Source of the DNA: Bacteroidota bacterium
GTDB lineage: Bacteria > Bacteroidota > Ignavibacteria > UBA10030
Reading direction: 5' to 3'
Length of the DNA stretch: 64,000 bases
Assembly: GCA_049644265.1 (NCBI GenBank)
Contig: JBARRO010000139.1
Location: forward strand, 5,462-69,461
This document shows positions 1 through 64,000 of the stretch, one piece after another. Below the pieces are notes generated by a model, which made no database searches, was not told where the DNA came from, and was given only the letters and a program-made list of their open reading frames with translations. How positions within the stretch are numbered: the stretch's first letter is position 1; each line of letters starts with the position of its first letter. The position numbers were made by a program, and so were the translations under genes.

Positions 1-1599
1 GACTTCTGACGGCTTGGTGTTCACCTTTCCAACGAGAACCTGGCCAGTCGTTCCATCGATCGAGATCCAGTCCCCTTCCTTTACCATCTTTCCGTTGGCT
101 CCCATGGTTCTCTTGGTGTAATCAATCTCGAGCTCGCCACATCCTGCCACGCAAACTTTTCCCATCTGGCGCGCAACGAGAGCCGCGTGGGAGGTCATGC
201 CGCCGCGGGCGGTAAGAATTCCTTCAGCTGCATCCATCCCTTTGATGTCCTCCGGAGAAGTCTCGATGCGGGTCAGGATGACCTTTTCTCCGCGCTTCGC
301 CCATTCCTCGGCGTCATGCGCGTTGAACACAACCCTGCCTGTTGCAGCGCCGGGGCCTGCATTGAGCCCCTTTGCCAGGAGTCGCCCTCCCTTGATCGCC
401 GACTCTTTTTCCTTGAGGTCGAAGATCGGCCGCAGCAGCTGGTTGAGTTGATCAGGCTCGATACGGAGAAGAGCCTCGCGGTCCGAGATGAGCTTTTCCT
501 CAACCATATCGACGGCAATCTTGATCGCGGCGAAGGCTGTCCGCTTTCCCGCGCGACATTGAAGCATGAACAGCTTCCCTTGCTGGATCGTGAACTCGAT
601 ATCCATCATGTCGCGGTAGTGCTTTTCCAGGGTCTGGCGGTTCTTCTCGAGTTGTTTGTAGATGGGGGGATTGTCCTTCGCCAATCTCGACATGGGAAGC
701 GGAGTACGAATCCCGGCCACGACGTCTTCACCCTGGGCATTCATGAGGTATTCACCGTAGAACACGTTCTCGCCGGTGGCGGCATCGCGCGTAAAGGCGA
801 CTCCGGTTCCGGAATCTTCTCCCATATTGCCAAACACCATTGTCTGGACGTTCACTGCCGTTCCCCACGACTCGGGGATGTCATAGAGTTTCCGATAGGC
901 AATTGCCCGGTCGTTCATCCATGAACCAAACACGGCTCCGATTGCTCCCCAGAGCTGGTCGTACGAATTTTCCGGGAAATCGCTCCCCGCTTTCTCCTTG
1001 ATGGCTTTTTTAAAGAGAACAACCAGGTTCTTCAGGTCTGCCGCCGTGAGATCGGTGTCGAGCTTCACGCCGCGCTCTTTTTTCATATGCTCGATAATCT
1101 CTTCGAACGGATCGATCGCATCTTTTCCGACGGGCTTGAGGCCGAGGACGACGTCCCCATACATTTGAACGAACCGTCGGTAGGAGTCGTATGCAAAGCG
1201 CTCATTTTTCGTCTTTGCGATGATCCCGGCGACCGTCTTGTCGTTCAAGCCCAGGTTGAGAATCGTATCCATCATCCCCGGCATTGAGGCGCGTGCACCG
1301 GACCGAACAGAAACGAGCAACGGGTTGGCGGGATCGCCGAATTTCATCCCCATCGCCTTTTCAACTTTCACGAGTGCAGCCGCGACTTCTTTTTCCAGGG
1401 ACTTCGGGTATTTCTGCTTGTTCGCATAGTACGCGGTGCACACTTCGGTGGTAATGGTAAATCCCGGAGGGACCGGCAAGCCGATGTTGGTCATCTCGGC
1501 GAGGTTTGCACCTTTTCCGCCGAGGAGGTTCTTCATTTCTGCTTTCCCTTCGGCCTTGCCGCTGCCGAAGAAGTAGACATATTTCGCTGATTTCGCCAT
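1..1599 (-). CDS. ppdK: Pyruvate, phosphate dikinase, N-terminal about 530 codons (gene continues past window start)
   Basis: Minus-strand frame open to the window edge. Reverse complement of 1501-1599 translates [33 protein letters not shown], the canonical PPDK N-terminus. ATG at 1599. Absent from the ORF track because the stop lies outside the window. The plus-strand ORFs at 187-924 and 197-451 are shadows of this gene. Confidence 0.9.
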
Positions 1600-1622
1600 G
1601 GTACACTGCTTCCTTTCCGAGT

Positions 1623-2324
1623 TCAGGTTACTTTGCTTTTGACCGATTGATGAACTTCCCGCAAGAACATCGTTGCGAGGTTTGTTGAAACACTCTCTTT
1701 CGGCGCCCGTTCGGGGTGCCACTGGACGAGCATAAGGAACGGCATCCCTTCTTTTATCGCCCACTCCGCTGCCTCAATCACACCGTCCCCTGATTGAGCA
1801 GACGGAACCAGGCCCCTTCCGAGCTTCTCCACCGCCTGGTGATGGTAGGAATTCACTTGTTCGACAATTCCCGTTGTCATGATGCGAAGCAATGAATGGG
1901 GAGCAACGGTGACAGCGTGACGCGTTTCGTTTCCCTTTGGGCTTGAATGATTCTCGAAACCTTCCGACGCCAGATCGACGTGGAGGGTGCCGCCCAGATA
2001 CACGTTCATGACCTGCATCCCGCGGCAGATTCCCAGGATTGGCAGGTCTGCGTTCAAAGCTTTCTCGATGAGAGCAAATTCAAATTCATCGCGCCGCTCA
2101 TCCACCCCTTGAGTCTTCGGCAGCAATTCCTGTCTGCCATAGTTCACGGGGTGCACGTCTCCGCCTCCTGTCAGGACAAGTCCGTCAAGAGCAGAAACGG
2201 ATTCAGCGGATGGGGCATCCTGGGACAACTTGTCGATCTTGATCCCAGGATCCACAGAGTGGATCCACTCGACATATTGCCGGAATTTGTCTTCGTTACG
2301 CGTATCGGTGATCCCAATCTTCAT
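1623..2324 (-). CDS. Class-I glutamine amidotransferase-like protein, peptidase C26 / gamma-glutamyl hydrolase family
   Basis: ORF 1623-2333; ATG giving MKIGITDT at 2324. Motifs GICRGMQ (catalytic Cys) and HPE near the C-terminus are typical of the C26 family. Directly downstream of lpxK. Confidence 0.75.
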
Positions 2325-2333
2325 AGAATGCAA

Positions 2334-3377
2334 CTACCTCTTGTTCAAAACCCTTGATAACGCACTCGTCAGAACTTCATCGCCTGCAATGAATGCTTGT
2401 TGTATCTCCACATAGAAAATCGGAAATTTCTCGAGAAACGATTCCCCCGAACTTCCGCGCAACCGGCTCACATCTTTTTCCGTTGTCACGAACGCCTTCG
2501 TGTCCGCTCGTCCTGTCAGCTCTGCAATATCGTCCTTCGAATACCAATGATGGTCCGGATACGTATAGTGCCTCACGACATCCAGGCCCATCTCTTTGAG
2601 TATCGTATCGAAGGATTGCGGCCGCCCAATCCCGGAAAAGGCGACGACGCGTTGTCCCTTAAGCTTCTCCAATTGCCAAACTTCATTCGAGGATGCCCTT
2701 CGAACGGCCTTGAATCTCGTTTGGACACCAACCATTCGACTGCCGGCCTGGGATGCGAGTTTGGCACTGGCCTTCTCAAAATGGCTCTTGTCGTTGCATT
2801 GTGAAAGAACGACGATGTCTGCTCTCCTTAATGACGAGGGCGGCTCACGTCGGTTCCCTGCCGGCAAGAGAAAATCACCTGCAAGAGCATCGTCCGCGGT
2901 CACGAGGACAATATCGAGATCCCTTCGAAGATACCGATGCTGAAATCCGTCATCGAGGACAATGAGCGAAACCCCGAAATCTGCGACAACATTCCGCGCA
3001 GCGCGCACTCTGTCCTCGTCGACCGCGACCACAACGCCCTGAAGTTTTTCCGCCAACTGAGCCGGTTCATCCCCCGCCGTCCACGCTTCGGCGCAACGCT
3101 GAGCACCATTGCTGACAACCACATACCCTCTGGTTCTTCGCCCGTATCCCCTGCTCAGCACAGCAATTTTTTGTTTTGACGACGCGAGCCTGGACACGAT
3201 CAGCTCCACGAATGGTGTCTTTCCGGTGCCGCCCACGGAGAGGTTACCCACTGAAACGACGGGAACGCCTGCATCGGCAACCCGGAATATCCCGATTTCA
3301 AAGAACCAGTTGCGAAGTGCGACTCCCACTCCGTACAGGAGCGACAGCGGAACGAGAAGAATGCGGAGTCGATTCAC
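2334..3377 (-). CDS. lpxK: Tetraacyldisaccharide 4'-kinase
   Basis: 347 aa. P-loop VGNLSVGGTGKTP and overall LpxK-like sequence. GTG start. Its stop abuts the GATase start. Confidence 0.85.
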   Translation of the reverse strand: MNRLRILLVPLSLLYGVGVALRNWFFEIGIFRVADAGVPVVSVGNLSVGGTGKTPFVELIVSRLASSKQKIAVLSRGYGRRTRGYVVVSNGAQRCAEAWTAGDEPAQLAEKLQGVVVAVDEDRVRAARNVVADFGVSLIVLDDGFQHRYLRRDLDIVLVTADDALAGDFLLPAGNRREPPSSLRRADIVVLSQCNDKSHFEKASAKLASQAGSRMVGVQTRFKAVRRASSNEVWQLEKLKGQRVVAFSGIGRPQSFDTILKEMGLDVVRHYTYPDHHWYSKDDIAELTGRADTKAFVTTEKDVSRLRGSSGESFLEKFPIFYVEIQQAFIAGDEVLTSALSRVLNKR

Positions 3378-3380
3378 TTG

Positions 3381-4502
3381 TCAGGCCAGCTGAACAATCC
3401 GTTCCGCCACGCGCCTTGACGCTCCCACCGTGCCGAGCATTCCTTTCACTTTCGACAACTCTGCTTTCATTTCACTCAACCGCGCTTCATCGGCAAGCAG
3501 CCGGAGCGCTCCGCGAACCAGGGTCCGCGGGGATGCCCGGTGCTGGATGAATTCGGGCACAATGCGTTTGCCGGCAACAATGTTCACGAGGCCGATATTC
3601 TTGATGCTGACGAGCACTCTGCCGATCAGGTACGTCAGCCACGAAGTCTTGTACAAGACGAACATCGGCGTTCCAAAGCACGCCGTTTCCAGCGTCGCGG
3701 TGCCCGACGTAACAAGCGCAAAATCGGCGTTGGCCATGAGCTCGTAGGTCGCCCCTTTGACAAGCCGGATTCCGTCGAGGTTGAAAAGGGTTTTGAAATA
3801 TTGTTCCTCGAGGGTTGGCGCCACTCCGACCGCGACCTCCATATTCCGTCGGATTGCGATGGCCTTCGCTGCGGAAAGCATAGCCGGAAAGATCGTTTCG
3901 ATTTCCTGACGCCTGCTTCCGGGCAAGAGCCCGATGAGTTTCTTTTTCTCGTCGAGGTCGTACCGTTTGAAAAAATTCTTCCGGTCAAGCTGAGACTGAA
4001 GGACTTCCAGAAGCGGATGGCCGACGAATTCGACGTCGATTCCCTCCTTACGATACAGGTCCACCTCAAACGGAAAAATGACGAGCATCTTATCCACCAG
4101 TCCCTTCATCTTTTTGATCCTCGACTTGTGCCACGCCCACACCTGGGGGCTGATGTAGTACACCACGGGCACTCCGTATTTCTTGGCGACAGCCGCAAAC
4201 CTCAGATTGAACCCCGGATAGTCTATCAGAAGAATGACGTCGGGCTTTTTGAACCTGACGATCTGGCCGAGCGTATGTTCCATCGCTTTGATGAACGGCA
4301 AATGCTTGAGCACCTCGACGAACCCCATGAATCCCAGTTCCTTGATGTGATAGATGAGGTCCATTCCTTCGCGCTTCATCTTGTCTCCCCCCACACCGTA
4401 GACGTCGATTTCGGGGGAGATACGTTTGAGCTCACGGACAACACCCGAGCCGTGCAGGTCACCGGACGCCTCGCCCGCGATGATCATGACTCTGCGGACC
4501 AC
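3381..4502 (-). CDS. lpxB: Lipid-A-disaccharide synthase
   Basis: 373 aa. N-terminal IIAGEASGDLHG and GT-B fold features of LpxB. 3-nt gap to lpxK. Confidence 0.9.
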   Translation of the reverse strand: MVRRVMIIAGEASGDLHGSGVVRELKRISPEIDVYGVGGDKMKREGMDLIYHIKELGFMGFVEVLKHLPFIKAMEHTLGQIVRFKKPDVILLIDYPGFNLRFAAVAKKYGVPVVYYISPQVWAWHKSRIKKMKGLVDKMLVIFPFEVDLYRKEGIDVEFVGHPLLEVLQSQLDRKNFFKRYDLDEKKKLIGLLPGSRRQEIETIFPAMLSAAKAIAIRRNMEVAVGVAPTLEEQYFKTLFNLDGIRLVKGATYELMANADFALVTSGTATLETACFGTPMFVLYKTSWLTYLIGRVLVSIKNIGLVNIVAGKRIVPEFIQHRASPRTLVRGALRLLADEARLSEMKAELSKVKGMLGTVGASRRVAERIVQLA

Positions 4503-4504
4503 GG

Positions 4505-5089
4505 TCAGCCCCTATACCAAAGAACGACAAGAATGAGCATCACGAGAAGAATCGCCTGAAGCGTTCTACGTTCGGATTGCCCCGCCTCAGCCCATTTTGG
4601 CGATTGCGAAGCTTGTGCAGGGTGTTCGTAGCGACTCCATCGTGGGAAAAACCTCGGCACATTTTTTTTGAATTCCCTATACGCCGCGCCAAATTCTTTT
4701 TCGAGAAATTCCTCCTCGAGCGAGACGATCATCCCATACTGAAACGAGAAATACACCAGTGCGAGAATTTGAAGCCATGGCACCAACGCGTTCGACATGA
4801 TGCCGATGCCGGTGTAGAGGAGGATATTCCCGATATACAGCGGGTTCCGAACGTACGCAAACGGACCGGCAAGGATCACTTCCGGCGCGCCGACACTTGC
4901 GACGCGGGTCAGGCTTCCTGCGTACGCGACCCCCCAGAATCTGAGAAATTCCCCGGTGACGACAACGGCAAAGCCCACGACCATCGTCAGGGCAGACGGT
5001 TGGGCGAACACCACCATGACCGCAAGGAACGGAATCGGAGTGTAGCTGCGATAGTGAAAAAGACTTTCACGGAATGACACGGGATTCAT
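4505..5089 (-). CDS. Membrane methyltransferase of the isoprenylcysteine carboxyl methyltransferase (ICMT)/PEMT family; candidate lipid-A phosphate methyltransferase (LmtA-like)
   Basis: 194 aa, 4-5 predicted TM helices, family signature GPFAYVRNPLYIGNILLYTG. ATG at 5089 overlaps the HAD gene stop and the gene ends 3 nt before lpxB, so it is operonic with the lipid-A genes. Confidence 0.7.
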   Translation of the reverse strand: MNPVSFRESLFHYRSYTPIPFLAVMVVFAQPSALTMVVGFAVVVTGEFLRFWGVAYAGSLTRVASVGAPEVILAGPFAYVRNPLYIGNILLYTGIGIMSNALVPWLQILALVYFSFQYGMIVSLEEEFLEKEFGAAYREFKKNVPRFFPRWSRYEHPAQASQSPKWAEAGQSERRTLQAILLVMLILVVLWYRG

Positions 5090-5799
5090 CCTTGCATGAA
5101 GACTTCACGCCGCGCCATGACCGCCTCGCGTCGCCGCTTGGGCTTGTGCTGAAGAATTTCGGCTAGTCGTGCGTGGACTTCCCTGAAGTCGTCGAAGGCG
5201 TGATAACTGATGTTTTGTTCCTGGCAGTACTTGATCAGGCTTCTTTTTGCAAACACAATATCGGCAAACCGCACCGGACACCGGTCCGATATCCCGTCAC
5301 CGACGTAGACAACCACATCTTCATCGGCGCTCTGCGTAAGCATGTGGTTTCGTTTGCAGTTGCCGCAATAATCGCATTCTGCATCGGCATACGGGAACGA
5401 AACCTCGAGGCTCGTTCCTCCGGCGGTCGTGACGAATTCCAGATGGTTGGCGTACCAGGGAAGGCGGCCGAGGCCGTGGCGTGCAAGAATTCTTCCAACA
5501 TAAAAATCCAATCCGTCGCTCAGAATGGCTAAGGGGATTTCCCTCTCGTTACAAAAATCTACAAATCCCTTGAAGTACGGATCAAGCGAAAACTGTTCCA
5601 GGAATGATTCAAACTCCGCGGCTGTTACATTCTTCACAGCAGCGCATTCTCGTGTGAGACACTCTCGTGCGGTGGCTGTGCCGTCGAGATACCCCTTCAC
5701 AATCTCGTTTGCCAGCTCCCCCACATACGTCCGGAAAAACCGATTACCGATATCGATCGGTGAGACTGTTCCGTCAAAGTCGCAGAATACCCGCACCAT
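5086..5799 (-). CDS. HAD-superfamily phosphatase (MtnX / HAD-IB-like)
   Basis: 237 aa. N-terminal DxDGT motif (VFCDFDGTVS) and distal GDGISD motif. Confidence 0.7.
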   Translation of the reverse strand: MVRVFCDFDGTVSPIDIGNRFFRTYVGELANEIVKGYLDGTATARECLTRECAAVKNVTAAEFESFLEQFSLDPYFKGFVDFCNEREIPLAILSDGLDFYVGRILARHGLGRLPWYANHLEFVTTAGGTSLEVSFPYADAECDYCGNCKRNHMLTQSADEDVVVYVGDGISDRCPVRFADIVFAKRSLIKYCQEQNISYHAFDDFREVHARLAEILQHKPKRRREAVMARREVFMQG

Positions 5800-5807
5800 G
5801 CAGCGCT

Positions 5808-8800
5808 CTACGTTTTCTCCACCTGCGTGTCGAATTTCACCGAGACAAGCTTTGAGATCCCCTCTTCTTCCATCGTCACACCGTAGAGGGCATTCGTCGC
5901 TTCCATCGTTCGCTTGTTGTGGGTTACGACGATGAACTGTGTGTTGTCCGAGAACTTGCGAAGAATCCGGGTAAACCGGTCGATGTTGGAATCGTCAAGC
6001 GGCGCATCGACCTCGTCCAGGATACAGAACGGGCTCGGTTTCACCAAATAGATTGCAAAGAGCAAAGCAATGGCGGTCAGGGTTTTCTCACCGCCTGACA
6101 GAAGATCGATCGACGTCGGACGCTTTCCCCGCGGCTTTGCGATGATTTCAATTCGTGCCTCAAGCGGATCGACTCCGTCCTCAAGACGAAGGTCGCATTC
6201 ATCACCCTCATCGAAGAGTCCTTTGAACGTCGCGATGAAATTGTCCCGAATCAGCTCAAACGTGGCGCTGAACTGTTTTTGCGCTGTCGTATTGATCTCG
6301 TCGATGGTTGCCACCAGAGTCTTCTCCGACTCCTGGAGGTCATCCCTCTGGGCCACGACGAAGTCGAGGCGTTCCTTTTCACTTTTGTACTCATCGAACG
6401 CCGCAAAGTTCACCGCGCCGAGGTTTCTGATTTTGTCCTTCAGCACCCGGACTTCCTCCCGAGCGGTATTGAAATCGTACTGATCACCGTCAGGGTATTC
6501 CTTCAGCTGGAGCTCAAGGTCGAGTTCATCTTTCGCCCTTGACTTCAGGTTCTCGGCCTTCATGGTCAATTCCTGGACTTTAATCTCCAGGTCGTGAGCC
6601 GCTTGCAGAGAGCCTTCCTGTTTCAGGCGCTCATCCTTGAGCTTCATCTCGATTTCATGCATCCGGCCACGCTTTGCACCGTAGTCCTTGTCGACTGATT
6701 TCTTGCGTTCCAGGAGCGATTCAAATTCCTGGCGCGAAAGGGACAGGTCCGTTTCCAGGTCACGCGCTTCAAACGCGATACGGTCGATTTCCTCGCGGGA
6801 GGCTGTGACTTCTGCGGACCGCTGGTCGAAGAGGGCCGCAACCGAGTCGAGGTTCGAGCTCGTGTAGTCGATCGACTGCTGGATGCGCTGTTCTTCTGAT
6901 TTCAAAGAGAGCACCCGGACATTCGCCTCATTCGTCACGCGCGCGTATTCATTCCCGAGCGCCTCCATCGTTTCAAGCTCGCTCGTTAACACGCCCACCT
7001 GGCGCTCCGACTCCGCCTTCGTGCGTTCGACCCGCTCAAGGGAAGGAATCAGCGTCCTGAGCTCTGCATTCAGCGTTTCAATCTCGCTGTTCAGCTTGTT
7101 CGTTTCGGTCCGATTGCGGTCGATGTTCTCCAGAGCCCGCTTCTTTTCAAACTCCAGTTGGGCGATGCGGACCTCCACGGAAGTCTTCTGCTGTTCGAGA
7201 GCGCGGGCGTCGTCCGTCAACTTCCTCAGGTTTACGCCTTCGAGCTCTTCAGCCTTCTTCTCCATTTCCTCTTTGAGCTTTTCGTGGCGTTCCTTCAGCC
7301 GGCGGAGTTCTTCCGTGAGCTCCTCGAGCTGGGATTTCTTGCTGATGTGGCCGCCCTCATCCTGGCGAAGGCTACCCCCGCGCACGACACCTTTTCCGGT
7401 GATTACTTCACCTTCGAGGGTCACGCAACGCATGTTCGGGTATACCGCGACCAGCCGGTTTGCTGCAGCGACATCGTTGACAAGCAGCGTCTCATCGAAC
7501 AGGAAATTGAAGAGCGCCTCGTACCGGCCGTCAAATTCGATGAGGCTGCTCATCCATCCCACCACCCCTTCGTCCTGAAGAGCGATCCGGTGGTTCGAAA
7601 TGTGAGGCAGGCGATTCAGGCAGATGAATGTTGCTTTCCCCTTCTGGTTCCGCTTGAGGAAGTCCATCGCCGCATAGGCCCGCTCGACGTTATCGACAAC
7701 CACGTACCCTGCAGCCTCGCCAAGCGCAGTCTCCACGGCAATCCGATAGCGGGGGTCGGTGGTCAGCGCTTCGCCAACGGTTGTCTGAATGTCGGAGTTC
7801 CACTCGTTGCTTGTAATCAGATACCGGGCACCCTCAGAATAGCCGTCAAAGCTTTCGACAAGACCTTTGAGAAAGTCGATGCGCGCTTCCTTGCGCTCGA
7901 TTTCCCCGCGCACTTCCAGCTCCCGGTGATGCAGGGCTTCAACCTCATCCTGAAGCTTGCGCTTGTAGTCTTCCATCTGATGCGTTCGGACTTCGGCTTC
8001 GGCAAACGCGCGCCGGAGTTCCTTGTTCTCGGCCGTGAGCTTTCCAATCAGCTCACTGTTGTTATCGATATCCTGTCCGTAGATCCCATTCTCCTCGGTC
8101 GTGTACCCAATGCGGCCGCGGATATTCTCGATGCGAGCTTTCGACTGGCCTTCCGTGTTCCGAAGCTCCGACATCTGATGCAGCAGAGCAAGCACCTGGT
8201 CCTGGCCCGACTTCAACTCTGTCTTTTTCGCGTTCAGCTGAATTTCGAATTCATCGAGCTCCCGTTTCTTCTTCTTATGATCTTCCTCTGCGGCTCCCAC
8301 CTTCTCCCGAACAGCCTCCAGGCCGCGGAACAGCTCTGTCTGCTTATTTTTCAGTTCCTGCCGCTGTTTCTGGAAATCGATTTTTTCCCGTTCGAAGCGC
8401 TCGATGTTTGCGACAAGCGAACGACGTCGTTCGGCTGTCGTGGCCTGCTTTTGTTCAAACTGATGGATCCTGGATTGATGCTCGGAAAGGTCATTCTGTG
8501 CAGCGGTGAGCTGATCCTCCAGCTCCTGCAATTCCGTCCGAAGGACATCCAGGAGAGCTTCCTCCTGCCGCACTTCCACGTCGATTCTGTTCTTCTCCGT
8601 GACGGCAATGGAAAGCTGTTCGCGCAGGGGGGCGATTTTAGAGACCACGCTCGAGTACTCCCGTTCCATCAGGTCTGTCTCCAGGCCCTGCAGCTGCTTC
8701 ACAAGTTCGTTGTAGCGTTCAGCCCGCTGAGCTTGGCGCTCGAGCGATTTGACGGCTTTTTCCACTTCCCGGACGATGTCATTGACCCTCGTCAGGTCGA

Positions 8801-9356
8801 GGCGAACGCTCTCAAGCCTCCGGTAAGCCTCTTTTCTTCTGTGTTTGTACTTCGTCACACCAGCGGACTCTTCGAATAGACGTCGCCGCTCGTCCGAGCT
8901 GTCGCTCAGAATGCTTTCGACCATCTTCAGCTCGATGACCGAGTATGCATCCGAGCCCATGCCGGTATCCATGAAGAGGTCCCGGATATCCTTGAGCCGG
9001 CAGAGCGTCTTGTTGATGTAGTACTCGCTCTCTCCGGACCGAAACACCCGCCGCGTGATTGTCACTTCCGAATACTCGGTCGGGAGAATTCCCTTTGTGT
9101 TTTCGATCGTGATGGAGACTTCGGCGACATTCAGAGGCTTTCGGGATTTCGTCCCGTTGAAAATGACGTCCTCCATCTTGTCGCTTCTGAGGGTCGTAGG
9201 CCGCTGCTCTCCGAGCGCCCAGCGAAGAGCGTCGACAACATTGGTTTTGCCGCAGCCGTTCGGGCCGACAATGCCCGTCAGACCGCTGTCGAAGTCGAGA
9301 TTAACCTTCTGCGCAAATGACTTGAAGCCAAAGATTTCCAGCTTCGATAGATACAT
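5808..9356 (-). CDS. smc: Chromosome segregation protein SMC
   Basis: 1182 aa. Walker A GPNGCGKTN at the N-terminus, long coiled-coil middle, hinge, and C-terminal LSGGEKTLTAIALLFAI signature plus Walker B ILDEVDAPLD. Confidence 0.95.
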   Translation of the reverse strand: MYLSKLEIFGFKSFAQKVNLDFDSGLTGIVGPNGCGKTNVVDALRWALGEQRPTTLRSDKMEDVIFNGTKSRKPLNVAEVSITIENTKGILPTEYSEVTITRRVFRSGESEYYINKTLCRLKDIRDLFMDTGMGSDAYSVIELKMVESILSDSSDERRRLFEESAGVTKYKHRRKEAYRRLESVRLDLTRVNDIVREVEKAVKSLERQAQRAERYNELVKQLQGLETDLMEREYSSVVSKIAPLREQLSIAVTEKNRIDVEVRQEEALLDVLRTELQELEDQLTAAQNDLSEHQSRIHQFEQKQATTAERRRSLVANIERFEREKIDFQKQRQELKNKQTELFRGLEAVREKVGAAEEDHKKKKRELDEFEIQLNAKKTELKSGQDQVLALLHQMSELRNTEGQSKARIENIRGRIGYTTEENGIYGQDIDNNSELIGKLTAENKELRRAFAEAEVRTHQMEDYKRKLQDEVEALHHRELEVRGEIERKEARIDFLKGLVESFDGYSEGARYLITSNEWNSDIQTTVGEALTTDPRYRIAVETALGEAAGYVVVDNVERAYAAMDFLKRNQKGKATFICLNRLPHISNHRIALQDEGVVGWMSSLIEFDGRYEALFNFLFDETLLVNDVAAANRLVAVYPNMRCVTLEGEVITGKGVVRGGSLRQDEGGHISKKSQLEELTEELRRLKERHEKLKEEMEKKAEELEGVNLRKLTDDARALEQQKTSVEVRIAQLEFEKKRALENIDRNRTETNKLNSEIETLNAELRTLIPSLERVERTKAESERQVGVLTSELETMEALGNEYARVTNEANVRVLSLKSEEQRIQQSIDYTSSNLDSVAALFDQRSAEVTASREEIDRIAFEARDLETDLSLSRQEFESLLERKKSVDKDYGAKRGRMHEIEMKLKDERLKQEGSLQAAHDLEIKVQELTMKAENLKSRAKDELDLELQLKEYPDGDQYDFNTAREEVRVLKDKIRNLGAVNFAAFDEYKSEKERLDFVVAQRDDLQESEKTLVATIDEINTTAQKQFSATFELIRDNFIATFKGLFDEGDECDLRLEDGVDPLEARIEIIAKPRGKRPTSIDLLSGGEKTLTAIALLFAIYLVKPSPFCILDEVDAPLDDSNIDRFTRILRKFSDNTQFIVVTHNKRTMEATNALYGVTMEEEGISKLVSVKFDTQVEKT

Positions 9357-11992
9357 TAGCCAAGGCTCCGTGCGACGTTCACGACCAGTGAAAAATACGA
9401 CCCTAACGCGTATGTCGAATCATAGTAGAAGAACAGGGCACCCAGCAGCACGGCGCTTACAAGGACACCCCCCACATACACCTTTGCCGAGCTTAAGTCG
9501 TAGATAACGGAGACACCTTTGAGAATCCTGGAGAACGCCCAGAGCAAAAACACGAAGATCAGGACAAGAGAGGGAATGATGTAGAGTGGATTCTCCATGA
9601 CCTTGAACAGACTCATCGCCACGGGGCTGAGGAATATCAGCGGCATTGCACCCCAGACCGAGACGGTATAGGAATGATACCAGGAGATTTTTTTTCGAAT
9701 GAATACGGAACAAACCTTCACCAGCATTGCCAGAAGGCCAAACCCCACGAAGAAACACCCGGTAAAGGCCATAATTCCCGCCAGCGGATGCCAGGTTGCC
9801 CTGATAAACTGCTCCTTGAGCGAATCCCAAACGATGAAGTAGGTGAGCACATAGTCCGCAAACCTGTCCGCACGGTAATGATAGAGGATGCTCGACAGTA
9901 CGACCGCAAGCGTAATGGAAATTGAAAGAGCAAGCAGGAGTGTTTGAAACATCGACACGGAGTGATGGTCGCGAAGGTCGGCGAAGAAATTGTATGAACG
10001 CAGAAACGCACGCTTGATCGCCTCACCGAACCGGCGGTTGTAGGTGTACTGATACCCGACCAGAATGATCACAAACAGACCCGAGAGCACATGCGCGACG
10101 GGAAAGCTCGACCGATACGTGCCGATGGGAATGGCGTTGATTTTTTCTTCCGAGTAGAGCGCCCTGACCATTTCATACGATAACCTCTTTGCACGGTCAT
10201 AGCTCATCAGACCGACCGGGTGAACGTAGTGGTCTTCGATATTCACGTTCATGATCGGCCGGTCGCCTCGCCAGTCCGCGAACGACGATACAAAGCTGCC
10301 GGCGATCTTCAAATCCCTGATCGCGCCGTATTGCTGAAAGAAAAATCGTGCCTGAGCTTCCTGTGAGAGCGGGTCGCTGTATCCATTCCGGTTATTCTGG
10401 TCGACTTCCTTTCCATAGCTGAGCACAATCACCGGCTGGTTCGCGTGATCTTTTTTCCATTCGGACAAGAGCCGGCGAAAATTCTTCAGGTCGGCGGAAG
10501 GAAGGTTGATCGCAGCAAAGTCGACTTCCTTGGCGCACACATCGTTATAGACCATCCGTGAACCAAAATAGACGGGGCGTGCGTCGAGAGACCGCGCCAC
10601 GGCTGCAGCCTGCCGTACAAACGCGGCCGCGCGTTCATCCGCGGAGTCGAACTGGTCCCCGATTCCCCAGGCGAGCACAGCGGGGTTTTCCAGGTCGCGT
10701 TCAATCATTTCGCGTAGATAGGTGTCGGTGAGACTCTGGAAGGATTCGTCGGAGAGGATGTCGACCGGAGCGTTCCAGACGGGAACCTCTTCGAGTGCAA
10801 ACAATCCGTAGCGGGCGCAAAGGTCAATCATGTACGGATGCGGGGGATGGAACGCAAACCGCACTGCGTTGGCGCCGAGCGACTTCATCAGCACCACGTC
10901 TTTATCCATCTGTTCGTAGGTCAGGGAAGCTCCGACGCCCGGGTGGTCTTCGTGCCAGACAATGCCTTTCAGGGTCGCGGCAACACCGTTGACCTCGAAG
11001 GATTTGGCCCCGACGACCACATGGGAGAATCCGATGAGCCGGTCCATTTCATCGATGGCCAACTTTTGTTTACCCTCAACAGAGAAGATCGTCGCCCGGA
11101 GGAAATAGAGCTCGGGAGTTTCGGGACTCCACAGTCTCGGCTCGTTCATTGTCAACGAAGTCTCAACGTTGTGCTCCTTGTTCCGTTCGAGCGAGAGAGC
11201 GACCGGAAGCGATTGGGCAACGACGGCCTGCGACATCTTGTCTACCAATTCCAGACCCACCATATAGCTGACGTTCACAGGGCGGTTGTCCGAAGAGTCT
11301 TTCTTGAGTCCCTGGAACCCTCTGTTACTGATAACAGCGGATACGCGGATCGTGCCTACCTTCAGGTCCGTACTGACGGTGGGGAGTGCATGGAGCTCCG
11401 AGATCCATAATCGCGGCGTCACAAGAATGTACACATCGCGCAGAATCCCGCCGTAGTTTCTCCAACCCCAGACTTGTTTCCGCAACGGCAGCGTTGATCG
11501 TCCGTTGAGTCGATTGTCGACGACGATCTGAATGGAATTCTCCGGTCCAAGCTGCAACGCTTCGTCCGGGATATCGAACTCCGTTGTCGTGTATCCCCCG
11601 ACATGCTTCCCGATGAAGACATCGTTGACAAAAACTTCGCACTCATAGTTGATTCCGAACGCAACCAGACGAAACACGTGCGACTGAAGGAGCGATTCGT
11701 CCATCGTGAACTTCCGACGGAAGGTTACTTTTCCTTCAAAGTCGAGCGAGCTCGGGACCTTGAGTTCGCTCCATGTCTCTTTGTCCGTTGAGAATGTCCA
11801 GGTTCCGGCGAGGTCGATTTTCTCTCGCAGCGGTGTGTCGGGATAGATGCCGGCGTCCTGGCCCCTGAGCGTCGGCTGGCCATTTTCCAGAATCCGTTGT
11901 TGTGCAAAAACCGGGGTAATTAGAAATAATGCGGAGACAAGTGGAAGAAAAAGGCTGAAAATACGGGGGAAAATGTGAGGTTTTCTTGTCAA
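9356..11992 (-). CDS. Glycoside hydrolase family 2-like periplasmic domain fused to a C-terminal polytopic (about 8 TM) membrane domain
   Basis: 904-aa ORF. Probable TTG start at 11992 gives a signal peptide MTRKPHIFPRIFSLFLPLVSALFLITPVFA-QQ. GH2 sugar-binding and TIM-barrel regions are recognisable, followed by eight hydrophobic helices. Stop overlaps the smc start. Confidence 0.65.
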   Translation of the reverse strand: MTRKPHIFPRIFSLFLPLVSALFLITPVFAQQRILENGQPTLRGQDAGIYPDTPLREKIDLAGTWTFSTDKETWSELKVPSSLDFEGKVTFRRKFTMDESLLQSHVFRLVAFGINYECEVFVNDVFIGKHVGGYTTTEFDIPDEALQLGPENSIQIVVDNRLNGRSTLPLRKQVWGWRNYGGILRDVYILVTPRLWISELHALPTVSTDLKVGTIRVSAVISNRGFQGLKKDSSDNRPVNVSYMVGLELVDKMSQAVVAQSLPVALSLERNKEHNVETSLTMNEPRLWSPETPELYFLRATIFSVEGKQKLAIDEMDRLIGFSHVVVGAKSFEVNGVAATLKGIVWHEDHPGVGASLTYEQMDKDVVLMKSLGANAVRFAFHPPHPYMIDLCARYGLFALEEVPVWNAPVDILSDESFQSLTDTYLREMIERDLENPAVLAWGIGDQFDSADERAAAFVRQAAAVARSLDARPVYFGSRMVYNDVCAKEVDFAAINLPSADLKNFRRLLSEWKKDHANQPVIVLSYGKEVDQNNRNGYSDPLSQEAQARFFFQQYGAIRDLKIAGSFVSSFADWRGDRPIMNVNIEDHYVHPVGLMSYDRAKRLSYEMVRALYSEEKINAIPIGTYRSSFPVAHVLSGLFVIILVGYQYTYNRRFGEAIKRAFLRSYNFFADLRDHHSVSMFQTLLLALSISITLAVVLSSILYHYRADRFADYVLTYFIVWDSLKEQFIRATWHPLAGIMAFTGCFFVGFGLLAMLVKVCSVFIRKKISWYHSYTVSVWGAMPLIFLSPVAMSLFKVMENPLYIIPSLVLIFVFLLWAFSRILKGVSVIYDLSSAKVYVGGVLVSAVLLGALFFYYDSTYALGSYFSLVVNVARSLG

Positions 11993-12078
11993 TTCAGTTG
12001 AAGCAGGATGTGCGCCAAGAAGCTGTCGGAAAACCCGACAATACGCAGAATGACTCTGAATATAATACAAAAAGGAGG

Positions 12079-12107
12079 GGAAAGCAACGGAAAAGGGCGG
12101 TCTGACG
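12079..12107 (-). terminator. Putative rho-independent terminator downstream of tpiA
   Basis: Imperfect GC-rich stem (aagggcggtc / gaccgcccctt) followed on the minus strand by TTTTCC. Confidence 0.4.
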
Positions 12108-12204
12108 ACCGCCCCTTGAATTTAGGAAGCTGTAAAATGAAGAGATTAATGGAACTTGTGGATGCTCGATGTAATCCCGGGCGAGTTTTCTTCAAGCGCT
12201 GCAG

Positions 12205-12969
12205 CTACTCACCTGCTGCCGCCTTAATGATCGAGGCAAATGAGTCGGCCTTAAGGCAAGCGCCGCCTACGAGTGCGCCGTCGATGTCCGGCTGCTTCAT
12301 AAGGTCTGCGGCATTTTCCGGCTTGACGCTCCCGCCATACTGCAGGACGACTTTCTCTGCAACAATCCAGCCATACACCTGACCCACCTGCTTCCGGATG
12401 AATTGATGAACATCCTGTGCCTGCTGCGGCGTCGCGACTTTTCCGGTACCGATTGCCCAGACCGGCTCGTACGCGACGATCAGCCGTTCGACTTCCGGGG
12501 AAGCGAGCTCTTTCAGACACCCTCTCACCTGAACAGACACAACTTGTTCCGTGATGTTCCTTTCCCGCTCCTGAAGCGTCTCGCCAACACACACGATGGG
12601 GATCAAACCAGCAGCAATCGCCTTCTTCGCCTTCTTGTTGATGAGGTCGTTCGTCTCGCCAAAATACTGACGCCGCTCGGAGTGGCCAAGTATGACGTAG
12701 GCGCAGCCGGCTGACTTCAACATCTTTGAAGAAATTTCTCCAGTGAACGCGCCATCGTCTTCAACGTGCATGTTCTGCGCGCCGAGGGCGATCGGACTTC
12801 CCTCCAGAACCTTGTGGGCGAGGGAGAGAGACGTAAATGGCGGGCAGACGATCACCCGGGTTCCTTTGAGTGGGAAATTAAGCTTGGTTTTGAGATCATT
12901 CAAGAGTGCGGAGGATTCGCCAAGATCCTTGTACATTTTCCAGTTGCCGGCGATGATTTTGGGTCTCAT
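12205..12969 (-). CDS. tpiA: Triosephosphate isomerase
   Basis: 254 aa. Motifs IIAGNWKM, GHSERR, AYEPVWAIGTG. Confidence 0.95.
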   Translation of the reverse strand: MRPKIIAGNWKMYKDLGESSALLNDLKTKLNFPLKGTRVIVCPPFTSLSLAHKVLEGSPIALGAQNMHVEDDGAFTGEISSKMLKSAGCAYVILGHSERRQYFGETNDLINKKAKKAIAAGLIPIVCVGETLQERERNITEQVVSVQVRGCLKELASPEVERLIVAYEPVWAIGTGKVATPQQAQDVHQFIRKQVGQVYGWIVAEKVVLQYGGSVKPENAADLMKQPDIDGALVGGACLKADSFASIIKAAAGE

Positions 12970-12984
12970 GATGTCTTTGAGAGT

Positions 12985-13030
12985 CTATGAGTGGATGAGT
13001 AGATGAGTAGTGGAGTAGTGAAGAAAGAGA
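12985..13030. repeat. GAGTAGATGAG-type word repeat, left flank of the four-helix-bundle gene
   Basis: Sequence gagtggatgagtagatgagtagtggagtagtgaag. The same words occur reverse-complemented at 13395-13445. Confidence 0.6.
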
Positions 13031-13032
13031 TG

Positions 13033-13386
13033 CTATCTTAGCAACGATTTTTGTAGACCGTACAGCATCGCAATGATCTCATTGAACTGCTTGAGAATAT
13101 CTTGATAGGTTGCCTCCTGCATGAAATCATTTTCCAGAGCAATATCGAGGCAACCTACGCACTCGAAAGCGGAACGAATTGAGTAATCAAGAAAACGCGC
13201 GAATTCTTTTTTTGTCGTGTTTCCCGCACCTTCAGCAATATTCAGAACAATCGAATCCGTAGCCCTTTTGAATTGCGAGGTTAATACGAATAGTTCGTCT
13301 TTCGGGAATCTTCTTACTGTCTGCCTTACAACCTTTGTCATCGAAAGCGCTTTTCGATAGACATTTAGATCCTTGAATTTGTTCAT
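13033..13386 (-). CDS. Four-helix-bundle protein (23S rRNA intervening-sequence protein family, TIGR02436-like)
   Basis: 117 aa. Similar to the small Bacteroidetes/Leptospira four-helix-bundle proteins. Flanked by inverted word repeats. Confidence 0.7.
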   Translation of the reverse strand: MNKFKDLNVYRKALSMTKVVRQTVRRFPKDELFVLTSQFKRATDSIVLNIAEGAGNTTKKEFARFLDYSIRSAFECVGCLDIALENDFMQEATYQDILKQFNEIIAMLYGLQKSLLR

Positions 13387-13394
13387 GGAATCCC

Positions 13395-13445
13395 CCTTTT
13401 TTGGTTGATTTTACTCAACTACTCCATTACTTCACTACTTCTTCT
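13395..13445. repeat. Reverse-complement copy of the GAGTAGTGAAG word repeat, right flank of the four-helix-bundle gene
   Basis: Sequence ctcaactactccattacttcactacttcttctcc is the reverse complement of the words at 12985-13030. Confidence 0.6.
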
Positions 13446-14898
13446 CCCCCAACTTCCTCCTCAACACCTCATTCACCACCTTGGGATTAGCCTTCCCCTT
13501 CATCATCTTCATCGTCTCTCCCACGAAAAAGCCGAACAGATTCATCTTCCCTTCGTTGAATTTCTTCACCTGCTCCTGATTCCTGGAGAGGATTTCATCC
13601 ACGACTTTTTCGATTGCCGCCGTGTCGCTGACTTGCACAAGGCCAAGCTTCTGCACAATTGCTTTGGGGGATTCGGCCGTGTTGAGCATTTCCTCGAAGA
13701 CTTCTTTTGCAATCTTGCTGCTAATCGTCCCATCGACGAGGAGGTCGATCATTTCGGAGAGATACTTCGATGCAACCGGGAATTCTACAACTGCAACGCG
13801 GCGCTCTTTGACAACTCTCAGCACATCGCCCATCGTCCAGTTGCTGGCCAGCTTGAATGTTTCATCATTTTTCCTGCCCAAATGTTTCACCACACTCTCG
13901 AAGTAATCCGCCAGGTCTTTCTCCGCGGTCAAGATATCGGCGTCATACTTCGGAAGCTTGTATTCGCCGACATATCGATCCCTGCGGGCGGAGGGCAGTT
14001 CCGGCAGAGTTTTGCCTATTTCTTCTATCCATTCCCGTTCGACCAGGACGGGAACAAGGTCCGGCTCCGGGAAGTACCGGTAGTCGTGCGCCTCTTCTTT
14101 GGAACGCATGGAGACAGCAATTCCCTGACCCGCATCCCACAGCAGCGTCTCCTGCTCGATCGTTCCCCCACTCTCGAGCAGATCAATCTGGCGATTGATT
14201 TCGAACTCGAGCGCCCGCTCCACAAACCGGAATGAATTCATATTCTTGACTTCTGTCTTCACACCAAAGGTCGTCACTCCCTTCCTTCGGACCGAAACGT
14301 TCGCGTCACAGCGGAGACTTCCCTCCTCCATATTGCCATCGCAAATGCCGAGGTACGTCACCATCTGTCTGATTTTCGAAAGCGCATGTGCCGCCTCATG
14401 CGGCGACCGTATGTCCGGCTCGGTAACGATTTCGATGAGTGGAACACCGCAGCGATTCAAGTCAACGAGCGTGTCGACGTCAAGGTCGTGAATGGATTTG
14501 CCGGCATCTTCCTCCATATGAATGCGCGTGATGCCGATTGTCTTCTTCCTTCCATCCTCCGACTCAATCTCCAAAGAACCGTTGGAGCAAATCGGTTCTT
14601 CATACTGGGAGATCTGATAGCCCTTCGGCAGGTCAGGATAGAAGTAATTCTTTCGCGCGAAAATTGATTTGGGCGCTATCGTGCATCCCATGGAGAGTCC
14701 CAGCTTGATTGCAAACTCGACAACATTCTTATTGAGGACCGGCAGAACGCCCGGCATGCCGAGGCAAACGGGGCATACGTTGGAGTTCGGGTCGTTGCCA
14801 AATTTCGTCGAGCAGCTGCAGAATGCCTTGGAGGCCGTCAGGAGTTGGGCGTGAACTTCGAGGCCGATGACGGGTTCGTATGCGTCGTTCCAGGGCAT
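13435..14898 (-). CDS. gatB: Asp-tRNA(Asn)/Glu-tRNA(Gln) amidotransferase subunit B
   Basis: 487 aa. N-terminus [11 protein letters not shown], CxxC region and overall GatB-like sequence. Confidence 0.95.
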
Positions 14899-14948
14899 GA
14901 GGAAGTTGTTTGAATTGTTGGATGGTTGGTATCTTGAGAACGTCGGCT

Positions 14949-15518
14949 CTAGTGTCGGATGAGGTACCGTGCCCTTCCCTCCCGGACACGGAACCCGATT
15001 TGCCTGTCCACTTTCGGAGGGGAGCTCATAAGCTGACGAATGGCTTCCACGATAGCGATAATGTCATCATCGTGTCTCTTCACGTGCGATTCAAGAAGCC
15101 TCAGTTTGTCAGCAAGCTTTCGGTGCGTGGAAAGAAGCTCTCTCAGTTTCACAAAGGCACGCACGACGTACAGACTCGCTTCGATGGCTCTTCCTGAATT
15201 GAGGACGCTCGCGAGCATGATCGCCCCGTGCTCCGTGAAGGCATACGGAGGATATCGTCGCCCGCCACGACCCGTTTTTGAGGTTTCAAATTGAAACCTC
15301 AAAGCGGTACGGACAGCAGAGAACTCTCGTGGCGTAAGCCGAAACACCATGTCCGGAGGAAAACGGAGAGGGTTGCGCTTCACAGCGAGATTCAGAGACT
15401 TCGTGGGGACACCATACAGCTCAGCCAGATCGCGATCCAGCATGACTTTCTTTCCCCGAAGAACGAGAATTGCTTTCTGAATCCGCTCAACCGGGATGAG
15501 CACACGACGAACATTCAT
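14949..15518 (-). CDS. ORF6N (KilA-N-like) domain protein
   Basis: 189 aa. N-terminal ORF6N/KilA-N DNA-binding region and the C-terminal helical region typical of Bacteroidetes ORF6N paralogues. Sits alone between gatB and sucC with 50-bp and 22-bp gaps. Confidence 0.7.
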
Positions 15519-15540
15519 TGTTCCCCCCTCTCAACGATTT

Positions 15541-16704
15541 CTACGCGGCGATTGCCCTCGTAACTTTCTCTGCTGCTTCTTTGAGACTTCCCGCAACATC
15601 AAAGCTCAGGCCGGAGTTTTTCAGAATCTCCGCGGCGAGTTCGGCGTTCGTGCCAGCCAGCCTGATGACGATCGGAACGTGGACGTCAACCTTCTTTGCT
15701 GCTTCGACAACGCCCGTGGCAACACGGTCGCAGCGGACGATGCCGCCGAAAATGTTAATAAGAATCGCTTTCACGTGCGGATCTTTGAGAATGATCTTGA
15801 ATCCCGCTTCGACTGTCTGTGCACTCGCGCCTCCACCGACATCGAGAAAATTCGCCGGCATCCCTCCGGCAAGCTTGATGATGTCCATCGTCCCCATCGC
15901 CAGACCAGCCCCGTTGACCATGCAGCCGACATTTCCGTCGAGCTTGATGTAGTTCAGATTCGACGCGGACGCCTCGACCTCAAGCGGGTCCTCCTCATCG
16001 AGGTCCCGCAGCGACGCATAATCGGGATGACGGTAGAGCGCATTGTCGTCAAAGTTGATTTTGGCATCCAGGGCGATCACATTACCCTCCTTGGTAATGA
16101 CCAGCGGATTGATTTCCGCCAACGATGCATCCGTTGCTTCGTACGCTTTGTAGAGCGCCAGGAGGAATTTCACGCCGTTCTTGAAGGCATCCCCCGTCAA
16201 TCCAAGGCCAAAGCAGAGCGACCGCGCCTGGAATTGCTGCATGCCGACTCCCGGTTGCACGTATTCTTTGAGGATCTTTTCCGGAGTCTCAGCTGCCACT
16301 TTCTCTATCTCAACGCCACCCTCGGTAGAAGCCATGACCACGTTTTGCGAGCGAGCACGGTCAAGCGTCACGCCGACGTACAGCTCCCTGGCAATGTTCA
16401 TTCCCTGTTCGATGAGCAGACGCTTGACGATCCTGCCTTCAGGGCCTGTTTGATGCGTCACGAGCCGCATTCCCAAAATTTCCGTCGCGCGCGACCGGAC
16501 TTCGTCGAGACTGCGCGCCAGTTTCACGCCGCCGCCTTTTCCGCGACCCCCCGCGTGGATCTGGGCTTTCACAACCCAGACTTGTCCTCCGACTTTTTCA
16601 GCCGCCTTGACCGCTTCATCGACGGTGAACGCGACTTCACCTTTAGGCACGGGGACGTTGTATTTTTTGAGGATTTCTTTGCCCTGGTATTCGTGGATTT
16701 TCAT
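15541..16704 (-). CDS. sucC: Succinate--CoA ligase (ADP-forming) beta subunit
   Basis: 387 aa. [13 protein letters not shown]-terminus, ATP-grasp domain and CoA-ligase domain. Confidence 0.95.
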
Positions 16705-16705
16705 G

Positions 16706-16800
16706 GAGATTTAAGAGTTTAAAGTTTCTAGTTTAAAGTTTAGGGTTTGAGAGCTGAGGGCTGAGGTTTGGCGAGCACTACTTTAGTTTTGAGTTTGCAG
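16706..16800. repeat. GAGTTTA-period word array
   Basis: Sequence gagatttaagagtttaaagtttctagtttaaagtttagggtttgagagctgagggctgaggtttgg with a 7-nt period. Confidence 0.6.
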
Positions 16801-16837
16801 AAAAATTCCAGCGTGCAGGCAGTAGAGAAACCATTAC

Positions 16838-16925
16838 CCATTACTTATTGCTCATAGCTTATTCTCCGTTCTTCATTGTTCATTGCTCATTGTTCATTGC
16901 ATCATTGTCCATCGCATCGTTGTCC
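16838..16925. repeat. CATTGYYCATTG word array overlapping the 3' end of a CDS
   Basis: Sequence cattgttcattgctcattgttcattgcatcattgtccatcgcatcgttgtccattgcc. The part inside the gene encodes the DNDAMDNDAMNNEQ tail. Confidence 0.6.
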
Positions 16926-17403
16926 ATTGCCTTCTCCCACTCTTCAAACTCTTTCCTGGCAGCGACGTATTCGGGGATCGGAACAAACACCTTGGCCGGT
17001 TTGCTCAGGTTGCTGCGGGACTGAGGGGAGTCTCCGCCTCCGTCCCAGACAAATCCGATTGAATTGAAATTCTGCGGCAACACCGTGAATCCCTGCGATC
17101 CGAGGAATGAGCGGACGAGTTCTGCATCGTTGATTTCCGTCGATTGGAAGAGCTTTGCCCAATCCTGTTGGACCTCGACTTTGCAATGGCTCAGACAAAA
17201 CTGACGGCCGCGAACAACCTTCGCACATTCCTTGCAGACAACCTTCCGGCAGATAATGCAAACCCCTGACGAAATATTCTCCGGATGGGTCTCACAGAAG
17301 ACATCCGTTCCGCCCTCAAAGAGTATTCCGCAGTGGGGACAGAAATCGGAGTCTGCGGTGACTTCTTCAGAGCAGTTGGGACATGCGGTCAGTTGAGACA
17401 TAT
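16880..17403 (-). CDS. Zinc-ribbon / B-box-like plus DUF2007-like protein
   Basis: ATG at 17403 gives MSQLTACPNCSEEV. There are two Cys clusters (CPNC...CPHC and a B-box-like CETH...C..C..C...H..C). The C-terminus is a repeat-encoded low-complexity tail. The annotated 193-aa ORF has a further upstream in-frame extension that I discount. Confidence 0.55.
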
Positions 17404-17482
17404 AATAGACTCTTGGAGAAGGTGGTAGGTGTGAGGTGGTAGGAAGATATTCCCCTTCCACCTACGACCTATCACCTTCTTC

Positions 17483-19039
17483 CTATTTTATCTTCTCAGC
17501 AATGGACTTCGCTTGAAGGAAGAGCAACAGGTAGTCATGTCCGCCGGCTTTCGAATCCGTTCCCGACATATTGAATCCGCCGAACGGATGAACTCCTACA
17601 AGAGCTCCGGTAATTTTGCGATTCACATAAAAATTCCCCACATGAAAGGACTTCTTCGCCTTCTCGATCTTCTTTCGATTCCTTGTCCAAACACCGCCCG
17701 TGAGACCGAATTCCGTGTTGTTCGCTATCTCCAACGCCTGGTCGAAGTTCTTCGCTTTGATGACGGCCAGGACTGGTCCGAAAATTTCCTCCTGGGAAAT
17801 TGTCGCTTTCGCATCAACGTCAGCAATGACGGTCGGCTTGATGAAGTACCCGTCTTCGTTCAGACTCATTCCGCCGGCGATCAGGCGGCCGCCTTCCTGC
17901 TGCCCCTTTTCGATATACTGGAGGATTTTCTCCTGGGCGCCTTTGTTGATCACCGGACCGATGTAGTTCGACTGCTTTTCAGAATTTCCGACCACAAGTT
18001 TGCTGGTTTTCTCTTTCAGGAGGTCGACGAATTTGTCGTACACCTTTTCGACAACAATCGCCCGTGATGCAGCGGAACACTTTTGACCCTGGAAACCGAA
18101 AGCCGACACAACCGTCGCCTGAGCGGCGGCTTCAAGGTCGGTGTCATCGTCGACGACGATGGAGTCCTTTCCTCCCATCTCCACAACGACCCGCTTGAGC
18201 CATTTTTGTCCGGGCTGGACCTTTGCTGCAAGCTCGTTGATATGAATTCCAACTTCCTTGGATCCCGTGAATGAAATGAACCGGGTCAGTGGATGGGCGA
18301 CCATCGTGTCACCGACGGACCCGCCGGGTCCCGTGATAAAATTAATCACTCCTGCGGGCAATCCCACTTCGCGCATCAGGTTGAAGTAGTACCACCCTGT
18401 CAGGGGCGAATCGCTGGAGGGCTTGAGAGCAACGGTATTTCCCGTGACAACGGCGGCTGAGGCCATCCCCGTGAGGATGGCGAGTGCGAAGTTCCAGGGA
18501 GGAACCACAACACCGGCGCCAAGGGGGATGTACACCAGCTCGTTCTTTTCCTGCGGGTGCTTGACCACGGGCTGGGGTCCGGCAAACCGGAGCATCTCGC
18601 GAGCGTAGAACTCCATGAAATCGATCGCCTCAGCGGTATCGGCATCGGCTTCGGGCCACGTTTTGCCGACTTCGTAGACCATGACGGCGCTGAACTCGTG
18701 CTTTCTTTTACGCATCAACTTCGCGGCTTTGACGAGATATTCGACCCGCTTTTTCGGGTCGACCAGCTTCCATTGTTCGAATTTCGCCGCAGTAGTTTCC
18801 ACGGCTCTTTTTGCCAGTGCCTCATCGGCTTTCTGAAACACGCCGACCACTTGTGAGGGTTTGGAAGGATTATAGGAATAGAGCTTATTCTCAGTGCGGA
18901 TTTCTTCGCCGCCGATAACGATGGGGTATTCTTTACCGAAGTTCGCCTTCACTTTGGCCAGCGCCTTTTCCATTGCACTCCGGTTTGCCGGCTTTGTGAA
19001 ATCGGTCAACGGTTCATTCTTGAATTTCGGGAGAGCCAT
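17483..19039 (-). CDS. pruA: Aldehyde dehydrogenase, L-glutamate gamma-semialdehyde (1-pyrroline-5-carboxylate) dehydrogenase family
   Basis: 518 aa. ALDH fold with catalytic Cys (QGQKCSAASR) and conserved Glu (VVEMGGKD). N-terminal region resembles RocA/PruA. Confidence 0.8.
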   Translation of the reverse strand: MALPKFKNEPLTDFTKPANRSAMEKALAKVKANFGKEYPIVIGGEEIRTENKLYSYNPSKPSQVVGVFQKADEALAKRAVETTAAKFEQWKLVDPKKRVEYLVKAAKLMRKRKHEFSAVMVYEVGKTWPEADADTAEAIDFMEFYAREMLRFAGPQPVVKHPQEKNELVYIPLGAGVVVPPWNFALAILTGMASAAVVTGNTVALKPSSDSPLTGWYYFNLMREVGLPAGVINFITGPGGSVGDTMVAHPLTRFISFTGSKEVGIHINELAAKVQPGQKWLKRVVVEMGGKDSIVVDDDTDLEAAAQATVVSAFGFQGQKCSAASRAIVVEKVYDKFVDLLKEKTSKLVVGNSEKQSNYIGPVINKGAQEKILQYIEKGQQEGGRLIAGGMSLNEDGYFIKPTVIADVDAKATISQEEIFGPVLAVIKAKNFDQALEIANNTEFGLTGGVWTRNRKKIEKAKKSFHVGNFYVNRKITGALVGVHPFGGFNMSGTDSKAGGHDYLLLFLQAKSIAEKIK

Positions 19040-19144
19040 TACTTCAGTTCCTTTCTAAAGATTCTCTGATGCTGACGTACTGTTTAATGTAAGAAAATAT
19101 TCGAAGAGAGAGAAGGGACTCATCCCCCTTCTGATATCTCCCCC

Positions 19145-19168
19145 TTCTCTAACTCGAGTTAGAGAAGC
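19145..19168. promoter_or_regulatory. Perfect 24-bp palindrome (12-bp arms, no spacer)
   Basis: Sequence cttctctaactcgagttagagaag is exactly self-complementary. It lies about 110 bp upstream of pruA and just downstream of the nagZ fusion stop. It could be an operator or a hairpin. Confidence 0.3.
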
Positions 19169-19189
19169 GGGAATAGAGTCGTTTCCGCG

Positions 19190-22069
19190 TTAGGGTGTTG
19201 AGTCCCGACCCTTATCGCTGACGTTCCCTTCATCTTTCAATGCATGTAGAATCGCATCGTGAATTCTGGGGCGAGCGCGTGCTATTCTGCCGAAGTTGCG
19301 ACTCGGATAAACACGATTCGTGAGGAGGACAATAATCACGTTCTTTTCCGGGTCCGCGACGACAGAAGTTCCTGTGAATCCCGTATGAAGAAACGTCTTC
19401 ATCGACGTGAGCGTTCCGGAGAACGATCGCCCGGAAGTCTTCGTATCCCATCCAATTGCCCTGCTGTCCTTTTCCGACTGACGCTCGATGAACCTGGAAA
19501 TAGTCTCTTTGCTGATGTAGCGCTTTCCTCCGTAGGTGCCGCCGTTGAGAAGCATTTGCATGAAGATCGCAAGGTCCGAGGTTGTCGAAAACAGACCCGC
19601 ATGGCCCGACACTCCTCCGAGCGTCGCCGCATTCTCGTCATGCACGCGGCCACGCACAGCCACTCCCGTGTGGCGCCAATACGTATCAACCTCCGTCGGG
19701 GCGATTCGGTCGATGAGGCGCTGCGGAGGATTGTACGTCGTGCTCCTCATCCCGAGCGGCTTGAAGAACAAAGAGTCCACGTACTTGTCCAGTCCGACGC
19801 CGGTGATTCTTTCTATCACCTTTCCTGTCGTAATTAATCCGAGGTCACTATACAAGGTCGAATCACCTGTTTTGTAGATCAGTCCTGTGGCAAAGACCGA
19901 GTCGACAACGCACTGGGAATCCTGACAGAAATCGTAGAATCGCCTCCATGCCGGCAGTCCGCTGTTGTGAACCATCAGGTTGTAGAGCGTGATGTTCTCT
20001 TTTCCGTTTTGTCCAAACCGCGGGAGATACTGCACAACCCGGTCTTCCAGTCTCAACTTCCCTTCGTCTACAAGCCTCATTACTGCGCTTGTTGTTGCGA
20101 TGACTTTTGTGACTGACGCGAGGTCGTAGATGGTGTTGACGTCAACACGCTTTGAATAGAGCCCGTACTCGTAGCCGCCGAATGCTTTGTTGTAGACTAT
20201 GACCCCATTCCTCGCGGCGAGGAGGACACCGCCCGGGAAGGCCGAATCTTGTATCGATGATTCTACGACATCGTCAACCTTTTGAAGTTCGGCTCTGTCG
20301 AATCCAACTTCCTCCGGCGCTCCAGTTCTCATCGTTGTTTTTGGATACTCAATGCCGTCGCCGAAATTGTAGACTCCCGGTACGGTGATCGGCAGTTTCC
20401 CCACCGCAGGAGATTCTGCAAACAGCACTTCCGCGGCGGCCTGCTCCATGACGTCCGCATCGGAGTACGTGCACACATACGCGTCGACCTGCGGAAACTC
20501 CATGACTACGTATGGATTTCCGAACGAGACAGCAACGACAGGTTTTTTCAAAGCGAGGAGATTCTGCATCAACGCCGCCAGCTTGGGATCGACGAACCCG
20601 GTCATTTCACCGGAGCGGGTGTAGAGATGAAGCTGACAAAGCAGGATATCGGCGGTCTTTGCTTTCACGAGGAGCGAATCGTACTCCATCCGGTTGCTTC
20701 GGGGATCAATCGTCGCACGGCCAACCCTCCCACGCCGGGCCTGAAGAAGCCGATGGAACCCGTCGCCGGCAGAGGGATCCTCCGTGTCGGAAATAATGAC
20801 GTCGAGGATTTTCGTCGTGTCCGTCTTCGGAAGAGGCAGAATGCCGCTCTTGTTTCCCAGGACCGTCACCGCTTTGCGCGCGATTTCCGTCGCGAGCAAC
20901 TGATGCGGCCGCGTGCCAACCTGCTCGTAGATTTTGGCAACATCAACGTATCGATTAGCATCCAAACCCATTCGCTGTTTGATCTTCAGCAGTTTCCGGA
21001 CCGAACCGTTGATCCGCTCTTCAGTTATTTCTCCGTTCTTCACTGCAGCGACGATGGCATCGACGGCGAGGTCGGGGTCTACAGGCATGAGAACCAGGTC
21101 GACTCCGGCCTTGATAGCGAGGACCGCCGCCTCGCCCGGCGCATATTTTTTCGCCACACCGGCCATTTGCATGGCATCAGTGACCACAAGTCCGTCGAAC
21201 TTCAATTCGTCTTTGAGGAGCTTCGTCGTGATGTTCGGCGAGACCGTTGCTGGAACGCCTGGAACTGAATCGTAGACGGGAACTGCGAGATGACCGATCA
21301 TCACGGAGAGAGCTCCCGCGTTGAATGACTGGACGTATGGGGGAAGGTCACGTTTCTCCAACACGTCTTTGCCAAAGTTCAGAATGGAAAGACCAAGATG
21401 AGTGTCAACGTCCGTGTCCCCGTGTCCGGGGAAATGCTTCACGGTGGCGATCATGCCGCCGTCCTGGGTCCCTTTCACGAATGCGGCTCCCATTTCGGAA
21501 ACCAGTTTCACCTCATCGCCAAACGCCCGAGTGTTGATGACGGGATTCTTCGGGTTGACGTTCACGTCGATATCGGGTGCGTAGTTCTGATGAACTCCGA
21601 GCGCTCGTCCCTCGATTGCCGTGACCTTGCCGACTTCGTAGGCATAGCCAGGATTTCTCGTCGCTCCGATCGCCATCGCCCGCGGAAACGTCGTCGAGCC
21701 ATGGACGCGCATCCCGACACCGTATTCAAAATCTCCTGCAATGAGCAGCGGAACATCGGCGTGTTCCTGGAGCTTGTTGATTTGCACGGCGTATTCGTAC
21801 ACATCTCCGATAGAGAAGATGAATCCTCCGAGTTTCCTCTCCTGAGTGAGGCGTTCAAGCTCTTGCCACCGGTCCGAGTCCTTCGGATAGTATTTCCCGA
21901 GCGTCCAGACAAAAACCAGCTGGGAGACTTTTTGTTCAAGCGGAAGACGCTGAAGGGTTGATTCAACCCAGTCGGGACCCACTGAGACGGTGGTTTGTGG
22001 GGGTATGGATGTGGAACAGCCGAGTCCAAGGAGGATAACGAAAACGAAAATTGTGAGTGATTTGGTCAT
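19190..22069 (-). CDS. nagZ: Bifunctional beta-N-acetylhexosaminidase (GH3, NagZ-like) fused to a beta-lactamase-fold serine hydrolase; lipoprotein
   Basis: 959 aa. Lipoprotein signal with LGC lipobox. N-terminal GH3 motifs KHFPGHG and Asp nucleophile region GLVVTDAMQMAGV. C-terminal domain carries an SxxK motif (SVTK) and beta-lactamase-fold features. Confidence 0.85.
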   Translation of the reverse strand: MTKSLTIFVFVILLGLGCSTSIPPQTTVSVGPDWVESTLQRLPLEQKVSQLVFVWTLGKYYPKDSDRWQELERLTQERKLGGFIFSIGDVYEYAVQINKLQEHADVPLLIAGDFEYGVGMRVHGSTTFPRAMAIGATRNPGYAYEVGKVTAIEGRALGVHQNYAPDIDVNVNPKNPVINTRAFGDEVKLVSEMGAAFVKGTQDGGMIATVKHFPGHGDTDVDTHLGLSILNFGKDVLEKRDLPPYVQSFNAGALSVMIGHLAVPVYDSVPGVPATVSPNITTKLLKDELKFDGLVVTDAMQMAGVAKKYAPGEAAVLAIKAGVDLVLMPVDPDLAVDAIVAAVKNGEITEERINGSVRKLLKIKQRMGLDANRYVDVAKIYEQVGTRPHQLLATEIARKAVTVLGNKSGILPLPKTDTTKILDVIISDTEDPSAGDGFHRLLQARRGRVGRATIDPRSNRMEYDSLLVKAKTADILLCQLHLYTRSGEMTGFVDPKLAALMQNLLALKKPVVAVSFGNPYVVMEFPQVDAYVCTYSDADVMEQAAAEVLFAESPAVGKLPITVPGVYNFGDGIEYPKTTMRTGAPEEVGFDRAELQKVDDVVESSIQDSAFPGGVLLAARNGVIVYNKAFGGYEYGLYSKRVDVNTIYDLASVTKVIATTSAVMRLVDEGKLRLEDRVVQYLPRFGQNGKENITLYNLMVHNSGLPAWRRFYDFCQDSQCVVDSVFATGLIYKTGDSTLYSDLGLITTGKVIERITGVGLDKYVDSLFFKPLGMRSTTYNPPQRLIDRIAPTEVDTYWRHTGVAVRGRVHDENAATLGGVSGHAGLFSTTSDLAIFMQMLLNGGTYGGKRYISKETISRFIERQSEKDSRAIGWDTKTSGRSFSGTLTSMKTFLHTGFTGTSVVADPEKNVIIVLLTNRVYPSRNFGRIARARPRIHDAILHALKDEGNVSDKGRDSTP

Positions 22070-22177
22070 GAGATGTGGAGGGCGATAAGTTGAGAGATCA
22101 GTGTTCAGTTTACCCGCCGGGTGACTTATCTGGAATTTCTGTCGTCTGCAATCTGTAATCTGTCGTCTGCACTCTGT

Positions 22178-23458
22178 TCACGCTTTCTTTTTTCCGAATT
22201 CCGGGTCGATTTTCACGAGCGCTGCCACGAGGAAGCCGGGGATCGTGGAAGCCATGACCCAGAGGAAGAAATTCTTGTAGCCGATGGCATCCTGGATTGC
22301 TCCGCTGAACATTCCGGGGAGCATCATCCCGAGGGCCATGAATCCCGTGCAGATGGCATAGTGCGCGGTTTTATAGCGCCCTTCGGAAACCAGGATCATG
22401 AACATCATGTATGCAGTAAATCCGAATCCGTATCCGAATTGCTCCACGGCTACGGCCGCGTTAATAAACAACAGGTTCGTCGGCTGCACATGAGAAAGGT
22501 AGACGAACATTGCATCGGGAAGATGTATGGACAGGACCATGATCCAGAGCCAGAACTTGAGCCCCTTCTTCGCGATCACAAAGCCGCCGAGCAATCCGCC
22601 GAGCGTCAGAGCAATGATGCCGACCGTGCCGTAGACAATTCCGACTTCGCTTGTGGTGAGGCCGAGCCCGCCTTTGTCCCGTGCGTCGAGGAGAAACGGC
22701 GATACGAGTTTGACCAGCTGAGCTTCGGCAAACCGATACAGGAGAAGAAAGGCAAGAATAGTAATGATCTCCTTGCGCTTGAAGAACACAACGAACACTT
22801 CGAGGAATTTTGTGACAACTCCTGAGGATCCTTCACCAGGGTTTGAAACGTCGGATACGGGATACGGGAGGAGGAATTTGTGATAGATGAAGAACAGCAG
22901 GAAGAGGCCGGCGAGCAATCCGAAGGCAATCGACCAGGCAACCGTAATGCTTCCGCTGGTCGTTTCGATCGATCCCGCGAGAACCACGAGGGCGCCCTGA
23001 GCCGTGATCATCGCTATTCGATAGAAAGTGCTGCGTACTCCGACGAACGCCGCCTGCTGATGCTCCGGAAGAGCAAGCATGTAGAAGCCATCTGCAGCGA
23101 TATCGTGCGTCGCAGAGCTGAACGCCATGAGCCAGAATACCGCAAGCGTGTATTGGAAGAACGACGGCAGTGGAATCGTCAGCGCGACCCCAGCGAGTCC
23201 TGCTCCGATGAGTAGCTGCATCGTAATGATCCAGAATCGCTTGGTCTTGAGAATGTCGACCACAGGGCTCCACAGCGGCTTGATGACCCACGGGAGGTAG
23301 AGCCAGCTTGTATACAGGGCGATGTCGGTGTTCGAGATCCCCATACGTTTGTACATGATGACGGAAACCGTCATCACAACGACGTACGGAAGGCCCTCGG
23401 CAAAGTAAAGAGTCGGGACCCAAGCCCAGGGATTGCGGGATGCGGGAGTAGAGGCCAT
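22178..23458 (-). CDS. ampG: Muropeptide MFS transporter AmpG family
   Basis: 426 aa, 12 TM. N-terminus WVPTLYFAEGLPYVVV and overall AmpG-like sequence. Confidence 0.85.
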   Translation of the reverse strand: MASTPASRNPWAWVPTLYFAEGLPYVVVMTVSVIMYKRMGISNTDIALYTSWLYLPWVIKPLWSPVVDILKTKRFWIITMQLLIGAGLAGVALTIPLPSFFQYTLAVFWLMAFSSATHDIAADGFYMLALPEHQQAAFVGVRSTFYRIAMITAQGALVVLAGSIETTSGSITVAWSIAFGLLAGLFLLFFIYHKFLLPYPVSDVSNPGEGSSGVVTKFLEVFVVFFKRKEIITILAFLLLYRFAEAQLVKLVSPFLLDARDKGGLGLTTSEVGIVYGTVGIIALTLGGLLGGFVIAKKGLKFWLWIMVLSIHLPDAMFVYLSHVQPTNLLFINAAVAVEQFGYGFGFTAYMMFMILVSEGRYKTAHYAICTGFMALGMMLPGMFSGAIQDAIGYKNFFLWVMASTIPGFLVAALVKIDPEFGKKKA

Positions 23459-23773
23459 GAGAGTGATAAGGTTTAATAAGGAGTATTCAGTTCGTTGGAT
23501 ATTGGGTGTTGGTTATTGAGTGTTGGACATTGAAAAAGATTCAATTTCCAATAACGAATGTTTGGGAGTTGGGCATTGAAAAAAGACTCAACATCCAATA
23601 GCATCGTCCGATGTCCAATTACCAAGGAGTAAGACCTTGAGAGTTGATCATTGGGAGTTGGAAATTGAAAGCTGAAAGATTCAAATTCCAATACCCAACA
23701 ATCAACATCCAACGTTCAAGGGAACACACCTTGGACATTGGAAATTGGCTATTGGAGATTGGACATTGAATCT
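23459..23773. repeat. Cluster of TTGGA(C/A)ATTGA...TCAAT(G/T)TCCAA hairpin repeats
   Basis: At least five imperfect inverted-repeat units (for example ttggaaattgaa-agctgaaaga-ttcaaattccaa) fill the whole 315-bp gap between ampG and the spoIID-like gene. Confidence 0.7.
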
Positions 23774-25102
23774 TCAATACAGTTTCTGAAGTTCCGCCCC
23801 ACGAAAATAGTGTTTCACAATTTCTTCCGCGCCGAATCCTTTGGCAGCCATCACGGCAGCGCCGATCTGGCAAAGTCCGACTCCGTGTCCCCAACCACCG
23901 CCGCGGAGCGTGAATTGTGTTGGAGTTCCCTGCGAGTCCTTTTCCGTCTCCACAATGAACGCGGAGCTGTACAGATGACTCTTCGAAAGCCACCGACGGA
24001 TTTCCAGTTCTTTTCCTACAACAATCGTCTTTTTGGTCCCCTCAATCCTGAGCCGGAAGATTCTGCCCGACGGACCACGCTGCAACGGGACCAGGTTCAG
24101 GATGGTTCCAAAGTCAATGCCCGACTTCGACTTGATAAGTTCTTCGAGCGCTTCGCGATTGTAGACCACCGTCCAACGGAAGAAATCCGTGGTTTCCTGG
24201 TCAAACGACGGCAGGACCTGTTTCAGAATCTTTCCGTCCGCGGTGTTGCAATACGCGTCGGGGGAAGAATGAAGCCACTCAGCTGCGCGGGATTCAGTGA
24301 CAACGGGAGCGTAGTGATTTGCTGAATCGGAAACGGAGCTGAGATACGGGATGGACAACTCTTCCCAACAGCTTTCAAACAGCTCCGACAGCCCTCCGCA
24401 AGACTTGGAGAATCGCGCATCGCAAACCTGATTATCGTGAATCAGAAACGTGCCCCGGGTTGCTTCCACGGCCTCGGCGGCGGCCTTCGAAATGATTTTC
24501 GTGAGGCCTTGGTAGCGCTGGCAATGGTCGTCCGCACAAACGTCGAACAGGGCATGATCCTCGCGGTCATACCAGCGAACAATTTCCTCTGCAGTCTGGC
24601 GCGATCTCTGCGAAGGGACGCCGACGTTCTTCTTTTCCCGTTCAAGCATCGCGACGAGCCAGCTTCGGGAGGTGATCGCGTGGGCCTTGAGCAAGTCAAT
24701 CGGAGCTTCCGCGCTCATTTCCGATGAGATGACACTCTTGAGGTATTCTTCAACACCGACCTCGTTGATGGCTGTAATGGTGCCATCCTCCCTGGCGAGC
24801 AGGCGAAGACTGCCGGGAAATGTCTGCGTCTCCCTCCGCTCCCAGTGAAATCCGACTCCAATCGTCACGTTCGCAAGCTTGAACGGCAGACCCTCGAGCG
24901 GTTTGCAGAGGAATTCCTTCTGCCGGATAATTTCTTTCCCGGTTTTGTTCTTAAGAACCACTGCACCATGTTCGACGCTCGCGGTAAATTCCCCCTGGAC
25001 TCCAAACACATTCCCTACAACAAATTTCCCGTCAAACGACCCTTCGACGCGAGGCTCGTGCTCGAACATTCCGACGGTGATAAGGGGCTCTTTGGAAACC
25101 AT
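23774..25102 (-). CDS. SpoIID/LytB domain protein
   Basis: 442 aa. C-terminal SpoIID signature GGGWGHGVGLCQIGA. Confidence 0.8.
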   Translation of the reverse strand: MVSKEPLITVGMFEHEPRVEGSFDGKFVVGNVFGVQGEFTASVEHGAVVLKNKTGKEIIRQKEFLCKPLEGLPFKLANVTIGVGFHWERRETQTFPGSLRLLAREDGTITAINEVGVEEYLKSVISSEMSAEAPIDLLKAHAITSRSWLVAMLEREKKNVGVPSQRSRQTAEEIVRWYDREDHALFDVCADDHCQRYQGLTKIISKAAAEAVEATRGTFLIHDNQVCDARFSKSCGGLSELFESCWEELSIPYLSSVSDSANHYAPVVTESRAAEWLHSSPDAYCNTADGKILKQVLPSFDQETTDFFRWTVVYNREALEELIKSKSGIDFGTILNLVPLQRGPSGRIFRLRIEGTKKTIVVGKELEIRRWLSKSHLYSSAFIVETEKDSQGTPTQFTLRGGGWGHGVGLCQIGAAVMAAKGFGAEEIVKHYFRGAELQKLY

Positions 25103-25103
25103 T

Positions 25104-25172
25104 GGGAGTTTCTAGTTTCTAGTTTCTGGTTTCTGGTTTAGAGTTTAGAGTTTAGAGTTTCTAGTTTCTGCG
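25104..25172. repeat. GAGTTTC/TAGTTTC heptamer array
   Basis: Sequence gagtttctagtttctagtttctggtttctggtttagagtttagagtttagagtttctagtttctg. Confidence 0.7.
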
Positions 25173-25203
25173 CCGAGCCGAGGATCGCAGAGTTGCTGAA
25201 TGC

Positions 25204-26175
25204 TCATTCAGCCCTTGCGATCTTCTGCATATCGTCGTCCTCGATGGTTACCTCACGAAAGATCGCTTCGACCATCTTTGCGTCCAGACTTCGAAAATCC
25301 TTTTCGCGGGGAGTGACGATGAGTCCGCCGATGTCGACAGCAGCCGGACTGATCAGGACCTGCTTATCACCCTTCTTGAAGTACACTTCGGGTCGGTGTT
25401 TTCGACGCGGGAATACAATGAGCCGCCACAAACGGCCGGTGCAGGAACAAAGGACATTCATCATTGGCTCTTCAACCGTTCCAAAAGCGTGTTTCCACAC
25501 CTTCAGAAGATTCAAGAACGAGTTTTCGAGTTCGGATTGGTCCTTCGACTCCAGCACAACGACTTGTCGGCCATAGTTTTGGAGCAAGAACTTCGAAACA
25601 GATCCCTTGTTTTTCAACAGAACCCGTCGCTTCGGATCCAGCGCTTCTTTTTCCACCGGTATTGCTCCGGAAGGACTCGCCTGAAAATGCATATGGTCTG
25701 GGGCGGAGGCCCCACATCGAGGCCCGTTGTAGAAAACTGTGAAGCCCGGACTCAGGTCTTTCGCCAGGTTCAAAAACGTGTGAACGAACGGCTCGAGCGA
25801 CTGCGGTATATGCGCGAGATTGGAAATCGTATAGTGTTGCCTGAAGATTGGAGCCGGATTGCAGAGGACGAGAAAATCCTCCCCGTACAATATCCCCTGC
25901 TGCTCTTTGGGCAGGTTTTCGACACACAGAAAGCAGGGCCGCGCTTCGATCGACTTCGCATCTACCTTTGCGCCGGTGCTGACAATCCTGCCAGGATTCC
26001 ATTGGAGCCACGCCGAGAATCCCGTGCACTGAATTTCACGGATCTGGATCTTTTCCAAGGAAGCGTAGCCCGCGGCGAGCGTTTTCCACGATCGCTTCTG
26101 TTGCTCGAGCAACTGGAGCGATAGCGAACTCAGACTCGCACCACCACGACGAAATGTTTTGAAGAGCTTATCCAC
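25204..26175 (-). CDS. HIT-superfamily GalT-like protein (HxHxQ motif), DUF4922-like
   Basis: 323 aa, GTG start. Contains HMHFQ (GalT/Ap4A-phosphorylase-branch HIT motif) and a CFLC pair. Family assignment is from memory. Confidence 0.5.
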   Translation of the reverse strand: MDKLFKTFRRGGASLSSLSLQLLEQQKRSWKTLAAGYASLEKIQIREIQCTGFSAWLQWNPGRIVSTGAKVDAKSIEARPCFLCVENLPKEQQGILYGEDFLVLCNPAPIFRQHYTISNLAHIPQSLEPFVHTFLNLAKDLSPGFTVFYNGPRCGASAPDHMHFQASPSGAIPVEKEALDPKRRVLLKNKGSVSKFLLQNYGRQVVVLESKDQSELENSFLNLLKVWKHAFGTVEEPMMNVLCSCTGRLWRLIVFPRRKHRPEVYFKKGDKQVLISPAAVDIGGLIVTPREKDFRSLDAKMVEAIFREVTIEDDDMQKIARAE

Positions 26176-26291
26176 GAAGAAATACCACGAAGGTCACTAA
26201 GGACACAAAGGAAAGAAATAATATTGAGAGAGAATCGTTGGACCGATTTCGAATAAAACCCTTAGTGTTCTTCGTGTCCTTCGTGGTTCAC
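26172..26291. repeat. CACGAAGG / CCTTCGTG word repeats arranged as an inverted pair
   Basis: ccacgaaggtcactaaggacacaaagg...aatattgag at the left, and cccttagtgttcttcgtgtccttcgtgg at the right. Confidence 0.65.
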
Positions 26292-26803
26292 TTTCCTTTC
26301 TTGACAGACTGAACCGGAACATACCCAATATAGTGGTTGACCTTCGTGGAGCCCATGGTGAAGGGCTCTTCTTCTGCGACCTGGAATCCCATACCCTTAT
26401 ACCAATCCACCGCCGAGCGGTTTTCCACCATCACTCCCAGCCAGATTCTATCCAACCCATGTGAGACAGCTTCGTCGGCAGCCATCACCATGAGTGTTCG
26501 CCCGATGCCCTTGCTTTGAAACTCCGGAAGTATATAAAGGGAGGAAACATAATGCCGTTCTTCTTCTTTGTTGAACTTTGTACGTACAAATCCGGCAACG
26601 GTGCCTTCGGCTTCTGCCACAAATCCGTTCACCGTCGGGTCCGCGAAGAGTTTCTTCATCGACGCTTCGTCGTAGGTTTTTTCGAGATAAGATGTGAGGT
26701 CGGATTCCGGAATGAACGAATACGCATCGAGCCATGTCTTCCGGAGAATTTCGCGGATGGGGGACAGGTCTCGTTCCTGCCATCGGCGGTACGTGATGGT
26801 CAT
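26288..26803 (-). CDS. GNAT family N-acetyltransferase
   Basis: 171 aa. Acetyl-CoA-binding motif QSKGIGRTLM and a GNAT fold. Confidence 0.8.
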   Translation of the reverse strand: MTITYRRWQERDLSPIREILRKTWLDAYSFIPESDLTSYLEKTYDEASMKKLFADPTVNGFVAEAEGTVAGFVRTKFNKEEERHYVSSLYILPEFQSKGIGRTLMVMAADEAVSHGLDRIWLGVMVENRSAVDWYKGMGFQVAEEEPFTMGSTKVNHYIGYVPVQSVKKGK

Positions 26804-28278
26804 CCCTTCTTCCCCGACCGGTTCATCTGCTGGCGGGCAAGCATCTCAATCGTGCGGATCCTGTCCTTGTAGGAATCGTTGCGGTTGGCTTTTTCCACGG
26901 AGAGCGCGGCGTCGGTGTTACCCTCCCAGCGCCTGCAAAGATAGATGGGCTCGAAAATTCTGCCGATCTGATATTCGCGTGACAGCCGGAGAGCAACTGC
27001 ATAATCTTCGCCGTAGCTGACGTTGGGAAGTTTCACTTCTCTCAGCAATGCAGTGTTAAAGGCCCGCGGGGCGCCAAGGCCATTGATCCGAAGCGCATTG
27101 TTGCGGCCGTTACCGGGAGTCCATTCTTTGTGGTCGATCAGTCCGGGAGGTATCTCTTCAAGCTTCATGTTCACAAGTTTGTACGAACCAATGACCATGG
27201 CGTAGTGACCACCGCGGAAGAGATCGACAACTTTTTGGAGCGTGGTGTCTCCGCTGTAGATATCGTCTGAATCAAGCTGGACTGCATAGCGTCCACAGTA
27301 TTCCGACTGAACGGCTTCATTCCAGCACCCTCCGATGCCGAGGTCCTGGCGGGAGGGGATAAGATGTTTCACCAACCGGTTTTGACCGGACAGGTCTGAT
27401 AGTATCCGCGTTGTTCCGTCCGTCGAATGGTTGTCGACCACGATAATGTTGAAAGGAAAATCTGTCTTCTGCTTCATCACGCTGTTCACCGCATCGCCGA
27501 TGGTCAGCTCCCGGTTGCGAACCGGAATGATCACACTCGCTTCAGTCACGAACGCCGCTGTAGACTTCGGGACTTTCTTGAATTTTGGCTTCAGATACAC
27601 TTCAACGTTCTTCAGGTGCCGGGTGGCGACATCCTCCAATTCTATCTGCACCTGCCGGTTCTTCGGGTCGACGTAATCGAAGAGTTTCTCTCCAGTCTTC
27701 CGGAGATCCGACTCAACAGCCGTGCAGAGATATTCCTGGATGTGAAAGAGGGAATGGTCGATCGAAACTTTCAATCGCAAATCGTAGAGCCCGGCCCGTT
27801 CAACGATGCTGATTGCTCCGTAGCGCTTCAGGGCTTTTCTGATCGCTGCCGTTCCAAAGAGCATCAAGGGGCCAAAATCGAAGCCATCGCGGATGCTGCC
27901 GAACTGATAGTCATTTACGGGATGCTCCGACCGAATACCGTTCTTCACGTCAAAATAATCCGCATAGACCATTCCCACACCCGGAAGCTCTGCCAAGGCG
28001 ACCAATCGCTCAAGTGCGGACTGACCCAGCTGAATTTCCTGTGAACGAGTCGCAAAGAGAACGAAGTCAGTCTTTATTTTTGCGATCAGTTCATTGACCG
28101 TCTTTCCCGAGGTGAACGCGTCCGAGCGGACTCCTTCGCAGTTTGGGTAGGAGCCGGCAAAATCCCCGCCATGCACGACGAAGATCTTCTGGACGAGAGA
28201 CGAAGTGAAAAATTGTTTGAGGGTATTCTGAAAATCCAGATTGGGATTGTAAGGCAGAACAACAGAGATCGAACTCAT
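26800..28278 (-). CDS. Family-2 glycosyltransferase (two GT2-like modules)
   Basis: ORF 26800-28299. Probable ATG at 28278 (MSSISVVLPYNPN). A second GT2 core is SVIIPVRNRE...VVDNHSTDGT. Confidence 0.75.
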   Translation of the reverse strand: MSSISVVLPYNPNLDFQNTLKQFFTSSLVQKIFVVHGGDFAGSYPNCEGVRSDAFTSGKTVNELIAKIKTDFVLFATRSQEIQLGQSALERLVALAELPGVGMVYADYFDVKNGIRSEHPVNDYQFGSIRDGFDFGPLMLFGTAAIRKALKRYGAISIVERAGLYDLRLKVSIDHSLFHIQEYLCTAVESDLRKTGEKLFDYVDPKNRQVQIELEDVATRHLKNVEVYLKPKFKKVPKSTAAFVTEASVIIPVRNRELTIGDAVNSVMKQKTDFPFNIIVVDNHSTDGTTRILSDLSGQNRLVKHLIPSRQDLGIGGCWNEAVQSEYCGRYAVQLDSDDIYSGDTTLQKVVDLFRGGHYAMVIGSYKLVNMKLEEIPPGLIDHKEWTPGNGRNNALRINGLGAPRAFNTALLREVKLPNVSYGEDYAVALRLSREYQIGRIFEPIYLCRRWEGNTDAALSVEKANRNDSYKDRIRTIEMLARQQMNRSGKKG

Positions 28279-28329
28279 GCGATTGAGGCTTTCATTCAAC
28301 AGTTGGATAAAACTACGAGACGGCGAATG

Positions 28330-29292
28330 CTATTCTTTGGAGTGCTTTTGTGAGACAGCCAGAGCTATCAAGGCTGCTCCGTGAACCGGATTTGCCTCAG
28401 GTTGCCTGAGAAGAACGCGGGGAAGACGTTTCCTGATCAGGCCTTTGACTTTCCTGGAATACAGATTCTCCCGGGTGATCAGGCTGCCGGCAAAGGAAAC
28501 TGCGGTCTTTCCACTCTGCCTTCCAGTCGCGTGCAAGCGAATGAGGGCAATCTGGATGACATCTACAAGGTCTTCTGCCGCTTTGGTCAAAATGCCGCCT
28601 GCAATCCTATCCCCTTTTTCCGCCGCTTCGACCACCCCCGGAACGACGGACGCAATATCAAATCCCTCTTTATACAGAGCGGTGATAATCGATTCCTGCG
28701 TGCCGAATCCTAATCGTTGAGTGAAGATTCTGGCGAGCGTCGTCTTCTTGATGCGCCCATCCAGCATTCTGGCTACTGCCCGAAACGCCTCCGTTCCAAT
28801 CCAGTAACCGCTCCCTTCATCCCCGATTAATCTCCCCCACCCCCCTGCCCTGTGAATCCTTCCCTTCTCATCCTTACCGAATACGATCGACCCTGTTCCC
28901 GCAATGACGATCACACCGGGTGCACCGGAAAACGCACCTTCAAGGGCTATGCGCGCGTCGCTTTCAACGGCGAATCGAGGGATTCCCATGCGTTTCGCAG
29001 TCGCCATGCGTTTGAGAGCCACAGCCATCCGTTGTTGGTCGACGGGACGACCAGCGCCCGTCAATCCGGCCACCACCGCCGCAACCGCAGAGGTCCCGCA
29101 TCCGGCAGTGTCGCAGCATGTCTCAACAAGGTCGAGAATTGTTTTCGCCGCCTGCTCAACACCGATGACCTGAAAGTTCGACGGACCACCCTGTGCTTTT
29201 GCGCGAACGGTTCCCTCGAGACTGCACAACTCCGCCGCAGTCTTCGTCCCCCCACCATCGAGACCGATAACAAACGATTTTTTTTCGTTCAT
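28330..29292 (-). CDS. BadF/BadG/BcrA/BcrD-type sugar kinase (GlcNAc/MurNAc kinase-like)
   Basis: 320 aa. N-terminal IGLDGGGTKT, DEGSGYWIG and an ASKHA fold. Confidence 0.75.
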   Translation of the reverse strand: MNEKKSFVIGLDGGGTKTAAELCSLEGTVRAKAQGGPSNFQVIGVEQAAKTILDLVETCCDTAGCGTSAVAAVVAGLTGAGRPVDQQRMAVALKRMATAKRMGIPRFAVESDARIALEGAFSGAPGVIVIAGTGSIVFGKDEKGRIHRAGGWGRLIGDEGSGYWIGTEAFRAVARMLDGRIKKTTLARIFTQRLGFGTQESIITALYKEGFDIASVVPGVVEAAEKGDRIAGGILTKAAEDLVDVIQIALIRLHATGRQSGKTAVSFAGSLITRENLYSRKVKGLIRKRLPRVLLRQPEANPVHGAALIALAVSQKHSKE

Positions 29293-29334
29293 ACTGTCGA
29301 AAGATTATAGCAGGAATTGGGAGGAAAAGCAACG

Positions 29335-29430
29335 AAAGGGGGCAGGGTAGGTTAGTTGGTTGACTGGTTAATTGGTTATTGGTTGATTGATGGGTTTTTT
29401 GCTGGCTACTCACCAACTAACTCCTCACCA
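29335..29430. repeat. GGTTAATTGG word array that is self-complementary
   Basis: ggttagttggttgactggttaattggttattggttgattg is followed by ctcaccaactaactcctcaccacttacc, its imperfect reverse complement. Lies in the divergent 270-bp gap between the kinase gene and tlpA. Confidence 0.65.
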
Positions 29431-29561
29431 CTTACCATACCCGTGGTATCTCTTTTCATTTTTTCCTATTATCGAATTGCTTCCAGAATCGGGAAACCTT
29501 CAGTCCGTTTTGTTGTTGTACACCCTGAATTCTCTTGTTGAACCTCTTTGAGGAATTGTTG

Positions 29562-30041
29562 ATGAAAAAGGCGTGTGCTGTTTTCATAGGTGCCCTGCTT
29601 CTCATGGGAAGTACAGAAGCGTTTCAGGCGAAGAAGAAAGCGCCATCATTCTCCTTGAAGACGTCACAAGGAACGACAGTCGATTTGAAGAAGCTGAAGG
29701 GAAAACTCGTTCTCGTAAATTTCTGGGCGACGTGGTGCGGCCCTTGCCGGGCCGAGATTCCGGCCTTTGTCGATCTCTACGAACAATACAAGGATAAAGG
29801 TCTGGAGATTGTGGGGATTTCGGTTGACGATAACGGCTGGTCGGAGGTTAAACCGTTTGTCGAAAAGTACAAAATCAATTACCCGGTTGTGATCGATAAC
29901 GGATCGGCCGTGCGCGCGTACGGTAACTTCAGCGCCATTCCAGTGACCTTCGTCATCGACAAAGAAGGTAATCTCGTCGACCGTCACATCGGCCTCATGA
30001 AAAGAGAAATGCTGGAGAGTCTCATAAAATCCAATTTGTGA
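29562..30041 (+). CDS. tlpA: TlpA/ResA-like periplasmic thiol-disulfide oxidoreductase
   Basis: RBS gagga upstream. Signal peptide MKKACAVFIGALLLMGSTEA and WCGPC thioredoxin motif. Confidence 0.85.
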   Translation: MKKACAVFIGALLLMGSTEAFQAKKKAPSFSLKTSQGTTVDLKKLKGKLVLVNFWATWCGPCRAEIPAFVDLYEQYKDKGLEIVGISVDDNGWSEVKPFVEKYKINYPVVIDNGSAVRAYGNFSAIPVTFVIDKEGNLVDRHIGLMKREMLESLIKSNL

Positions 30042-30097
30042 GACTCACCCCAAAAACGCCCACGCATAGTTGTCTCTCCTCTTGACTGACCCACACT

Positions 30098-31879
30098 ATG
30101 TCTAGACTTCTCGCAACCTGTCTGGCCTTCGCACTCGTCCTGCCGGCCCGCGTGTGCTATGCACAGAGCTTAGCCAGTGCGAAACAATTGGGCGTTGTCA
30201 CCTTCCTTTCCACCGACAAGATCCGGGCGGGAGAAACAACGCGGATCGCCGTTCAGCTGACGATCAACGAAGGCTGGCACGTCAACTCGCATCGTCCCAC
30301 ATTCGATTACCTGATCCGGACCGACCTGACTTTTAATCAGAACGCAGGGTATCTTGTCGCAGATATCCAGTATCCAGCGGGAAAGACCGAGAAGCTCGCG
30401 TTTGCTGACGAACCTCTCGATGTCTACCAGGGAACTGTCACCGTTGTCGCATCACTCCGGTTTTCCGACCTGATCGCTGTTGGCCCCGACACCATCCGGG
30501 GAGCCGTCCAGGTCCAGGCCTGCAACGACCAGGTGTGCCTCGCACCGTCCGCAATCCCGATTGTAATCCCCGTTGAAGTTGTTTCCGCCAGCGAATCCGT
30601 CCATGCGAACCATCCCGAGATTTTCAGTGCTGCCGGAACTGGTGAAGCGAAGCAATCATCCGGCGGGGGGAATGAACTCGCGGCCATGTTTGAAGAGCGG
30701 GGATCGTTCGTAACGTTTCTTGCAATTTTCCTGATCGGACTCGCCCTCAACCTCACGCCGTGCGTGTATCCCATGCTGTCTGTGACCGTTTCCCTGTTCG
30801 GTACACAAACGGAAGCGCGCATGCTGCGCGTGTTTCTCAAAGCGGTCGTCTACGTGCTCGGCATTGCAACGATGTACAGCGTGCTCGGAGTAACAGCAGC
30901 ACTTGGCGGTGGACTATTCGGCAGCTGGCTTCAGAGTCCATGGGTGCTCGGCGGAATCGCCGTTCTGCTTTTTGGCCTTGCTCTCAGCTCCTTCGGTCTC
31001 TATCAGATTCAGATGCCTTATTGGCTCACGAGCCGCCTCGGCGGAACGACAGGGACCGGGGTTATCGGTTTGTATCTCTCGGGACTCGTCGTCGGCGTCT
31101 TTGCAGCTCCGTGTGTCGGTCCGCCCGTCATTGCCCTGCTCACGCTTGTCGGCACAAAGGGAGATCCGTTCTTCGGCTTCTGGTCGTTCTTTACCCTCTC
31201 CCTCGGGCTCGGCTTTCCCTATCTGATCCTCGGGACATTTTCGGGGCTTCTCAAGAAAATTCCCCGTTCGGGCGCATGGCTTGTGTGGGTTGAGAGGATC
31301 TTTGGCGTTATTCTTACGGGAGCCGCGTTATTCTATCTCGCTCTCGCTGTTGCACCTTCGTACGCATCGTATGTCATTCCGCTCATCCTTATTGTCGGCG
31401 GCATCTATCTTGGATTCGTTGACCGGTCCGGCAAGGACAAGAAAGTGCTTCAGCGTATCCAGTGGCTCTTCGGCGTTGCCTGCGTGGTCGTCGGAGTTAT
31501 TTTTGCAAACGGACTCCGCAAACCGGGAATATCCTGGGAGTCATACTCCGATGAAAAACTTATGGCCGCGAAGGCACAGCAAACGCCGGTGGTGATGGAT
31601 TTCTATGCCGACTGGTGCATTCCTTGTCTGGAGCTTGACCGGAGCACGTTCACGGATCCTTCCGTCGTCAGTGCCACGAAGAATTTTCGCCGGCTCAAGG
31701 TCGACCTGACCCACTTTGATTCTGCGGACGCCGAGGCATTGCGAAAGAAGTTCGGTATTTCCGGAGTCCCGACGGTGATATTTCTGAATGTCGGCGGCGA
31801 GGAAGTGACCTCATCGCGCATCATTGGATACGTTACTCCGGAGGTGTTTGTGGAGAAGGTGGGGGGAGCAGGTAAGTAG
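30098..31879 (+). CDS. dsbD: Thiol:disulfide interchange protein DsbD
   Basis: 593 aa. N-terminal periplasmic domain, central TM domain with CVYPML, and C-terminal thioredoxin WCIPC. Confidence 0.85.
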   Translation: MSRLLATCLAFALVLPARVCYAQSLASAKQLGVVTFLSTDKIRAGETTRIAVQLTINEGWHVNSHRPTFDYLIRTDLTFNQNAGYLVADIQYPAGKTEKLAFADEPLDVYQGTVTVVASLRFSDLIAVGPDTIRGAVQVQACNDQVCLAPSAIPIVIPVEVVSASESVHANHPEIFSAAGTGEAKQSSGGGNELAAMFEERGSFVTFLAIFLIGLALNLTPCVYPMLSVTVSLFGTQTEARMLRVFLKAVVYVLGIATMYSVLGVTAALGGGLFGSWLQSPWVLGGIAVLLFGLALSSFGLYQIQMPYWLTSRLGGTTGTGVIGLYLSGLVVGVFAAPCVGPPVIALLTLVGTKGDPFFGFWSFFTLSLGLGFPYLILGTFSGLLKKIPRSGAWLVWVERIFGVILTGAALFYLALAVAPSYASYVIPLILIVGGIYLGFVDRSGKDKKVLQRIQWLFGVACVVVGVIFANGLRKPGISWESYSDEKLMAAKAQQTPVVMDFYADWCIPCLELDRSTFTDPSVVSATKNFRRLKVDLTHFDSADAEALRKKFGISGVPTVIFLNVGGEEVTSSRIIGYVTPEVFVEKVGGAGK

Positions 31880-31965
31880 CGGGGTGGGAGAGTCTGTGAG
31901 TCTATGAGTAGATGAGAAGAAGTGGTTTCTGGTTTGAGGTTTCTTGTTTCAGATTGCCGACTTTG
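31880..31965. repeat. GAGTCTATGAGTAGATGAG word array followed by a GGTTTCT array
   Basis: gggtgggagagtctgtgagtctatgagtagatgagaagaagtggtttctggtttgaggtttcttgtttcag. Confidence 0.6.
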
Positions 31966-32035
31966 GTCTCTTCAATTCTCCTCAATCGCCAGGTGCTCGC
32001 AGAAAACTGACCACTGATAGCTGACAGCTCAATCC

Positions 32036-33616
32036 ATGTTTAAGAATCTGAAACTCTCCACAAGAGTCTTTCTCATCCTGACACCATTTCTCATCGTGGC
32101 GTTTGGTTCTTCGGTGTATGTGAATTATCGTTTCCAGGAGCAGCAGACGCTGGAGCAGGCAGGGAACGCCGCCAATGCCGAAGCGGTCATCATCAAGCGT
32201 TCGCTCGTTCACATGATGGTGAAGAACCTGATCGTCGACGACAAGTATCTCGCCCAGATCAACGAACCGGGCGGAGATATCGAAAACCTTCAGGTTCTGT
32301 TTCATGCGGACAGTCTGCATCTGTTGGAGGATTACGCCACCCCGCAACGCATGGCCCGGCTCCGCGAGCGACAGGCATCGCTCTTCAACTTGCGCCCGGC
32401 TCAGTATGAGCAGGCATTTTCAACGGGGCGGCCGGTCTGGATCATGGCGTGCGACATCACGAAGCATCCCATCGAACTCCCCAAGCACGACGACTATCCC
32501 ATTGAATCGTTCTCGTCGGGAATTCCGCTGAAGTTCTGGACATGCGGGAAGCTGAAGGTCATCCTCCCGTTCCGTGCGGAGGGACGATGCCAGACCTGCC
32601 ACGATGTTCCGGAGGGATACGTCCTGGGCGCAGCATCGATGGACGTCCCCTTTGTCTCAACGTTCAGTGCCATCCGCGCCAACGCTGTACGGTCAGCAGG
32701 AATTTTTCTGGTCGTCACCCTGGTGACCATCGGAGTGGGTGCGTTCTTCTTCAGGAGGCTGGTGGGAAAGCCGATTGGACGTCTGGTCAAAGCGACCGAG
32801 ATGATCGGCGGCGGCGACCTGAACGTCCGGGTCAGCGAAGGGTTTGACAATGACGAACTCGGAAAGCTCGCCGTGTCGTTCCAGCATATGCAGGAGCGGT
32901 TACGTCAGGCCCAGGCGGAGCTCGTCAAGAAAGAGCGCCTGTCCACCCTCGGCCAGATGGCAAGCGGCATCATCCACGATTTTCGCAACCCGATTTCCAG
33001 CGCCCTCGCTGCCATCCAGTTCCTCGAACGCCACAAGGATGTGAGCGACGATCGCCGGCATGAAATGCTCGAGCTCGTCCGCAGCTCCGTCGATCGCATG
33101 CTCCGGATGACGCAGGAACTTCTCGACTTTTCGCGGGGGGAAGTGCGGCTCGAGCTTCGTGAGGAACTCGTCGGGGACCTTCTCGCCGAAATCACAAAAG
33201 ACGTGAAGTCGAATCTTGAGAAACGGGGTATTACTTTTGCGGTCCGGCAGGAGTTTGAAGGAAAGATGTTCTTTGACAGGGATCGCCTGCTCAGGGCGCT
33301 TATTAATATCATCAATAACGCGGAAGACGCCATGCCGAAAGGGGGCTCGATTGACCTGGAGGTCGTTTCCGAAAATGGGACGCTCGTGTTCAGGATTCGA
33401 GACACAGCGGGAGGAATCCCCGAGAGAATCCGCGACAAGGTGTTTGAGCCGTTCTTTACCTCCGGAAAGGCGAAAGGTACGGGATTGGGGTTGGCAATTA
33501 CGAAAAGGATTGTTGAACAACACGGCGGCACGATCCACTTCGAGTGTGAGGACGGCAAAGGGACCACATTCTTTATTAAGATCCCGATTCGGCAGGAGCT
33601 TGCAAAAACGGCATAA
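32036..33616 (+). CDS. Sensor histidine kinase with a periplasmic domain carrying a c-type haem motif (CxxCH), HAMP, HisKA and HATPase_c
   Basis: 526 aa. TM1, then an approximately 190-aa periplasmic domain containing CQTCH at nt 32587-32604, TM2, HAMP, H-box GIIHDFRNP, and the G1/G2 boxes. No response regulator gene in the window. Confidence 0.8.
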   Translation: MFKNLKLSTRVFLILTPFLIVAFGSSVYVNYRFQEQQTLEQAGNAANAEAVIIKRSLVHMMVKNLIVDDKYLAQINEPGGDIENLQVLFHADSLHLLEDYATPQRMARLRERQASLFNLRPAQYEQAFSTGRPVWIMACDITKHPIELPKHDDYPIESFSSGIPLKFWTCGKLKVILPFRAEGRCQTCHDVPEGYVLGAASMDVPFVSTFSAIRANAVRSAGIFLVVTLVTIGVGAFFFRRLVGKPIGRLVKATEMIGGGDLNVRVSEGFDNDELGKLAVSFQHMQERLRQAQAELVKKERLSTLGQMASGIIHDFRNPISSALAAIQFLERHKDVSDDRRHEMLELVRSSVDRMLRMTQELLDFSRGEVRLELREELVGDLLAEITKDVKSNLEKRGITFAVRQEFEGKMFFDRDRLLRALINIINNAEDAMPKGGSIDLEVVSENGTLVFRIRDTAGGIPERIRDKVFEPFFTSGKAKGTGLGLAITKRIVEQHGGTIHFECEDGKGTTFFIKIPIRQELAKTA

Positions 33617-33639
33617 GATCGGACTGACCACGAAGTTCA

Positions 33640-33712
33640 CAAAGGGCACGAAGGGGAATACGTCATAATCCCTTGGAAATTGGATGTTCGACATTGATTA
33701 TTGAGTGTTGAT
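33640..33712. repeat. One CACGAAG word element plus one TTGGAAATTGGA...GACATTGA element
   Basis: ccacgaagttcacaaagggcacgaaggggaatac and cttggaaattggatgttcgacattgattattgagtgttg. These are members of the families seen at 26172 and 23459. Confidence 0.5.
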
Positions 33713-33857
33713 CTCTTTAACGGAGAAAAGGGAACGGAACCATGTAGGAACGATGGAACGAGAAACGGCGTGTAGGGGTTTAATGATGATGTCCAACAAA
33801 AGAAATTACTTGTGGCAATTCACTAATCACAATATCTATACATCAGGAGGATACCGT

Positions 33858-34322
33858 ATGAAGAAACTCATTCTTGTGTTTCTCGCGTGCGTCGTGGCAT
33901 CGTCGATGCTCTTCGCACAAGAGAAAATGGAGAAGAAAGAGATGAAGAAGGAAATGTCCGGTTCGCATGTCATGACCGGATGGCTCGTCGACCAGATGTG
34001 CGGAAAGAAAATGGGGAACGGCGACGCCGAGAAATCCAATGCCAAAGCAGCAAAACACACCAAGGATTGTGCAGTGGAAGAATCCTGTGCGGAATCCGGC
34101 TATGGCCTGGTCAACAACGGCAAGTGGTTTAAGTTCGATGAGAAGGGCGACAAATTGGCCGCCGAGTGGCTGAGCAAGACCGACCTGAAGAAGAACCTGA
34201 TGGTGAACGTGAAGGGAGCGATGGACGGAGACAATATCAAGGTTGAATCCATCACCACCGCGAGCGAAAAGAAAATGGATATGAAGGACGGAAAGATGAT
34301 GGAGAAGAAGGCGAAGAGCTGA
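33858..34322 (+). CDS. Small secreted Lys/Met-rich protein with four Cys
   Basis: RBS aggagga. Signal peptide MKKLILVFLACVVASSMLFA. No family recognised. Confidence 0.6.
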   Translation: MKKLILVFLACVVASSMLFAQEKMEKKEMKKEMSGSHVMTGWLVDQMCGKKMGNGDAEKSNAKAAKHTKDCAVEESCAESGYGLVNNGKWFKFDEKGDKLAAEWLSKTDLKKNLMVNVKGAMDGDNIKVESITTASEKKMDMKDGKMMEKKAKS

Positions 34323-34361
34323 AGGGAGTTATCAGCAGTCAGCGTTCAGTTGTCAGGAGAG

Positions 34362-34396
34362 CCGCCGGTGTGAGAACATCGGCGGCTTTCTTTTTC
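34362..34396 (+). terminator. Rho-independent terminator
   Basis: Stem gccgccggtg-tgagaaca-tcggcggc followed by TTTCTTTTT. Confidence 0.75.
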
Positions 34397-34549
34397 CACG
34401 AAGTACTATGAGCTACCACGAAGGACACTAAGAACACGAAGAGAATATTGAGTATGAATCATGAATCCCGGCGGCTTTCTTTTTCCACGAAGCACTATGA
34501 ACTACCGCGAAGGACACGAAGAGAATATTGAGTGTGTGCCTTGAATCCC
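34381..34549. repeat. Approximately 85-bp tandem direct duplication
   Basis: Copy 1 is 34381-34468 and copy 2 is 34470-34549. They share cggcggctttctttttccacgaag.actatga.ctacc.cgaaggacac...gaagagaatattgagt and include the 3' arm of the terminator and CACGAAGG words. Confidence 0.8.
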
Positions 34550-34620
34550 TGAAATCACTCAACGACTCACGGACTCATAGACTGTAGACTCATCTACTCC
34601 ACTACTCACTTCGTTCCCGC
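34540..34620. repeat. CTCATCTACTC-type word array (reverse orientation of the GAGTAGATGAG family)
   Basis: cactcaacgactcacggactcatagactgtagactcatctactccactactcacttc. Confidence 0.6.
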
Positions 34621-34646
34621 CTCAATTATTCATATATTAGTCCACC

Positions 34647-34868
34647 ATGTCAGACAAGATACTCCTCATTGCATTTGGAACACTGTCCACGATCGGGCTG
34701 ATCATTGGGGCGTTGGGCATCTACTTCGCTATGAAGAGCGCCAAGAAAAAGGACGGCGAAATCAGCATGGCGCTCTGGTCGATGGCAGCCCTCGCAGGAT
34801 TCACCGTCGCAGGCATGTGCTGGGCGTACTTTCTTATTCCCATCCTTATGAACCACCTCTTCAACTGA
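34647..34868 (+). CDS. Small two-TM membrane protein
   Basis: 73 aa with two hydrophobic helices. Hypothetical. Confidence 0.5.
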   Translation: MSDKILLIAFGTLSTIGLIIGALGIYFAMKSAKKKDGEISMALWSMAALAGFTVAGMCWAYFLIPILMNHLFN

Positions 34869-34877
34869 GTATCCGCT

Positions 34878-35507
34878 GTGGCACCGAAACTCTGCCCCAA
34901 GATCATCCTCGAAGGCACTCGACTCACGCTGAAAACGGAAATTGCTTTTGCCATGAACGAGCACCCGCGGATTGTCGGACCGAAAAAGTATCGTTACCAC
35001 TCCCCTCTCATCTCAGCGGAATGGTGCGCGTTCACGAATTTCCCCTGGGGACGCGGACTCATCAATTTTGCGCCCGAGGAAGAAGCGCTTGCCCTTGAAA
35101 CCTATGGAACGTGGGTGCGCCTCTTTGAACTCCAACGATTCTATTCGTGGATTATCGATCGCTTTCACATTTCCACGCAGGCGTACCAGCTTCAAAGCCG
35201 CGGGAAACACTATGACTTCCGGTGGCTGGAAGACCGGATGCTTCCCCTTGGTTTTCGGCTTGTGTTCTGTACGCGGAGTCCCGAGTCGTTCGAGGCCGCC
35301 CGGGCGGAGCGATTGAAAGTCTCCGGAAATCCCTCTCAGTACGACGATTTGAACGTGTTCAAATATGAACAAGAGCTGATGAGAAGGCTCGTCGCCGAAT
35401 CGAAGCTGCCAACGATGGGGCTCGATATCTCCGACGGAAACATCGCCGAGGCAACGCGCAAAATCGCTGATTGGCTCGAAGAGACCGGCGGGCTCTATGC
35501 CGGATAA
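34878..35507 (+). CDS. Hypothetical protein (possible P-loop-less nucleoside/nucleotide-kinase-like fold)
   Basis: 209 aa. Start codon uncertain (GTG at 34878 or ATG about 66 nt downstream). No confident family. Confidence 0.45.
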   Translation: MAPKLCPKIILEGTRLTLKTEIAFAMNEHPRIVGPKKYRYHSPLISAEWCAFTNFPWGRGLINFAPEEEALALETYGTWVRLFELQRFYSWIIDRFHISTQAYQLQSRGKHYDFRWLEDRMLPLGFRLVFCTRSPESFEAARAERLKVSGNPSQYDDLNVFKYEQELMRRLVAESKLPTMGLDISDGNIAEATRKIADWLEETGGLYAG

Positions 35508-36747
35508 GCCCATCGCGGGTCGGGACCCGTACCAATCCCTCCGCTACCCTGAATTCCGCAATTACCTGCTCGCTTCCTTCCTCCTGACCGTCGCACTTCT
35601 AGTTCAGGAAGTGATCATCGGGTATGAGTTGTACAAAGTCACGCATGATCCCCTCGCGCTCGGACTGACGGGACTCGCGGAAGCTCTGCCATTCATCGGA
35701 CTTTCGCTTTTTGGCGGACACATCGCAGACCGGGTAAGCAAGCGAAAGATTATTCTCTGGAGTGTCGCCAGCGTGTTTGTGTGCTCAGTGATGCTGCATT
35801 TGTTTGCCAGAAATGCGCAACGTGTTTCTCCAACGGCTCTCGTGGCAGTCATGTATGCGGTCATCGCCTTCATCGGAGTCTGCCGTGCATTTCAATCCCC
35901 TGCCTCGGCCTCTCTCAGGGCATTCCTGACTCCGATTGCGGCCTACGAAAACGCGTCCACCTGGAACAGTTCCTCCTGGCAGGTCGGCTCCATCGTGGGG
36001 CCTGCCATTTCAGGATTCGTTTATGCACTGCTGGGATTCTCCAACACGCTCCTTCTTGTGGTCATCCTCGTCGCCGGATCGTTTCTTCTCTACTCCAGAA
36101 TCGAAGATAAACCGGTGCCCGTACCCAACAAGACGGACAATCTCATGGCGAGTCTCCGGGAGGGAATCGCATTTGTATTCCGGACGAAAATCATTTTCTA
36201 TGCAATCTCGCTGGACTTGTTTTCCGTTCTGTTTGGCGGAGTTGTCGCAATTCTTCCGATCTTTGCGGAGGATATTCTGCGTGTCGGCCCCGAGGGACTC
36301 GGTATCCTCCGCTCCGCCCCGTCGGTCGGTGCCGTGCTGACGCTCGTGATCGTCTCGCGCATATCAGTCATGGAACGTGCCTGGCAGAATCTCCTCATCG
36401 CGGTGACGGGATTTGGCATTTCGATTCTGATCTTTGCCCTGTCACCGTGGATGTGGTTATCGACGGCGGCTCTCTTTTTCAGCGGCGCATTTGACAGCGT
36501 CAGCGTTGTCATTCGGGGGACGCTGCTTCAGCTGCTCACACCCGATGAAATGCGGGGCCGGGTGATGGGCGTGAACGGAATGTTTGTCAGCTCGTCCAAT
36601 GAGATCGGCGCATTTGAATCGGGCCTCGCCGCGCGGCTCCTTGGGACAATTCCCTCTGTGGTCTTCGGCGGCGCGATGACCCTCATGATTGTCGCATGGG
36701 TGTATGCGCGATCCAAGGAGCTGCTGAAGGGAAATTTGAGGGTGTAG
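35497..36747 (+). CDS. MFS transporter, MFS_3 (EntS-like) type
   Basis: 416 aa, 12 TM. Overlaps the upstream gene by 11 nt. Confidence 0.75.
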   Translation: MPDKPIAGRDPYQSLRYPEFRNYLLASFLLTVALLVQEVIIGYELYKVTHDPLALGLTGLAEALPFIGLSLFGGHIADRVSKRKIILWSVASVFVCSVMLHLFARNAQRVSPTALVAVMYAVIAFIGVCRAFQSPASASLRAFLTPIAAYENASTWNSSSWQVGSIVGPAISGFVYALLGFSNTLLLVVILVAGSFLLYSRIEDKPVPVPNKTDNLMASLREGIAFVFRTKIIFYAISLDLFSVLFGGVVAILPIFAEDILRVGPEGLGILRSAPSVGAVLTLVIVSRISVMERAWQNLLIAVTGFGISILIFALSPWMWLSTAALFFSGAFDSVSVVIRGTLLQLLTPDEMRGRVMGVNGMFVSSSNEIGAFESGLAARLLGTIPSVVFGGAMTLMIVAWVYARSKELLKGNLRV

Positions 36748-36751
36748 GGGG

Positions 36752-36900
36752 AGGAAGGTAGATGTGAGATGTGTGATTTGAGTTTCGAGTTTGAAGTTTG
36801 GAGTTTGAAGTTCAAGGTTTAAAGGTGTTGCCAGTTTACCAGTCTCCAGTAACCAGTTCACGGTTCACTATTCACGATTCACTATTCACCACTCATTGCT
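36752..36900. repeat. Composite intergenic element (GAGATGT)n-(GAGTTTN)n-AAGTTCAAGGTTTAAAGGTG-core-(TTCACTA)n
   Basis: Shares an approximately 60-nt core with 56241-56300, and shares architecture with 41312-41511 and inverted 49015-49140. Confidence 0.75.
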
Positions 36901-37011
36901 CTAACTGCTATCTTCAACCTCGAATCCGAAATCCTGCGTGAACACTCGAAACGGCAGGCGCTGAGAATTGCCGGCTGGATTGGTGCGGACAAAGGTCGTT
37001 TCCGAAAACTC

Positions 37012-37443
37012 ATGGGGCTTTTCCTCCGTGGCGACTACCGGGTAACTCAAAGGTCTGCATGGATCGTCAGCCACTGTGCGGACAGGCATCCTTTCCTGAT
37101 TGACGCATGGCTCAAACCCATGGTGAAGAGAATGCGCGAACCCGGCGTACACGACGCGGTCAGGCGGAACGGCATGCGGATTCTTCAGAACGTCGAGATC
37201 CCACGGCCGTTGATGGGGACAGTCGCTTCTCTTTGCTTTGAATACCTCTCTTCCGTCGATGCTCCTATTGCCGTGAAAGCAAACTCGATGACTGTCCTGG
37301 CCAACATTGCGCGGCGCGAGCCGGATCTCCGCCATGAGCTTGAGGCAATCGTACAGCAAATGATGCCCTACGTCGGTGCAGCACTTCGCTCAAGGGGCCG
37401 ACAAGTTCTGAAGGTTCTCGCCGCGGTGCAGCAAGCCCGATAG
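37012..37443 (+). CDS. Hypothetical alpha-helical (HEAT/ARM-like) protein
   Basis: 143 aa from the ATG. The frame is open upstream to about 36853, so a non-ATG start is possible. Confidence 0.45.
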   Translation: MGLFLRGDYRVTQRSAWIVSHCADRHPFLIDAWLKPMVKRMREPGVHDAVRRNGMRILQNVEIPRPLMGTVASLCFEYLSSVDAPIAVKANSMTVLANIARREPDLRHELEAIVQQMMPYVGAALRSRGRQVLKVLAAVQQAR

Positions 37444-37568
37444 AAAAACTTCCCCAATTATTTCTTCGCTCGTCTGTACGAATTCCCAATCCCGGTAGCA
37501 ACCTTTTTGTTCTTCCCCTCGTCTAATCTCTGTAACCCCCGAAACACTTTTCTCAGGTTTGATGTACG

Positions 37569-38786
37569 ATGGATTTTTCAGGGTTGGGCCGATCTGCTGG
37601 CCTTGTTCTCATTTGCTTCCTTCTGTCTCCATTGAGTCGTGCGAACTCAGCCGATGTATGGCGTTGGACCGGCGACAATACATTTGAACCCGGACCGGGT
37701 CCGTCCATGCGATTCGACGAAATCCTCGAACGCGCAGCGCTTCTTCCTCCCACCGAACGCCTTCACATGATCGACAGCATCCTGGCCACCCTGAACGGCT
37801 TCCCCTACATTGAATCGGACACGGTCGCTACGTTCATTTATCGCGGGGACGCGAAGGAAGTCACCGTTGCGTCGGATGCGAATGGCTGGGATGCGGGATC
37901 AGACTACATGATCAGAATTCCAGATACCGATGTCTGGTTCTTCCAGGATAACTTTGAACCGGATGCACGCATCGAGTACAACTTCATCGTGAACGGCAAG
38001 CACCCGGTGGTCGACCCAATGGCCTCGAATCAATTCGGTTCGGTCTCCGAGGTCCGCATGCCGAAGTATTCGGCACCCTGGGAAATCGAATACCTGACCG
38101 ACATTCCGCACGGAACGGTAAAGGATACGGCGATTTCAAGCGAGGTGTTGAAGGAAACACGCCAGGTGCGTGTCTATCTTCCTCCCAACTATTTTGACGC
38201 GCAATCCGACAGCTTCGGACTGGCCGTATTTCACGACGGATCAGAGTTTCTTTCCATTGGGCAGGCGAGAAATGTCCTTGATCGTCTGGCCTATGAGCGG
38301 ATGATGGAGCCGGTCATCGCGGTGTTCGTACCGCCGGAAAACCGCAGAGAAGAGTATATCGGCTCACAGACGGATGATTTCGCCCGATTCCTAGCGAACG
38401 AGCTTGTTCCCCAACTGAGCTCCAGATATAAAATAAAAGCCGCCCCAAAATTCCATGCCGTCTCTGGTTTTTCCAACGGCGGAAACTCTGCACTCTGGAC
38501 TGCACAACGGTTCCCGTCAGTCTATGGCAACGCGGCGTCGTTTTCCGGAAATCTCACAGCAGCAACCATGGACGCATACCGTGACAGTCTCGCTGTGCCA
38601 CTGCGGCTCTACGTTGAATCTGGAACCTATACAGATTTTCTCCAGGAGGCTCTTCAGTTCTCCTCCGTCGTCAGGACAAAAGGACATAGCCTGCGATTCG
38701 ACGTTGCCCACGAGGGGCACAGCTGGGCAAACGTGAGAGCCCATCTCCGCCGCGCCTTACAGTTCTTCTTTCCTCCGGGCAATTGA
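37569..38786 (+). CDS. Secreted esterase-family alpha/beta hydrolase (enterochelin-esterase-like)
   Basis: 405 aa. Signal peptide, GFSNGG nucleophile elbow (GxSxG), and an N-terminal Ig-like region. Confidence 0.7.
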   Translation: MDFSGLGRSAGLVLICFLLSPLSRANSADVWRWTGDNTFEPGPGPSMRFDEILERAALLPPTERLHMIDSILATLNGFPYIESDTVATFIYRGDAKEVTVASDANGWDAGSDYMIRIPDTDVWFFQDNFEPDARIEYNFIVNGKHPVVDPMASNQFGSVSEVRMPKYSAPWEIEYLTDIPHGTVKDTAISSEVLKETRQVRVYLPPNYFDAQSDSFGLAVFHDGSEFLSIGQARNVLDRLAYERMMEPVIAVFVPPENRREEYIGSQTDDFARFLANELVPQLSSRYKIKAAPKFHAVSGFSNGGNSALWTAQRFPSVYGNAASFSGNLTAATMDAYRDSLAVPLRLYVESGTYTDFLQEALQFSSVVRTKGHSLRFDVAHEGHSWANVRAHLRRALQFFFPPGN

Positions 38787-38856
38787 TTTTCACCCCCCGA
38801 GTCGCTACTTTCCATCCTCAAAGTTCAATCTCCTCCATCTTACCAAAGGAAGTTTC

Positions 38857-40551
38857 ATGAGATTTCTGCCCGCTCTTGTCCTGGTTTGTGTTGCCATCAT
38901 TTCATTCTCGGGTGCACGCCCGAAACCCTCAAAGTCCGGGGAGTGGGATTCATTCCTGAAGGACTTCATTGAACGCTATTTTGTCCTGCATCCTGACTTT
39001 GCAGTCTACTCGGGACGCCATGAGTTCGACGGCAGGTTCCCGGACTGGACTCCTGACGGATTGAAGGCGCAGGCCGCCTGGCTGCACGATCAACGGAAGA
39101 CGGCAATGTCATACGACGGAAGAGCTCTCGACGATCGGCAGCGATTTGAACGGGACTACCTTGCGGCAATCATCGACAAGGACCTGTTCTGGCTGGAGGA
39201 GGCCGAGGCTCCTTTCCGTAACCCGACGTTCTATTCCATCGACCCGAATGTCTATGTGGCAAGGCCCTACGCACCTCTGGAGACAAGAATGCGGGCGTAC
39301 ACCATGTATGCAAAGGGCATTCCTTCCGTGGCAACGCAGATCAGGAAGAATCTCCGTACGCCGCTCCCGCGGACGTTTGTCGATATCGGAAGGATTACGT
39401 TCGGCGGGCTGGCTTCATACTACGCGAACGATGTTCCCGCTGTCTTTGCAGGCGTAAAGGATCAAGCCCTCCAGTCGGAGTTTAAAGCGGCAAATGCAGA
39501 AGCCATCAAAGCGATGAAAGAGCTTGACGCATGGTTCGCAGGGCAAGCCCCCATGGCGACAAGCAACTTTGCACTCGGCACAAAGGTTTTTGCAGACATG
39601 CTGCGTGCGACGGAGCTTGTTGATACTCCGCTGGACGACCTCATGAACATTGGAAAGGCGGACCTCGAACGAAATCTCGTGGCGCTCCGCGATGCATGTG
39701 CCGCCTATGCGCCGGGCAAGACTGTGGCAGAGTGCATTCGAATGGTTCAGTCCAGAAAGCCAACAGGTGGTCCTATCGATGGGGCACGCAAACAACTCAG
39801 CGACCTCCGGAAGTACGTCGTAGAGAAGAATCTTGTGAGCGTTCCGGGAACAGAAGAAGCGCAGGTTCAAGAAGCTCCTCCTTACCAGCGCTGGAATTTC
39901 GCATACATCGATATCCCCGGGCCGTATGAAAAAGGGCTCCCCTCCGTCTATTATATCGCACCACCCGACACTTCGTGGACACCCAAGGAACGCGAAGAGT
40001 ATATCCCCGGCGAAGCGGACCTTCTTTTTACTTCGGTGCATGAAGTCTGGCCGGGGCATTTTCTTCAATTCCTGCATTCCAACCGATCGCCTTCGAAGTT
40101 CGGTCAGATTTTTGTCGGCTACGCGTTTGCCGAGGGCTGGGCACACTACGCAGAGGAGATGATGTGGGAGGCGGGTCTTGGCAGCGGAGATCAGGAGACC
40201 CACATCGGCCAGCTGTTGAATGCCCTCCTTCGGAACGTTCGGTTCATCTCTGCGATCGGTTTACACACGGGAACGATGACAGTGGAGGATTCGGAAAAGA
40301 TGTTCCGGGAGAAAGCGTATCAGGATGCGGGAACGGCGAAGCAACAGGCCGCACGCGGTACCTTCGATCCGGCGTATCTGAATTACACCATGGGCAAACT
40401 GATGATCCGGAAGCTGCGGGACGACTGGACTGCATTGCGCGGGGGTCGAACTGCATGGAAGGAATTCCATGACAAGCTTCTCTCCTTCGGCGGCCCTCCG
40501 ATTCCCCTTGTGCGAAGAGCGTTGATGGGGAAGCCGGGACCATTGTTCTAG
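38857..40551 (+). CDS. DUF885 family lipoprotein/peptidase-like protein
   Basis: 564 aa. Signal peptide. Motif HEVWPGHF typical of DUF885. Confidence 0.65.
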   Translation: MRFLPALVLVCVAIISFSGARPKPSKSGEWDSFLKDFIERYFVLHPDFAVYSGRHEFDGRFPDWTPDGLKAQAAWLHDQRKTAMSYDGRALDDRQRFERDYLAAIIDKDLFWLEEAEAPFRNPTFYSIDPNVYVARPYAPLETRMRAYTMYAKGIPSVATQIRKNLRTPLPRTFVDIGRITFGGLASYYANDVPAVFAGVKDQALQSEFKAANAEAIKAMKELDAWFAGQAPMATSNFALGTKVFADMLRATELVDTPLDDLMNIGKADLERNLVALRDACAAYAPGKTVAECIRMVQSRKPTGGPIDGARKQLSDLRKYVVEKNLVSVPGTEEAQVQEAPPYQRWNFAYIDIPGPYEKGLPSVYYIAPPDTSWTPKEREEYIPGEADLLFTSVHEVWPGHFLQFLHSNRSPSKFGQIFVGYAFAEGWAHYAEEMMWEAGLGSGDQETHIGQLLNALLRNVRFISAIGLHTGTMTVEDSEKMFREKAYQDAGTAKQQAARGTFDPAYLNYTMGKLMIRKLRDDWTALRGGRTAWKEFHDKLLSFGGPPIPLVRRALMGKPGPLF

Positions 40552-40726
40552 CTCCGGTGTTTGAAAAGCAAACCGCAAAGAACCGCAAAGCTCGCCGCCA
40601 GTTTTTTGGCGAGGGGGCGCAAAGATCACGTATCATTTTCCTTTGCGCCTTCTCGGCGCTCTTTGAGGTTCAATGTTAGAGGAGTCTCTCGGAATCGCCT
40701 TCCAACCATCCGTCTGATCAACGACT

Positions 40727-41308
40727 GTGGAAATCGGAACCACTCTGTATGTCACAACGCGACGCCAGTGGCGCGCATGGTTACGGGCCAATTGCGCGCG
40801 CAAGAAGGAAATCTGGCTGATTTATTACAAGAAGAATTCCGGAAAGCCGAGGATTCCGTATAACGACTCGGTCGAAGAGGCGCTCTGCTACGGTTGGATC
40901 GACAGCATTCTCAAACCCATCGACAGCGAAAAATACGCTCAGCGGTTTTCTCCACGCCGAAAGGACAGCAAATTCTTGTCCGAGATGAATCGCGAGCGTG
41001 TCAGAAGGTTGATGAAGGAAGGGAAGATGACGTCAGCAGGTCTCACAGCTATCAGGCATCTTCTCGACGGCAAGGGCAGGGATCCGGCGATCCACGACAA
41101 TCAGCTTGTTCTTCCTGCTGGCTTGAAACGGGCGCTCAAAAAGGATCCTCAGACCTGGAAGAATTTTTCCAAATTCCCCGAATCTTACAAGAAAATACGC
41201 ATCGGCTGGATCGTGGCAGCGAGACACAGACGGGAGATTTACCGGCAGCGGCTGCGGTACTTCCTGAGAATGACTGCACAGAATAAGAAGTTTGGGATGG
41301 TGAAGTAG
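40727..41308 (+). CDS. YdeI/OmpD-associated family protein
   Basis: 193 aa, GTG start. Family-like pattern YVTTRRQWRAWL...EALCYGWIDS. Confidence 0.6.
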   Translation: MEIGTTLYVTTRRQWRAWLRANCARKKEIWLIYYKKNSGKPRIPYNDSVEEALCYGWIDSILKPIDSEKYAQRFSPRRKDSKFLSEMNRERVRRLMKEGKMTSAGLTAIRHLLDGKGRDPAIHDNQLVLPAGLKRALKKDPQTWKNFSKFPESYKKIRIGWIVAARHRREIYRQRLRYFLRMTAQNKKFGMVK

Positions 41309-41311
41309 GGG

Positions 41312-41511
41312 GATGGGAGAGGTGAGATGTAAGATGTGGGATGTAAGAAGTGAGATGTGAGTTTCGAGTTTTCGGTTCTGAGTTTAGAGTTCAAAGTTCA
41401 GGTTACACTCTACCTATCACTTTTCGCTTTTCATTTTTCACTGTTCACTGTTTGCTTTTCACCTTTCACTTTTCGCTTTTCACTGTTTACAGTTCACCAT
41501 CCGCGAGCATC
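41312..41511. repeat. Composite intergenic element (GAGATGT)n-(GAGTTT)n-AGTTCAAAGTTCAGGTT-(TTTTCAC)n
   Basis: Same architecture as 36752-36900. Occupies the spurious 5' extension of ORF 41357-42127. Confidence 0.75.
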
Positions 41512-42127
41512 CGTGAGTAGCCGCTTCCGACATATCGCTCTCCTTCTCAGCTTCCTCGCAATTTTCATCTGGTCCGTGATCTATCCCAAGGATCTTTTCA
41601 CCTGGTTTCTCGAAGTTTTCCCGGCAATCATCGGACTCTGGGTCCTTCTTGCCACGTATAAACGATTCCCGTTGTCGGATCTGGTGTACGGATTAATCTG
41701 GATTCACGCAATCATTCTTGTTATCGGCGGACACTACACGTATGCCGAGATGCCGTTGTTCAGCTGGATCAGAGACACGTTTCATCAGTCGCGAAATTAC
41801 TATGACAGAGTGGGGCACTTCGCGCAGGGGTTTATCCCGGCGATGATTGCGCGCGAGGTGCTCTTACGAACAACCTCTCTGAAACGCAGCAAAATGCTGA
41901 CGTTCATTATTGTCTCAATTTGTCTCGCAATCAGCGCCGTTTATGAACTGATCGAATGGGGAGTTGCGGAGGCGACCGGTTCAGCTGCCGACGCTTTTTT
42001 GGGAAGTCAGGGAGATGTGTGGGACACGCAGTGGGATATGTTTACGGCGTTGTGTGGGGCGATGATTTCCGTTGGGACACTCTCCCGGGCGCATGATCGC
42101 TCGATGTCGAGGTTGCCTTCCGAATGA
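41512..42127 (+). CDS. DUF2238 family inner-membrane protein
   Basis: Likely GTG start at 41512. Four to five TM helices. The upstream ORF extension reads as repeat-encoded nonsense. Confidence 0.6.
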
Positions 42128-42250
42128 TCCTGCTTCATATTTCTTTATCAGATCCTTCCTTGAATTGCCGTCCTCTTCTGTCGGCCTAAAAGGCCGACCT
42201 ACCGGGGATGGAAATGATCCTATTCGTGTTCTTCGTGTCCTTCGTGGTAC

Positions 42251-42286
42251 AAAAAAAAGCGTGGGAAGAAAAATCTCTTCCCACGC
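42251..42286 (-). terminator. Rho-independent terminator of the multihaem cytochrome gene
   Basis: On the minus strand: gcgtgggaagagatttttcttcccacgc followed by TTTTTTTT. Confidence 0.8.
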
Positions 42287-42315
42287 CCGGAGGATACAAG
42301 AAGACAGCCTGGCGG

Positions 42316-45249
42316 CTATTTAATCAGGACCATCTTCCTGGTTGAAACGAAGTCACCTGCCTGCAAGCGGTAGACATACACGCCGCTGCTGACTGCCTGG
42401 CCCGCATTGTTCGTGCCATGCCAGGTCACTCCATGGTTGCCCGCGGACATCGTGGTATTCACGAGTGTCGTTACGAGTTCACCGGAGACGGAGTAAATCG
42501 AAAGCTTCACAAAGGATTCGGTCGGAAGAGCAAACCGGATCTGTGTGCTTGGGTTGAACGGGTTGGGATAATTCTGACCCAGCGCATACACGGTGGGAAT
42601 CCCGTTCTCATCTTCGACGTTGGTCGTCTTGAGACCGACTTCGATCGAGAAAGCACCCATGTTGCCGGCGTTGTCCATGCCCACAACCTTGTAGTAGTAC
42701 ATCGTTCCCGGCAGCACGTTGACATCGCGACCCTGAACGGCCTTGTCAACCGTCAACACAGGCGTCAAGCCGGTCGGGTCAAAGTTCTGGCTGGTGCTGC
42801 GATACACGAGATACTGCACGACGTCGTTGTCGCGAGTCGTCGGAGCGTCCCACTTCAGGTCGACGCCCTGCGGGGTTGCATTCACCGTCACGCCCGTCGG
42901 GGCAAGCGGCGTGAGGTTATTCAACGAGTAACCGCTGTCAATCGGAGAGCTGTAAACCACAGTTGGGTCGTCCGTGTACCCGCAAACGAAGAAGGCCGTG
43001 TACTTCATGCCTGCTACTTTTGTGGAATCAAAGATTGTCGGTGCGACGGTGGAGTACTGGGTGAAGTTCATCGGATAGACATCCCCGACAAACGTCCACA
43101 CAGATCCGCCCAGCGCATACTGACTGCCGACCACGGAAGACTTCAGCATTTCCGTAAACGAACCCGCCTTCTTGTACGCAATGCCTGCTGACGGGAGAAT
43201 CGGATCCTGTCTCCAGATCCCGTATGCTGTCAACCGGTTCACGCTGTAGGACTCCGCGGGGAACTTGTTCCATACAATCTGAACAGTCTTCCCGTTGTCG
43301 CCCGGGACATCCTTGATCTGGACAATGCTTGCCGCAGCCGCACCGAGCTGAAGCTGCTCGATGGAGGACGTCAGAAGACCCTTGGCATACAGATAATTGT
43401 GCACGCCAAAGCTTCCGTCGTTGTTCACGAACTGATAGTTGTACGCCGCAGCCTTTTCCGGAACCGTGAGCTTGCGCTTGCTTCCGGCGGGTGCATTCTT
43501 CCAGTTTTGATACACGATCGTGTCGCTTGGCAGAATTACTGCGCCGACTGAATCGCGTTTGGGGAGGGCGTTGAGCAGTGTGGCAAGGAGCGCCTTTGTC
43601 TTGGCTTGCGTAAAGTCGACAAATTCAATGCTCGTTCCTTCGCCATGGCATTCGGCACATCCCGTCGGATTGAGAACCGGGACGGAGTCGCCGGGTGCAG
43701 TGTAGGCAACCCGGAAGGTGTGACCACCAAGCTTATTCAACATCGTGTCTGGCTTGCTGAAGTTCGCAGCTTGGGAAGCCAGGAACGACGGCGAGTCGGC
43801 CATATGGCACGTCACGCATTTCTCGGCAATGTCGCTGTGCGAGGAATTCTCATACTTGTAGCCCGGCAACTCCCAGCCGCTCCATTTTCCAAGCGCTGCG
43901 GTAATCAGGTTGGGGTTCGCCATGTAGTTCTTCAACACATCGAGCGAGAACGCCGGAGCTTTTGTTCCATCGAGCATCGGACCCTGATGGGCCGCATGCA
44001 ATCCACGGCTGCTGATGCGCGTCTCGTGGCAACCGACACAGACTTCTGCAATCGAGGCTGCACGGAGCTGGGCGGCATTCTTGTTGCTGTGCGGATCGTG
44101 GCACGTCGTGCAACCGACGGGCTCGGGATCCGGATAAACTTTGTTTCCACTCGCGACGACCGGCTCGGGTTCGCCGTTGATCGTCTGTCCGATGTATCCT
44201 TGTGCCGTATGACACTTGGCGCAAATTGGACGGTCGGTGTATTCCACCTGTGCGCCTTCCGCCATAGAAACGGCGTGCAAGGAGCCTGACCAGGCGTAGC
44301 CTTTGCCATGACGGTCACTGGAGAAGTGACATGGTGCGCAAACGTCGGAAGACAGAGAGCGATCCAACTTCGTGTTGTCGGGAGTCGGGAAACCTGAAGA
44401 CGTGTGCTGCGATGCAGGACCGTGGCAGTTTTCGCACTGAATGCTCGTGAGTCCCATCATGGTCCTCAACCCAATATTTGAACCTGCTGCCGTCACCAAT
44501 GAATCAAAGACCCCGGGGTGCTGGGGAGTAACGACTTTGAAACTCAACGACGTTGCATATTCGGTGTAGCCATCGTTGGGCGCTCCGGTGACTGTGGATT
44601 TATATGCACCAGCGGAGTGACAGGACATGCAGTTGTTCGAGAAATGTCCGCCGGCCGGTTCGGGCTGGTCAAGGTCGGTCAGTGCATCGAACCGTCGCTT
44701 GACGGCCTTTGCGTGCTTCGTCTTCTGCCAGTCGGTGAACTTGCCCGGACTCGTGAAGTGACATGCGCACCCGGAGGGCACAGTGTTGGCAGCCAGACTG
44801 ATGCCGGCGCCGACAAACTTTGAAGCAATAACTTTGATGGAAACGGAAGGCGTCGTTCCTGACGCAGTCGTCGCCGTCATGCCGACGGTGTACTCACCGG
44901 CAACATCCGGAATAAAATATACGATGGTTCCGTTGAGACCCGTCGCGGTGTCCTGGATCGTTGCAGTGGTTCCACCAGGCCCGGTCAGCGTCCATGCTGC
45001 GCTGGTAACCGACAGGAGTGTTTCGTTATATTTTGTGGCGGTACCAGAATACACCTTTGGTGCCAGCACAACGCGGTTGCCAATGCCCACAGTTTTGAGA
45101 CCGTAGGTTGATTCGTTCTTGTTGGCCGCTTTGAACCGGTCGGGAACGCCCACAACCATGATCTTGCCTGTTTGGGCGAACGCTCCGACTGGGAGCGCTA
45201 TGGAAAGCGCAAGGACAACAATGGAACAGATGAGTAAGAATCTCCTCAT
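42316..45249 (-). CDS. Secreted multihaem c-type cytochrome (at least 8 CxxCH) with FN3 domain and T9SS C-terminal sorting domain
   Basis: Start ATG at 45249 with RBS aaggagga and signal peptide MRRFLLICSIVVLALSIALPVGAFAQ. The ORF track extends 53 codons further upstream. CxxCH motifs: CMSCH, CENCH, CAPCH, CAKCH, CTTCH, CVGCH, CVTCH, CAECH. C-terminus YPNPFNPSTQIRF...VYVYRLQAGDFVSTRKMVLIK matches a Por/T9SS CTD. Confidence 0.85.
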   Translation of the reverse strand: MRRFLLICSIVVLALSIALPVGAFAQTGKIMVVGVPDRFKAANKNESTYGLKTVGIGNRVVLAPKVYSGTATKYNETLLSVTSAAWTLTGPGGTTATIQDTATGLNGTIVYFIPDVAGEYTVGMTATTASGTTPSVSIKVIASKFVGAGISLAANTVPSGCACHFTSPGKFTDWQKTKHAKAVKRRFDALTDLDQPEPAGGHFSNNCMSCHSAGAYKSTVTGAPNDGYTEYATSLSFKVVTPQHPGVFDSLVTAAGSNIGLRTMMGLTSIQCENCHGPASQHTSSGFPTPDNTKLDRSLSSDVCAPCHFSSDRHGKGYAWSGSLHAVSMAEGAQVEYTDRPICAKCHTAQGYIGQTINGEPEPVVASGNKVYPDPEPVGCTTCHDPHSNKNAAQLRAASIAEVCVGCHETRISSRGLHAAHQGPMLDGTKAPAFSLDVLKNYMANPNLITAALGKWSGWELPGYKYENSSHSDIAEKCVTCHMADSPSFLASQAANFSKPDTMLNKLGGHTFRVAYTAPGDSVPVLNPTGCAECHGEGTSIEFVDFTQAKTKALLATLLNALPKRDSVGAVILPSDTIVYQNWKNAPAGSKRKLTVPEKAAAYNYQFVNNDGSFGVHNYLYAKGLLTSSIEQLQLGAAAASIVQIKDVPGDNGKTVQIVWNKFPAESYSVNRLTAYGIWRQDPILPSAGIAYKKAGSFTEMLKSSVVGSQYALGGSVWTFVGDVYPMNFTQYSTVAPTIFDSTKVAGMKYTAFFVCGYTDDPTVVYSSPIDSGYSLNNLTPLAPTGVTVNATPQGVDLKWDAPTTRDNDVVQYLVYRSTSQNFDPTGLTPVLTVDKAVQGRDVNVLPGTMYYYKVVGMDNAGNMGAFSIEVGLKTTNVEDENGIPTVYALGQNYPNPFNPSTQIRFALPTESFVKLSIYSVSGELVTTLVNTTMSAGNHGVTWHGTNNAGQAVSSGVYVYRLQAGDFVSTRKMVLIK

Positions 45250-45648
45250 AAATCCTCCTTCGCGGAATAATTTGAGAGATCGTTCAATGGAGTTTGGGGA
45301 CATGAAAGACGATTTGTTGGTAGGTTGGTGATCGATCCCCAGGATGTCTTCAACAGAAATTTTCGTTGCGTCTGTTACAATTCCCCGGGAATCACCACTA
45401 TCCGTCAACTTTTATACCACTGTTCTTTCAAAGTAAGAGGATGTAGAGCCCTCAAAAGCGGAACAAAATCGACGACCGTACAGGTGATCATCTTCTCAAT
45501 TATTAGAATTGCGGAAATCAACAAATCCAACTTCTCTATTCTCATAAACGAGTCTTAAGAATCGTTATTCCATTGTCGGCTGTCTGAATGAGGAGCGGAA
45601 CGTTGAAAGCAAGCAATGCGTTGTGGGAACCAACCAAAGGAACGTACG

Positions 45649-46077
45649 ATGCGGTTGTGGAGTCTCCATCCGTCCTATCTCGACGCCAAAGGCCTGGTCG
45701 CCGTCTGGCGTGAGGCGCTTCTTGCGAGAGCAGTGTTGCGCGGGGCGACGAAAGGGTACAAGCACCATGCACAACTCGAGCGGTTCAGGAAATGCCGACG
45801 ACCTCTTGCCGCAATCAACAGCTATCTTAGCGGAATTAATGACGAGGCACTTCGAAGAGGATACAAATTTGACAGCAGGAAGCTTGGACCCCCGTCACGA
45901 GGCCCAGTGCTTACGGTGACACGAGGACAGCTTCGGTATGAGCTGGAACATCTGAAGAAAAAACTTCGAACGAGAGACACGCAGCGGTACAACAAGTTGG
46001 CAACCCTGAAGAGAGTTCATCCACATCCCCTCTTTCGGGTCATTGCGGGAACAGTTGAATCCTGGGAAAGACTTTGA
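45649..46077 (+). CDS. Pyrimidine-dimer DNA glycosylase (T4 endonuclease V-like) family protein
   Basis: ATG at 45649. N-terminus MRLWSLHPSYLDAKGLVAVWREALLA resembles the Pyr_excise family N-terminus. Confidence 0.6.
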   Translation: MRLWSLHPSYLDAKGLVAVWREALLARAVLRGATKGYKHHAQLERFRKCRRPLAAINSYLSGINDEALRRGYKFDSRKLGPPSRGPVLTVTRGQLRYELEHLKKKLRTRDTQRYNKLATLKRVHPHPLFRVIAGTVESWERL

Positions 46078-46082
46078 CGGAA

Positions 46083-46964
46083 CTACGAGGCTGACGCTGA
46101 AGCGGCTTTGAGAGTATTCTTCATCAGGAGGGCGATGGTCATCGGACCAACCCCGCCGGGGACCGGGGTTATCGCCTTGGCAATTTTTTCCGCGGAAGCG
46201 AAATGAACATCTCCCACAATACGGTATCCGTTCTTTGCTGAGGCATCCTCAACGCGGTTGATTCCGACATCGATCACGACAACTCCTTCCTTCAACATCT
46301 CACCGCGTATAAACTCTGCTTTGCCGATGGCTGCGATAAGAATATCGGCCGCCTTCGTGTAGGGCGTCAAGTCCTTTGCCCCGGTGTGGGCAATAGTGAC
46401 AATCGCATTTGCCGCTGCTTGTTTCTGCATGAGCATATTCGCGACCGGCTTGCCGACAATATTGCTCCTTCCAACGACAACCACATGCTTCCCGGAAGGA
46501 TCGTTGCCGCTGCGAATCAGGAGCTCCTGAATCCCTGCGGGCGTGCAAGGCTTGAACGTCTCTTCGCCAAGCACAAGCTTGCCAATATTCTGCGGATGGA
46601 ATCCGTCAACATCCTTCGTGGGGCTGACGCTTTCAATGACCCGCTGTTCGCTGATGTGTTTCGGAAGGGGCAGCTGGACGAGAATTCCGTGAATTCTGGT
46701 GTCCACATTGAACTGGCGAATTTTTTCAAGAAGAATTTGCTCCGAAGTATCTGCCGACATCCGCTCCGTCACCGAGTAGAATCCCATTTCCTCGCATGCC
46801 TTCCCTTTCATCCGCACATAGATCTGGGATGAGGAATTCTCTCCCACCAGTATAAAGGCGAGGCCGGGGGTAATTCCTTTCGCGTTCTTCAGGCGAAGGG
46901 TTTCGCCTTTGACCTCCTGCCGGATGTCTTCGGAGATCTTTTTGCCGTCGATGATTTGGGCCAA
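46083..46964 (-). CDS. folD: Bifunctional methylenetetrahydrofolate dehydrogenase / methenyltetrahydrofolate cyclohydrolase
   Basis: 293 aa, TTG start. IIDGKKISEDI N-terminus, Rossmann GRSNIVGKP, and PGGVGPMT motif. Confidence 0.9.
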   Translation of the reverse strand: MAQIIDGKKISEDIRQEVKGETLRLKNAKGITPGLAFILVGENSSSQIYVRMKGKACEEMGFYSVTERMSADTSEQILLEKIRQFNVDTRIHGILVQLPLPKHISEQRVIESVSPTKDVDGFHPQNIGKLVLGEETFKPCTPAGIQELLIRSGNDPSGKHVVVVGRSNIVGKPVANMLMQKQAAANAIVTIAHTGAKDLTPYTKAADILIAAIGKAEFIRGEMLKEGVVVIDVGINRVEDASAKNGYRIVGDVHFASAEKIAKAITPVPGGVGPMTIALLMKNTLKAASASAS

Positions 46965-47050
46965 GGGAGTTGAGGAGTAGTGAGTAGACGAGTGGAGGAG
47001 TCTATGAGTCGATGAGTCTATGAGTCGATGAGTAGATGAGCCTCTAAGTA
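46965..47050. repeat. GAGTAGATGAGTC octamer array
   Basis: gaggagtagtgagtagacgagtggaggagtctatgagtcgatgagtctatgagtcgatgagtagatgag. Confidence 0.7.
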
Positions 47051-47054
47051 GGAA

Positions 47055-47858
47055 TCAAGAGCTGCCGAATGCGGGGAAGATCAGCTGTTCGATCTTGGTC
47101 GCCTTTCCGGTCTCGGTATCAACCTGGATATACACCGCACACATACGGACGTCGTGTTCGGCCATTTCGAACTTGTAGGGAGTCTGGTGCTGAAAGCGCT
47201 TGATCGCTATCTCTTTTTTCATGCCGATGACAGAATCGTAGGGGCCTGTCATGCCGACGTCGGTAATGTACGCAGTGCCGTTGGGAAGAATCCTTGCGTC
47301 TGCGGTCGGAATGTGGGTGTGTGTGCCCACGACAGCGCTGACGCGTCCGTCAAGATGCCATGCGAGCGCCATTTTTTCCGCCGTGGCCTCCGCGTGCATG
47401 TCTATAAAGATAACCTTCGTATCGTTGGCGATCTTGCTGACAGCCCAATCTGCGGAACGGAACGGGTCGTCAATCGTCTGCATGTAGGTTCGTCCCTGCA
47501 GATTGATGACGCCCACTCTGCCCTTCTCTTTCAGGTCGTAGACGATGAATCCAAAGCCCGGATTTTCTTTCGGATAGTTGAGCGGCCGGAGAAGGTTTCG
47601 CTCTTTTGCAAGAAGTGGCTTAATCTGCCAACGGTCCCAAATGTGGTTTCCAGACGTGATGACATGAACGCCGAGACCAAACAGGACCTTCGTTTCCTCT
47701 TCGGAAATGCTTTTCCCCTCATTGACGTTCTCGCCGTTCGCGATGCAGAAGTCGATTTCGTACTTCTGGAGGTATTGCTTGAGCATCATCGAAACGAGAT
47801 TCATCCCGGGTTTCCCGTTGATGTCGCCAACAAACAGAATATTGAGGAGTTTGGACAA
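47055..47858 (-). CDS. YmdB-like metallophosphoesterase (TIGR00282 family)
   Basis: 267 aa. Motifs FVGDINGKPG, GNHIWD, GTHTHIPTAD. Confidence 0.8.
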   Translation of the reverse strand: MSKLLNILFVGDINGKPGMNLVSMMLKQYLQKYEIDFCIANGENVNEGKSISEEETKVLFGLGVHVITSGNHIWDRWQIKPLLAKERNLLRPLNYPKENPGFGFIVYDLKEKGRVGVINLQGRTYMQTIDDPFRSADWAVSKIANDTKVIFIDMHAEATAEKMALAWHLDGRVSAVVGTHTHIPTADARILPNGTAYITDVGMTGPYDSVIGMKKEIAIKRFQHQTPYKFEMAEHDVRMCAVYIQVDTETGKATKIEQLIFPAFGSS

Positions 47859-47956
47859 TTGTTCTCCGATTTGAAAGGATTTTCGGCAGTTAACGATGAA
47901 CAGCTGGCGCCGTTCAATATAGAGGAAAAAGGAGTGAAAGAAAAGGAGATGCTACT

Positions 47957-48985
47957 CTACTGCGATTCCAACGCCTTCCGGTAAGCGTCTCTGAGTTTTA
48001 TTGCGGCGTTCTTCCACGAAAACTCGTTCTTGAATTTCTCCCGGAGTCCGGTCCCTCGGTCTTTTTCCAGAGCCCGGACGATTCCGCCGCGAATGTCCTC
48101 GACGTAATTCGGATCCACGTATTCTGCATCTGAGCCAAAGTAATCCCGCGTTCCGCCGTTGGGCGTAATCACAATGTTGGCCCCGGCAAGTCCCGCCTCG
48201 AGTGCGGCGATACCGGGAGTTTCAAAGATGGAGGGAAGCGCAAACACTTTGGCCGCAGCGTATGCCGAAGCGAGAAGCGGTGAATCATGAGGAATGCTTT
48301 CGAGAACCGTCAGACGGGGATTTCGCTTTGCCTGTTCCATGCATGCACGGCCTGCCTCCGATTGCTCAATTCTGCCTATGATGACGGCGGGAATTTCTAC
48401 AGACTCCAGCGCTCGCAGGAGTCGGAAGACATTTTTGCGTGCAGGACCCACATGTCCGACATTCAGAACAAAATTCTCGGTCCCGTACTTCTTCTTAAAA
48501 AGACCGGGCTTTGCACTGTAGAATCTTTTCTCTATACCAACCGGCACAACGGTGAGGGATTCCTTTGAAACTCCGAAGCCGTTGGAAAACAGCGTCGCCT
48601 CTGCCTGCGTCGTGGGGAACACCGCCTTCGCCCATTGACATATCTCTGCCATGATGCCATAGTCGGTCCAGAAACCTGGAAGGAACTTTCTCAACGACCT
48701 GTCTCCCGCAATCGCCATCCGTACGAAAGCGCCCGAATGGCGCGTGTAGAAGATCGGGGTCACAACGGTGGGAACGCCGTTGAGCTTCAGCATGCGAGCC
48801 AGGTGGTATGTCCCGATGCCAGCACTAAAGATGTGCACAAGGTCAAATTCGCCCTTCTTAAATTCCTGCCAGGAATCAAACAAGGCGACCTTCACGCCGA
48901 GATTCTCCAGCTCCACTTTTGTCTGGAGGATCTGAGTGCGGGGGCCTCCCTTCAGCATCATGATAGATTGATAAGAGGCGAGGCA
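47957..48985 (-). CDS. Family-4 (GT-B) glycosyltransferase
   Basis: True ATG at 48985 (MNICLASYQ). The 151-codon upstream part of ORF 47957-49438 runs into repeat DNA. C-terminal motifs EGLP/ETPGIAALEA are absent in classic form, but the GT4 fold is recognisable. Confidence 0.7.
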   Translation of the reverse strand, partial: CLASYQSIMMLKGGPRTQILQTKVELENLGVKVALFDSWQEFKKGEFDLVHIFSAGIGTYHLARMLKLNGVPTVVTPIFYTRHSGAFVRMAIAGDRSLRKFLPGFWTDYGIMAEICQWAKAVFPTTQAEATLFSNGFGVSKESLTVVPVGIEKRFYSAKPGLFKKKYGTENFVLNVGHVGPARKNVFRLLRALESVEIPAVIIGRIEQSEAGRACMEQAKRNPRLTVLESIPHDSPLLASAYAAAKVFALPSIFETPGIAALEAGLAGANIVITPNGGTRDYFGSDAEYVDPNYVEDIRGGIVRALEKDRGTGLREKFKNEFSWKNAAIKLRDAYRKALESQ

Positions 48986-49014
48986 GATGTTCATGGGGAG
49001 GTAGCGGTTAGCAG

Positions 49015-49140
49015 GTGAATCATGAGTGAAAAGTGAAAGGTGAATAGTTAGAGCGTATATCGCACTTTGAACATTGAACTTTAAACTCGAAACTTCAAAC
49101 TCTAAACTCCAAACTATCTCCCACCTTACCCTCGCCCCAA
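49015..49140. repeat. Composite element in inverted orientation: (GTGAA)n...(AAACTC)n
   Basis: gtgaaaagtgaaaggtgaatag...gaactttaaactcgaaacttcaaactctaaactccaaact is the reverse complement of the 36752/56187 architecture. Confidence 0.7.
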
Positions 49141-50700
49141 CCGCCTCCTCCCCAATCTCATCATTCCCGAAACGGCATCCACCGTTTTCGTCAACGGTAT
49201 CCGGTAGTTGAACTTCCGGATTCGAGCGTAGTCGTCGGGGAACTGGACCGTCATCGGGTCTTTTTTCCAAAACAGTGAATCGAGGTGAATTTCCTTTCGC
49301 ATCGGCGAAAATGCTTCCGTACCGTCCGCTTTGGAGATGCGCAGCCAAACAGACTCCTTCGGCGGATCGCCTCCCGGAATGAGGATGGACCCTTTCAACG
49401 TCATTGTTGATCCGATGCTGCTCCGCTCCTTCCACCATGAAGCGTACGTGTGCATTGGGACAAGCGAAATACGCGCCTGTTTTATTGCGGCGAACAGATG
49501 TTCCAGAACTGCCGGATGTCCGTCTTTTGGATGATGATAGAAAATCATCGGGTCCCGCATGGCAAGCTTTTGCGCAACCACAAAGTCAAAATAGCTCTTC
49601 ATCTGTTCTTCAAAGTATCCCTGTCGCCGCAGGCTTCCGATGCAGATTGGGTGGACCGGAACCTGAAGGGACTTTGACCATTCACCGTGAAGAAGCGGGA
49701 AAGAAGGGAAATTGTCATGATCGTACGAGAACTCCGAAGAATACTCAAAGCCCGCCATGAGAATCGCCCTGCCGAGGTCGTTGTTCCAGACTCCGAGTGG
49801 CGCAGCAAATCCCTTCGCCGTCAACCCTTCGCGCTCAAATATCTTCATTGCCTGCCGGATGTTCTTCTCGTTCCCCCCGTAATCGTCAAACACCTTGTGC
49901 TCGAAGCAATGAATGCCGATTTCCTGCGACTCCATGCGCTTAAACATCGAAAGGAACAGCTGCTGACTCCCGACGTCGACAAACCAGGTGGCCGGAATGC
50001 CGTGCTTTGTGGTAAGCTGAAAGAGCTCATCGATTTCCGAGGGGCTCCCGTAATCGGTGTCGATGCGGAATGCGAACACCGACCGCGCTTCGCCCGGGAA
50101 ATACCAGCGGTGGGCATATGGCAATCCCCTCCGGTGATGAAGAACCTCCAGCGAACGCGAAACCAGCCTTCGCAGACTTCCTTTCGAGACATTCGAAACA
50201 CGTTCGAACGGCAGGCGGGGCTCAGGCGAGTAGAACGATTTCGTTGCAGCGGCGGTGTCCATCACCAGCCGGGCTGGGTCGAACGGCAGCGCCATGATGG
50301 TGCCGGGCTCGTGGGCGCCGATGTGACCCGAATAATCTCCGCTGTCGGTGCGAAGCTCGTTGGCGTTCCAGGCAAGCTGACACCGCTCACGAACATCGAT
50401 GAGTCCTATTCCTGAAAACAATGATTCACGGTCGGGTAGAATGTAATGAATGTATTCGCGTTCGTACGTCGATTGCCGGATTCGCGCGTACACTTTCGAT
50501 GAACACAAAACAGCGCCGCCGAGCGCCAGGAACTGGCGCAGCATTTCCGATTCCCGGTCGTCGACATCATCGCCCGCGACAAGAACGCTGTAGTTCTCCG
50601 CAGTCAGCGCCTCCTTGACGCGGTCGTACGGAACTCCCTCCTGTTGCAGCAGGAGTTCCCAGCCGCGGGGATCGCCGAGTATACCAACGCGAATATTCAT
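49126..50700 (-). CDS. Polysaccharide deacetylase (NodB-homology) family protein
   Basis: 524 aa. Central NodB-like region FRIDTDYG...HCFEH. Confidence 0.6.
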   Translation of the reverse strand: MNIRVGILGDPRGWELLLQQEGVPYDRVKEALTAENYSVLVAGDDVDDRESEMLRQFLALGGAVLCSSKVYARIRQSTYEREYIHYILPDRESLFSGIGLIDVRERCQLAWNANELRTDSGDYSGHIGAHEPGTIMALPFDPARLVMDTAAATKSFYSPEPRLPFERVSNVSKGSLRRLVSRSLEVLHHRRGLPYAHRWYFPGEARSVFAFRIDTDYGSPSEIDELFQLTTKHGIPATWFVDVGSQQLFLSMFKRMESQEIGIHCFEHKVFDDYGGNEKNIRQAMKIFEREGLTAKGFAAPLGVWNNDLGRAILMAGFEYSSEFSYDHDNFPSFPLLHGEWSKSLQVPVHPICIGSLRRQGYFEEQMKSYFDFVVAQKLAMRDPMIFYHHPKDGHPAVLEHLFAAIKQARISLVPMHTYASWWKERSSIGSTMTLKGSILIPGGDPPKESVWLRISKADGTEAFSPMRKEIHLDSLFWKKDPMTVQFPDDYARIRKFNYRIPLTKTVDAVSGMMRLGRRRLGRG

Positions 50701-52094
50701 GCCATCCGCCTTCCGAGTGCGAGGATTTCTTCCCTGGTTACCGCGCGGATCCCATAGACAGCTGCACCGTAGAACGCTGCCCCTCCCACCACCGCAATTG
50801 CAGCATGGAGGTTCGGAAATACGAGGAGAAGGGCCGCCATGGCTGCAGACGCGAACATGATCCGCACAACGGAATTTGGAGAAACAAGGGGCAGATAGTC
50901 AAGAAGTTTCTTTCTCATCAGCACGACTGTCACACCTTCCGAGAGAACAACCCCGAGTGCAGCGCCCGGAGCCCCGAACCAGCGAGTCAGGACAACGCAC
51001 AACACCGTATAGACCGCCGCGCTGACCGCCATGACTTTTCCGAACTCCTTTTCCTTGCGGAGCGCAAGCAATCCCGTCATATACACCGAATGCAGCATTG
51101 TCAGGAAGAAATACCAGACCATGACGCGAAAGACGAGAGCCGAGTCGGCGAACGCGCCTCCGAAGATGATCTCAAAGAGCTTCGACGCGAGCACCATGCC
51201 GCCGAGAGAGAGCGGAAGTCCCAGGAGTATGATCCACTTCATGGCCGTGGTCAGCGTCGATGAGAGCGCCTCCACGGATTCTGTGCGAAGTCTTACCGAC
51301 GCCGGGAGCAGCAGCGTCGCAACGATCCGGTCGATCATCAGAAGAAAGAAGACGAGCTTGCTTGCTGCGCTGAAGATGCCGACTTCAGATGCCGTAAAAA
51401 GAATTCCAAGAATGATGGGGGGAAGATTGATGCTGACGTGCGCAAGAACAAATCCGCTTCCCATCGGGAATGCCTGCTTCATCAGCGAGACCCATCGTGC
51501 AGGAGTCAACGATATCCGCAGCGGACCCTGCCGTCGTTCGTATGCCTTCCACATCAGAACCGCGGCAAGCATGTCGCCGACCGGTCCCGCAACCGCCGCC
51601 AGCATCAGATCGTTCACCGAACGGACAAATACGACCAGCACCAGGAGATAGAGGAGGGCCGAGGCGGTTCTCGCCCGTGAAAAAACAACCATTTCCTCCT
51701 TGCCTTGAAAATACCATTCCAGAAAGAGGGATTGAAAGAATGCAGCCGAACACGTAATAAGGATCAACCGTGCAACGACATCGTCCCGGAGAACAAAATA
51801 GCAGACCGCAAACAGAATTGCGAAGGCAGCCAGCGAATTGACGAGCCGAACGCCGAGGATTTCACCGACGAGAGTCGGGGAATCCATCCGGGCAATTTCG
51901 CGCGTTCCGAGGACGTGCAATCCCCCACTGCTCACCATGATGACATACGAAAGAACCGTCAACGCGAGACTGAGCGCTCCAAAACCGTACAACCCGATCG
52001 TGCGGGCCAGATACGCCACCGCGAGGAACCCCAGTAAGCGGCGGGCAACGTCGCTCAACAACAGCGACAGAAAATTCTTGGAGAGTCGCTTCAT
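50697..52094 (-). CDS. Wzx-type oligosaccharide flippase (MOP superfamily polysaccharide biosynthesis protein)
   Basis: 465 aa, about 12-14 TM. Overlaps both neighbours by 4 nt. Confidence 0.75.
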   Translation of the reverse strand: MKRLSKNFLSLLLSDVARRLLGFLAVAYLARTIGLYGFGALSLALTVLSYVIMVSSGGLHVLGTREIARMDSPTLVGEILGVRLVNSLAAFAILFAVCYFVLRDDVVARLILITCSAAFFQSLFLEWYFQGKEEMVVFSRARTASALLYLLVLVVFVRSVNDLMLAAVAGPVGDMLAAVLMWKAYERRQGPLRISLTPARWVSLMKQAFPMGSGFVLAHVSINLPPIILGILFTASEVGIFSAASKLVFFLLMIDRIVATLLLPASVRLRTESVEALSSTLTTAMKWIILLGLPLSLGGMVLASKLFEIIFGGAFADSALVFRVMVWYFFLTMLHSVYMTGLLALRKEKEFGKVMAVSAAVYTVLCVVLTRWFGAPGAALGVVLSEGVTVVLMRKKLLDYLPLVSPNSVVRIMFASAAMAALLLVFPNLHAAIAVVGGAAFYGAAVYGIRAVTREEILALGRRMA

Positions 52095-53095
52095 GCGGAG
52101 AGCTCGGTGATCAGTCGATGCAATCCTGATTCACGCAGCTTCTTTGCAAAGAGCTTCGCGGCCCGCGCACGAGCTCTGGAGCCGCGGGTTTTTGGCATCC
52201 GCAATGCCTTCTGGATTGCGGCTGCGAGCGAGGATGCGTCAGTCGAAGTGAGAATGCCGGTGTTTCCCACGGCATGGGAATTCCCTCCGACATCTGTCGC
52301 CACGGGGATGCACCCGCACAGCATCGCTTCACAGAGCGTGTTTGGCAACCCTTCACGACGGGACGGCTGGCAATAGACCTTTGCCCGCCGATACAAAGGG
52401 AGAAGATATGACCTGCGCAGTGGATCGAGGATGGTGACGTTGGGGGGAGCATCGAGATTCCGCGCAGCTTTCTTCCCCACGCCGACGACAAGAAACTGCG
52501 TTGAGCGGAGCTGACGGGCAGCCTGCATCAGGAGGTCGATTCCCTTCAGCCGCACACGCCGTTCGTCGTGCACGACCGCAACCGTCAGCACGAATGATTC
52601 CTTGCGGCCTTTCGGTTTCCAGAAGTCCGAGTCGTAGCCGGTCGGAAGAAAGCGGATATTGCGACCATCGTAGGCGGCAAGAGTTGTCGCGTCGTTGCGG
52701 AGGCTCTCATCGACCACGAGGACGCGATCGGCGTTCCGGAGAGCATAGCGAACGAGCGGAGCCTTCCACGGGCTGAGCCAGATTCCATAACCAAGTTCGG
52801 GCTCTTTTGCAACGTCCACGCCACCCACAACGATGACAGATTTCTTTCCGGAAATCCTGGCACACAGCACACCGACAAATGCATAGACAGACGCAAACCA
52901 GCAAAAGACGACATCGGATTGCGGGACACTCATCGCGATTCTGATGGCCTGAAGAATCCCATGACCGATGAGAGGTTTGACGGAATACCCGGCCGACAAT
53001 GTGTCGATATCGTCCTGGATGAACGGTGTGTGGAACGCTGAGAGAAAGAGAATGCGGGTGGAGGATTTCAGGCGTGTGCGGGAGTTTGGCGTCAA
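52091..53095 (-). CDS. Family-4 glycosyltransferase
   Basis: 334 aa. C-terminal PSRREGLPNTLCEAMLCGCIPVATDVGG is typical of GT4. Confidence 0.8.
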   Translation of the reverse strand: MTPNSRTRLKSSTRILFLSAFHTPFIQDDIDTLSAGYSVKPLIGHGILQAIRIAMSVPQSDVVFCWFASVYAFVGVLCARISGKKSVIVVGGVDVAKEPELGYGIWLSPWKAPLVRYALRNADRVLVVDESLRNDATTLAAYDGRNIRFLPTGYDSDFWKPKGRKESFVLTVAVVHDERRVRLKGIDLLMQAARQLRSTQFLVVGVGKKAARNLDAPPNVTILDPLRRSYLLPLYRRAKVYCQPSRREGLPNTLCEAMLCGCIPVATDVGGNSHAVGNTGILTSTDASSLAAAIQKALRMPKTRGSRARARAAKLFAKKLRESGLHRLITELSA

Positions 53096-53119
53096 GGGCG
53101 GTTCTGGTCCTGATCGGGA

Positions 53120-53611
53120 TTATTCATCGACATTGACTTCAAACCTGACAACTTCAAACCCCTTGAGTGTATCGAGCACGCCAAAGACGACGCCGAAAAA
53201 CATCGTCACCATGCCTGTCAGGAACGAAGCGATGATGAAGTACCGGATGGGGAGCACGTTCACAAAGAAGTCGAGGCCGATTAACAACGAAGTGACTACA
53301 AAGAGACCGACGGCAAGAAAATAGCAGAACAAGGAGTTCCGCACAAGCCGTGCCCGGGAGAGGAGGCGTCCGATCTGCTTCGTGATACTTTCCAAACGCT
53401 GATTGTCGGCCGTTTGCAGCTCCTGTTTTCCGGCCTGATGGAGCAGCTTTCGTTTCTCTTCGTTGAGGATCCGAATCCGGTTGAGGATGGTGGAAAACTT
53501 GCTGCTGATGCCGAGGAGGAGAAGTCCGCACGCGCTGATCATGACTGCAGGAGCCAGAATCAGCTGGATAACCTGAATGACGGTGATATGATCGCTCAGT
53601 GATTGATTCAC
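53120..53611 (-). CDS. DUF2721 family membrane protein
   Basis: 163 aa, GTG start, three to four TM helices and a central amphipathic helix, as in DUF2721. Confidence 0.6.
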   Translation of the reverse strand: MNQSLSDHITVIQVIQLILAPAVMISACGLLLLGISSKFSTILNRIRILNEEKRKLLHQAGKQELQTADNQRLESITKQIGRLLSRARLVRNSLFCYFLAVGLFVVTSLLIGLDFFVNVLPIRYFIIASFLTGMVTMFFGVVFGVLDTLKGFEVVRFEVNVDE

Positions 53612-53614
53612 GAA

Positions 53615-53800
53615 TGTGTCAAATTAGGGAACACGAATGAACCGAATGCAACGAATCACACGAACGAGATATTAGTTTGTGAGTTTGTATGATTCGTGTC
53701 ATTCGCACGATTCGTGCAATTCGTGTTCCACGTATGGAACGAATGCCACAAATTAGACGAATAAGAAATTGGTTTGTGAGATTCGTGTTTCATCCTTCAA
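53615..53800. repeat. ACGAAT / ATTCGT word repeats forming a long imperfect hairpin
   Basis: Left arm ggaacacgaatgaaccgaatgcaacgaatcacacgaacg. Right arm gattcgtgtcattcgcacgattcgtgcaattcgtgttcc. Also tttgtgagtttgtatgattcgtg and ttggtttgtgagattcgtg. Confidence 0.7.
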
Positions 53801-53824
53801 TCCCTCTAATCCAACCAATCCTGG

Positions 53825-54826
53825 TTATGCTTTTTTCACCCTCCCCATCACAACCGGATTCTCTTTTTTCTTCTTCTTCAGCGCTGCGACGATCCGATCG
53901 ACATCACCGGGAGCAACGATGAGGATCAAACCGATACCAAGATTCAGTGTTCGTCTGAGGTCATCTTCAGGCACGCTGCCGGCGTGTTGAATGAACTTGA
54001 AGATTGCGGGGCGCTCCCAGGCATCCCAATCTATATCAAGTGCATATCCCTTGGGGACAACCCGCATGGTGTTTCCTTCAATTCCCCCGCCCGTAATATG
54101 GGACATGGCCTTAATCTTAAACTTCGAGAGGAGCGGATACACCATAGGGAAGTACGATCGGTGGATGGCGAGCAGAGCTTCGCCGAGTGTCATGCCCAGC
54201 TCTTTGACGCGATAGTCGAGGGGATACTTTTCAACCAGGACATGCCGTGCGAGGGAATAGCCGTTGGTATGCAGCCCGGAGGACGGCAACCCGATGAGCA
54301 CATCCCCTTCTTTTACGTTCTTACCGTTGATGATCTTTCTTTCGTCCACAACACCAACGATCGTTCCTGCGAGATCGTACTCCTCTCCCGAATACATCCC
54401 AGGCATTTCCGCGGTTTCACCGCCGACGAGAGCGCACCCGTTTTCCCTGCAGGCTTTGACAAAGCCCTTGACAACCTGTTCGGCAACATCGGGCGAGAGC
54501 TTTCCGGTGGCAAAATAATCCATGAAGTAGAGCGGCCTCGCGCCGCACACGAGGATGTCGTTCACGCAATGGTTCACAAGGTCCTGTCCCACCGTGTCGT
54601 GGCGGTTCAACGAGAAGGCGACTTTGAGCTTCGTACCCACGCCATCAACACTGCTAACGAGCACCGGCTTCCGGATTCCGTCGAACTGTGCCCGATAGAA
54701 AGAACCAAAAAGTCCTATATCGGAAAGAACGTTTTTGTTGAACGTCGAACGGATTGGTTTCTTGATGCGCCGCACAAGCTCCTCGCCTGCATCGATATCA
54801 ACGCCGGAGGATTTGTAGGTGGTCAT
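53825..54826 (-). CDS. purM: Phosphoribosylformylglycinamidine cyclo-ligase (AIR synthase)
   Basis: 333 aa. [17 protein letters not shown]-terminus and PurM N-terminal and C-terminal domains. Confidence 0.95.
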
Positions 54827-54834
54827 GGGAGGCT

Positions 54835-54925
54835 AAGTAGGTCGAGGTTGGTAAAGAGTAAAGTGTGAAGAGTAAAGAGTAAATGGTGAATAGTAAACAG
54901 GAAACCGTGAAGAGCGAACAGTAAC
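54835..54925. repeat. AGTAAAG / GTGAA word array
   Basis: ggtaaagagtaaagtgtgaagagtaaagagtaaatggtgaatagtaaacaggaaaccgtgaagagcgaacagtaactcgtgaac. Confidence 0.65.
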
Positions 54926-55128
54926 TCGTGAACTGACCGCTGAAGGCTGATCATGACCGCTAAAGTACTTTTTTTTCACTCGTTGAACAAGGGGAATAAC
55001 AATCAATTCACTCTCCTTTCCCCAATGATTCTTTCTCTCGCAATGAATGTTGTTCCAACGCAAGGACTTGTCTTGCCATTCTTGCCCTCCTTCTCTATAT
55101 TGATAGACCACATTTTTTCGAATTCCTC

Positions 55129-55794
55129 ATGCCCACTGTCAAACTCCAAAATTCACAGGAACAGATTCCCGTCGGCAAAATCCTTTGCATTGGACAGAAC
55201 TATGCGCAGCATGCGAAGGAAATGAAATCCGACGTCCCAACCTCACCCATATTCTTTCTTAAGCCACCGACGGCGATTGTTCGCAACGGGGGAACCGTTG
55301 TCCTTCCCTCCATTTCCAACGACGTTCACCACGAAGTCGAGTTGACGGTGCTGATCGGTGAAGGAGGAAAGGATATTCCGAAGGAATCCGCTCTGCGTCA
55401 CGTCGCGGGATATGGCGTCGGACTCGACATGACCATGCGGGACATCCAGGATCAGGCAAAGAAAAAAGGAATGCCTTGGACGCTTGCCAAGGGCTTCGAT
55501 ACTTCGGCGCCCCTATCGGAGTTCGCTCCCGCCTCGTCAATCAGAAACCCCAACGCTCTTGATATCCAACTCACCGTGAACGGAACAGTCCGGCAATCCT
55601 CCAATACAACGAACCTCATTTTCTCCGTCGAGACGCTTATTGCCTACATTTCCCGCTTCTTTACTCTAGAGCGGGGAGACGTCATTTTTACCGGGACCCC
55701 TGAAGGGGTTTCGCGTGTAAGCAAAGGGGATTTGCTCGAGGCCGTGCTGAAGGATGGCCGCGTTCTGGCTTCACTCTCCGTTAAGGTCGAATGA
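55129..55794 (+). CDS. Fumarylacetoacetate hydrolase (FAH) family protein
   Basis: 221 aa. KILCIGQNYAQHAKE and HHEVEL metal-binding region. Confidence 0.8.
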   Translation: MPTVKLQNSQEQIPVGKILCIGQNYAQHAKEMKSDVPTSPIFFLKPPTAIVRNGGTVVLPSISNDVHHEVELTVLIGEGGKDIPKESALRHVAGYGVGLDMTMRDIQDQAKKKGMPWTLAKGFDTSAPLSEFAPASSIRNPNALDIQLTVNGTVRQSSNTTNLIFSVETLIAYISRFFTLERGDVIFTGTPEGVSRVSKGDLLEAVLKDGRVLASLSVKVE

Positions 55795-56186
55795 ACTTTT
55801 CCAGTATTCTGCAGAAAATTCGGCAGTTTTTTTTCAACTACGAATATGCCCTTGTTGCCTGGCTTATCATCGGTCTCCTAGTTGCCGTTGGCATTTATTT
55901 GGGCATAGACAAGCATATTATCGGTGCCGTTGTCGTTCTCGTAGGGGTTCTCGGACAGGCGTTTGCCGCGCTGGTCGCCTGGATCGGTTTTGTGCCCTTT
56001 GTGGGTCCGATCATTGCAAAAGTCCTCTCTCTTCCGTTTATTTGGTTGTTGAATGGCATCGGTTACCTCGCCTCTCTCATCGCCATCAAACGCGGTTATT
56101 CCAAGGATGTTGTCAACTATAGAGTCATCACAGTGACTTTACTGGTGGGAATAACTATCGGCTATGTGGTTGGGAAGGTGATTTAG
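55791..56186 (+). CDS. Hypothetical 4-TM membrane protein
   Basis: 131 aa. ATGA overlap with the FAH gene. Confidence 0.5.
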   Translation: MNFSSILQKIRQFFFNYEYALVAWLIIGLLVAVGIYLGIDKHIIGAVVVLVGVLGQAFAALVAWIGFVPFVGPIIAKVLSLPFIWLLNGIGYLASLIAIKRGYSKDVVNYRVITVTLLVGITIGYVVGKVI

Positions 56187-56345
56187 GAAGAAGAGGTTTC
56201 GAGTTTGGAGTTTAAAGTTTCAAGTTCAAGGTTCAAAGATCAAGGTTTAAGGTGGTTCCCAGTTGCCAGATAACCGTTCACTGTTCACTTATCGCTTTTC
56301 ACTTTTCGCTTCTCACTATTCACTCTTCACTATTTACTTCTTCCT
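56187..56345. repeat. Composite element (GAGTTT)n-AAGTTCAAGGTTCAAAG-core-(TTCACT)n
   Basis: Core ggtttaaggtggttcccagttgccagataaccgttcactgttcac is nearly identical to 36826-36880. Confidence 0.75.
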
Positions 56346-56356
56346 TATAGCTCTCC

Positions 56357-57163
56357 ATGGGAAAGATCATCACCATAGCAATTCCTAAAGGCGGCGTCGG
56401 AAAAACGACGACGGCGGTAAACCTTGCCGCGAGCCTCGCCGTGTACGAGAAGCGGACGCTTCTCATCGATGCCGACCCCTTCGGCGCCTGCAGCATGTCG
56501 CTCGGCTTCACGCCAGAGAAGACGACCGCCGGACTCTTTGAGGTCTTCAACTTCATCCATTCAATGAGTCAGGTCATCCACCGCACCGAGCTCGCCTTCA
56601 TGGATTTTGTTCCTGCGAATGTGCGCTCGACACAGGCCGAAGAGCGGTTGATGCGGCTTGCCGAGAACCGGACGATGTTGAGGAACGTACTGCGCGCGGT
56701 GATTCCCCATTACGATTACATCATTATCGACACTCCCCCGTTCCTTCGCGGTTTGACGACCAATGCACTCGCGTGCTCCGATTCAATCCTGATTCCCATG
56801 AAGTCGGGACATTTTTCGCTCGAAGGTCTCGATAAGCTTTTCAAGTACATCGAGTGGATCCGCGAGGCGGCAAACAAGGATCTGCAGATCGAGGGTATAC
56901 TGCAAACGATGTATGAACCACACCTGAAGGTCACAGAGATTACCGACCGGGAGCTGCAGGTCCGGTTCCGGAAATATCTCATGAAGACCACCATCCCCAA
57001 GAATACGCACCTGACGGAAGCGCTCTTCTACGGAAGACCCTCCATCCTCTTCAACGCCACGTCGAAAGGAACGCTTGCGTACATGGAGCTGGCCCGCGAA
57101 CTCGTCGCACGTGAAGCCGAAGTAGCTCCAGCTCCCGCTATTGCCCAGGAACAATCGGCATAG
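56357..57163 (+). CDS. ParA/MinD-superfamily ATPase
   Basis: 268 aa. Deviant Walker A IPKGGVGKTTTAVNLA and Walker B IIIDTPP. Confidence 0.8.
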   Translation: MGKIITIAIPKGGVGKTTTAVNLAASLAVYEKRTLLIDADPFGACSMSLGFTPEKTTAGLFEVFNFIHSMSQVIHRTELAFMDFVPANVRSTQAEERLMRLAENRTMLRNVLRAVIPHYDYIIIDTPPFLRGLTTNALACSDSILIPMKSGHFSLEGLDKLFKYIEWIREAANKDLQIEGILQTMYEPHLKVTEITDRELQVRFRKYLMKTTIPKNTHLTEALFYGRPSILFNATSKGTLAYMELARELVAREAEVAPAPAIAQEQSA

Positions 57164-57169
57164 CCGGGA

Positions 57170-59443
57170 ATGGCCTACCGGATCTCACTGATTCTGATTG
57201 TTGCCTCCGGCTTCTTCGGGTTATCCTCGACCCCGTACCTCAAGCCTTCATCGAAGCCACATTCTTCGGAATCCACTGAGCAAATCTACGCACCCTTCGA
57301 TACGCTTCGCACGGACCTCCGGGACTACCACTGGCCAACCGTTCCATACCTTAGAATCACCTCGGCGTTTGCCGACGTCCGGTCATTCCATTTCCATGCA
57401 GGGATCGACATTTCGACAAACCGGAGGAAGGGTTACGAGGTTTTTGCTTCCCGGAGCGGCTACGTCTCCAGAATCTGGATTTCACCCTACGGCTACGGCA
57501 AGATCATCTTCATCCGTCACCCCGACGGATTCACCACGACCTATGCGCACCTGCAGCATTTCAAGAAGGAGATTGATGATTTTGTCCGACTGGAGCAATA
57601 CAAGAACGAAAAGTACTCACTCGATCTGACGTTGACGCCTGATCAATTTCCGGTTCAGCAGGGCGATGTCATCGCGTACACCGGCGACACGGGTGTTGGT
57701 TTGCCTCACCTGCATTTTGAGATCCGCGACGAATCGTTGAATCCCGTCGACCCGCTCCTGTTTCCCGGCATCGCATCGTATTGTCCTGACCGCATTGCTC
57801 CGGCGTTCAGGGAAATTTCCTTCTCTCCCCTGACTTCCAGCACTCTCATTCAAGGCGACACGCGTTCGTGGACTGCGGATATCCGGAAGATCAGCGGATC
57901 GGAATTCCAGCTTCCCGGCATTCTTCATCTTTCAGGAAATATCGGCATCAGCATCAAGGCCGTGGATTGGATCGGCACGTCGTACTATCCGAACCGCGCC
58001 AACCAGTACGAGGTGTACGTCGACGATTCGCTGCTGTTCAGCTCCAGCATCGTTCGGTTTCCCGCGCGCGATATGAAACAAATTGCCGTCCATTACGACT
58101 GGACATTGAACCGCGAGGGAAAGGGATATTTCCAGAAGCTCTTCGTGGAACCCGGAAATCACCTTCCGTTCTACGCCCGGCAACCCGAGGGCGCCGGAGT
58201 TCTTGAAACGGAACACTATGCGGAAGGATTCCATGCTCTCAAAATCGTCACGAAGGATGTATCCGGCAACAAGTCTCAGCTTCGGGCAACCCTCGCATTC
58301 AGCCATCCGCCTTCGATCGACGTCAGCATGACGGAAGGGAAGCTGCTTGTTTCGAGGCTGGATTCTGGAAACCTCCAGGTGCTTTCGGTCGGCAGCAGCC
58401 AGGGTTCGTCGAAAAGCATGCGCAGGGTCGACCCATCCCGTCTTGTTTCAAACGACGGGCGATACGAAATTCCCCACAAGTATCTCACCAGGAACATTGT
58501 CAAGGTCGTTGCAGAAAATCGATTTGGGACGCCCTCCCGGCCACACTTTGTGCTCCTTGATCCGCCCCGGAGCAGCAATACCTCTTTGAGGATCGACAAG
58601 GAATTCATGCGCGATTTCGTTTACATCACCGTGAAATCGCATCTCCCGTTTACCCTTCGTCCTTCCGTTTGGGTCTCTCTGGGGAACCGTCGTGAGCTCC
58701 TCGACATTTCGGCGCTCGAGGCGAACAAGTATGCGGGAACATTTCCCTTGCGACCGGAGGACTCCGGTCCACTCCGGATTCAGGCCACTGCAGACATCAA
58801 CGGGGCATCGCTTGTGGAGGCGTTCGATGAATCGGCCGTGTCCCCGATAACTCCCGAAGAGGGCGGAACAATTGAGTCGGGAGATTTTCGGATTACCTTC
58901 CCCGTCGACGGAGTTTTCCAGACTTTGTACTGCAGAGTTGAAAAATCCTCGGGCTGCTACGAAGTGTATCCATCCGATGTCGTGCTCAACGAGGGCGCGA
59001 TAGTTGAATGCAGGATTCCGCCGTTAGAAACCGGAACCAGAGTCGGACTGTTCCATGACAACGGCGAGGGATGGGAGCTCATTGACCGGACTGCGGTCGG
59101 ACAGAAGGAAGTTCTCTCGGGCCGCGTGGACAGGTTGCTCGGAGAATTTGCAGTGCTGGAGGATAACACTCCGCCAACGATTTCGGGAATTCGGATATCA
59201 CCAATGAGCAAGAAGCTACGGGTTACTTTCCGCCTTTGGGATAATCTGGCCGGCACCGCCCCGGACAGTATCCACATCCGCGTTGACGGTCAATTGCTCA
59301 TCGGAGAATACGACCCTTACAATCGTCTCGTGACATTCGATGATGTGCGTGAGCTTCCTCCCGGAAGTCACGAGCTGAGCATTGAAGCGCAGGACCGGCT
59401 TGGAAACAAATCCTTCGCGTTGCGGTCGTTTCATACCAAGTAA
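57170..59443 (+). CDS. Secreted M23 (LytM-type) metallopeptidase with a long C-terminal Ig-like extension
   Basis: 757 aa. Signal/anchor, HxxxD (FHAGIDIS) and HLHFE motifs. 6 nt downstream of the parA-like gene. Confidence 0.8.
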   Translation: MAYRISLILIVASGFFGLSSTPYLKPSSKPHSSESTEQIYAPFDTLRTDLRDYHWPTVPYLRITSAFADVRSFHFHAGIDISTNRRKGYEVFASRSGYVSRIWISPYGYGKIIFIRHPDGFTTTYAHLQHFKKEIDDFVRLEQYKNEKYSLDLTLTPDQFPVQQGDVIAYTGDTGVGLPHLHFEIRDESLNPVDPLLFPGIASYCPDRIAPAFREISFSPLTSSTLIQGDTRSWTADIRKISGSEFQLPGILHLSGNIGISIKAVDWIGTSYYPNRANQYEVYVDDSLLFSSSIVRFPARDMKQIAVHYDWTLNREGKGYFQKLFVEPGNHLPFYARQPEGAGVLETEHYAEGFHALKIVTKDVSGNKSQLRATLAFSHPPSIDVSMTEGKLLVSRLDSGNLQVLSVGSSQGSSKSMRRVDPSRLVSNDGRYEIPHKYLTRNIVKVVAENRFGTPSRPHFVLLDPPRSSNTSLRIDKEFMRDFVYITVKSHLPFTLRPSVWVSLGNRRELLDISALEANKYAGTFPLRPEDSGPLRIQATADINGASLVEAFDESAVSPITPEEGGTIESGDFRITFPVDGVFQTLYCRVEKSSGCYEVYPSDVVLNEGAIVECRIPPLETGTRVGLFHDNGEGWELIDRTAVGQKEVLSGRVDRLLGEFAVLEDNTPPTISGIRISPMSKKLRVTFRLWDNLAGTAPDSIHIRVDGQLLIGEYDPYNRLVTFDDVRELPPGSHELSIEAQDRLGNKSFALRSFHTK

Positions 59444-59482
59444 TCTTCGAGTTCTTCCCGACTCAACCCATTCTACTAAGCA

Positions 59483-59538
59483 AGACTCCCGGAATACTTC
59501 TCAGCGAGATTCCGGGAGTCTTTCTTGTCTCTTTTTCC
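59483..59538 (+). terminator. Rho-independent terminator; stem shared with the valS terminator
   Basis: agactcccggaat-13 nt-attccgggagtct followed by ttcttgtctctttttcc. Confidence 0.75.
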
Positions 59539-59545
59539 CGGTTAT

Positions 59546-59745
59546 ACTCTTCGTGCACTTCGTGTCCTTCGTGGTTTGATTACCTCCAAGATTTTTCGTT
59601 AATTATCCTCGTGGGACGGGTAGCTTTAGGGCTACCTTTTTAGTTTCAGTTGGGAGTTGGATATTGGGTGTTGGGCGTTGAAGAGAGATTCAATTTCCAA
59701 TGGTCAATTACCAATTTCCAATATCCAATGTTGAAGAAAAAGATC
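59546..59745. repeat. CACTTCGTGTCCTTCGTGG element plus TTGGATATTGG...TTCAATTTCCAA hairpin-repeat cluster
   Basis: cttcgtgcacttcgtgtccttcgtggtttg, then gggagttggatattgggtgttgggcgttgaagagagattcaatttccaatggtcaattaccaatttccaatatccaatg. Confidence 0.65.
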
Positions 59746-59772
59746 TCGTAGAATGAACTAACCACGAACTCG

Positions 59773-62496
59773 ATGCAGGAACTTTCAAAAACATACAACC
59801 CCAAAGAAGTCGAAGACCGGTGGTATCAGTACTGGGAGTCGAACCGGCTTTTCCATGCAACAGTGAATCCGGCGAAGAAACCGTACACCGTCGTCATTCC
59901 TCCTCCCAATGTTACCGGGATTCTCCATATCGGACACATCCTCAACAACACCATCCAGGACATCCTGGTGCGGTGGAAGCGGATGCAGGGATTTGAGGCG
60001 TGTTGGATTCCAGGGACCGACCACGCAGGCATCGCGACGCAGAATTCCGTCGAGAAAGCCCTTGCAAAGGAAGGGATCGACCGCCACAAGCTCGGACGCG
60101 AGAAGTTTGTCGAGCGGGTCTGGAAATGGAAGGAACAGTACGGCGGGACCATTATCCGGCAATTGCGGAAGATCGGGGCTTCCTGCGACTGGGAGCGCGA
60201 ACGCTTCACTCTGGATGAGGGCCTTTCAAAGGCCGTGAACGAAGTGTTTGTCCGGTTGTACGAAAAGGGATTGATTTATCGCGGCAAGTATATCGTCAAC
60301 TGGTGCCCATTCCACCAGACTGCGCTGAGCGACGATGAGGTAGAAAACAAACCGACGACCGGCAATCTCTATTTCATCAAATACGCAATCGAAGGATCAA
60401 CCGAGGTTGCGGTGGTTGCCACGACGAGGCCGGAGACGATTCTCGGAGACACGGCAGTATGCGTCAATCCGAAAGACGAGCGCTACAAACACCTCGTCGG
60501 GAAGACCGCTATCCTTCCCATCGTCGGCCGCAAACTCCCGATCATCGCCGACGATTACATCGATTCTTCGTTTGCGACCGGCATGATGAAGGTGACACCC
60601 GCCCATGACCCGAACGACTTTTTCCTCGGGCAGCGTCATAATCTTCCCCAGCTGAACATCTTCGATGAAACGGCGCACCTCAATGAATCAGTACCGAAGC
60701 AGTATGAAGGGATGGACAGGTTCAAGTGCCGGAAGCAGATTGTTCAAGACCTCGAAGCGTCCGGAAATATCGTGAAGATCGATCGTTACGACCACAACAT
60801 CGGGCACTGCTACCGGTGCGAGACGGTCATCGAACCGTACTTGTCCGACCAGTGGTTTGTGAAAATGAAACCGCTTGCCGGAGCTGCCTTGCGCGTGGTT
60901 CATGGCGGAAAGATCCGGTTTCATCCGAAGCGATGGGAAAAGGTGTATGAAAACTGGATGATGAACATCCGCGACTGGTGCATTTCGCGGCAGATTTGGT
61001 GGGGGCATCGAATTCCCGTTTGGTATTGTCTTGGCGAGGCTCGGAAGCCCGAGTGCACAAACCCGATCGTCGCGAGGGCGCTGCCGGATCGATGCCCGCA
61101 TTGCGGCTCCACGAAGCTGCGGCAGGATGAAGACGTGCTCGACACATGGTTCTCATCGTGGCTCTGGCCGTTCTCCACGCTCGGCTGGCCGGAGAACACA
61201 CCGGACCTCCGCTATTTCAACCCTACGGATACGCTGGTCACTGCACCGGAGATTATTTTCTTCTGGGTTGCGCGCATGGTCATGGCCAACATGGAATTCA
61301 TGAAAGGCCTCCCCGGCCGCGACGGGAAACCGCGGAAGAACGACGACGACCTCGTGCCGTTCACCGACGTGTATTTCACGAGCATCATCCGAGATCTCCA
61401 GGGGCGCAAGATGAGCAAGTCTTTGGGGAACTCACCCGATCCCCTGGATGTGATCGATGAGTACGGCGCCGACGCGCTTCGCTTCACGGTGGCTTACCTG
61501 GCTCCACTTGGCCAGGATGTTCTTTTCGCCACGGAGAAATGCGAAATCGGCAGGAACTTCGCCAATAAGATCTGGAATGCCGGCAGATTCCTTCTGATGA
61601 ACAAGGCCGAGATCTGCGGAGCGGGCGATGTGAATCTCGATTCATTGCCGACGGGGAATCTGGATCTCGCCGACAAGTGGATCCTTTCCCGACTGAACCA
61701 TGCGATCCGGGATTTCAATGAGTCGCTGACTGAATTCCGTATCAACGAGACCAGCAAAATTCTTTACGACTTCATCTGGCACGATTTCTGCGACTGGTAT
61801 ATAGAGCTTGCCAAAACCCGGTTTTATGGAGACGAATCTGCGGATATTAAGGAGGAAGTAATCACGCGTGCGCTTTGGATCTTCGACCAGGCTCTTCGGA
61901 TGCTGCATCCCGTGATGCCGTTTGTGACCGAGGAATTATGGCAACACCTAACCGGACGGAACGGCGCCAGCCTTGTGCGGGCCGCGTTTCCGACTCACCA
62001 GGATACGCTGATCGATGAGAAGACCGAACGGGAGATGAATTTTGTGCAGGCAGTCATTGACTCCATTCGGAACATCCGCGGAGAGAACAGTATCCCGCCT
62101 TCAAAGGGAATCAACCTGCAAATACGGCTCTCCGACGGTCAGAAATCGACCGTGTTTCAAACATACGAGAGTTATCTGAAAAAATTGGCACGGGTGGAAG
62201 CAATTCAGTTCCTCCAGGGAAGCGCAAAACCAAAGCTCGCTTCAAGCGCTGTTGTCGAAGGCGCCGAAATCTTTGTCCCGCTTGAAGGACTGATCGATAT
62301 CGAAGCTGAGCGCAAGCGACTGGAGAAGGAGATTGCACGGCTTCAGCAGTTGGTAGATGGAATTGAGAAGAAGCTTGCGAACGCTCAGTTTGTAGAGCGT
62401 GCGCCGAAAGAAGTGGTGGAAAAGGAGAGGGAGAAACAGCTCAATATGAAATCGAATATTGAGAAATTGAAGAAGAATCTGGAGCTTATTTCCTAA
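59773..62496 (+). CDS. valS: Valine--tRNA ligase
   Basis: 907 aa. HIGH (PPPNVTGILHIGH), KMSKS, and a C-terminal coiled coil. Confidence 0.97.
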   Translation: MQELSKTYNPKEVEDRWYQYWESNRLFHATVNPAKKPYTVVIPPPNVTGILHIGHILNNTIQDILVRWKRMQGFEACWIPGTDHAGIATQNSVEKALAKEGIDRHKLGREKFVERVWKWKEQYGGTIIRQLRKIGASCDWERERFTLDEGLSKAVNEVFVRLYEKGLIYRGKYIVNWCPFHQTALSDDEVENKPTTGNLYFIKYAIEGSTEVAVVATTRPETILGDTAVCVNPKDERYKHLVGKTAILPIVGRKLPIIADDYIDSSFATGMMKVTPAHDPNDFFLGQRHNLPQLNIFDETAHLNESVPKQYEGMDRFKCRKQIVQDLEASGNIVKIDRYDHNIGHCYRCETVIEPYLSDQWFVKMKPLAGAALRVVHGGKIRFHPKRWEKVYENWMMNIRDWCISRQIWWGHRIPVWYCLGEARKPECTNPIVARALPDRCPHCGSTKLRQDEDVLDTWFSSWLWPFSTLGWPENTPDLRYFNPTDTLVTAPEIIFFWVARMVMANMEFMKGLPGRDGKPRKNDDDLVPFTDVYFTSIIRDLQGRKMSKSLGNSPDPLDVIDEYGADALRFTVAYLAPLGQDVLFATEKCEIGRNFANKIWNAGRFLLMNKAEICGAGDVNLDSLPTGNLDLADKWILSRLNHAIRDFNESLTEFRINETSKILYDFIWHDFCDWYIELAKTRFYGDESADIKEEVITRALWIFDQALRMLHPVMPFVTEELWQHLTGRNGASLVRAAFPTHQDTLIDEKTEREMNFVQAVIDSIRNIRGENSIPPSKGINLQIRLSDGQKSTVFQTYESYLKKLARVEAIQFLQGSAKPKLASSAVVEGAEIFVPLEGLIDIEAERKRLEKEIARLQQLVDGIEKKLANAQFVERAPKEVVEKEREKQLNMKSNIEKLKKNLELIS

Positions 62497-62508
62497 GATT
62501 CCTTAGAG

Positions 62509-62583
62509 AGACTCCCGGAATCTCTCCCGGTCCAAACAAGGCAAGATTCCGGGAGTCTTTCCAGGATTTCCGGGAGTCTTTTG
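62509..62583 (+). terminator. Terminator hairpin using the same 13-bp stem as 59483-59521, followed by a partial third copy
   Basis: agactcccggaat-24 nt-attccgggagtct ttcc agg atttccgggagtcttttg. Confidence 0.65.
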
Positions 62584-62594
62584 CGGAGGCGAAC

Positions 62595-62990
62595 ATGAAA
62601 AAACTCGTCATCGTTCTTGCGCTCGCAGCCGGCATCTTTGCAGGCTACGTCGACCTGCATTCGGTCGAAGTGTATCTGCCGGTCATCCTTGTCCTTGGCT
62701 TCGCATTCATCTTCGCCTACCTCCTTCCTTCCATTGTGTGGAGAGTGGCCCTGCTCGTAGGTATCGGCATTCCCCTGATGGTTGTCGCCGCGTACTATCT
62801 CGGTTACGAGCCGGCGTGGGTCGAGGAAATGCGCAGCCAGATTCCGGATTTCGATTATGATATCTCCAACGCACTGCAGTCAGTACTCGCCTTCATCCCT
62901 TCGTTCATTGGAGCGTACGGTGGAGCGCTGGTGAGAAAGGTTATCACATCAATGCTGACGAAGAAGAGTCCAGGAGATTTAGGCGGTTGA
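62595..62990 (+). CDS. Hypothetical 4-TM membrane protein
   Basis: 131 aa, ATG with an upstream GA-rich region. Confidence 0.5.
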   Translation: MKKLVIVLALAAGIFAGYVDLHSVEVYLPVILVLGFAFIFAYLLPSIVWRVALLVGIGIPLMVVAAYYLGYEPAWVEEMRSQIPDFDYDISNALQSVLAFIPSFIGAYGGALVRKVITSMLTKKSPGDLGG

Positions 62991-63120
62991 CTGGTTACTT
63001 GGTTAATTGGTTGATTGGTAGCTCGTCAATTGGTGACTGGAAAATTGGTTAATTGATAGGTTTGTTAGTGACCACTTACCGATTAACAACTCACCTCTCA
63101 CCAATTAACCCCACCAAAAG
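62991..63120. repeat. GGTTAATTGG word array, self-complementary (long imperfect hairpin)
   Basis: ctggttacttggttaattggttgattgg...ccgattaacaactcacctctcaccaattaacc. Same family as 29335-29430. Confidence 0.7.
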
Positions 63121-63169
63121 TTGAAGCACGGCGCCTGCCTGCCGGTAGGCAGGGGCAAGCATTCAGGAT

Positions 63170-63250
63170 TTCCATCATTCATCTTCCCTCTCCATCACCT
63201 CATACACATTTCGCATTACTCATTGCACATTGCTCATTACTCATTGTCCA
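63170..63250. repeat. CATTGCTCATTACTCATTG word array
   Basis: cgcattactcattgcacattgctcattactcattgtccattgaatcc. Same family as 16838-16925. Confidence 0.6.
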
Positions 63251-63260
63251 TTGAATCCCC

Positions 63261-63671
63261 ATGGTCCCTCAATCCACACTCTACCTCGGCGAGCTCCGCT
63301 GCAAGGCCACACACGGGCCGAGCAAAGTTGAGCTCACTACTGACGCTCCCACGGACAATCACGGACGGGGGCAGAGTTTTTCCCCGACCGATCTGGTTGT
63401 AACCGCTCTTTCCACGTGCATGATCACGACTGCAGCAATCACGGCCCAGCGCGACGGCGTGAAGCTCGACGGAACAAAGATCTACGCCGAAAAGCACATG
63501 AGCACCGACGCGCCGAGACGCATCGCCAAGATTGTCACGCATTTGTACGTGGCTCCCGGCATTCCCGTCGACTACAGGCCAAAGTTCGAAACGCTTGTGC
63601 AGACGTGCCCGGTGGCGAAGAGCATCCATCCGGATATCGCCCTCGACCTGAAATTTACTTATCCTGATTAG
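63261..63671 (+). CDS. OsmC/Ohr family peroxiredoxin-like protein
   Basis: 136 aa. Two conserved Cys (LSTCM and VQTCPV) in an OsmC fold. Confidence 0.8.
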   Translation: MVPQSTLYLGELRCKATHGPSKVELTTDAPTDNHGRGQSFSPTDLVVTALSTCMITTAAITAQRDGVKLDGTKIYAEKHMSTDAPRRIAKIVTHLYVAPGIPVDYRPKFETLVQTCPVAKSIHPDIALDLKFTYPD

Positions 63672-63795
63672 AAGCAGTTCACAGAGGTCTCAGAGAAGAA
63701 CAAAGCACACAGAGGAAAGACTGGAGTGTGAAGCATCTTGTTTAGAAGCGTTCACAGAGGTCTCAGAGAAGAACAGAGCACACAAAGGAAGATTA
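63669..63795. repeat. Two approximately 52-bp direct repeats separated by 23 bp
   Basis: tagaagcagttcacagaggtctcagagaagaacaaagcacacagaggaaaga and tagaagcgttcacagaggtctcagagaagaacagagcacacaaaggaagatt. Confidence 0.8.
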
Positions 63796-63818
63796 GGAGA
63801 AGAAAGGATTGAGCCCAA

Positions 63819-64000
63819 TGGCGAGCTCAGATACCAATTCCCTGAGAATTGACGAAGCAACGGAGCGGGATATTCCCGTCATCCTGCAATTCATTAAAGG
63901 GTTGGCGGAATACGAACGCCTCGTTCATTCTGTAGTGGCGACAGAAGAAATCCTGCGCGAAACTCTCTTCGGAAAGCGCCGATATGCTGAGGTGCTCATT
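63819..64000 (+). CDS. GNAT family N-acetyltransferase, N-terminal fragment (continues past window end)
   Basis: ATG at 63819 with RBS aggaga. N-terminus IDEATERDIPVILQFIKGLAEYERL is typical of GNAT (spermidine/diamine acetyltransferase-like). Confidence 0.6.

Follow-up and report, generated by a model that had tools for sequence, protein, structure and literature searches.

A glycosyltransferase and DUF4922 gene pair in a putative operon for peptidoglycan-fragment salvage

Introduction

On the minus strand of the window (the whole stretch of 64,000 nucleotides analysed here), four genes between positions 25204 and 29292 encode a BadF-type kinase, a GT2 glycosyltransferase, a GNAT acetyltransferase and a DUF4922 protein, and are followed downstream on the same strand by genes for a SpoIID/LytB-like protein, an AmpG-like permease and a GH3-NagZ/PBP4B-like lipoprotein. 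What do a glycosyltransferase and a HIT-type protein do next to genes for the uptake of wall fragments? Because of the domain, structure and neighbourhood comparisons described below, we propose that the seven-gene row is very probably a peptidoglycan-fragment salvage operon, and that GT2 and DUF4922, acting via a UDP-amino sugar, may provide a non-hydrolytic cytoplasmic route for AmpG-imported GlcNAc-(anh)MurNAc, a reading to which we give a probability of roughly 0.4. If so, these two proteins and the cytoplasmic SpoIID-like enzyme could explain the use of imported wall sugars by these bacteria.

Results

The Pfam matches of all seven genes exceed the gathering score (Table 1), and the domain calls of the original prediction are all correct, with the genes present where it placed them. 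It had counted five genes in the upstream segment where we find four, GT2 being a single protein of two GT-A-like halves; the neighbours that it gave as ampG-nagZ-spoIID are present, but in the order SpoIID-like, AmpG, NagZ/PBP. The predicted cytoplasmic location of the SpoIID-like protein, the tandem make-up of GT2 and the correspondence with the Tanf_08345-08385 operon of the oral pathogen Tannerella forsythia had gone unnoticed.

Table 1. Genes of the seven-gene row, with positions in the window
Feature	Position	Strand	Length	Domain match
BadF/NagK/MurK-type kinase	28330..29292	-	320 aa	Pfam BcrAD_BadFG 5e-45
Tandem GT-A glycosyltransferase GT2	26800..28299	-	499 aa	Pfam Glycos_transf_2 1.5e-22
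GNAT N-acetyltransferase	26288..26803	-	171 aa	Pfam Acetyltransf_1 5e-21
DUF4922/GDPGP1-like HIT protein	25204..26175	-	323 aa	Pfam DUF4922 8.5e-56
SpoIID/LytB-domain protein	23774..25102	-	442 aa	Pfam SpoIID 9e-23
AmpG-like MFS permease	22178..23458	-	426 aa	Pfam MFS_1; best NCBIfam AmpG TIGR00901
GH3 + beta-lactamase-fold lipoprotein	19190..22069	-	959 aa	Pfam Glyco_hydro_3 1.5e-77

Comparison with 80 genomes of Ignavibacteria-like Bacteroidota, Bacteroidales and Syntrophales provides further insight into which genes belong together. In 67 of 70 evaluable loci DUF4922 is directly preceded by a co-oriented GT2 gene within 3 kb, an arrangement far beyond chance that spans all three groups and one Acidobacteriota-labelled MAG. 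In Bacteroides sedimenti, GT2, DUF4922 and SpoIID are joined by start/stop overlaps of 4 nt. The expected co-conservation of the whole upstream set holds only for this near-universal pair, as the kinase is linked to DUF4922 in 14/80 loci and the GNAT sits between GT2 and DUF4922 in 23/77. The SpoIID-like gene follows the pair in 31/69 loci and AmpG in 25/62 (about 40% for the two); in about half of the loci both are beyond 10 kb, which counts against the reading that we prefer. The neighbours are overwhelmingly wall-fragment genes, including an AmiA-like amidase (15 loci), NamZ, MurQ and a secreted Amidase_3, together with an FAD/FeS oxidase that we read as lactate-dehydrogenase-like. The Bacteroidales context is a catabolic operon with NamZ and MurT/K/Q, and in one Syntrophales locus (L027) a genuine AmgK-MurU fusion shares the cluster with DUF4922, with a PGM_PMM phosphohexomutase near the pair. 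The tie to cell-wall recycling is thus borne out by kept neighbours (SpoIID-like protein, AmpG, AmiA-like amidase, NamZ, MurQ and the AmgK-MurU fusion), and we regard it as highly probable that the module belongs to wall-fragment salvage.

The DUF4922 protein carries the HxHxQ motif (HMHFQ, residues H161-Q165; 25681-25695) and a CFLC motif at 25924-25935. HxHxQ is kept in 79 of 80 relatives, and DHxHxQ is described as invariant. At the sequence level we found no PDB match for this protein. Its AF2 model is confident (pLDDT 88), and the closest Foldseek match is the yeast Ap4A phosphorylase Apa2 (4.5e-10, TM up to 0.67, about 15% identity), followed by DUF4931, the GalT-like At5g18200 (1z84) and GalT. 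The Pfam domains are those of GDPGP1 (GDP-glucose phosphorylase) and GDP-hexose phosphorylases; relatives have precomputed matches to PF26216 GDPGP1_C and, weakly, to PF19327 Ap4A_phos_N. The protein belongs, as had been suggested, to the GalT/Ap4A-phosphorylase branch, and is predicted to be a nucleotidyl-His enzyme, either an NDP-sugar phosphorylase or a transferase. In the characterised HIT-branch members VTC2, GDPGP1 and Apa1/2 the physiological direction is phosphorolysis. The match to Apa2, the weak Ap4A_phos_N match and the JGI labels of several members (ATP adenylyltransferase / Ap4A phosphorylase II) would also suit a housekeeping role as an Ap4A (dinucleoside-polyphosphate) phosphorylase or sanitiser of aberrant nucleotides, in which adjacency to GT2 has no pathway meaning. 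We consider this very improbable: such an enzyme would not be expected to sit almost invariably beside one GT2, translationally coupled to it, across phyla, or to be fused to the GNAT of the cluster, and the strong Pfam matches are to DUF4922 and GDPGP1_C, both domains of GDP-hexose phosphorylases.

GT2, which probably starts at the ATG at 28278, is matched by Pfam Glycos_transf_2 over residues 255-403 of 499 only, and its N-terminal half has no Pfam match even at E<=10. The C-terminal half is of canonical type and carries DSDD (27262-27273), and the nearest single-domain structures to it (TarS, for example, at 25-27% identity) use UDP-GlcNAc. The N-terminal half is a diverged GT-A copy that lacks DxD and is strongly conserved; hhalign aligns the two halves at E 5.5e-4, placing TRSQE opposite DSDD, and the AF2 model (pLDDT 82) has two Rossmann-like halves. 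The best full-length Foldseek matches are the chondroitin polymerase K4CP (7e-18) and the heparosan synthase PmHS2 (1e-10), with low TM-scores of 0.3-0.38 to these polymerases. No transmembrane segment or signal peptide was found in GT2, the GNAT, the DUF4922 protein, the SpoIID-like protein or the kinase.

The SpoIID-like protein scores 170 bits against TIGR02669 (cut-off 83), and its SSEM motif, at 24716-24727, contains the putative catalytic Glu128, the xSEM Glu being retained in alignments to the SpoIID structures 4rwr and 5i1t. VxSSEM and CADDHCQRY are conserved among orthologues, none of which (0/32) has a hydrophobic N-terminus or signal peptide, and the protein is predicted to be a cytoplasmic enzyme of lytic-transglycosylase type. 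The AmpG-like permease is polytopic, scores 188 bits against TIGR00901, below the 350-bit cut-off, and is the positional orthologue of T. forsythia AmpG. The lipoprotein has an N-terminal signal and lipobox (LGLGC) and further Pfam matches to Glyco_hydro_3_C and Beta-lactamase (2.6e-57), with 241 bits to NCBIfam PBP4B; judged by these domains it would be a GH3 beta-N-acetylglucosaminidase (NagZ-type) fused to a PBP4B/AmpH-like serine beta-lactamase-fold domain. This exported protein is the sole GlcNAc-ase of the row, and its architecture equals that of the characterised RmNag3, which has a signal peptide.

K4CP and PmHS2 are, like GT2, soluble proteins of two GT-A halves, and GT2 might similarly be a bifunctional polymerase of a cytoplasmic GlcNAc-containing, possibly peptidoglycan-like glycan, which the SpoIID-like enzyme would cut to anhydro-disaccharides for the AmpG-like permease to move, with DUF4922 balancing the nucleotide-sugar pool. 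The substrates of SpoIID enzymes are glycan strands free of peptides, and the SpoIID-like protein here retains the catalytic Glu and has no export signal. However, known polymerases have DxD in both halves and GT2 in the C-terminal half only; the structural similarity is low, the context is wall-fragment salvage and not capsule synthesis, T. forsythia AmpG is a demonstrated importer, and the product has no apparent physiological rationale. We therefore think a polymerase improbable.

The best solved relative of the kinase is the MurNAc/GlcNAc kinase 8zo3 (5e-39), and against NCBIfam NagK_SO3507 it scores 115 bits, under the cut-off of that model. TfMurK and K1058 are absent among its PDB matches at E<=1e-3, and it appears only distantly related to them. 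It resembles a soluble ASKHA sugar kinase of the 6-kinase type, an accessory and variably linked member whose product would be a 6-phosphate, with no direct feed to a sugar-1-P nucleotidyltransferase. The GNAT, whose gene starts 4 nt before the end of GT2, matches nothing in NCBIfam and PDB beyond generic PaiA-like relatives, and is fused with DUF4922 in a single ORF in three Syntrophales loci (L025, L027, L039).

These observations bear on the idea that the kinase makes a sugar 1-phosphate for the DUF4922 protein to activate. The proposed hand-over cannot be kept in that form given the likeness to 6-kinases, and coexistence with the AmgK-MurU fusion in Syntrophales implies that DUF4922 is not simply a substitute for MurU. 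In a corrected version, an amino-sugar 1-phosphate would come from a mutase acting on the 6-phosphate or from an anomeric kinase encoded elsewhere, the GNAT would N-acetylate it, DUF4922 would form the NDP-sugar and GT2 would transfer it to a soluble muropeptide-derived acceptor. The GNAT::DUF4922 fusions mimic the bifunctional GlmU, with its acetyltransferase and nucleotidyltransferase logic, which hints at a synthetic direction; the mutase and the AmgK-MurU fusion in the L027 cluster also fit synthesis; the C-terminal half of GT2 has all the hallmarks of a forward transferase of UDP-GlcNAc-using type; and the bifidobacterial HIT enzyme GalT2 is reported to catalyse a key step of the GNB/LNB pathway. 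Nevertheless we consider synthesis rather unlikely. The kinase is of the wrong type and rarely linked, the characterised DUF4922 relatives break NDP-sugars down as phosphorylases, neither an acceptor nor a product can be discerned, and where AmgK is present MurU already provides the uridylyltransferase. Because the Bacteroidales operons are catabolic, importing and degrading MurNAc, a synthetic glycosyltransferase fits them poorly.

Discussion

We consider it likely that GT2 and DUF4922 are coupled through an NDP-sugar, and tentatively favour a degradative (phosphorolytic) direction for the pair. In this model, the GH3/PBP-like lipoprotein would trim wall fragments outside the cytoplasm and AmpG would bring in GlcNAc-(anh)MurNAc disaccharides, possibly with short glycans, to be handled inside by three soluble enzymes whose families are not those of hydrolases. 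GT2 would act in UDP-dependent reverse on the beta-1,4-GlcNAc bond (GlcNAc-(anh)MurNAc + UDP -> UDP-GlcNAc + (anh)MurNAc), and the DUF4922 protein would proceed via a nucleotidyl-His163 intermediate (UDP-GlcNAc + Pi <-> GlcNAc-1-P + UDP). Taken together, the two steps would amount to an ATP-sparing phosphorolysis, replacing the cytoplasmic NagZ that is absent from the clusters. In imported fragments, the SpoIID-like enzyme may act on MurNAc-GlcNAc bonds or on the 1,6-anhydro bond, the GNAT may re-acetylate de-N-acetylated amino sugar, and the kinase may phosphorylate freed MurNAc or GlcNAc at C6.

Several points weigh against phosphorolysis, besides the fusions, the phosphohexomutase and the distant SpoIID-like and AmpG genes already described. 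For the bacterial members, the donor, the acceptor and the direction all have to be inferred, and the conserved DxD-less half of GT2 is left unexplained. Running GT2 backwards on an ordinary beta-glycoside in the cell is thermodynamically unfavourable and, to our knowledge, without precedent in the family, so tight coupling to the phosphorylase would be needed.

The closest known system is the T. forsythia operon Tanf_08345-08385 (gtf, gtf, lytB, ampG, namZ1, murT, murK, murQ), which is co-transcribed and serves MurNAc salvage. Its AmpG imports GlcNAc-MurNAc and GlcNAc-anhMurNAc, and the organism grows on the latter although it lacks AnmK. The core order GT2 - DUF4922 - SpoIID/LytB - AmpG is common to the window and Tanf_08350-08365, and each is immediately preceded by the gene of a BadF-type kinase, with the slow MurNAc kinase K1058 at the position of the window kinase. 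Tanf_08350 and Tanf_08355 ("glycosyltransferases") have no function assigned in the published operon; from gene order we infer that they are GT2 and DUF4922. Two Bacteroidales loci (L078 and L081) have the entire published order, with GT2 and DUF4922 confirmed by Pfam. The window differs in lacking the downstream NamZ, MurT, MurK and MurQ and in having the GNAT insert and the GH3/PBP-like lipoprotein.

The anabolic recycling route of Pseudomonas (AnmK, MupP, AmgK, MurU) and the route of E. coli (AmpG, NagZ, AmpD, AnmK, MurQ) likewise begin when AmpG brings in GlcNAc-anhMurNAc fragments, and they lead to pools of UDP-sugar or 6-phosphate, as proposed here; the Syntrophales version of the cluster shares the AmgK-MurU fusion with the Pseudomonas-type route. 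By Pfam and NCBIfam, the window row has no APH-type anomeric kinase, NTP_transferase, cytoplasmic GH3 or AnmK; GT2, the HIT phosphorylase-like protein and the cytoplasmic SpoIID-like protein occupy that place. In Bifidobacterium, the anomeric kinase NahK supplies GalT2 with N-acetylhexosamine 1-phosphate, on which GalT2 acts, and a GH112 phosphorylase is the other partner of GalT2, whereas the HIT partner in the window is GT2 and the linked kinase is of the 6-kinase type. The likeness lies in a GalT-branch HIT enzyme that serves a key step in the salvage of disaccharides that contain N-acetylhexosamine. With the GDP-L-galactose phosphorylase VTC2/VTC5, the GDP-D-glucose phosphorylase GDPGP1, Apa2 and GalT, all in the GalT branch of the HIT superfamily, the window protein has in common, finally, the DUF4922 and GDPGP1_C domains, HxHxQ and a two-lobed HIT fold, and it differs from them in belonging to a clade of bacterial proteins tied to GT2 as their partner.

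Gene content and layout of the row

The seven co-oriented genes between 19190 and 29292 were assigned with Pfam and NCBIfam and are listed below together with neighbouring features. The original prediction counted five genes in 25204-29292; the interval holds four. The end of GT2 and the beginning of GNAT share 4 nt, and the remaining gaps are 30-112 nt except for the 315 nt before ampG. A scan for sigma-70 promoters and terminators gave no more than shuffle expectation and is uninformative for a Bacteroidota-type genome, and Rfam gave no match over the whole window. The database record identical to the DUF4922 protein (P0001) is from a Bacteroidota MAG, and its nearest relatives are labelled Ignavibacteriales.

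Coordinates of the gene row, its neighbours and the repeat elements
Feature	Position	Strand	Length	Comment
BcrAD_BadFG kinase	29292-28330	-	320 aa	
GT2	28299-26800	-	499 aa	Pfam match confined to residues 255-403
GNAT	26803-26288	-	171 aa	
DUF4922	26175-25204	-	323 aa	
SpoIID/LytB domain protein	25102-23774	-	442 aa	
AmpG-like MFS	23458-22178	-	426 aa	
GH3 (NagZ-type) fused to PBP4B/AmpH-like beta-lactamase-fold domain	22069-19190	-	959 aa	
Aldehyde dehydrogenase	17483-19039	-		Aldedh, 1.9e-144; 150 nt after the GH3/PBP gene
ORF	15496-16722	+	408 aa	no Pfam match
GH2-domain protein	9356-12070	-	904 aa	C-terminal Yip1 membrane domain
Thioredoxin/TlpA-like gene and membrane protein resembling a DsbD-type thiol:disulfide interchange protein	29535-31879	+	593 aa (membrane protein)	divergent, upstream of the kinase; from translations
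CCAAYNN repeats	23459-23773		315 nt	between SpoIID-like gene and ampG
Further repeat matches	59650-59735			intergenic gap near 59.7 kb
Further repeat matches	33673-33690			

A hydropathy scan found neither a transmembrane segment nor a signal peptide in the kinase, GT2, GNAT, DUF4922 and SpoIID-like proteins, while the AmpG-like protein is polytopic and the GH3/PBP fusion carries a lipoprotein signal (LGLGC). The architecture of this fusion is rare and is that of Rhodothermus RmNag3, a beta-N-acetylglucosaminidase bearing a signal peptide and the sole characterised example of a GH3/beta-lactamase fusion. The best match of the AmpG-like protein is TIGR00901, at 188 bits against a cut-off of 350; the experimentally studied AmpG of T. 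forsythia, of which the window gene is the positional orthologue, is itself 27% identical to E. coli AmpG. NCBIfam and PDB matches of the GNAT protein were all generic (PaiA/spermidine-acetyltransferase-like) and below cut-off, giving no hint of its substrate. The two domains of an AmgK/MurU module, an APH-family anomeric kinase and an NTP_transferase, are both absent from the seven genes and the scanned flanking ORFs.

With regard to the surroundings, an ORF family (C13) similar in size and strand to the window aldehyde dehydrogenase lies about 7 kb downstream of DUF4922 in nine related loci. The divergent thioredoxin/TlpA- and DsbD-like pair is also found upstream in six close relatives (clusters C24 and C25), a recurrence that probably reflects lineage synteny and not function.

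A heptanucleotide repeat element precedes ampG

The 315 nt that separate the SpoIID-like gene from ampG consist of CCAAYNN repeats of 7-nt period, in blocks of opposite orientation that form long hairpins (RNA MFE -91 kcal/mol against -58 +/- 4 in shuffles, z = -8). The sequence CCAAYNNCCAAYNNYCAA, allowing at most one mismatch, has 25 matches in the window where 0.16 are expected, clustered in this gap and in the second intergenic gap near 59.7 kb with others at 33673-33690, and none in the 82 related loci searched. As the same gap spans only tens to about 110 nt in the relatives checked (for example the related loci L001 and L003), the repeats look like an insertion peculiar to this genome, a heptanucleotide repeat element of STRR/REP-like type.

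GT2 and DUF4922 are conserved as a unit

A DUF4922 profile run against genomes yielded at least 591 relatives that were confirmed, from which 80 loci were kept; their hosts are Ignavibacteria-like and other Bacteroidota, Bacteroidales (Marinifilum, Labilibaculum, Muribaculaceae, Paludibacter), Syntrophales and one MAG labelled Acidobacteriota. Linkage to DUF4922 was scored by tblastn and ORF clustering. The pairing with GT2 is near-obligate, this gene lying within 3 kb upstream on the same strand in 67 of 70 evaluable loci and elsewhere in the locus in the other three. GNAT sits between the two in 23 of 77 loci, the SpoIID-like gene is directly downstream of DUF4922 in 25 of 69 (and elsewhere in six more), and AmpG is downstream in 22 of 62 (elsewhere in three). 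The GH3/PBP fusion occurs anywhere in the locus in 8/80, and the kinase in only 14/80, so that we do not regard the kinase as a core member.

GT2 and DUF4922 form a conserved unit in anaerobic Bacteroidota, in Ignavibacteria-like lineages and in Syntrophales, with the SpoIID-like gene present in about 40% of loci; the hosts appear from their taxon names to be mostly anaerobes. We reject the idea that a capsule or EPS cluster adjoins the salvage genes by chance, since different phyla share the linkage. Recurrent DUF4922 neighbours outside the main row are also peptidoglycan genes, among them an AmiA-like/DUF1460 amidase (15 loci), NamZ and MurQ, and this peptidoglycan-salvage neighbourhood makes the originally predicted tie to cell-wall recycling a strong one.

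In the Syntrophales locus L027 the order is SpoIID, AmpG, an AmgK::MurU fusion, DUF748, GT2 and a GNAT::DUF4922 fusion, with an AmiA-like gene and a phosphohexomutase on the opposite strand. GNAT::DUF4922 is a single ORF of 501-549 aa in three Syntrophales loci (L025, L027 and L039; 9434-10939 in L027), and the NTP_transferase-APH fusion of MurU::AmgK type alongside it in L027 (3013-4767) has 584 aa. These are Rosetta-stone fusions tying the activities together. As the AmgK-MurU fusion coexists with DUF4922 in L027, we reject the view that DUF4922 is a simple substitute for MurU.

The DUF4922 protein belongs to the GalT/Ap4A phosphorylase branch

The protein matches DUF4922 (PF16269) at 188 bits against a Pfam cut-off of 23.6; GDPGP1_C (PF26216) is precomputed for P0001 and its relatives, and weak Ap4A_phos_N matches occur on the relatives. 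Residues 161-165 read HMHFQ, and HxHxQ is kept in 79 of 80 genomic relatives (as HMHFQ, HLHFQ, HFHFQ, HHHFQ, HLHLQ or HRHFQ). An alignment of 24 sequences is invariant at C81-F-L-C84, H114, H122 and D160-H-M-H-F-Q165, and the CFLC motif (CxxC in 61/80 relatives by regex) together with His114, His122 and His161 are candidates for a GalT-type structural metal site.

A PDB sequence search with the profile returned spurious designed proteins only, so a structural search was needed. The AlphaFold (AF2) model (pLDDT 88, pTM 0.89) has the two-lobed HIT fold of Apa2 and GalT, and in Foldseek it matches yeast Ap4A phosphorylase Apa2 (E 4.5e-10, TM up to 0.67), followed by DUF4931, the Arabidopsis GalT-like At5g18200 (1z84) and GalT, the last two at about 1e-4 to 1e-5. 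One reading of the protein is Ap4A housekeeping, which we consider less likely than the role in salvage proposed below. The GDPGP1/mcp-1 paper states that GDP-glucose phosphorylase orthologues carry DUF4922. Since motif, model, Foldseek, Pfam and this paper agree, the earlier assignment to the GalT/Ap4A-phosphorylase branch of HIT proteins, with HxHxQ, is correct. The chemistry of the family is nucleotidyl-His transfer between NDP-X and phosphate or a phosphate ester, and the same is predicted for the window protein. Literature searches turned up nothing relevant on bacterial DUF4922 function, on a UDP-GlcNAc phosphorylase or on a GlcNAc-anhMurNAc phosphorylase of Bacteroidetes.

GT2 is a tandem GT-A protein

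In its AF2 model (pLDDT 82) GT2 folds into two Rossmann-like halves, which span residues 8-195 and 250-499. Of these, the C-terminal one is a canonical GT2 domain (Glycos_transf_2, 80.7 bits against a cut-off of 23.3) in which VDNHSTDGT, GIGGCWN, QLDSDD and YGEDYA are all invariant, including DSDD at 343-346. The N-terminal half has no Pfam match even at E<=10, and a profile-profile alignment relates it weakly to the C-terminal half (E 5.5e-4, probability 30%), with TRSQE (consensus TQxQE) at the DSDD position and Y172-D173 opposite E431-D432. It has many invariant residues (Y112, D114, R123, H126, P127, Y131, Q132, G134, S135, R137, D138, D173, R175 and K177). It is for these reasons a diverged, DxD-less and clearly constrained second GT-A domain.

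Best single-domain structural matches include TarS (25-27% identity), and the best full-length ones are the two-GT-A polymerases K4CP (7e-18) and PmHS2 (1e-10), at low TM (0.3-0.38). GT2 could by this fold be a polymerase; however, K4CP and PmHS2 have a DxD in each domain, which the N-terminal half of GT2 does not, and we consider a polymerase the less likely reading.

The SpoIID-like protein is predicted to be cytoplasmic

The SpoIID-like protein matches TIGR02669 at 170 bits (cut-off 83), and its Glu128, in VISSEM, aligns with the ASEM/AGEM Glu of the SpoIID structures 4rwr and 5i1t; we take this residue, from the SpoIID literature, to be the catalytic acid. The 32 orthologues keep VxSSEM and CADDHCQRY (a regex for the SSEM-type motif finds it in 30/32). 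The ORF begins MVSKEPLITVGMFEH and cannot be extended upstream, and a hydrophobic N-terminal segment is present neither here nor in any of the 32 orthologues, which start alike. Sporulation SpoIID and LytB, in contrast, are extracytoplasmic and have a signal peptide or anchor. A cytoplasmic location, as predicted here, is unusual for an enzyme of lytic-transglycosylase type.

A proposed route for imported disaccharides

By family, the three predicted cytoplasmic enzymes are a lytic transglycosylase, a glycosyltransferase and a phosphorylase, with no hydrolase among them. The simplest explanation for the pairing of glycosyltransferase and NDP-sugar phosphorylase is that the two share an NDP-sugar. 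The reading we favour, at a probability of roughly 40%, is degradative: GT2 would run backwards, with UDP attacking a beta-GlcNAc bond to give UDP-GlcNAc, which DUF4922 would remove by phosphorolysis. The net reaction would be a near-equilibrium phosphorolysis of the disaccharide, standing in for the cytoplasmic NagZ that is missing from the clusters; MurNAc could then pass to the kinase and MurQ, or to AmgK/MurU, and the SpoIID-like enzyme may act on MurNAc-GlcNAc or 1,6-anhydro bonds.

The same pair could work in the synthetic direction, making an NDP-sugar from sugar-1-P for transfer by GT2, and three findings are consistent with this: GNAT is fused to DUF4922 in some loci, a mutase lies nearby, and the GT2 site is intact and of forward type. 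We nevertheless think it unlikely, given a kinase of 6-kinase type that is weakly linked, a catabolic operon context and a DUF4922 family whose known physiology is phosphorolytic.

The three enzymes might even turn imported wall glycan into activated precursors with no hydrolysis and no ATP at all. The transglycosylase would store bond energy in 1,6-anhydro ends, the tandem GT2 with UDP would reverse on both beta-linked sugars to give UDP-GlcNAc and UDP-MurNAc directly, also opening the strained 1,6-anhydro ring with UDP (anhMurNAc + UDP to UDP-MurNAc), and DUF4922 would equilibrate the UDP-sugars with sugar 1-phosphates. This is a highly speculative scheme that we think very improbable; if true, it would replace NagZ, AnmK, MupP, AmgK and MurU and explain wall building from GlcNAc-anhMurNAc by AnmK-less bacteria such as T. 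forsythia.

Detailed maps of peptidoglycan recycling exist for only a few Proteobacteria and Firmicutes. For the missing cytoplasmic steps that follow AmpG import of GlcNAc-(anh)MurNAc in Bacteroidota, GT2, DUF4922 and the SpoIID-like protein are named candidates that can be cloned. Coupling of a glycosyltransferase to a nucleotide-sugar phosphorylase would, if true, be a new enzymatic logic of amino-sugar salvage, relevant to a periodontal pathogen auxotrophic for MurNAc and to the turnover of muropeptides in gut Bacteroidales.

Comparison with the T. forsythia operon

In T. forsythia, Tanf_08345-08385 is transcribed as a single unit encoding a "xanthan lyase", two "glycosyltransferases" (08350 and 08355), LytB (08360), AmpG (08365), NamZ1, MurT, MurK and MurQ; a later paper labels 08350 and 08355 "putative glycosyltransferases, function unknown". 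According to Mayer et al., use of GlcNAc-MurNAc and GlcNAc-anhMurNAc needs AmpG, and GlcNAc-anhMurNAc suffices as sole MurNAc source. The same authors predict no AnmK orthologue, so that the later steps "remain to be explored". The slow MurNAc kinase K1058 is encoded directly upstream, a position that the kinase occupies in the window, and the order gtf-gtf-lytB-ampG is matched by GT2-(GNAT)-DUF4922-SpoIID-AmpG on one strand, the likeness being one of gene order.

Two related Bacteroidales loci, L078 (UBA7332) and L081 (Bacteroides sedimenti, a complete genome), have the order GT2, DUF4922, SpoIID, MFS and NamZ followed by MurT-sized, kinase and SIS/MurQ genes, with 4-nt overlaps connecting GT2, DUF4922 and SpoIID in L081. 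Between namZ and murT/K/Q, L081 also encodes a 932-aa FAD_binding_4/FAD-oxidase_C/Fer4/CCG protein (14877-17675, AP028055.1); read from its domains it is D-lactate-dehydrogenase-like, which would be in keeping with oxidation of D-lactate set free by the MurQ etherase.

Because these two loci have the full published order and carry GT2 and DUF4922 in the places of the two "glycosyltransferases", we infer that Tanf_08350 and Tanf_08355 are the tandem GT2 and the DUF4922 protein. Tannerella was not among the best 120 matches of a homology search seeded with the UBA7332 protein, so that the case for equivalence is the gene order seen in L078 and L081. The window cluster is a member of an operon type already published, and the identities of its core enzymes differ from the published labels: one "glycosyltransferase" is a HIT enzyme resembling GDP-hexose and Ap4A phosphorylases, its partner is a tandem GT-A protein, and the "LytB" neighbour is predicted to be cytoplasmic.

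Follow-up and report, generated by a model that had tools for sequence, protein, structure and literature searches.

The locus described here raises two questions: what a sensor histidine kinase encoded next to two thiol-reductant genes perceives, and whether it works together with its neighbors. An initial annotation of this DNA (64 kb, referred to below as the window) had placed tlpA, dsbD, a histidine kinase with two transmembrane (TM) helices and a gene for a small secreted protein one after the other, and had read them as a periplasmic redox-sensing module. Inspection of the open reading frames (ORFs) bore out all four genes as placed, all of them on the + strand.

Organization of the locus

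29562..30041, +, TlpA/ResA-like periplasmic thiol:disulfide oxidoreductase (Pfam, NCBIfam, signal peptide, WCGPC)
30098..31879, +, DsbD, three-domain thiol:disulfide interchange protein (Pfam, NCBIfam, synteny)
31880..32035, no strand, dsbD-kinase spacer, 156 bp (octamer repeats)
32036..33616, +, sensor histidine kinase, 526 aa (TM1, predicted sCache_haem sensor, TM2, HAMP, HisKA, HATPase_c)
32123..32689, +, periplasmic sensor domain of the kinase, residues about 30-218 (single Cache-like fold, predicted c-type haem)
32216..32218, +, Met61 of the kinase, candidate distal axial haem ligand (conservation, profile alignment)
32450..32545, +, subfamily-specific loop insertion of the kinase, residues 140-169, between Cys139 and Cys170 (alignment, AF2)
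32588..32602, +, CQTCH, putative haem-c attachment motif of the kinase, residues 185-189 (translation, homologue alignment, AF2)
33617..33857, no strand, spacer between kinase and small gene, 241 bp (sequence and folding check)
33858..34322, +, small secreted protein, 154 aa (ribosome-binding site, identical NCBI MAG protein)
34355..34395, +, intrinsic-terminator-like hairpin and U-run 3' of the small gene (folding versus shuffles)
34647..34868, +, 73-aa membrane protein, conserved right-hand anchor of a variable slot (tblastn in relatives)
42316-45408, -, octahaem cytochrome gene (8 CxxCH motifs)

Neither the dsbD-kinase spacer (156 bp) nor the spacer between the kinase and the small gene (241 bp) contained a terminator or significant structure. 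The former carries octamer repeats (GAGTNNAT at 31890-31916 and CTGACCACTGATAGCTGACAGCTC at 32007-32030), and in the relative L010, which has no kinase, the small gene is immediately preceded by the same type of repeat and a CTGAC motif. The block has a single strong terminator, 3' of the small gene, where a hairpin of -30.5 kcal/mol (z -5.74; none of 200 shuffles equally stable) is followed by UUUCUUUUU. The kinase may thus be co-transcribed with tlpA-dsbD and hence be functionally coupled to them to some extent.

A Pfam scan assigned the upstream flanking genes to peptidoglycan and sugar metabolism. Downstream, an MFS transporter, an esterase, DUF885, OmdA and DUF2238 separate the four-gene block from the octahaem cytochrome gene, which begins 8.7 kb past the end of the kinase, close to the 9 kb given initially. 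The octahaem cytochrome is a T9SS-exported protein and could be followed up in its own right.

The kinase has a HisKA-type core and no receiver gene nearby

A periplasmic region of residues 30-218 is bracketed by two hydrophobic segments (about residues 11-29 and 221-239). The remainder of the protein matched HAMP (1.6e-14), HisKA (6.1e-13) and HATPase_c (5.6e-27) in Pfam, all above the cut-offs, and harbors an H-box histidine (H314, in HDFRNP) as well as the N (NAEDA), G1 (DTAGG), F (FEPFF) and G2 (GTGLGL) boxes. By these domains and boxes the protein classifies as a Class I (HisKA-type) two-component sensor histidine kinase.

Class I kinases typically have an adjacent cognate response regulator, which is not obligatory. 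As the initial annotation had stated, no response regulator is encoded nearby: a receiver-domain HMM retrieved nothing from the six frames of the whole 64-kb window, nor a receiver gene beside the kinase homologues in the related loci L001-L005, while as a positive control it detected the receiver within a hybrid kinase in L003. We thus consider the kinase an orphan. In NCBIfam, its nearest models are AtoS and ZraS, kinases of the NtrC family, and this AtoS/ZraS-like core suggests an NtrC-type regulator as its partner.

The CxxCH motif is conserved in sensors with different outputs

The kinase was found to contain exactly one CxxCH, the CQTCH at residues 185-189, between the two TM segments, just as initially reported. 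Among 50 candidate proteins of the window, the only other one with a CxxCH is the octahaem cytochrome, which has eight. Related sensor domains, 84 in all, were aligned; they come from kinases, chemoreceptors and c-di-GMP enzymes. C185, C188 and H189, together with P178, were kept in all 84 of them, and M61 in 81; in the 20-sequence core family the motif was likewise kept, as in every homologue covering the site, and M61 was present in 20/20. Because the motif is rare in the window (2/50 proteins) and retained in 84/84 related domains, its occurrence in the kinase is, judged from sequence, not due to chance. In the homologues the same sensor is joined to different outputs, namely MCP (31), HK (27) and GGDEF/EAL, indicating that it is a mobile sensor module.

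Which known family this sensor belongs to was less apparent from direct searches. The kinase matched PF21563 (Mcp40H-20_sensor) with 18.3 bits (E 0.003), under the gathering cut-off of 27, and gave no direct match to PF11845 (DUF3365/Tll0287-like). Among 67 homologues, 14 matched PF21563 (best E 6e-8) and four matched PF11845, weakly, so that the sequence link of the kinase to both families is a transitive one, via its homologues. Searches against PDB sequences pointed in the same direction, with two colinear segments matching 3B42 (E 0.01-0.016) and 3B47 (E 0.06), the local match at the motif being LKVILPFRAEGRCQTCHD in the kinase against LSLVLPFPNEQRCQSCHD in 3B42. Furthermore, a profile restricted to the periplasmic region, from which the TM helices had been removed, still recovered distant MCP and HK relatives with database-scaled E values of 1e-4 to 1e-8.

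The predicted periplasmic fold resembles that of haem-c sensors

An AF2 model of the sensor, built from the 20-sequence alignment and including both TM helices, reached a pLDDT of 85.5. It contains two long TM-linked helices (residues 7-64 and 207-243), the first of which carries Met61, and a short helix with the CxxCH (183-187) between strands 170-180 and 196-205. In a Foldseek search against the PDB, the top match was 3B42 (GSU0935; E 3.4e-4, probability 1.00), followed by 3B47 (GSU0582) and then by the sCache domain of WalK. The TM-scores to 3B42 were modest (0.27 query-normalized, 0.49 target-normalized) and the rmsd was high, partly because the model carries both TM helices and the crystals are domain-swapped dimers. 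The periplasmic domain is thus predicted to be a single Cache (PAS-like) fold whose CXXCH sits on a short helix amid the late strands, as in sCache_haem.

GSU0935 and GSU0582 of Geobacter sulfurreducens (3B42 and 3B47; PF21563), the best PDB matches of the kinase sensor both by sequence and by predicted fold, share with it a sensor located between two TM helices with HAMP next, one CxxCH placed after (V/I)xPF...E/x-R/K-C, on a short helix that precedes the final strands, and an MM pair on the N-terminal helix. However, their output is MCP rather than histidine kinase, and outside the two motifs the similarity is marginal (E 0.003-0.06, under the Pfam cut-off). At about 190 aa, versus about 130 aa, the kinase domain is also longer; it has additional helices at 103-130 and a loop of 30 residues bounded by Cys. 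A colinear profile alignment brought the MM pair of the kinase onto Met60-Met61 of GSU0935 and GSU0582. The alignment is weak, and the invariant Met of the kinase is the second of the pair, M61, whereas the crystallographic ligand is the first, Met60; M61 may therefore be misassigned as the distal haem ligand, by one residue or altogether.

The sCache_haem family (DUF3365/Tll0287/GSU0582) has been described in Gracilicutes (Deshpande et al. 2026, preprint, PMC12889525). Its Cluster 2 shares with the kinase an extracytoplasmic single Cache domain, a strict CXXCH on a short inter-strand helix and a connection through TM and HAMP to kinase, MCP, GGDEF or EAL outputs. Tll0287 itself differs from the kinase in being a stand-alone protein with Cys/His ligation. 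Haem-free sCache kinases of the WalK, CitA, DcuS and PhoQ type have a similar order of domains (TM1, sCache, TM2, in some cases HAMP, HisKA, HATPase), and WalK was the next-best structural match. Unlike the kinase, their sensor domains lack a CxxCH and use no cofactor in binding small ligands or proteins.

Taken together, these comparisons indicate that the kinase is probably a transmembrane two-component sensor whose periplasmic Cache domain carries one covalent c-type haem, of the sCache_haem kind (GSU0582/GSU0935, Tll0287). The initial annotation had suggested covalent haem as in c-type-haem PAS or Tll0287-like sensors, and had named a non-haem fold with an unconserved CxxCH as the finding that would speak against it. 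What we found was a motif present in 84/84 domains and a predicted haem-c sensor fold, and covalent haem is very probable on these grounds. By sequence and predicted structure, the kinase falls within a known haem-c sensor family, of which it is a divergent member not labelled as such before. Ignavibacteria-type Bacteroidota would thereby be added to the range of the haem-c Cache sensors, with a form that is divergent, longer and marked by a Cys-bounded loop specific to the subfamily. For the kinase, whose sensor is not annotated by curated models, a specific cofactor and mechanism are proposed, both testable.

Proposed route of signal transduction

After Sec export, C185 and C188 would be kept reduced and be thioether-linked to haem by the cytochrome c maturation system, with His189 as the proximal ligand, as suggested by the invariant motif and by homology to solved haem-c sensors. 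The octahaem protein encoded in the window indicates that the organism makes c-type cytochromes. Met61, situated on an unbroken helix from TM1, would act as a labile sixth ligand in the ferrous state; its conservation and its alignment with Met60/61 of GSU0935 are consistent with this role. In GSU0935 and GSU0582, haem is ligated by His144 and Met60, the latter being the distal ligand, and the Met is released in a redox-linked manner (PMC8396549). By analogy, Met61 would be displaced when the iron is oxidized or when NO or CO binds, and the TM1-proximal helix would shift relative to TM2. Through HAMP, this shift would reach the DHp/CA core and alter the autophosphorylation of His314 and the phosphotransfer to a regulator presumably encoded elsewhere, along a domain order that is present in the kinase.

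Oxygen, which had initially been considered as the signal, fits less well. For the sCache_haem family, sensing of NO or of redox state via displacement of a labile axial ligand has been proposed (PMC12889525), and the literature on characterized relatives (PMC12889525, PMC8396549) suggests NO or redox state, not O2.

TlpA, DsbD and the small secreted protein

The TlpA-like protein (159 aa) has an N-terminal signal peptide, a WCGPC at residues 58-62 and matches to AhpC-TSA (8.5e-34), Redoxin (2e-31) and Thioredoxin_8 in Pfam, which are the features of an exported CxxC-type thioredoxin fold of the TlpA/ResA type. Its best NCBIfam match was the ResA subfamily (137.6 bits, under the cut-off of 170), and the TlpA equivalog model gave 77.7 bits (cut-off 230). 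Since the protein falls under both cut-offs, it cannot be assigned to a specific client. DsbD (593 aa) matched DsbD_TM (4.3e-44), DsbD_N (1.9e-12) and, at its C terminus, Thioredoxin_7 (7.9e-14), and scored 286 bits against the NCBIfam DsbD subfamily, under the cut-off of 330. All three Cys pairs are seen in its translation: CNDQVC, the TM motifs PCVYP and PCVGP, and CIPC. Orthologues of about 62% identity occupy the same position in L001-L003, and in L007 and L008 TlpA and DsbD are fused into a single 741-aa protein.

As in the TlpA/ResA and DsbD/CcdA pathways of cytochrome c maturation and Cu-center assembly, a periplasmic CxxC thioredoxin is encoded beside a membrane electron conduit, and all catalytic Cys pairs are present. 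In contrast to these pathways, no ccsBA/resBC or ccm genes adjoin tlpA-dsbD among the Pfam-scanned flanking genes and no Sco/PcuC-type client genes are adjacent; the conserved neighbor is instead an uncharacterized secreted protein with three Cys and one His (Cys3His). We conclude that tlpA and dsbD form a general periplasmic reductant pathway and are not a dedicated partner of the kinase. They could serve haem attachment to the sensor domain, as for any apocytochrome.

For the small secreted protein, a 205-aa ORF starting at 33705 proved to be over-extended; the real start is the ATG at 33858, which has AGGAGG 7 nt upstream and gives a product 100% identical to a 154-aa NCBI MAG protein. The signal peptide spans residues 1-21, leaving a mature part of 133 aa with 27 Lys and 12 Met, and no match was found in Pfam, NCBIfam or PDB. 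It is thus Lys/Met-rich and of no known family, as initially described, but it does not have the four Cys ascribed to it: the mature part has only three (C48, C71 and C77), invariant like H67 in an alignment of 18 homologues, and C11, which is not conserved, belongs to the signal peptide. Conservation extends to SGYGL and KFD motifs, while tails rich in Lys and Met are confined to close relatives. As a conserved Cys3His secreted protein that accompanies TlpA-DsbD, it may deserve a follow-up of its own.

Gene content downstream of dsbD varies among relatives

If the four genes formed a dedicated periplasmic redox module, TlpA and DsbD would set the redox state of the sensor, of the small protein or of both, the small protein would be a co-sensor or signal carrier, and the output would control extracellular electron-transfer cytochromes such as the octahaem protein. 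Several observations are in agreement with this. The four genes share one strand, with short, terminator-free internal spacers and a single strong terminator after the small gene; all four products have functional periplasmic Cys, and in the kinase subfamily a further pair of Cys covaries. Additionally, the order tlpA-dsbD-kinase is shared by five loci of Ignavibacteria type (the window, L001, L002, L003 and L012), and in L003 the small gene is also present after the kinase.

However, the flanking housekeeping genes (BadF-type kinase, GT2, GNAT, DUF4922, SpoIID and MFS) are syntenic in these five loci as well, so that the adjacency may simply be inherited, and it was found only in this one syntenic Ignavibacteria-like clade. 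Moreover, either gene can be missing. A close relative (80-83% nt identity) has dsbD, a spacer and the small gene but no kinase gene, and in L006-L009 and on the P0100 contig the small gene directly follows dsbD, again without a kinase. Conversely, L001 and L002 have kept the kinase and lack the small gene. In L004 and L005, which have kinases of this Cys-pair subfamily, and in L011 and L013, which have short-form homologues of the sensor, the respective genes lie away from dsbD. On the right-hand side, tblastn located the 73-aa membrane-protein gene after the kinase or the small gene in L001-L003, and in L006-L010 the small gene is followed by 72/73-aa genes. What stands between dsbD and the 73-aa gene has thus varied in evolution: the slot contains either the kinase or the small Cys3His protein, the two together, or different genes.

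The octahaem cytochrome had been linked to the block by its distance, and its gene lies on the opposite strand, five unrelated genes away. A dedicated module is therefore unlikely. The position of the kinase next to thiol-reductase genes is a lineage-specific, dispensable arrangement, and neither a redox module nor control over extracellular electron transfer can be argued from the gene order here.

A Cys-bounded loop distinguishes the sensor subfamily

The loop insertion at residues 140-169 is missing from short-form homologues, and an Ignavibacteria/Bacteroidota subfamily with such a Cys-pair loop was not found in the available part of the sCache_haem description (PMC12889525). Its bounding residues C139 and C170 occur together in 16 sequences and are both lost in one member of the same subfamily; no sequence has a single one of them. 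In the AF2 model, C139 closes strand 134-139 and C170 opens strand 170-180, whereas the loop itself has low pLDDT (10-residue block means of 59, 78 and 66 across residues 141-170). Cys139-Cys170 is thus a candidate disulfide. It is tempting, if decidedly speculative and rather improbable, to see in this subfamily a two-input sensor, in which haem is combined with a redox-switchable C139-C170 disulfide that clamps the 30-residue loop beside the haem pocket and whose state is set by TlpA/DsbD. The kinase would then report thiol-reducing power versus oxidant or NO, and the slot after dsbD would collect clients of the reductase, i.e., the kinase and the Cys3His protein.

The haem might also be a static structural or electron-transfer cofactor, as proposed for stand-alone Tll0287-type proteins, while the kinase senses a small ligand elsewhere in the Cache pocket or in the loop. 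Stand-alone sCache_haem proteins indeed behave as redox proteins with stable ligation (PMC12889525), and the loop is specific to the subfamily and modelled with low confidence. However, the one signaling-fused sCache_haem domain tested there has labile ligation and binds NO (PMC12889525), the likely sixth ligand of the kinase is Met, as in the GSU sensors, and not the Cys of Tll0287, and short-form relatives signal without the loop, which makes a static haem quite improbable.

A haem-free thiol/disulfide or metal sensor, in which C139, C170, C185, C188 and H189 would form redox disulfides or a metal site with a state set by DsbD/TlpA, would account for the four periplasmic Cys, the adjoining disulfide reductase genes and the disulfide-like covariation of C139 and C170, but is very improbable, as the CxxCH with its invariant His, upstream Pro and conserved Met is the signature of haem-c sensors and is kept in the 68 of 84 sensor domains that lack C139 and C170 altogether, and as the surroundings of the motif match the haem-binding segment of two covalent-haem crystal structures, the same structures that the predicted fold matches best.

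The kinase, its CxxCH motif and their neighbors

The initial annotation described four genes at 29562-34322, including a sensor histidine kinase with a single CxxCH in its periplasmic part, between two transmembrane (TM) segments. ORF calls and Pfam and NCBIfam searches recovered all four genes, and the motif was located as CQTCH at residues 185-189 of the kinase.

29562-30041, + strand: exported TlpA/ResA-like thioredoxin-fold protein, 159 aa, with WCGPC and AhpC-TSA, Redoxin and Thioredoxin_8 matches
30098-31879, + strand: complete three-domain DsbD, 593 aa, with DsbD_N, DsbD_TM, a C-terminal thioredoxin domain and all three Cys pairs
32036-33616, + strand: sensor histidine kinase, 526 aa, with hydrophobic segments at about 11-29 and 221-239, HAMP, HisKA (H314), HATPase_c and every kinase box
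32588-32602, + strand: CQTCH, the sole CxxCH of the kinase, within an inter-membrane stretch of about 190 residues
33858-34322, + strand: small secreted protein, 154 aa, with a signal peptide and Lys/Met-rich tails

The best NCBIfam match of the thioredoxin-fold protein was the ResA subfamily (137.6 bits, below the cut-off of 170), with TlpA at 77.7 bits. The kinase core was most similar to the NtrC-family kinases AtoS and ZraS. Among 50 candidate proteins of the window, CxxCH was found in two, the kinase and an octahaem cytochrome.

The sensor domain resembles haem-c Cache sensors

A word-indexed protein search returned one relative, and with a profile few others. An HMM search run exhaustively over 1.84 billion representatives recovered 95 proteins at E <= 1e-3, with CxxCH present in all those covering the site. 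In an alignment of 84 sequences, C185, C188, H189 and P178 were conserved in 84/84 and M61 in 81/84; in the closest family (20 sequences), A46, V58, M61, L94, P178, C185, C188, H189 and V191 were invariant.

Direct Pfam searches gave a sub-threshold match of the sensor domain to PF21563 (Mcp40H-20_sensor; 18.3 bits, E 0.003), located right at the CxxCH region, and no Tll0287-like match even at E 10. Among 67 longer homologues, PF21563 was detected in 14 (best E 6e-8) and the Tll0287-like PF11845 in 4, so that homology to these sensors is supported transitively. The outputs fused to the same sensor in this set were MCP (31), kinase (27) and GGDEF/EAL domains. One further homologue, P0117 (374 aa, from an ENA metagenome), carries a short-form sensor and HAMP followed by PF25601 and a Fis-type HTH_8, with no kinase core; this could reflect a one-component membrane regulator or faulty assembly.

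Searched against PDB sequences, the sensor domain matched 3B42 (GSU0935) at E 0.01, and the family profile matched both 3B42 and 3B47 (GSU0582). The profile matches consisted of two colinear segments, an N-terminal helix containing the MM pair and the haem-binding segment, in which LKVILPFRAEGRCQTCHD was aligned with LSLVLPFPNEQRCQSCHD. A control profile built from the periplasmic part without the TM helices still found distant MCP and kinase relatives (E 1e-4 to 1e-8 at whole-library scale), and its matches extended over the N-terminal helix as well as the haem segment.

An AF2 model computed from the 20-sequence alignment (pLDDT 85.5) predicted a helix running unbroken from TM1 into the periplasm (7-64), strands at 83-89, 134-139, 170-180 and 196-205, and a C-terminal helix (207-243) becoming TM2, with the CxxCH on a short helix (183-187) between the last two strands. 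When this model was compared with the PDB by Foldseek, 3B42 ranked first (E 3.4e-4, prob 1.00) and 3B47 fourth, and WalK extracellular sCache domains took places 3, 5 and 6. The haem-c Cache family sCache_haem is described, in a 2026 preprint, as a Cache fold with a CXXCH-bearing short helix inserted between strands (PMC12889525). The modeled kinase sensor shares this anatomy.

Motif conservation and the matches to haem-c sensors by sequence and predicted fold thus support the proposal that the kinase is a haem-c sensor. The opposite outcome, a non-haem fold with a CxxCH unconserved in orthologues, is not what we found, the motif being invariant in 84/84. All the features defining sCache_haem that we tested at the sequence or model level were present, except that the curated Pfam cut-offs were missed. 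The kinase is best filed as a divergent haem-c Cache sensor, like GSU0582, GSU0935 and the signaling-fused sCache_haem proteins, with a predicted haem. Such a kinase in an anaerobe-type Bacteroidota genome would not surprise a specialist.

The sensor of the window kinase is of a long form of the domain, in which C139 and C170 flank a loop of 29-36 residues that connects strands 134-139 and 170-180. Both cysteines were present in 16 sequences, both were replaced (S/G) in one member of the same subfamily, and a single Cys occurred in none. Since the two residues covary and sit at the base of the loop, the alignment and model suggest a C139-C170 disulfide, either structural or regulatory. That the kinase is a dual sensor, reading haem and disulfide and wired to TlpA/DsbD, seems improbable to us; the loop is a minor variant feature of this kind of haem-c sensor.

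A possible signaling mechanism

In GSU0935, the haem ligands are His144 and Met60. Met is bound in the low-spin ferrous form and released by oxidation, NO or CO, and this spin/coordination switch was proposed as the signal (PMC8396549). One signaling-fused sCache_haem domain, from P. azotoformans, was tested experimentally and showed tight NO binding and no stable oxy complex (PMC12889525).

In a weak, ungapped alignment, M60-M61 of the window kinase fall on Met60-Met61 of both Geobacter proteins, whose ligand numbering we derived from His144 being chain position 110. Because Met61 is near-invariant, lies on the modeled helix continuous with TM1 and aligns with the Geobacter Met pair, we infer His189 and Met61 as the haem ligands. 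The invariant Met is the second of the MM pair in the window kinase, whereas the first is the crystallographic ligand in GSU0935, and the register of the Met ligand may be off by up to one residue. If oxidation, NO or CO displaced the Met, the TM1-proximal helix would shift, and HAMP would relay the signal to His314.

The kinase had been noted to lack a response regulator nearby, and this held: an HMM built from the receivers of CheY, PhoB, Spo0F and NtrC found no receiver domain among ORFs from all six frames of the window, nor adjoining the kinase in the five related loci L001-L005. The same HMM picked up a hybrid-kinase receiver at another site in L003, showing that the probe is valid. Orphan kinases are common, and the orphan status is therefore unremarkable in itself. 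Given the AtoS/ZraS-like kinase core, the phosphotransfer partner is most likely a regulator of the sigma-54 type whose gene lies elsewhere.

The kinase and the small secreted protein occur independently

The scan of GTDB species genomes yielded five loci (L001-L005). Three of them, from Ignavibacteria-type MAGs (L001-L003), as well as the contig of the closest homologue (L012), encode a BadF-type kinase on the opposite strand, tlpA, dsbD and the sensor kinase, and the upstream housekeeping genes are syntenic too. In L004 and L005, a kinase of the same Cys-pair subfamily (43-46% identity) lies away from dsbD, as do the short-form sensor homologues of L011 and L013. Contigs with small-protein homologues carry tlpA-dsbD, the small gene and a gene for a 72-aa membrane protein, and the kinase is absent.

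One of these is L010, a close relative with 80-83% nucleotide identity and the same downstream genes, in which the small gene is present and the kinase absent. There, the region just 5' of the small gene is joined directly to a dsbD-type spacer, with octamer repeats and a CTGAC...GCTGACAGCTC motif. Presence or absence of the kinase is therefore a clean 1.8-kb difference, approximately window 32031-33816. Conversely, L001 has the kinase and no small gene, and in L002 the position of the small gene is taken by an amidohydrolase-like ORF. Because gene content differs in this way, the slot between dsbD and the gene for a 73-aa membrane protein is variable, and either the kinase or the small protein can be present without the other. 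Together with the kinases located away from dsbD in L004 and L005, this speaks against the tlpA-dsbD-kinase-small protein module that had been proposed. For the same reason of independent occurrence, we did not take a regulatory role of the small protein as the default reading.

The steady partner of the small protein is tlpA-dsbD rather than the kinase, the small gene lying directly downstream in several lineages (L006-L010). Its start is ATG 33858, with AGGAGG 7 nt upstream; the mechanical ORF is longer. Its 154-aa product has an identical match at NCBI, encoded by a MAG named "Bacteroidota bacterium". It had been described as having four Cys; the mature product has three, as C11, which is unconserved, belongs to the signal peptide. 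In the 18 homologues, which all come from Bacteroidota-type metagenomic sources, C48, H67, C71 and C77 are invariant, and G81/G83 in SGYGL and K92-F93-D94 are shared as well. Nothing credible was found in Pfam, NCBIfam or the PDB. The Cys3His set might plausibly coordinate a metal or, with TlpA/DsbD keeping it reduced, serve as a redox site.

In L007 (3740-5965) and L008 (834-3059), a single fusion protein of 741 aa combines TlpA and DsbD (Redoxin, DsbD_N, DsbD_TM, thioredoxin), which argues that the two act together. Haem attachment generically needs a periplasmic reductant. A Pfam scan of the flanking genes found no ccm/ccs genes nearby among the genes scanned.

In L004, from a Bacteroidota MAG (8769-9851 and about 11530-11945), a radical-SAM protein with a Cys-rich C-terminus precedes the kinase homologue, and the ORF of a different secreted Cys-rich protein (CCIAPSCDFC...CPC...CHEC) lies almost directly 3' of it. 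This pair parallels the window kinase and small protein, a parallel that may or may not be meaningful.

On the - strand, window 19190-29292 encodes a GH3 and beta-lactamase-fold fusion (959 aa), an MFS transporter, SpoIID-like, DUF4922, GNAT and GT2 proteins and a BadF/BcrAD-type ATPase/kinase. This block, syntenic in L002, L003, L006 and L007, looks like a cluster for cell-wall sugar recycling or modification.

Transcription signals and spacer repeats

Neither internal spacer (dsbD-kinase and kinase-small gene) contained a terminator or significant structure, and a strong hairpin with a U-run follows the small gene (-30.5 kcal/mol, z -5.7). Because of this, the four genes may be co-transcribed, which would speak for some coupling between them. 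The hairpin was missed by the terminator scan, spotted by eye and confirmed by folding. A sigma-70 promoter scan was uninformative (1 match vs 3.7 expected), the spacers had no Bacteroidetes-type TAnnTTTG motif, and no Rfam family or tRNA was found in the window.

Several intergenic spacers contain tandem octamer repeats, GAGTNNAT (GAGTCTAT, GAGTAGAT, GAGTCGAT), with 10 matches vs 0.01 expected. The same repeats occur upstream of the small gene in L010.

12981-13023: tandem octamer repeats, intergenic
31890-31916: tandem octamer repeats, intergenic
34558-34576, - strand: tandem octamer repeats, intergenic
46998-47040: tandem octamer repeats, intergenic

The spacer 3' of the small gene (34380-34549) harbors a tandem duplication of about 80-90 bp, seen as 54-nt copies (93% identity, 89-nt spacing) and 40-nt copies (85%, 80-nt spacing). 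The duplicated unit takes in the terminator 3' arm and T-run. CACGAAG-type short repeats are common to this spacer and the kinase-small gene spacer (33627-33653).

The octahaem cytochrome and other ORFs

42316-45408, - strand: octahaem c-type cytochrome, 1030 aa, with eight CxxCH, MtrC/MtrF-like, c554-like and paired-CXXCH segments, FlgD-Ig and Por_Secre_tail

The domains suggest a multihaem cytochrome with export through the type IX secretion system (T9SS), and the protein may deserve a separate study. The link suggested between it and the kinase did not hold up: MFS transporter, esterase, DUF885, OmdA and DUF2238 genes lie between them, and we found no other tie. Near a kinase homologue, the sole octahaem match (in L005) covers the C-terminal 90 residues (941-1030), including the T9SS sorting domain.

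Two long ORFs on the - strand, 47957-49438 and 49126-50700, overlap by about 310 bp, and the 524-aa one has no Pfam family; the overlap may reflect a mis-set start or a frameshift.

Follow-up and report, generated by a model that had tools for sequence, protein, structure and literature searches.

Heptanucleotide repeats that lie between genes were noticed in cyanobacteria decades ago and subsequently also turned up in Xanthomonas, Beggiatoaceae and Bacteroidetes; to our knowledge, they have no accepted function. The first cyanobacterial heptamers to be described were reportedly the STRR of Mazel et al. in 1990. The units of STRR1-3 are CCCCAGT, TTGGTCA and CAACAGT. The DNA analysed here, a stretch of 64 kb (the window), carries, like STRR, tandem intergenic heptanucleotides at many loci. 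In contrast to the cyanobacterial case, the host is annotated as a Bacteroidota MAG and the words are other ones, whereas STRR have been described as more uniform, single-unit arrays. Heptanucleotides of Calothrix PCC 7601 are mentioned in PMC4692102.

The LSSR of Mrazek et al. (2007), as relayed in PMC4679880 and PMC4692102, are tandem 7-nt units with a strong intergenic enrichment and a sporadic phylogenetic distribution, for which an origin by polymerase slippage was proposed and which change fast in length and sequence between relatives. The arrays of the window resemble LSSR, as these two papers portray them, in being head-to-tail 7-nt units longer than chance would give, mainly intergenic and fast-changing between relatives. 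They differ in that degenerate words are concatenated in a fixed order, in four collinear paralogous copies, and in that the arrays are polar to transcription, a polarity that we did not find in the LSSR description as it is passed on there. The TAACTGA direct repeats (MacGregor 2015, PMC4679880) occur in Beggiatoaceae, Cyanobacteria and Bacteroidetes; they lie 'forward', a few nt upstream of starts without ribosome-binding sites, and strains differ by indels in 7-nt steps. In the Bacteroidetes Gramella, Aequorivita and Elizabethkingia, mixed heptamers share one spacer and near-identical spacers stand at two loci; close relatives have shorter, repeat-less spacers, and a translational role was proposed (PMC4679880). 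The TTCACNN arrays of the window are likewise forward and just upstream of starts without a Shine-Dalgarno (SD) motif. Unlike the TAACTGA repeats, the units in the window are GAGTTTN, GAGATGT and TTCACNN and, unlike in that description (PMC4679880), the element has two arms, of which the trailer arm is C-poor. The TAACTGA repeat itself (TAACTGATAACTGA) is absent from the window, even at 2 mismatches. An unknown class of element is not supported: heptanucleotide intergenic repeats were already described (LSSR, STRR, TAACTGA repeats; PMC4679880, PMC4692102): the heptamer spacer is a local flavour of these.

Four related copies of a bipartite spacer

The predicted family of recurrent elements is real and has four related copies, three on the plus strand and one on the minus strand, all of them (4/4) between co-directional genes and oriented with transcription. 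Copy 1 (36748-36905, plus strand) is a whole spacer element after the stop of an MFS gene (35497-36747). Downstream, annotation resumes with gene 37012-37443 (plus strand), whose frame is already open from about 36850, and about 120 nt separate the end of the TTCAC array from the annotated ATG, which counts against a leader reading at this copy. Copy 2 (41309-41512, plus strand) is the spacer from an OmdA-family gene (stop 41308) to a DUF2238 gene (GTG 41513 in the NCBI annotation), and copy 3 (56187-56356, plus strand) that from a gene of 131 aa (stop 56186) to ParA (ATG 56357). Copy 4 (48995-49125, minus strand) leads from a polysaccharide-deacetylase-like gene (stop 49126) to a glycosyltransferase gene (ATG 48994).

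Degenerate heptamer arrays follow one another in a collinear order common to the four copies, (GAGTTTN)n, then AAGTTCAAGGTT, then (TTCACNN)n. Tandem Repeats Finder (TRF) called period-7 arrays of 3-10 units in each copy; the units are contiguous, non-palindromic 7-mers without spacers, with 5/7 positions fixed. In copy 1, TRF arrays were found at 36760-36782 (AGATGTG), 36780-36812 (GAGTTTG) and 36857-36889 (TTCACGA). Its C-poor 5' arm (36760-36812, plus strand) runs from about three GAGATGT units into about five GAGTTTN units, with C at 0.02 and G at 0.39 over 36748-36830; its G-poor 3' arm (36857-36889, plus strand) has about five TTCACNN units. The transition and core between them (36808-36856, plus strand; AAGTTCAAGGTTTAAAGGTGTTGCCAGTTTACCAGTCTCCAGTAACCAG), in which the heptamer words morph stepwise, is collinear with copy 3. 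Copy 2 (TRF arrays 41312-41361 and 41417-41498) is made, on the plus strand, of seven GAGATGT-like units (41312-41361), GAGTTT/AGTTCA words (41359-41399) and about ten TTCACNN/TTTCGCT units (41417-41498). Copy 3 (TRF arrays 56196-56253 and 56277-56339) passes, also on the plus strand, from GAGTTTN to AAGGTTC words (56196-56253) through the core (56242-56276) to nine TTCACNN units (56277-56339). Copy 4, on the minus strand, has about six GAGTTTN units within 49064-49115 and 3.4 TTCACNN units at 49025-49048, which are also its TRF arrays. The 3' arms of the copies measure 65-112 nt; C makes up 0.30-0.38 of them and G 0.06-0.11, and they contain at most one NTG, versus 2-11 in the 5' arms.

Of the modular order first proposed, the succession from GAGTTT to TTCAC stands in 4/4 copies, and the leading (GAGATGT)n is confined to copies 1-2. 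SD plus ATG-stop mini-ORFs (GGAGG..ATGTGA) in the GAGATGT module are likewise found in copies 1-2 only and so are no family feature. Stop codons in all three frames were considered as a role for the C-poor arm and are not compelling, as only two of the frames contain one in copies 3 and 4.

Local alignment of the 6/6 copy pairs gave scores of 64-88, whereas heptamer-block shuffles gave 27-37 ± 5-8, and 0/300 block shuffles scored as high as the observed copy pair. Therefore, the order of the words is common to the copies, beyond the words alone. The other array-rich spacers of the window reached alignment scores of 12-52. The pattern AGTTTNNAGTTTNNAGTTTNNAGTT had 8 matches in the window versus 0 in 100 shuffles, and the core pattern 2 matches versus 0 in shuffles. 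The best-kept common piece is a module of 43-45 nt, GAGTTT..AAGTTCAAGG, with an identity of 86-89%; in a MAFFT alignment of the four copies, mean column identity was 62%, and the gaps between copies 1 and 3, in an alignment judged by eye, seem to come in steps of 7 nt. The CCAGTT core claimed for copies 1 and 3 is present in both and nowhere else among the copies; the near-identity claimed for it comes down, at the coordinates given for it, to 40/67 identical aligned columns. Copies 1-4 are paralogous copies of one bipartite intergenic heptanucleotide-array spacer of the LSSR/STRR type. The assembly artefact that the original prediction had allowed for is excluded by an independent Logan contig (SRR28062278), which is 100% identical across 55614-57373, copy 3 included.

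The exclusion of CRISPR made from the sequence was upheld, since such arrays have repeats of 24-48 nt with unique spacers of similar length and the units here are contiguous 7-mers without spacers of unique sequence. REP/BIME palindromes (imperfect, 20-40 nt) were rejected as well, in agreement with what had been proposed: the 7-nt units are not palindromic, and only copy 2 is more stable than shuffles. A scan of the window for tRNA and tmRNA found none, and no sigma-70-type promoter was found inside the copies by a tool without Bacteroidota-type promoters.

Polarity of heptamer arrays and leaders in the window

Heptamer-type repeats occupy most spacers of the window. Identity in non-coding DNA at lags 7, 14 and 21 was 0.345, 0.320 and 0.315, versus about 0.26 at other lags; coding DNA of the window showed a period-3 signal only. 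The arrays are predominantly intergenic, the four copies and the partial arrays all lying between annotated genes. TRF confirmed the four partial arrays that had been pointed out. At 16710-16766 (minus strand), plus-strand AGTTTNN units serve sucC as a G-poor leader, (NNAAACT)n, at 6 nt from its ATG and, at 25107-25169 (minus strand), nine plus-strand AGTTTCT units give gene 23774-25102 an (AGAAACT)n leader, at 5 nt from the ATG. The array at 54851-54932 (minus strand), G-poor and of TTCACNN/TTTACTC type, is the leader of purM (53825-54826), 25 nt from its ATG. That at 31923-31950 belongs to C-poor trailer arrays (31890-31950, plus strand), with GAGTCTAT and TGGTTTC words directly after the stop of a dsbD-like gene. 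The array at 16872-16930 is the only one that overlaps a gene end, and one C-terminal tail is repeat-encoded.

Read in mRNA sense, arrays beside a stop codon are C-poor and arrays beside a start codon are G-poor throughout the window. Among its 27 short-period arrays, C exceeds G in 12/13 of those nearest a start and G exceeds C in 11/14 of those nearest a stop (Fisher p=3.4e-4). The GC skew of co-directional spacers is +0.07 in their first half and -0.29 in their second half (16/20; Wilcoxon p=0.004). One double-stranded word takes two roles according to its orientation, AGTTT being the sense word after stops and AAACT the sense word before the starts of sucC and of 23774-25102. Moreover, equivalent positions are filled by many unrelated words (GAGTTT, GTTGGAT, GGTTAAT, GAGTCTAT, TTCACT, CCAATAT). 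The window offers a compact and unusually clear case: several word families comply with a single strand rule defined by the flanking genes, and the leaders are unstructured and depleted in AUG, in a lineage little reliant on Shine-Dalgarno sequences.

Use of SD sequences is rare in the host, an uncultured Bacteroidota bacterium: an SD-like motif was found in only 8/47 genes. Over the 50 nt upstream of starts, C is 0.29 and G 0.15, and the bases just before the start are C-rich, with C at -1 in 24/47 genes. ATG occurs 7 times in the leaders; shuffling within leaders gives 17.4 ± 3.8 (p=0.003), and the antisense strand has 27. The folding energy from -45 to +15 around starts is -6.9 kcal/mol, versus -13.8 for coding windows (p=1e-11). 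The TTCACNN arrays stop 15-31 nt short of the DUF2238, ParA, glycosyltransferase and purM starts, and no SD motif is found there. Absence of SD use, tuning of mRNA structure and AUG depletion near starts have been reported for Bacteroidetes (PMC6847099, PMC7797042). The SD-independent initiation regions of Bacteroidia (Baez et al. 2019, PMC6847099; Jha et al. 2020/21, PMC7797042) resemble those of the window in their few SD motifs, weak mRNA structure and depletion of upstream AUG. These papers describe nucleotide preferences, such as A at -3, and no repeat arrays; in contrast, the window is C-rich just before the start and its leaders are made of heptamer arrays. A function at the DNA level, as suggested at first, fits poorly, since the orthologous spacers of a close relative retain polarity and not sequence. 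Orientation tracks the mRNA strand, and the AUG depletion of the leaders exceeds what composition gives. Together, orientation and excess depletion point to a constraint that would act at the level of RNA or translation.

Our data from the genome itself are those of the window, and one relative, with a coding nucleotide identity to the window of about 80-83%, is represented by three short contigs. For the ENA relative ERZ27297709, gene coordinates were used. Comparison of orthologous regions with this one relative, a check proposed with the prediction, gave a divided answer: the position and polarity of the spacers are retained, and words and lengths are not. The ortholog of copy 3 is 115 nt long and has other words, C-poor then G-poor up to CTTCCCC-ATG; in that of copy 4, the stop is followed by an array of GTTGAAN and the ATG preceded by one of TTTCACN. 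Further spacers measure 14 vs 112 nt, 141 vs 315, 42 vs 108 and 435 vs 150 in the two genomes. Orthologous spacers differ greatly in length; the one second assembly available from the same species is identical, and no allelic variation in copy number was seen.

In other genomes, AGTTTNN arrays hug gene ends in at least 10 phyla, at a minimum of 120 loci. A polarity tendency was seen there among the matches listed (39:21 vs 26:49, p=5e-4), in a test with crude ORF calls and with loci picked by one word. A universal composite was rejected, since only 2/138 AGTTT arrays in these genomes of other phyla are followed by TCAC arrays. A scan of JGI metagenomes with the core pattern AAGGTTTAAN{0,1}GGTGN{0,1}TTNCCAGTT gave one match, in unrelated AT-rich coding sequence and attributable to chance; no relative of the core was detectable outside this genome in that scan. 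The lineage specificity that had been proposed is therefore right at the level of words, and the pairing of GAGTTT with TTCACT is lineage-specific.

Possible origin and role of the arrays

The reading that we favour, with a probability of roughly 0.55, is that of slippage-generated heptanucleotide microsatellite spacers of the LSSR/STRR/TAACTGA kind that would be constrained at the mRNA level, the functional half being drawn from composition. Of the candidates initially named, 'recombination-prone filler' comes close to it. The arrays would arise and turn over through replication slippage in 7-nt steps and would probably be homogenised or copied between loci via ectopic recombination or gene conversion. 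The target of selection would be the composition of the transcript and no specific word: C-poor and G/U-rich in the half behind the upstream stop (GAGAUGU, GAGUUUN), G-poor in the half before the downstream start (UUCACNN). The G-poor half would provide a leader that lacks AUG, GUG and UUG as well as SD-like purine runs and that folds little, features on which SD-independent initiation in Bacteroidota depends. The C-poor arm would be the less constrained partner and may be a mere spacer or an inverted-duplication relic of leader-type arrays. Against this reading, purifying selection alone could maintain the G-depletion of leaders, so the arrays need add nothing positive.

The alternative that survives best, although we hold it to be doubtful, is that the arrays are neutral slippage junk: they would expand wherever spacers tolerate it, with a polarity that follows passively from mutation bias or from a general purifying selection on leaders, and have no function. 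Relatives have rapidly diverged in words and lengths, the copies share no consistent structure, and heptamer LSSR have been proposed to be products of slippage, as recounted in PMC4679880 and PMC4692102. However, a single transcription-linked mutation bias cannot give a C-poor trailer and a G-poor leader on the same transcribed strand, leader ATG depletion goes beyond composition, and orthologous loci keep position and polarity.

A bolder and still more tentative possibility is that heptamer arrays are selected, frame-neutral translational 'insulators' that separate genes in bacteria whose initiation does without Shine-Dalgarno pairing, and that the polarity rule is a general, undescribed grammar. 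Since 7 and 3 have no common factor, a given trinucleotide is shown or avoided by an array in all three frames simultaneously. Behind the stop codon there would be a C-free trailer, restricted to G, U and A, the letters that make up every stop codon, and before the next start a G-free leader, with no AUG/GUG/UUG, SD or structure. If true, such a grammar would explain the dominance of heptamers among bacterial intergenic microsatellites and, if the rule held genome-wide and across phyla, 'why heptamers' would become a testable hypothesis on translation.

Unstructured RNA with more C than G is the classic rut signature. The G-poor, C-rich and unstructured (UUCACNN)n arrays, with a YC every 7 nt, might accordingly be Rho loading sites, downstream transcription continuing only if the gene is translated (polarity control); the composition and length of the 3' arms suit this, as do the weakly structured leaders and the lack of intrinsic terminators (GC-rich stem-loop plus U tract) in copies 1, 2 and 4, scanned over 36000-50000 (copy 3 lies outside). 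We nevertheless regard it as improbable, because the tracts abut start codons, so that ribosomes would normally cover the tracts, because AUG depletion is accounted for by translation and not by Rho, and because many leaders are G-poor without long C-rich arrays.

Four collinear copies at unrelated loci, two of them with a common non-periodic core, could also suggest a miniature non-autonomous mobile element with intergenic insertion, either MITE-like or akin to the small dispersed repeats known from Nostoc. This is more improbable again. As the original prediction had it, the copies share no terminal inverted repeats (none was found in copies 1, 3 and 4, and copy 2 has a private one of 10 nt), the four-copy alignment shows neither conserved termini nor target-site duplications, and no transposase was found among the flanking genes. 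The orthologous spacers of the relative are differently worded arrays and not empty sites, and the core is missing from the JGI metagenomes, save for the chance match. A double-stranded DNA array bound by a nucleoid protein, an insulator protein or a transcription factor, as originally suggested, is very improbable: words are repeated at regular spacing, densely and between genes, yet a period of 7 bp does not keep phase with the helix, orthologous spacers in the relative keep polarity and not sequence, many unrelated words fill equivalent positions, and the orientation rule is strand-specific relative to the mRNA.

A spacer-spanning hairpin, attenuator or terminator, in which the G/U-rich arm would be paired to the C/A/U-rich one, is the least credible explanation. 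The minimum free energy structure of 4/4 copies is a single long interrupted hairpin with 37-66 inter-arm pairs, other spacers of the window form clear heptamer hairpins, and copy 2 is significantly stable (z=-3.4 against whole shuffles, -2.5 arm-wise) because GUGAGAU pairs with UUUCAC. However, copies 1, 3 and 4 resemble shuffles (z +1.2, -0.7 and -0.3; arm-wise +0.16, -0.54 and +0.28), so that pairing is compositional and not specific; moreover, the 36000-50000 scan showed no U-tract terminator inside copies 1, 2 and 4, the fold of copy 3 has no terminator-type hairpin, and Rfam 15 gave 0 matches at or above gathering thresholds in the whole window.

Whatever their role, such arrays leave traces in the data: they break short-read assemblies, the contigs of the relative ending inside arrays, and they mislead gene callers, with ORFs that run through them.

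A family of bipartite heptamer spacers

The sequences underlying the original prediction of a recurrent composite element are present in four intergenic spacers: copy 1 (36748-36905, forward), copy 2 (41309-41512, forward), copy 3 (56187-56356, forward) and copy 4 (48995-49125, reverse). Tandem Repeats Finder detected period-7 arrays in each of them, namely AGATGTG x3.3 (36760-36782), GAGTTTG x4.7 (36780-36812) and TTCACGA x4.7 (36857-36889) in copy 1, GATGTGA x7.1 (41312-41361) and TCACTTT x9.7 (41417-41498) in copy 2, an array at 56196-56253 and TTCACTT x9 (56277-56339) in copy 3, and reverse-strand arrays at 49025-49048 and 49064-49115 in copy 4. The word pattern AGTTTNNAGTTTNNAGTTTNNAGTT matched 8 times in the window and 0 times in 100 dinucleotide shuffles. 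The segment 55614-57373, including copy 3, is 100% identical to an independent Logan assembly (run SRR28062278); an assembly artefact, a possibility that the original prediction had raised, is therefore excluded.

Local alignment scores were 64-88 for all six copy pairs, against 27-37 ± 5-8 when one partner was shuffled in 7-nt blocks (0/300 shuffles reached the observed score) and just 12-52 for other array-rich spacers of the window. Thus, the copies share the order of their words and not merely a vocabulary, which bears out a recurrent family of four. By blastn, a GAGTTT..AAGTTCAAGG module of 43-45 nt shows 86-89% identity among copies 1, 3 and 4, and 42 nt of the TTCAC arm are 86% identical between copies 2 and 3. 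Mean column identity in the four-copy MAFFT alignment was 62%, with an invariant backbone inside the GAGTTT module, and copies 1 and 3 are collinear across ~120 nt, with gaps resembling multiples of seven. The proposed common modular order holds in that word order is collinear in all four copies; the (GAGATGT)n module, however, occurs in copies 1 and 2 only. Likewise, the CCAGTT-containing core (36826-36880 and 56241-56300) is present in copies 1 and 3, and only in these, but it is not near-identical as had been claimed (40/67 columns, about 60%). No relatives of this core were found in JGI metagenomes. The family is a lineage-specific, paralogous, bipartite heptamer-microsatellite spacer.

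Directly after the stop codon, copies 1 and 2 (36748-36790 and 41309-41361) read as a strong Shine-Dalgarno (SD)-like run and then ATG-stop mini-ORFs (GGGGAGGAAGGTAG ATG TGA; GGGAGAGGTGAG ATG TAA). These are absent in copies 3 and 4 and probably arise incidentally from the GAGATGT word.

Polarity along the transcript and translation initiation

Each of the four copies is flanked by co-directional genes and oriented with transcription, so that the transcript runs from a stop codon through C-poor arrays (5' arms, G 0.29-0.39, C 0.02-0.11) and G-poor arrays (3' arms, G 0.06-0.11, C 0.30-0.38) to a start codon. This polarity is a rule across the whole window and not a property of one element. Among 27 short-period non-coding arrays, C exceeded G in the mRNA sense in 12/13 of those nearest a start codon, and G exceeded C in 11/14 of those nearest a stop codon (Fisher p=3.4e-4). 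In the 20 co-directional spacers with a length of 80 nt or more, GC skew fell from +0.07 (first half) to -0.29 (second half), the first-half value being the larger in 16 of them (Wilcoxon p=0.004). One double-stranded word can serve both roles depending on its orientation: AGTTTNN is the sense strand after stops in the four copies, and at 16710-16766 and 25107-25169, 5-6 nt short of the sucC ATG and of that of gene 23774-25102, it is antisense and reads (NNAAACT)n. Since a single transcription-linked mutation bias cannot give a transcript that is first C-poor and then G-poor, we infer selection on at least one arm.

The leaders of the window match the published Bacteroidia initiation signature of no SD use, tuning through mRNA structure and AUG depletion near the start (PMC6847099, PMC7797042). 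Upstream of start codons, mean G was 0.15 and mean C 0.29 (n=32), and only 8/47 genes have an SD-like motif in the -20 to -4 region. The 50-nt leaders hold 7 ATGs versus 17.4 ± 3.8 after within-leader shuffling (p about 0.003), and their antisense strands hold 27. Folding energy between -45 and +15 was -6.9 kcal/mol, compared with -13.8 in coding windows (p=1e-11). Heptamer arrays without G, (UUCACNN)n for example, satisfy these three requirements simultaneously. The start context, taken as the 20 nt before each of the 47 start codons, is also C-rich, unlike the A-3 'Kozak-like' preference described in Flavobacterium: C stands at -1 in 24/47 genes, and the last bases are CTC, TCC or CCC in 15/47 (often CTCC-ATG). 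A complementary GGGAG-type sequence often follows stop codons.

A mobile element was rejected, as the copies have no terminal inverted repeats in common. No sigma-70-like promoter or terminator-like site was found inside copies 1, 2 and 4 (scan of 36000-50000), and Rfam and tRNA searches gave 0 matches. A defined RNA structure was also considered. At minimum free energy the copies fold into long interrupted hairpins; z-scores for copies 1-4 were +1.2, -3.4, -0.7 and -0.3 against dinucleotide shuffles and +0.16, -2.5, -0.54 and +0.28 against shuffles keeping arm composition. Pairing of GUGAGAU with UUUCAC makes copy 2, and no other, specifically stable, and structure was rejected as a family trait.

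Turnover in a relative and distribution in other genomes

A relative with about 80-83% coding nucleotide identity was recovered from SRR14366756 and ERZ27297709. Its copy-3 orthologous spacer is 115 nt long versus 170 in the window and has different words (GATGAGG, GTTGGAA, then AACTCGTAACTC), but retains the C-poor to G-poor order and terminates in CTTCCCC-ATG. In the copy-4 ortholog, the stop is still followed by a GTTGAAN array and the ATG still preceded by a TTTCACN array; an additional GC hairpin separates the two. Compared across the two genomes, other spacers measure 14 vs 112, 141 vs 315, 42 vs 108 and 435 vs 150 nt, and promoter- or terminator-looking non-array segments are conserved. 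What persists is thus where the arrays lie and their polarity, whereas their words and lengths change rapidly; this argues against a sequence-specific DNA-binding site and thus against the nucleoid-protein or insulator role suggested originally. The relative's short-read contigs break within the copy-4 ortholog (L123 1-40 and L125 4660-4765, Logan contigs of SRR14366756); such arrays fragment assemblies, and their abundance in MAGs is therefore probably underestimated.

Nor is this a new class of DNA element. In every structural respect the family is like the TAACTGA repeats of MacGregor (PMC4679880), and only the words differ. Those repeats are forward-oriented and immediately precede start codons that lack a ribosome-binding site; mixed heptamer assemblages occur in Bacteroidetes spacers, two loci have almost identical composite spacers, and strains differ by 7-nt indels (PMC4679880). 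According to the summaries in PMC4679880 and PMC4692102, heptanucleotide units are the dominant long simple sequence repeat class in many prokaryotes (Mrazek 2007) and are enriched in intergenic DNA, with no established function and polymerase slippage as the proposed cause. We found no description of the two-arm polarity rule in the literature on heptamer repeats.

The best-supported reading is that slippage would generate the arrays, themselves plainly identified, and that the mRNA-sense composition of the spacer would be under selection. As an unstructured leader lacking start codons and SD motifs, the G-poor arm would suit initiation that is independent of SD sequences. Both the selection and this leader role are suggested by base composition, folding, AUG depletion and the comparison between genomes.

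A scan of GTDB representative genomes for AGTTTNN arrays gave at least 120 loci. The matches listed include at least 39 from Bacteroidota, 22 from Acidobacteriota, 13 from Desulfobacterota, 6 from Cyanobacteria and 7 from each of Chloroflexota, Verrucomicrobiota, Planctomycetota and Gamma/Beta-proteobacteria, besides others. Bacillota contribute very few of those listed, Actinomycetota and Alphaproteobacteria none, a hint, within these matches and for an AT-rich word, of phylogenetic bias. The listed arrays typically adjoin stop or start codons and commonly form hairpins with their own inverse; the GAGTTT-to-TTCAC succession is rare there (2/138 among the matches listed). The polarity tendency was found again in these loci, on crude ORF calls (C>G vs G>C 39:21 near starts and 26:49 near stops, p=5e-4).

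Other repeats of the window

Quasi-tandem arrays of 7, 8 or 9 nt, built of many different words (GTTGGAT/CCAATAT, GGTTAAT/ACCAACT, GAGTCTAT/CTCATCTA and TTCATTG among them), make up nearly every intergenic spacer of what is ordinary chromosome, with genes for SMC, ValS, GatB, SucC, ParA and PurM. Non-coding base identity was 0.345/0.320/0.315 at lags 7/14/21 and about 0.26 at other lags; by this measure, coding DNA gave a period-3 signal only. Long imperfect hairpins with complementary heptamer-array arms (e.g. GTTGGAT.../...ATCCAAT and GGTTAAT.../...ATTAACC) lie at 23459-23773, a 315-nt spacer holding three in tandem, and at 29350-29450, 59640-59740 and 62991-63115, in every case with the C-poor arm first (z-scores -1.4 to -5.0).

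A second family, of 9-nt period (CACGAAGGACACGAAGAAC ... GTTCTTCGTGTCCTTCGTGG), often forms a long hairpin. It occurs at 26186-26285, 33617-33660, 34417-34442, about 34480-34530, 42223-42246, 53629-53725 and 59549-59573, and at 5455-5480 of the relative's contig L122. The GNAT/DUF4922 spacer holding such an element measures 112 nt in the window and 14 nt in the relative, which suggests presence/absence behaviour, unlike that of the heptamer arrays. A third, small family (59484-59520 and 62510-62578) comprises GACTCCCGGAAT ... ATTCCGGGAGTC inverted repeats with a T-rich stretch behind them; its members lie downstream of the M23 peptidase gene and of valS and look like a shared intrinsic-terminator module. 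The ymdB and FAA-hydrolase genes have the non-repeat motif TCTCTATATTGA (47914-47923, minus; 55094-55103, plus) about 45-60 nt before their start codons. This motif, possibly a promoter element of the lineage, is kept in the relative (L122 about 1108-1120, L123 about 1172-1185), where the adjoining arrays are not. Finally, a 15-nt-period array (16872-16930) forms the 3' end of a zinc-ribbon ORF (16880-17461, minus strand) and encodes its tail, ...AMDNDAMDNDAMNNEQ*. The ORF call is 193 aa versus 162 aa in the relative's ortholog, a difference of 31 residues, and may include a repeat-encoded C-terminal extension.
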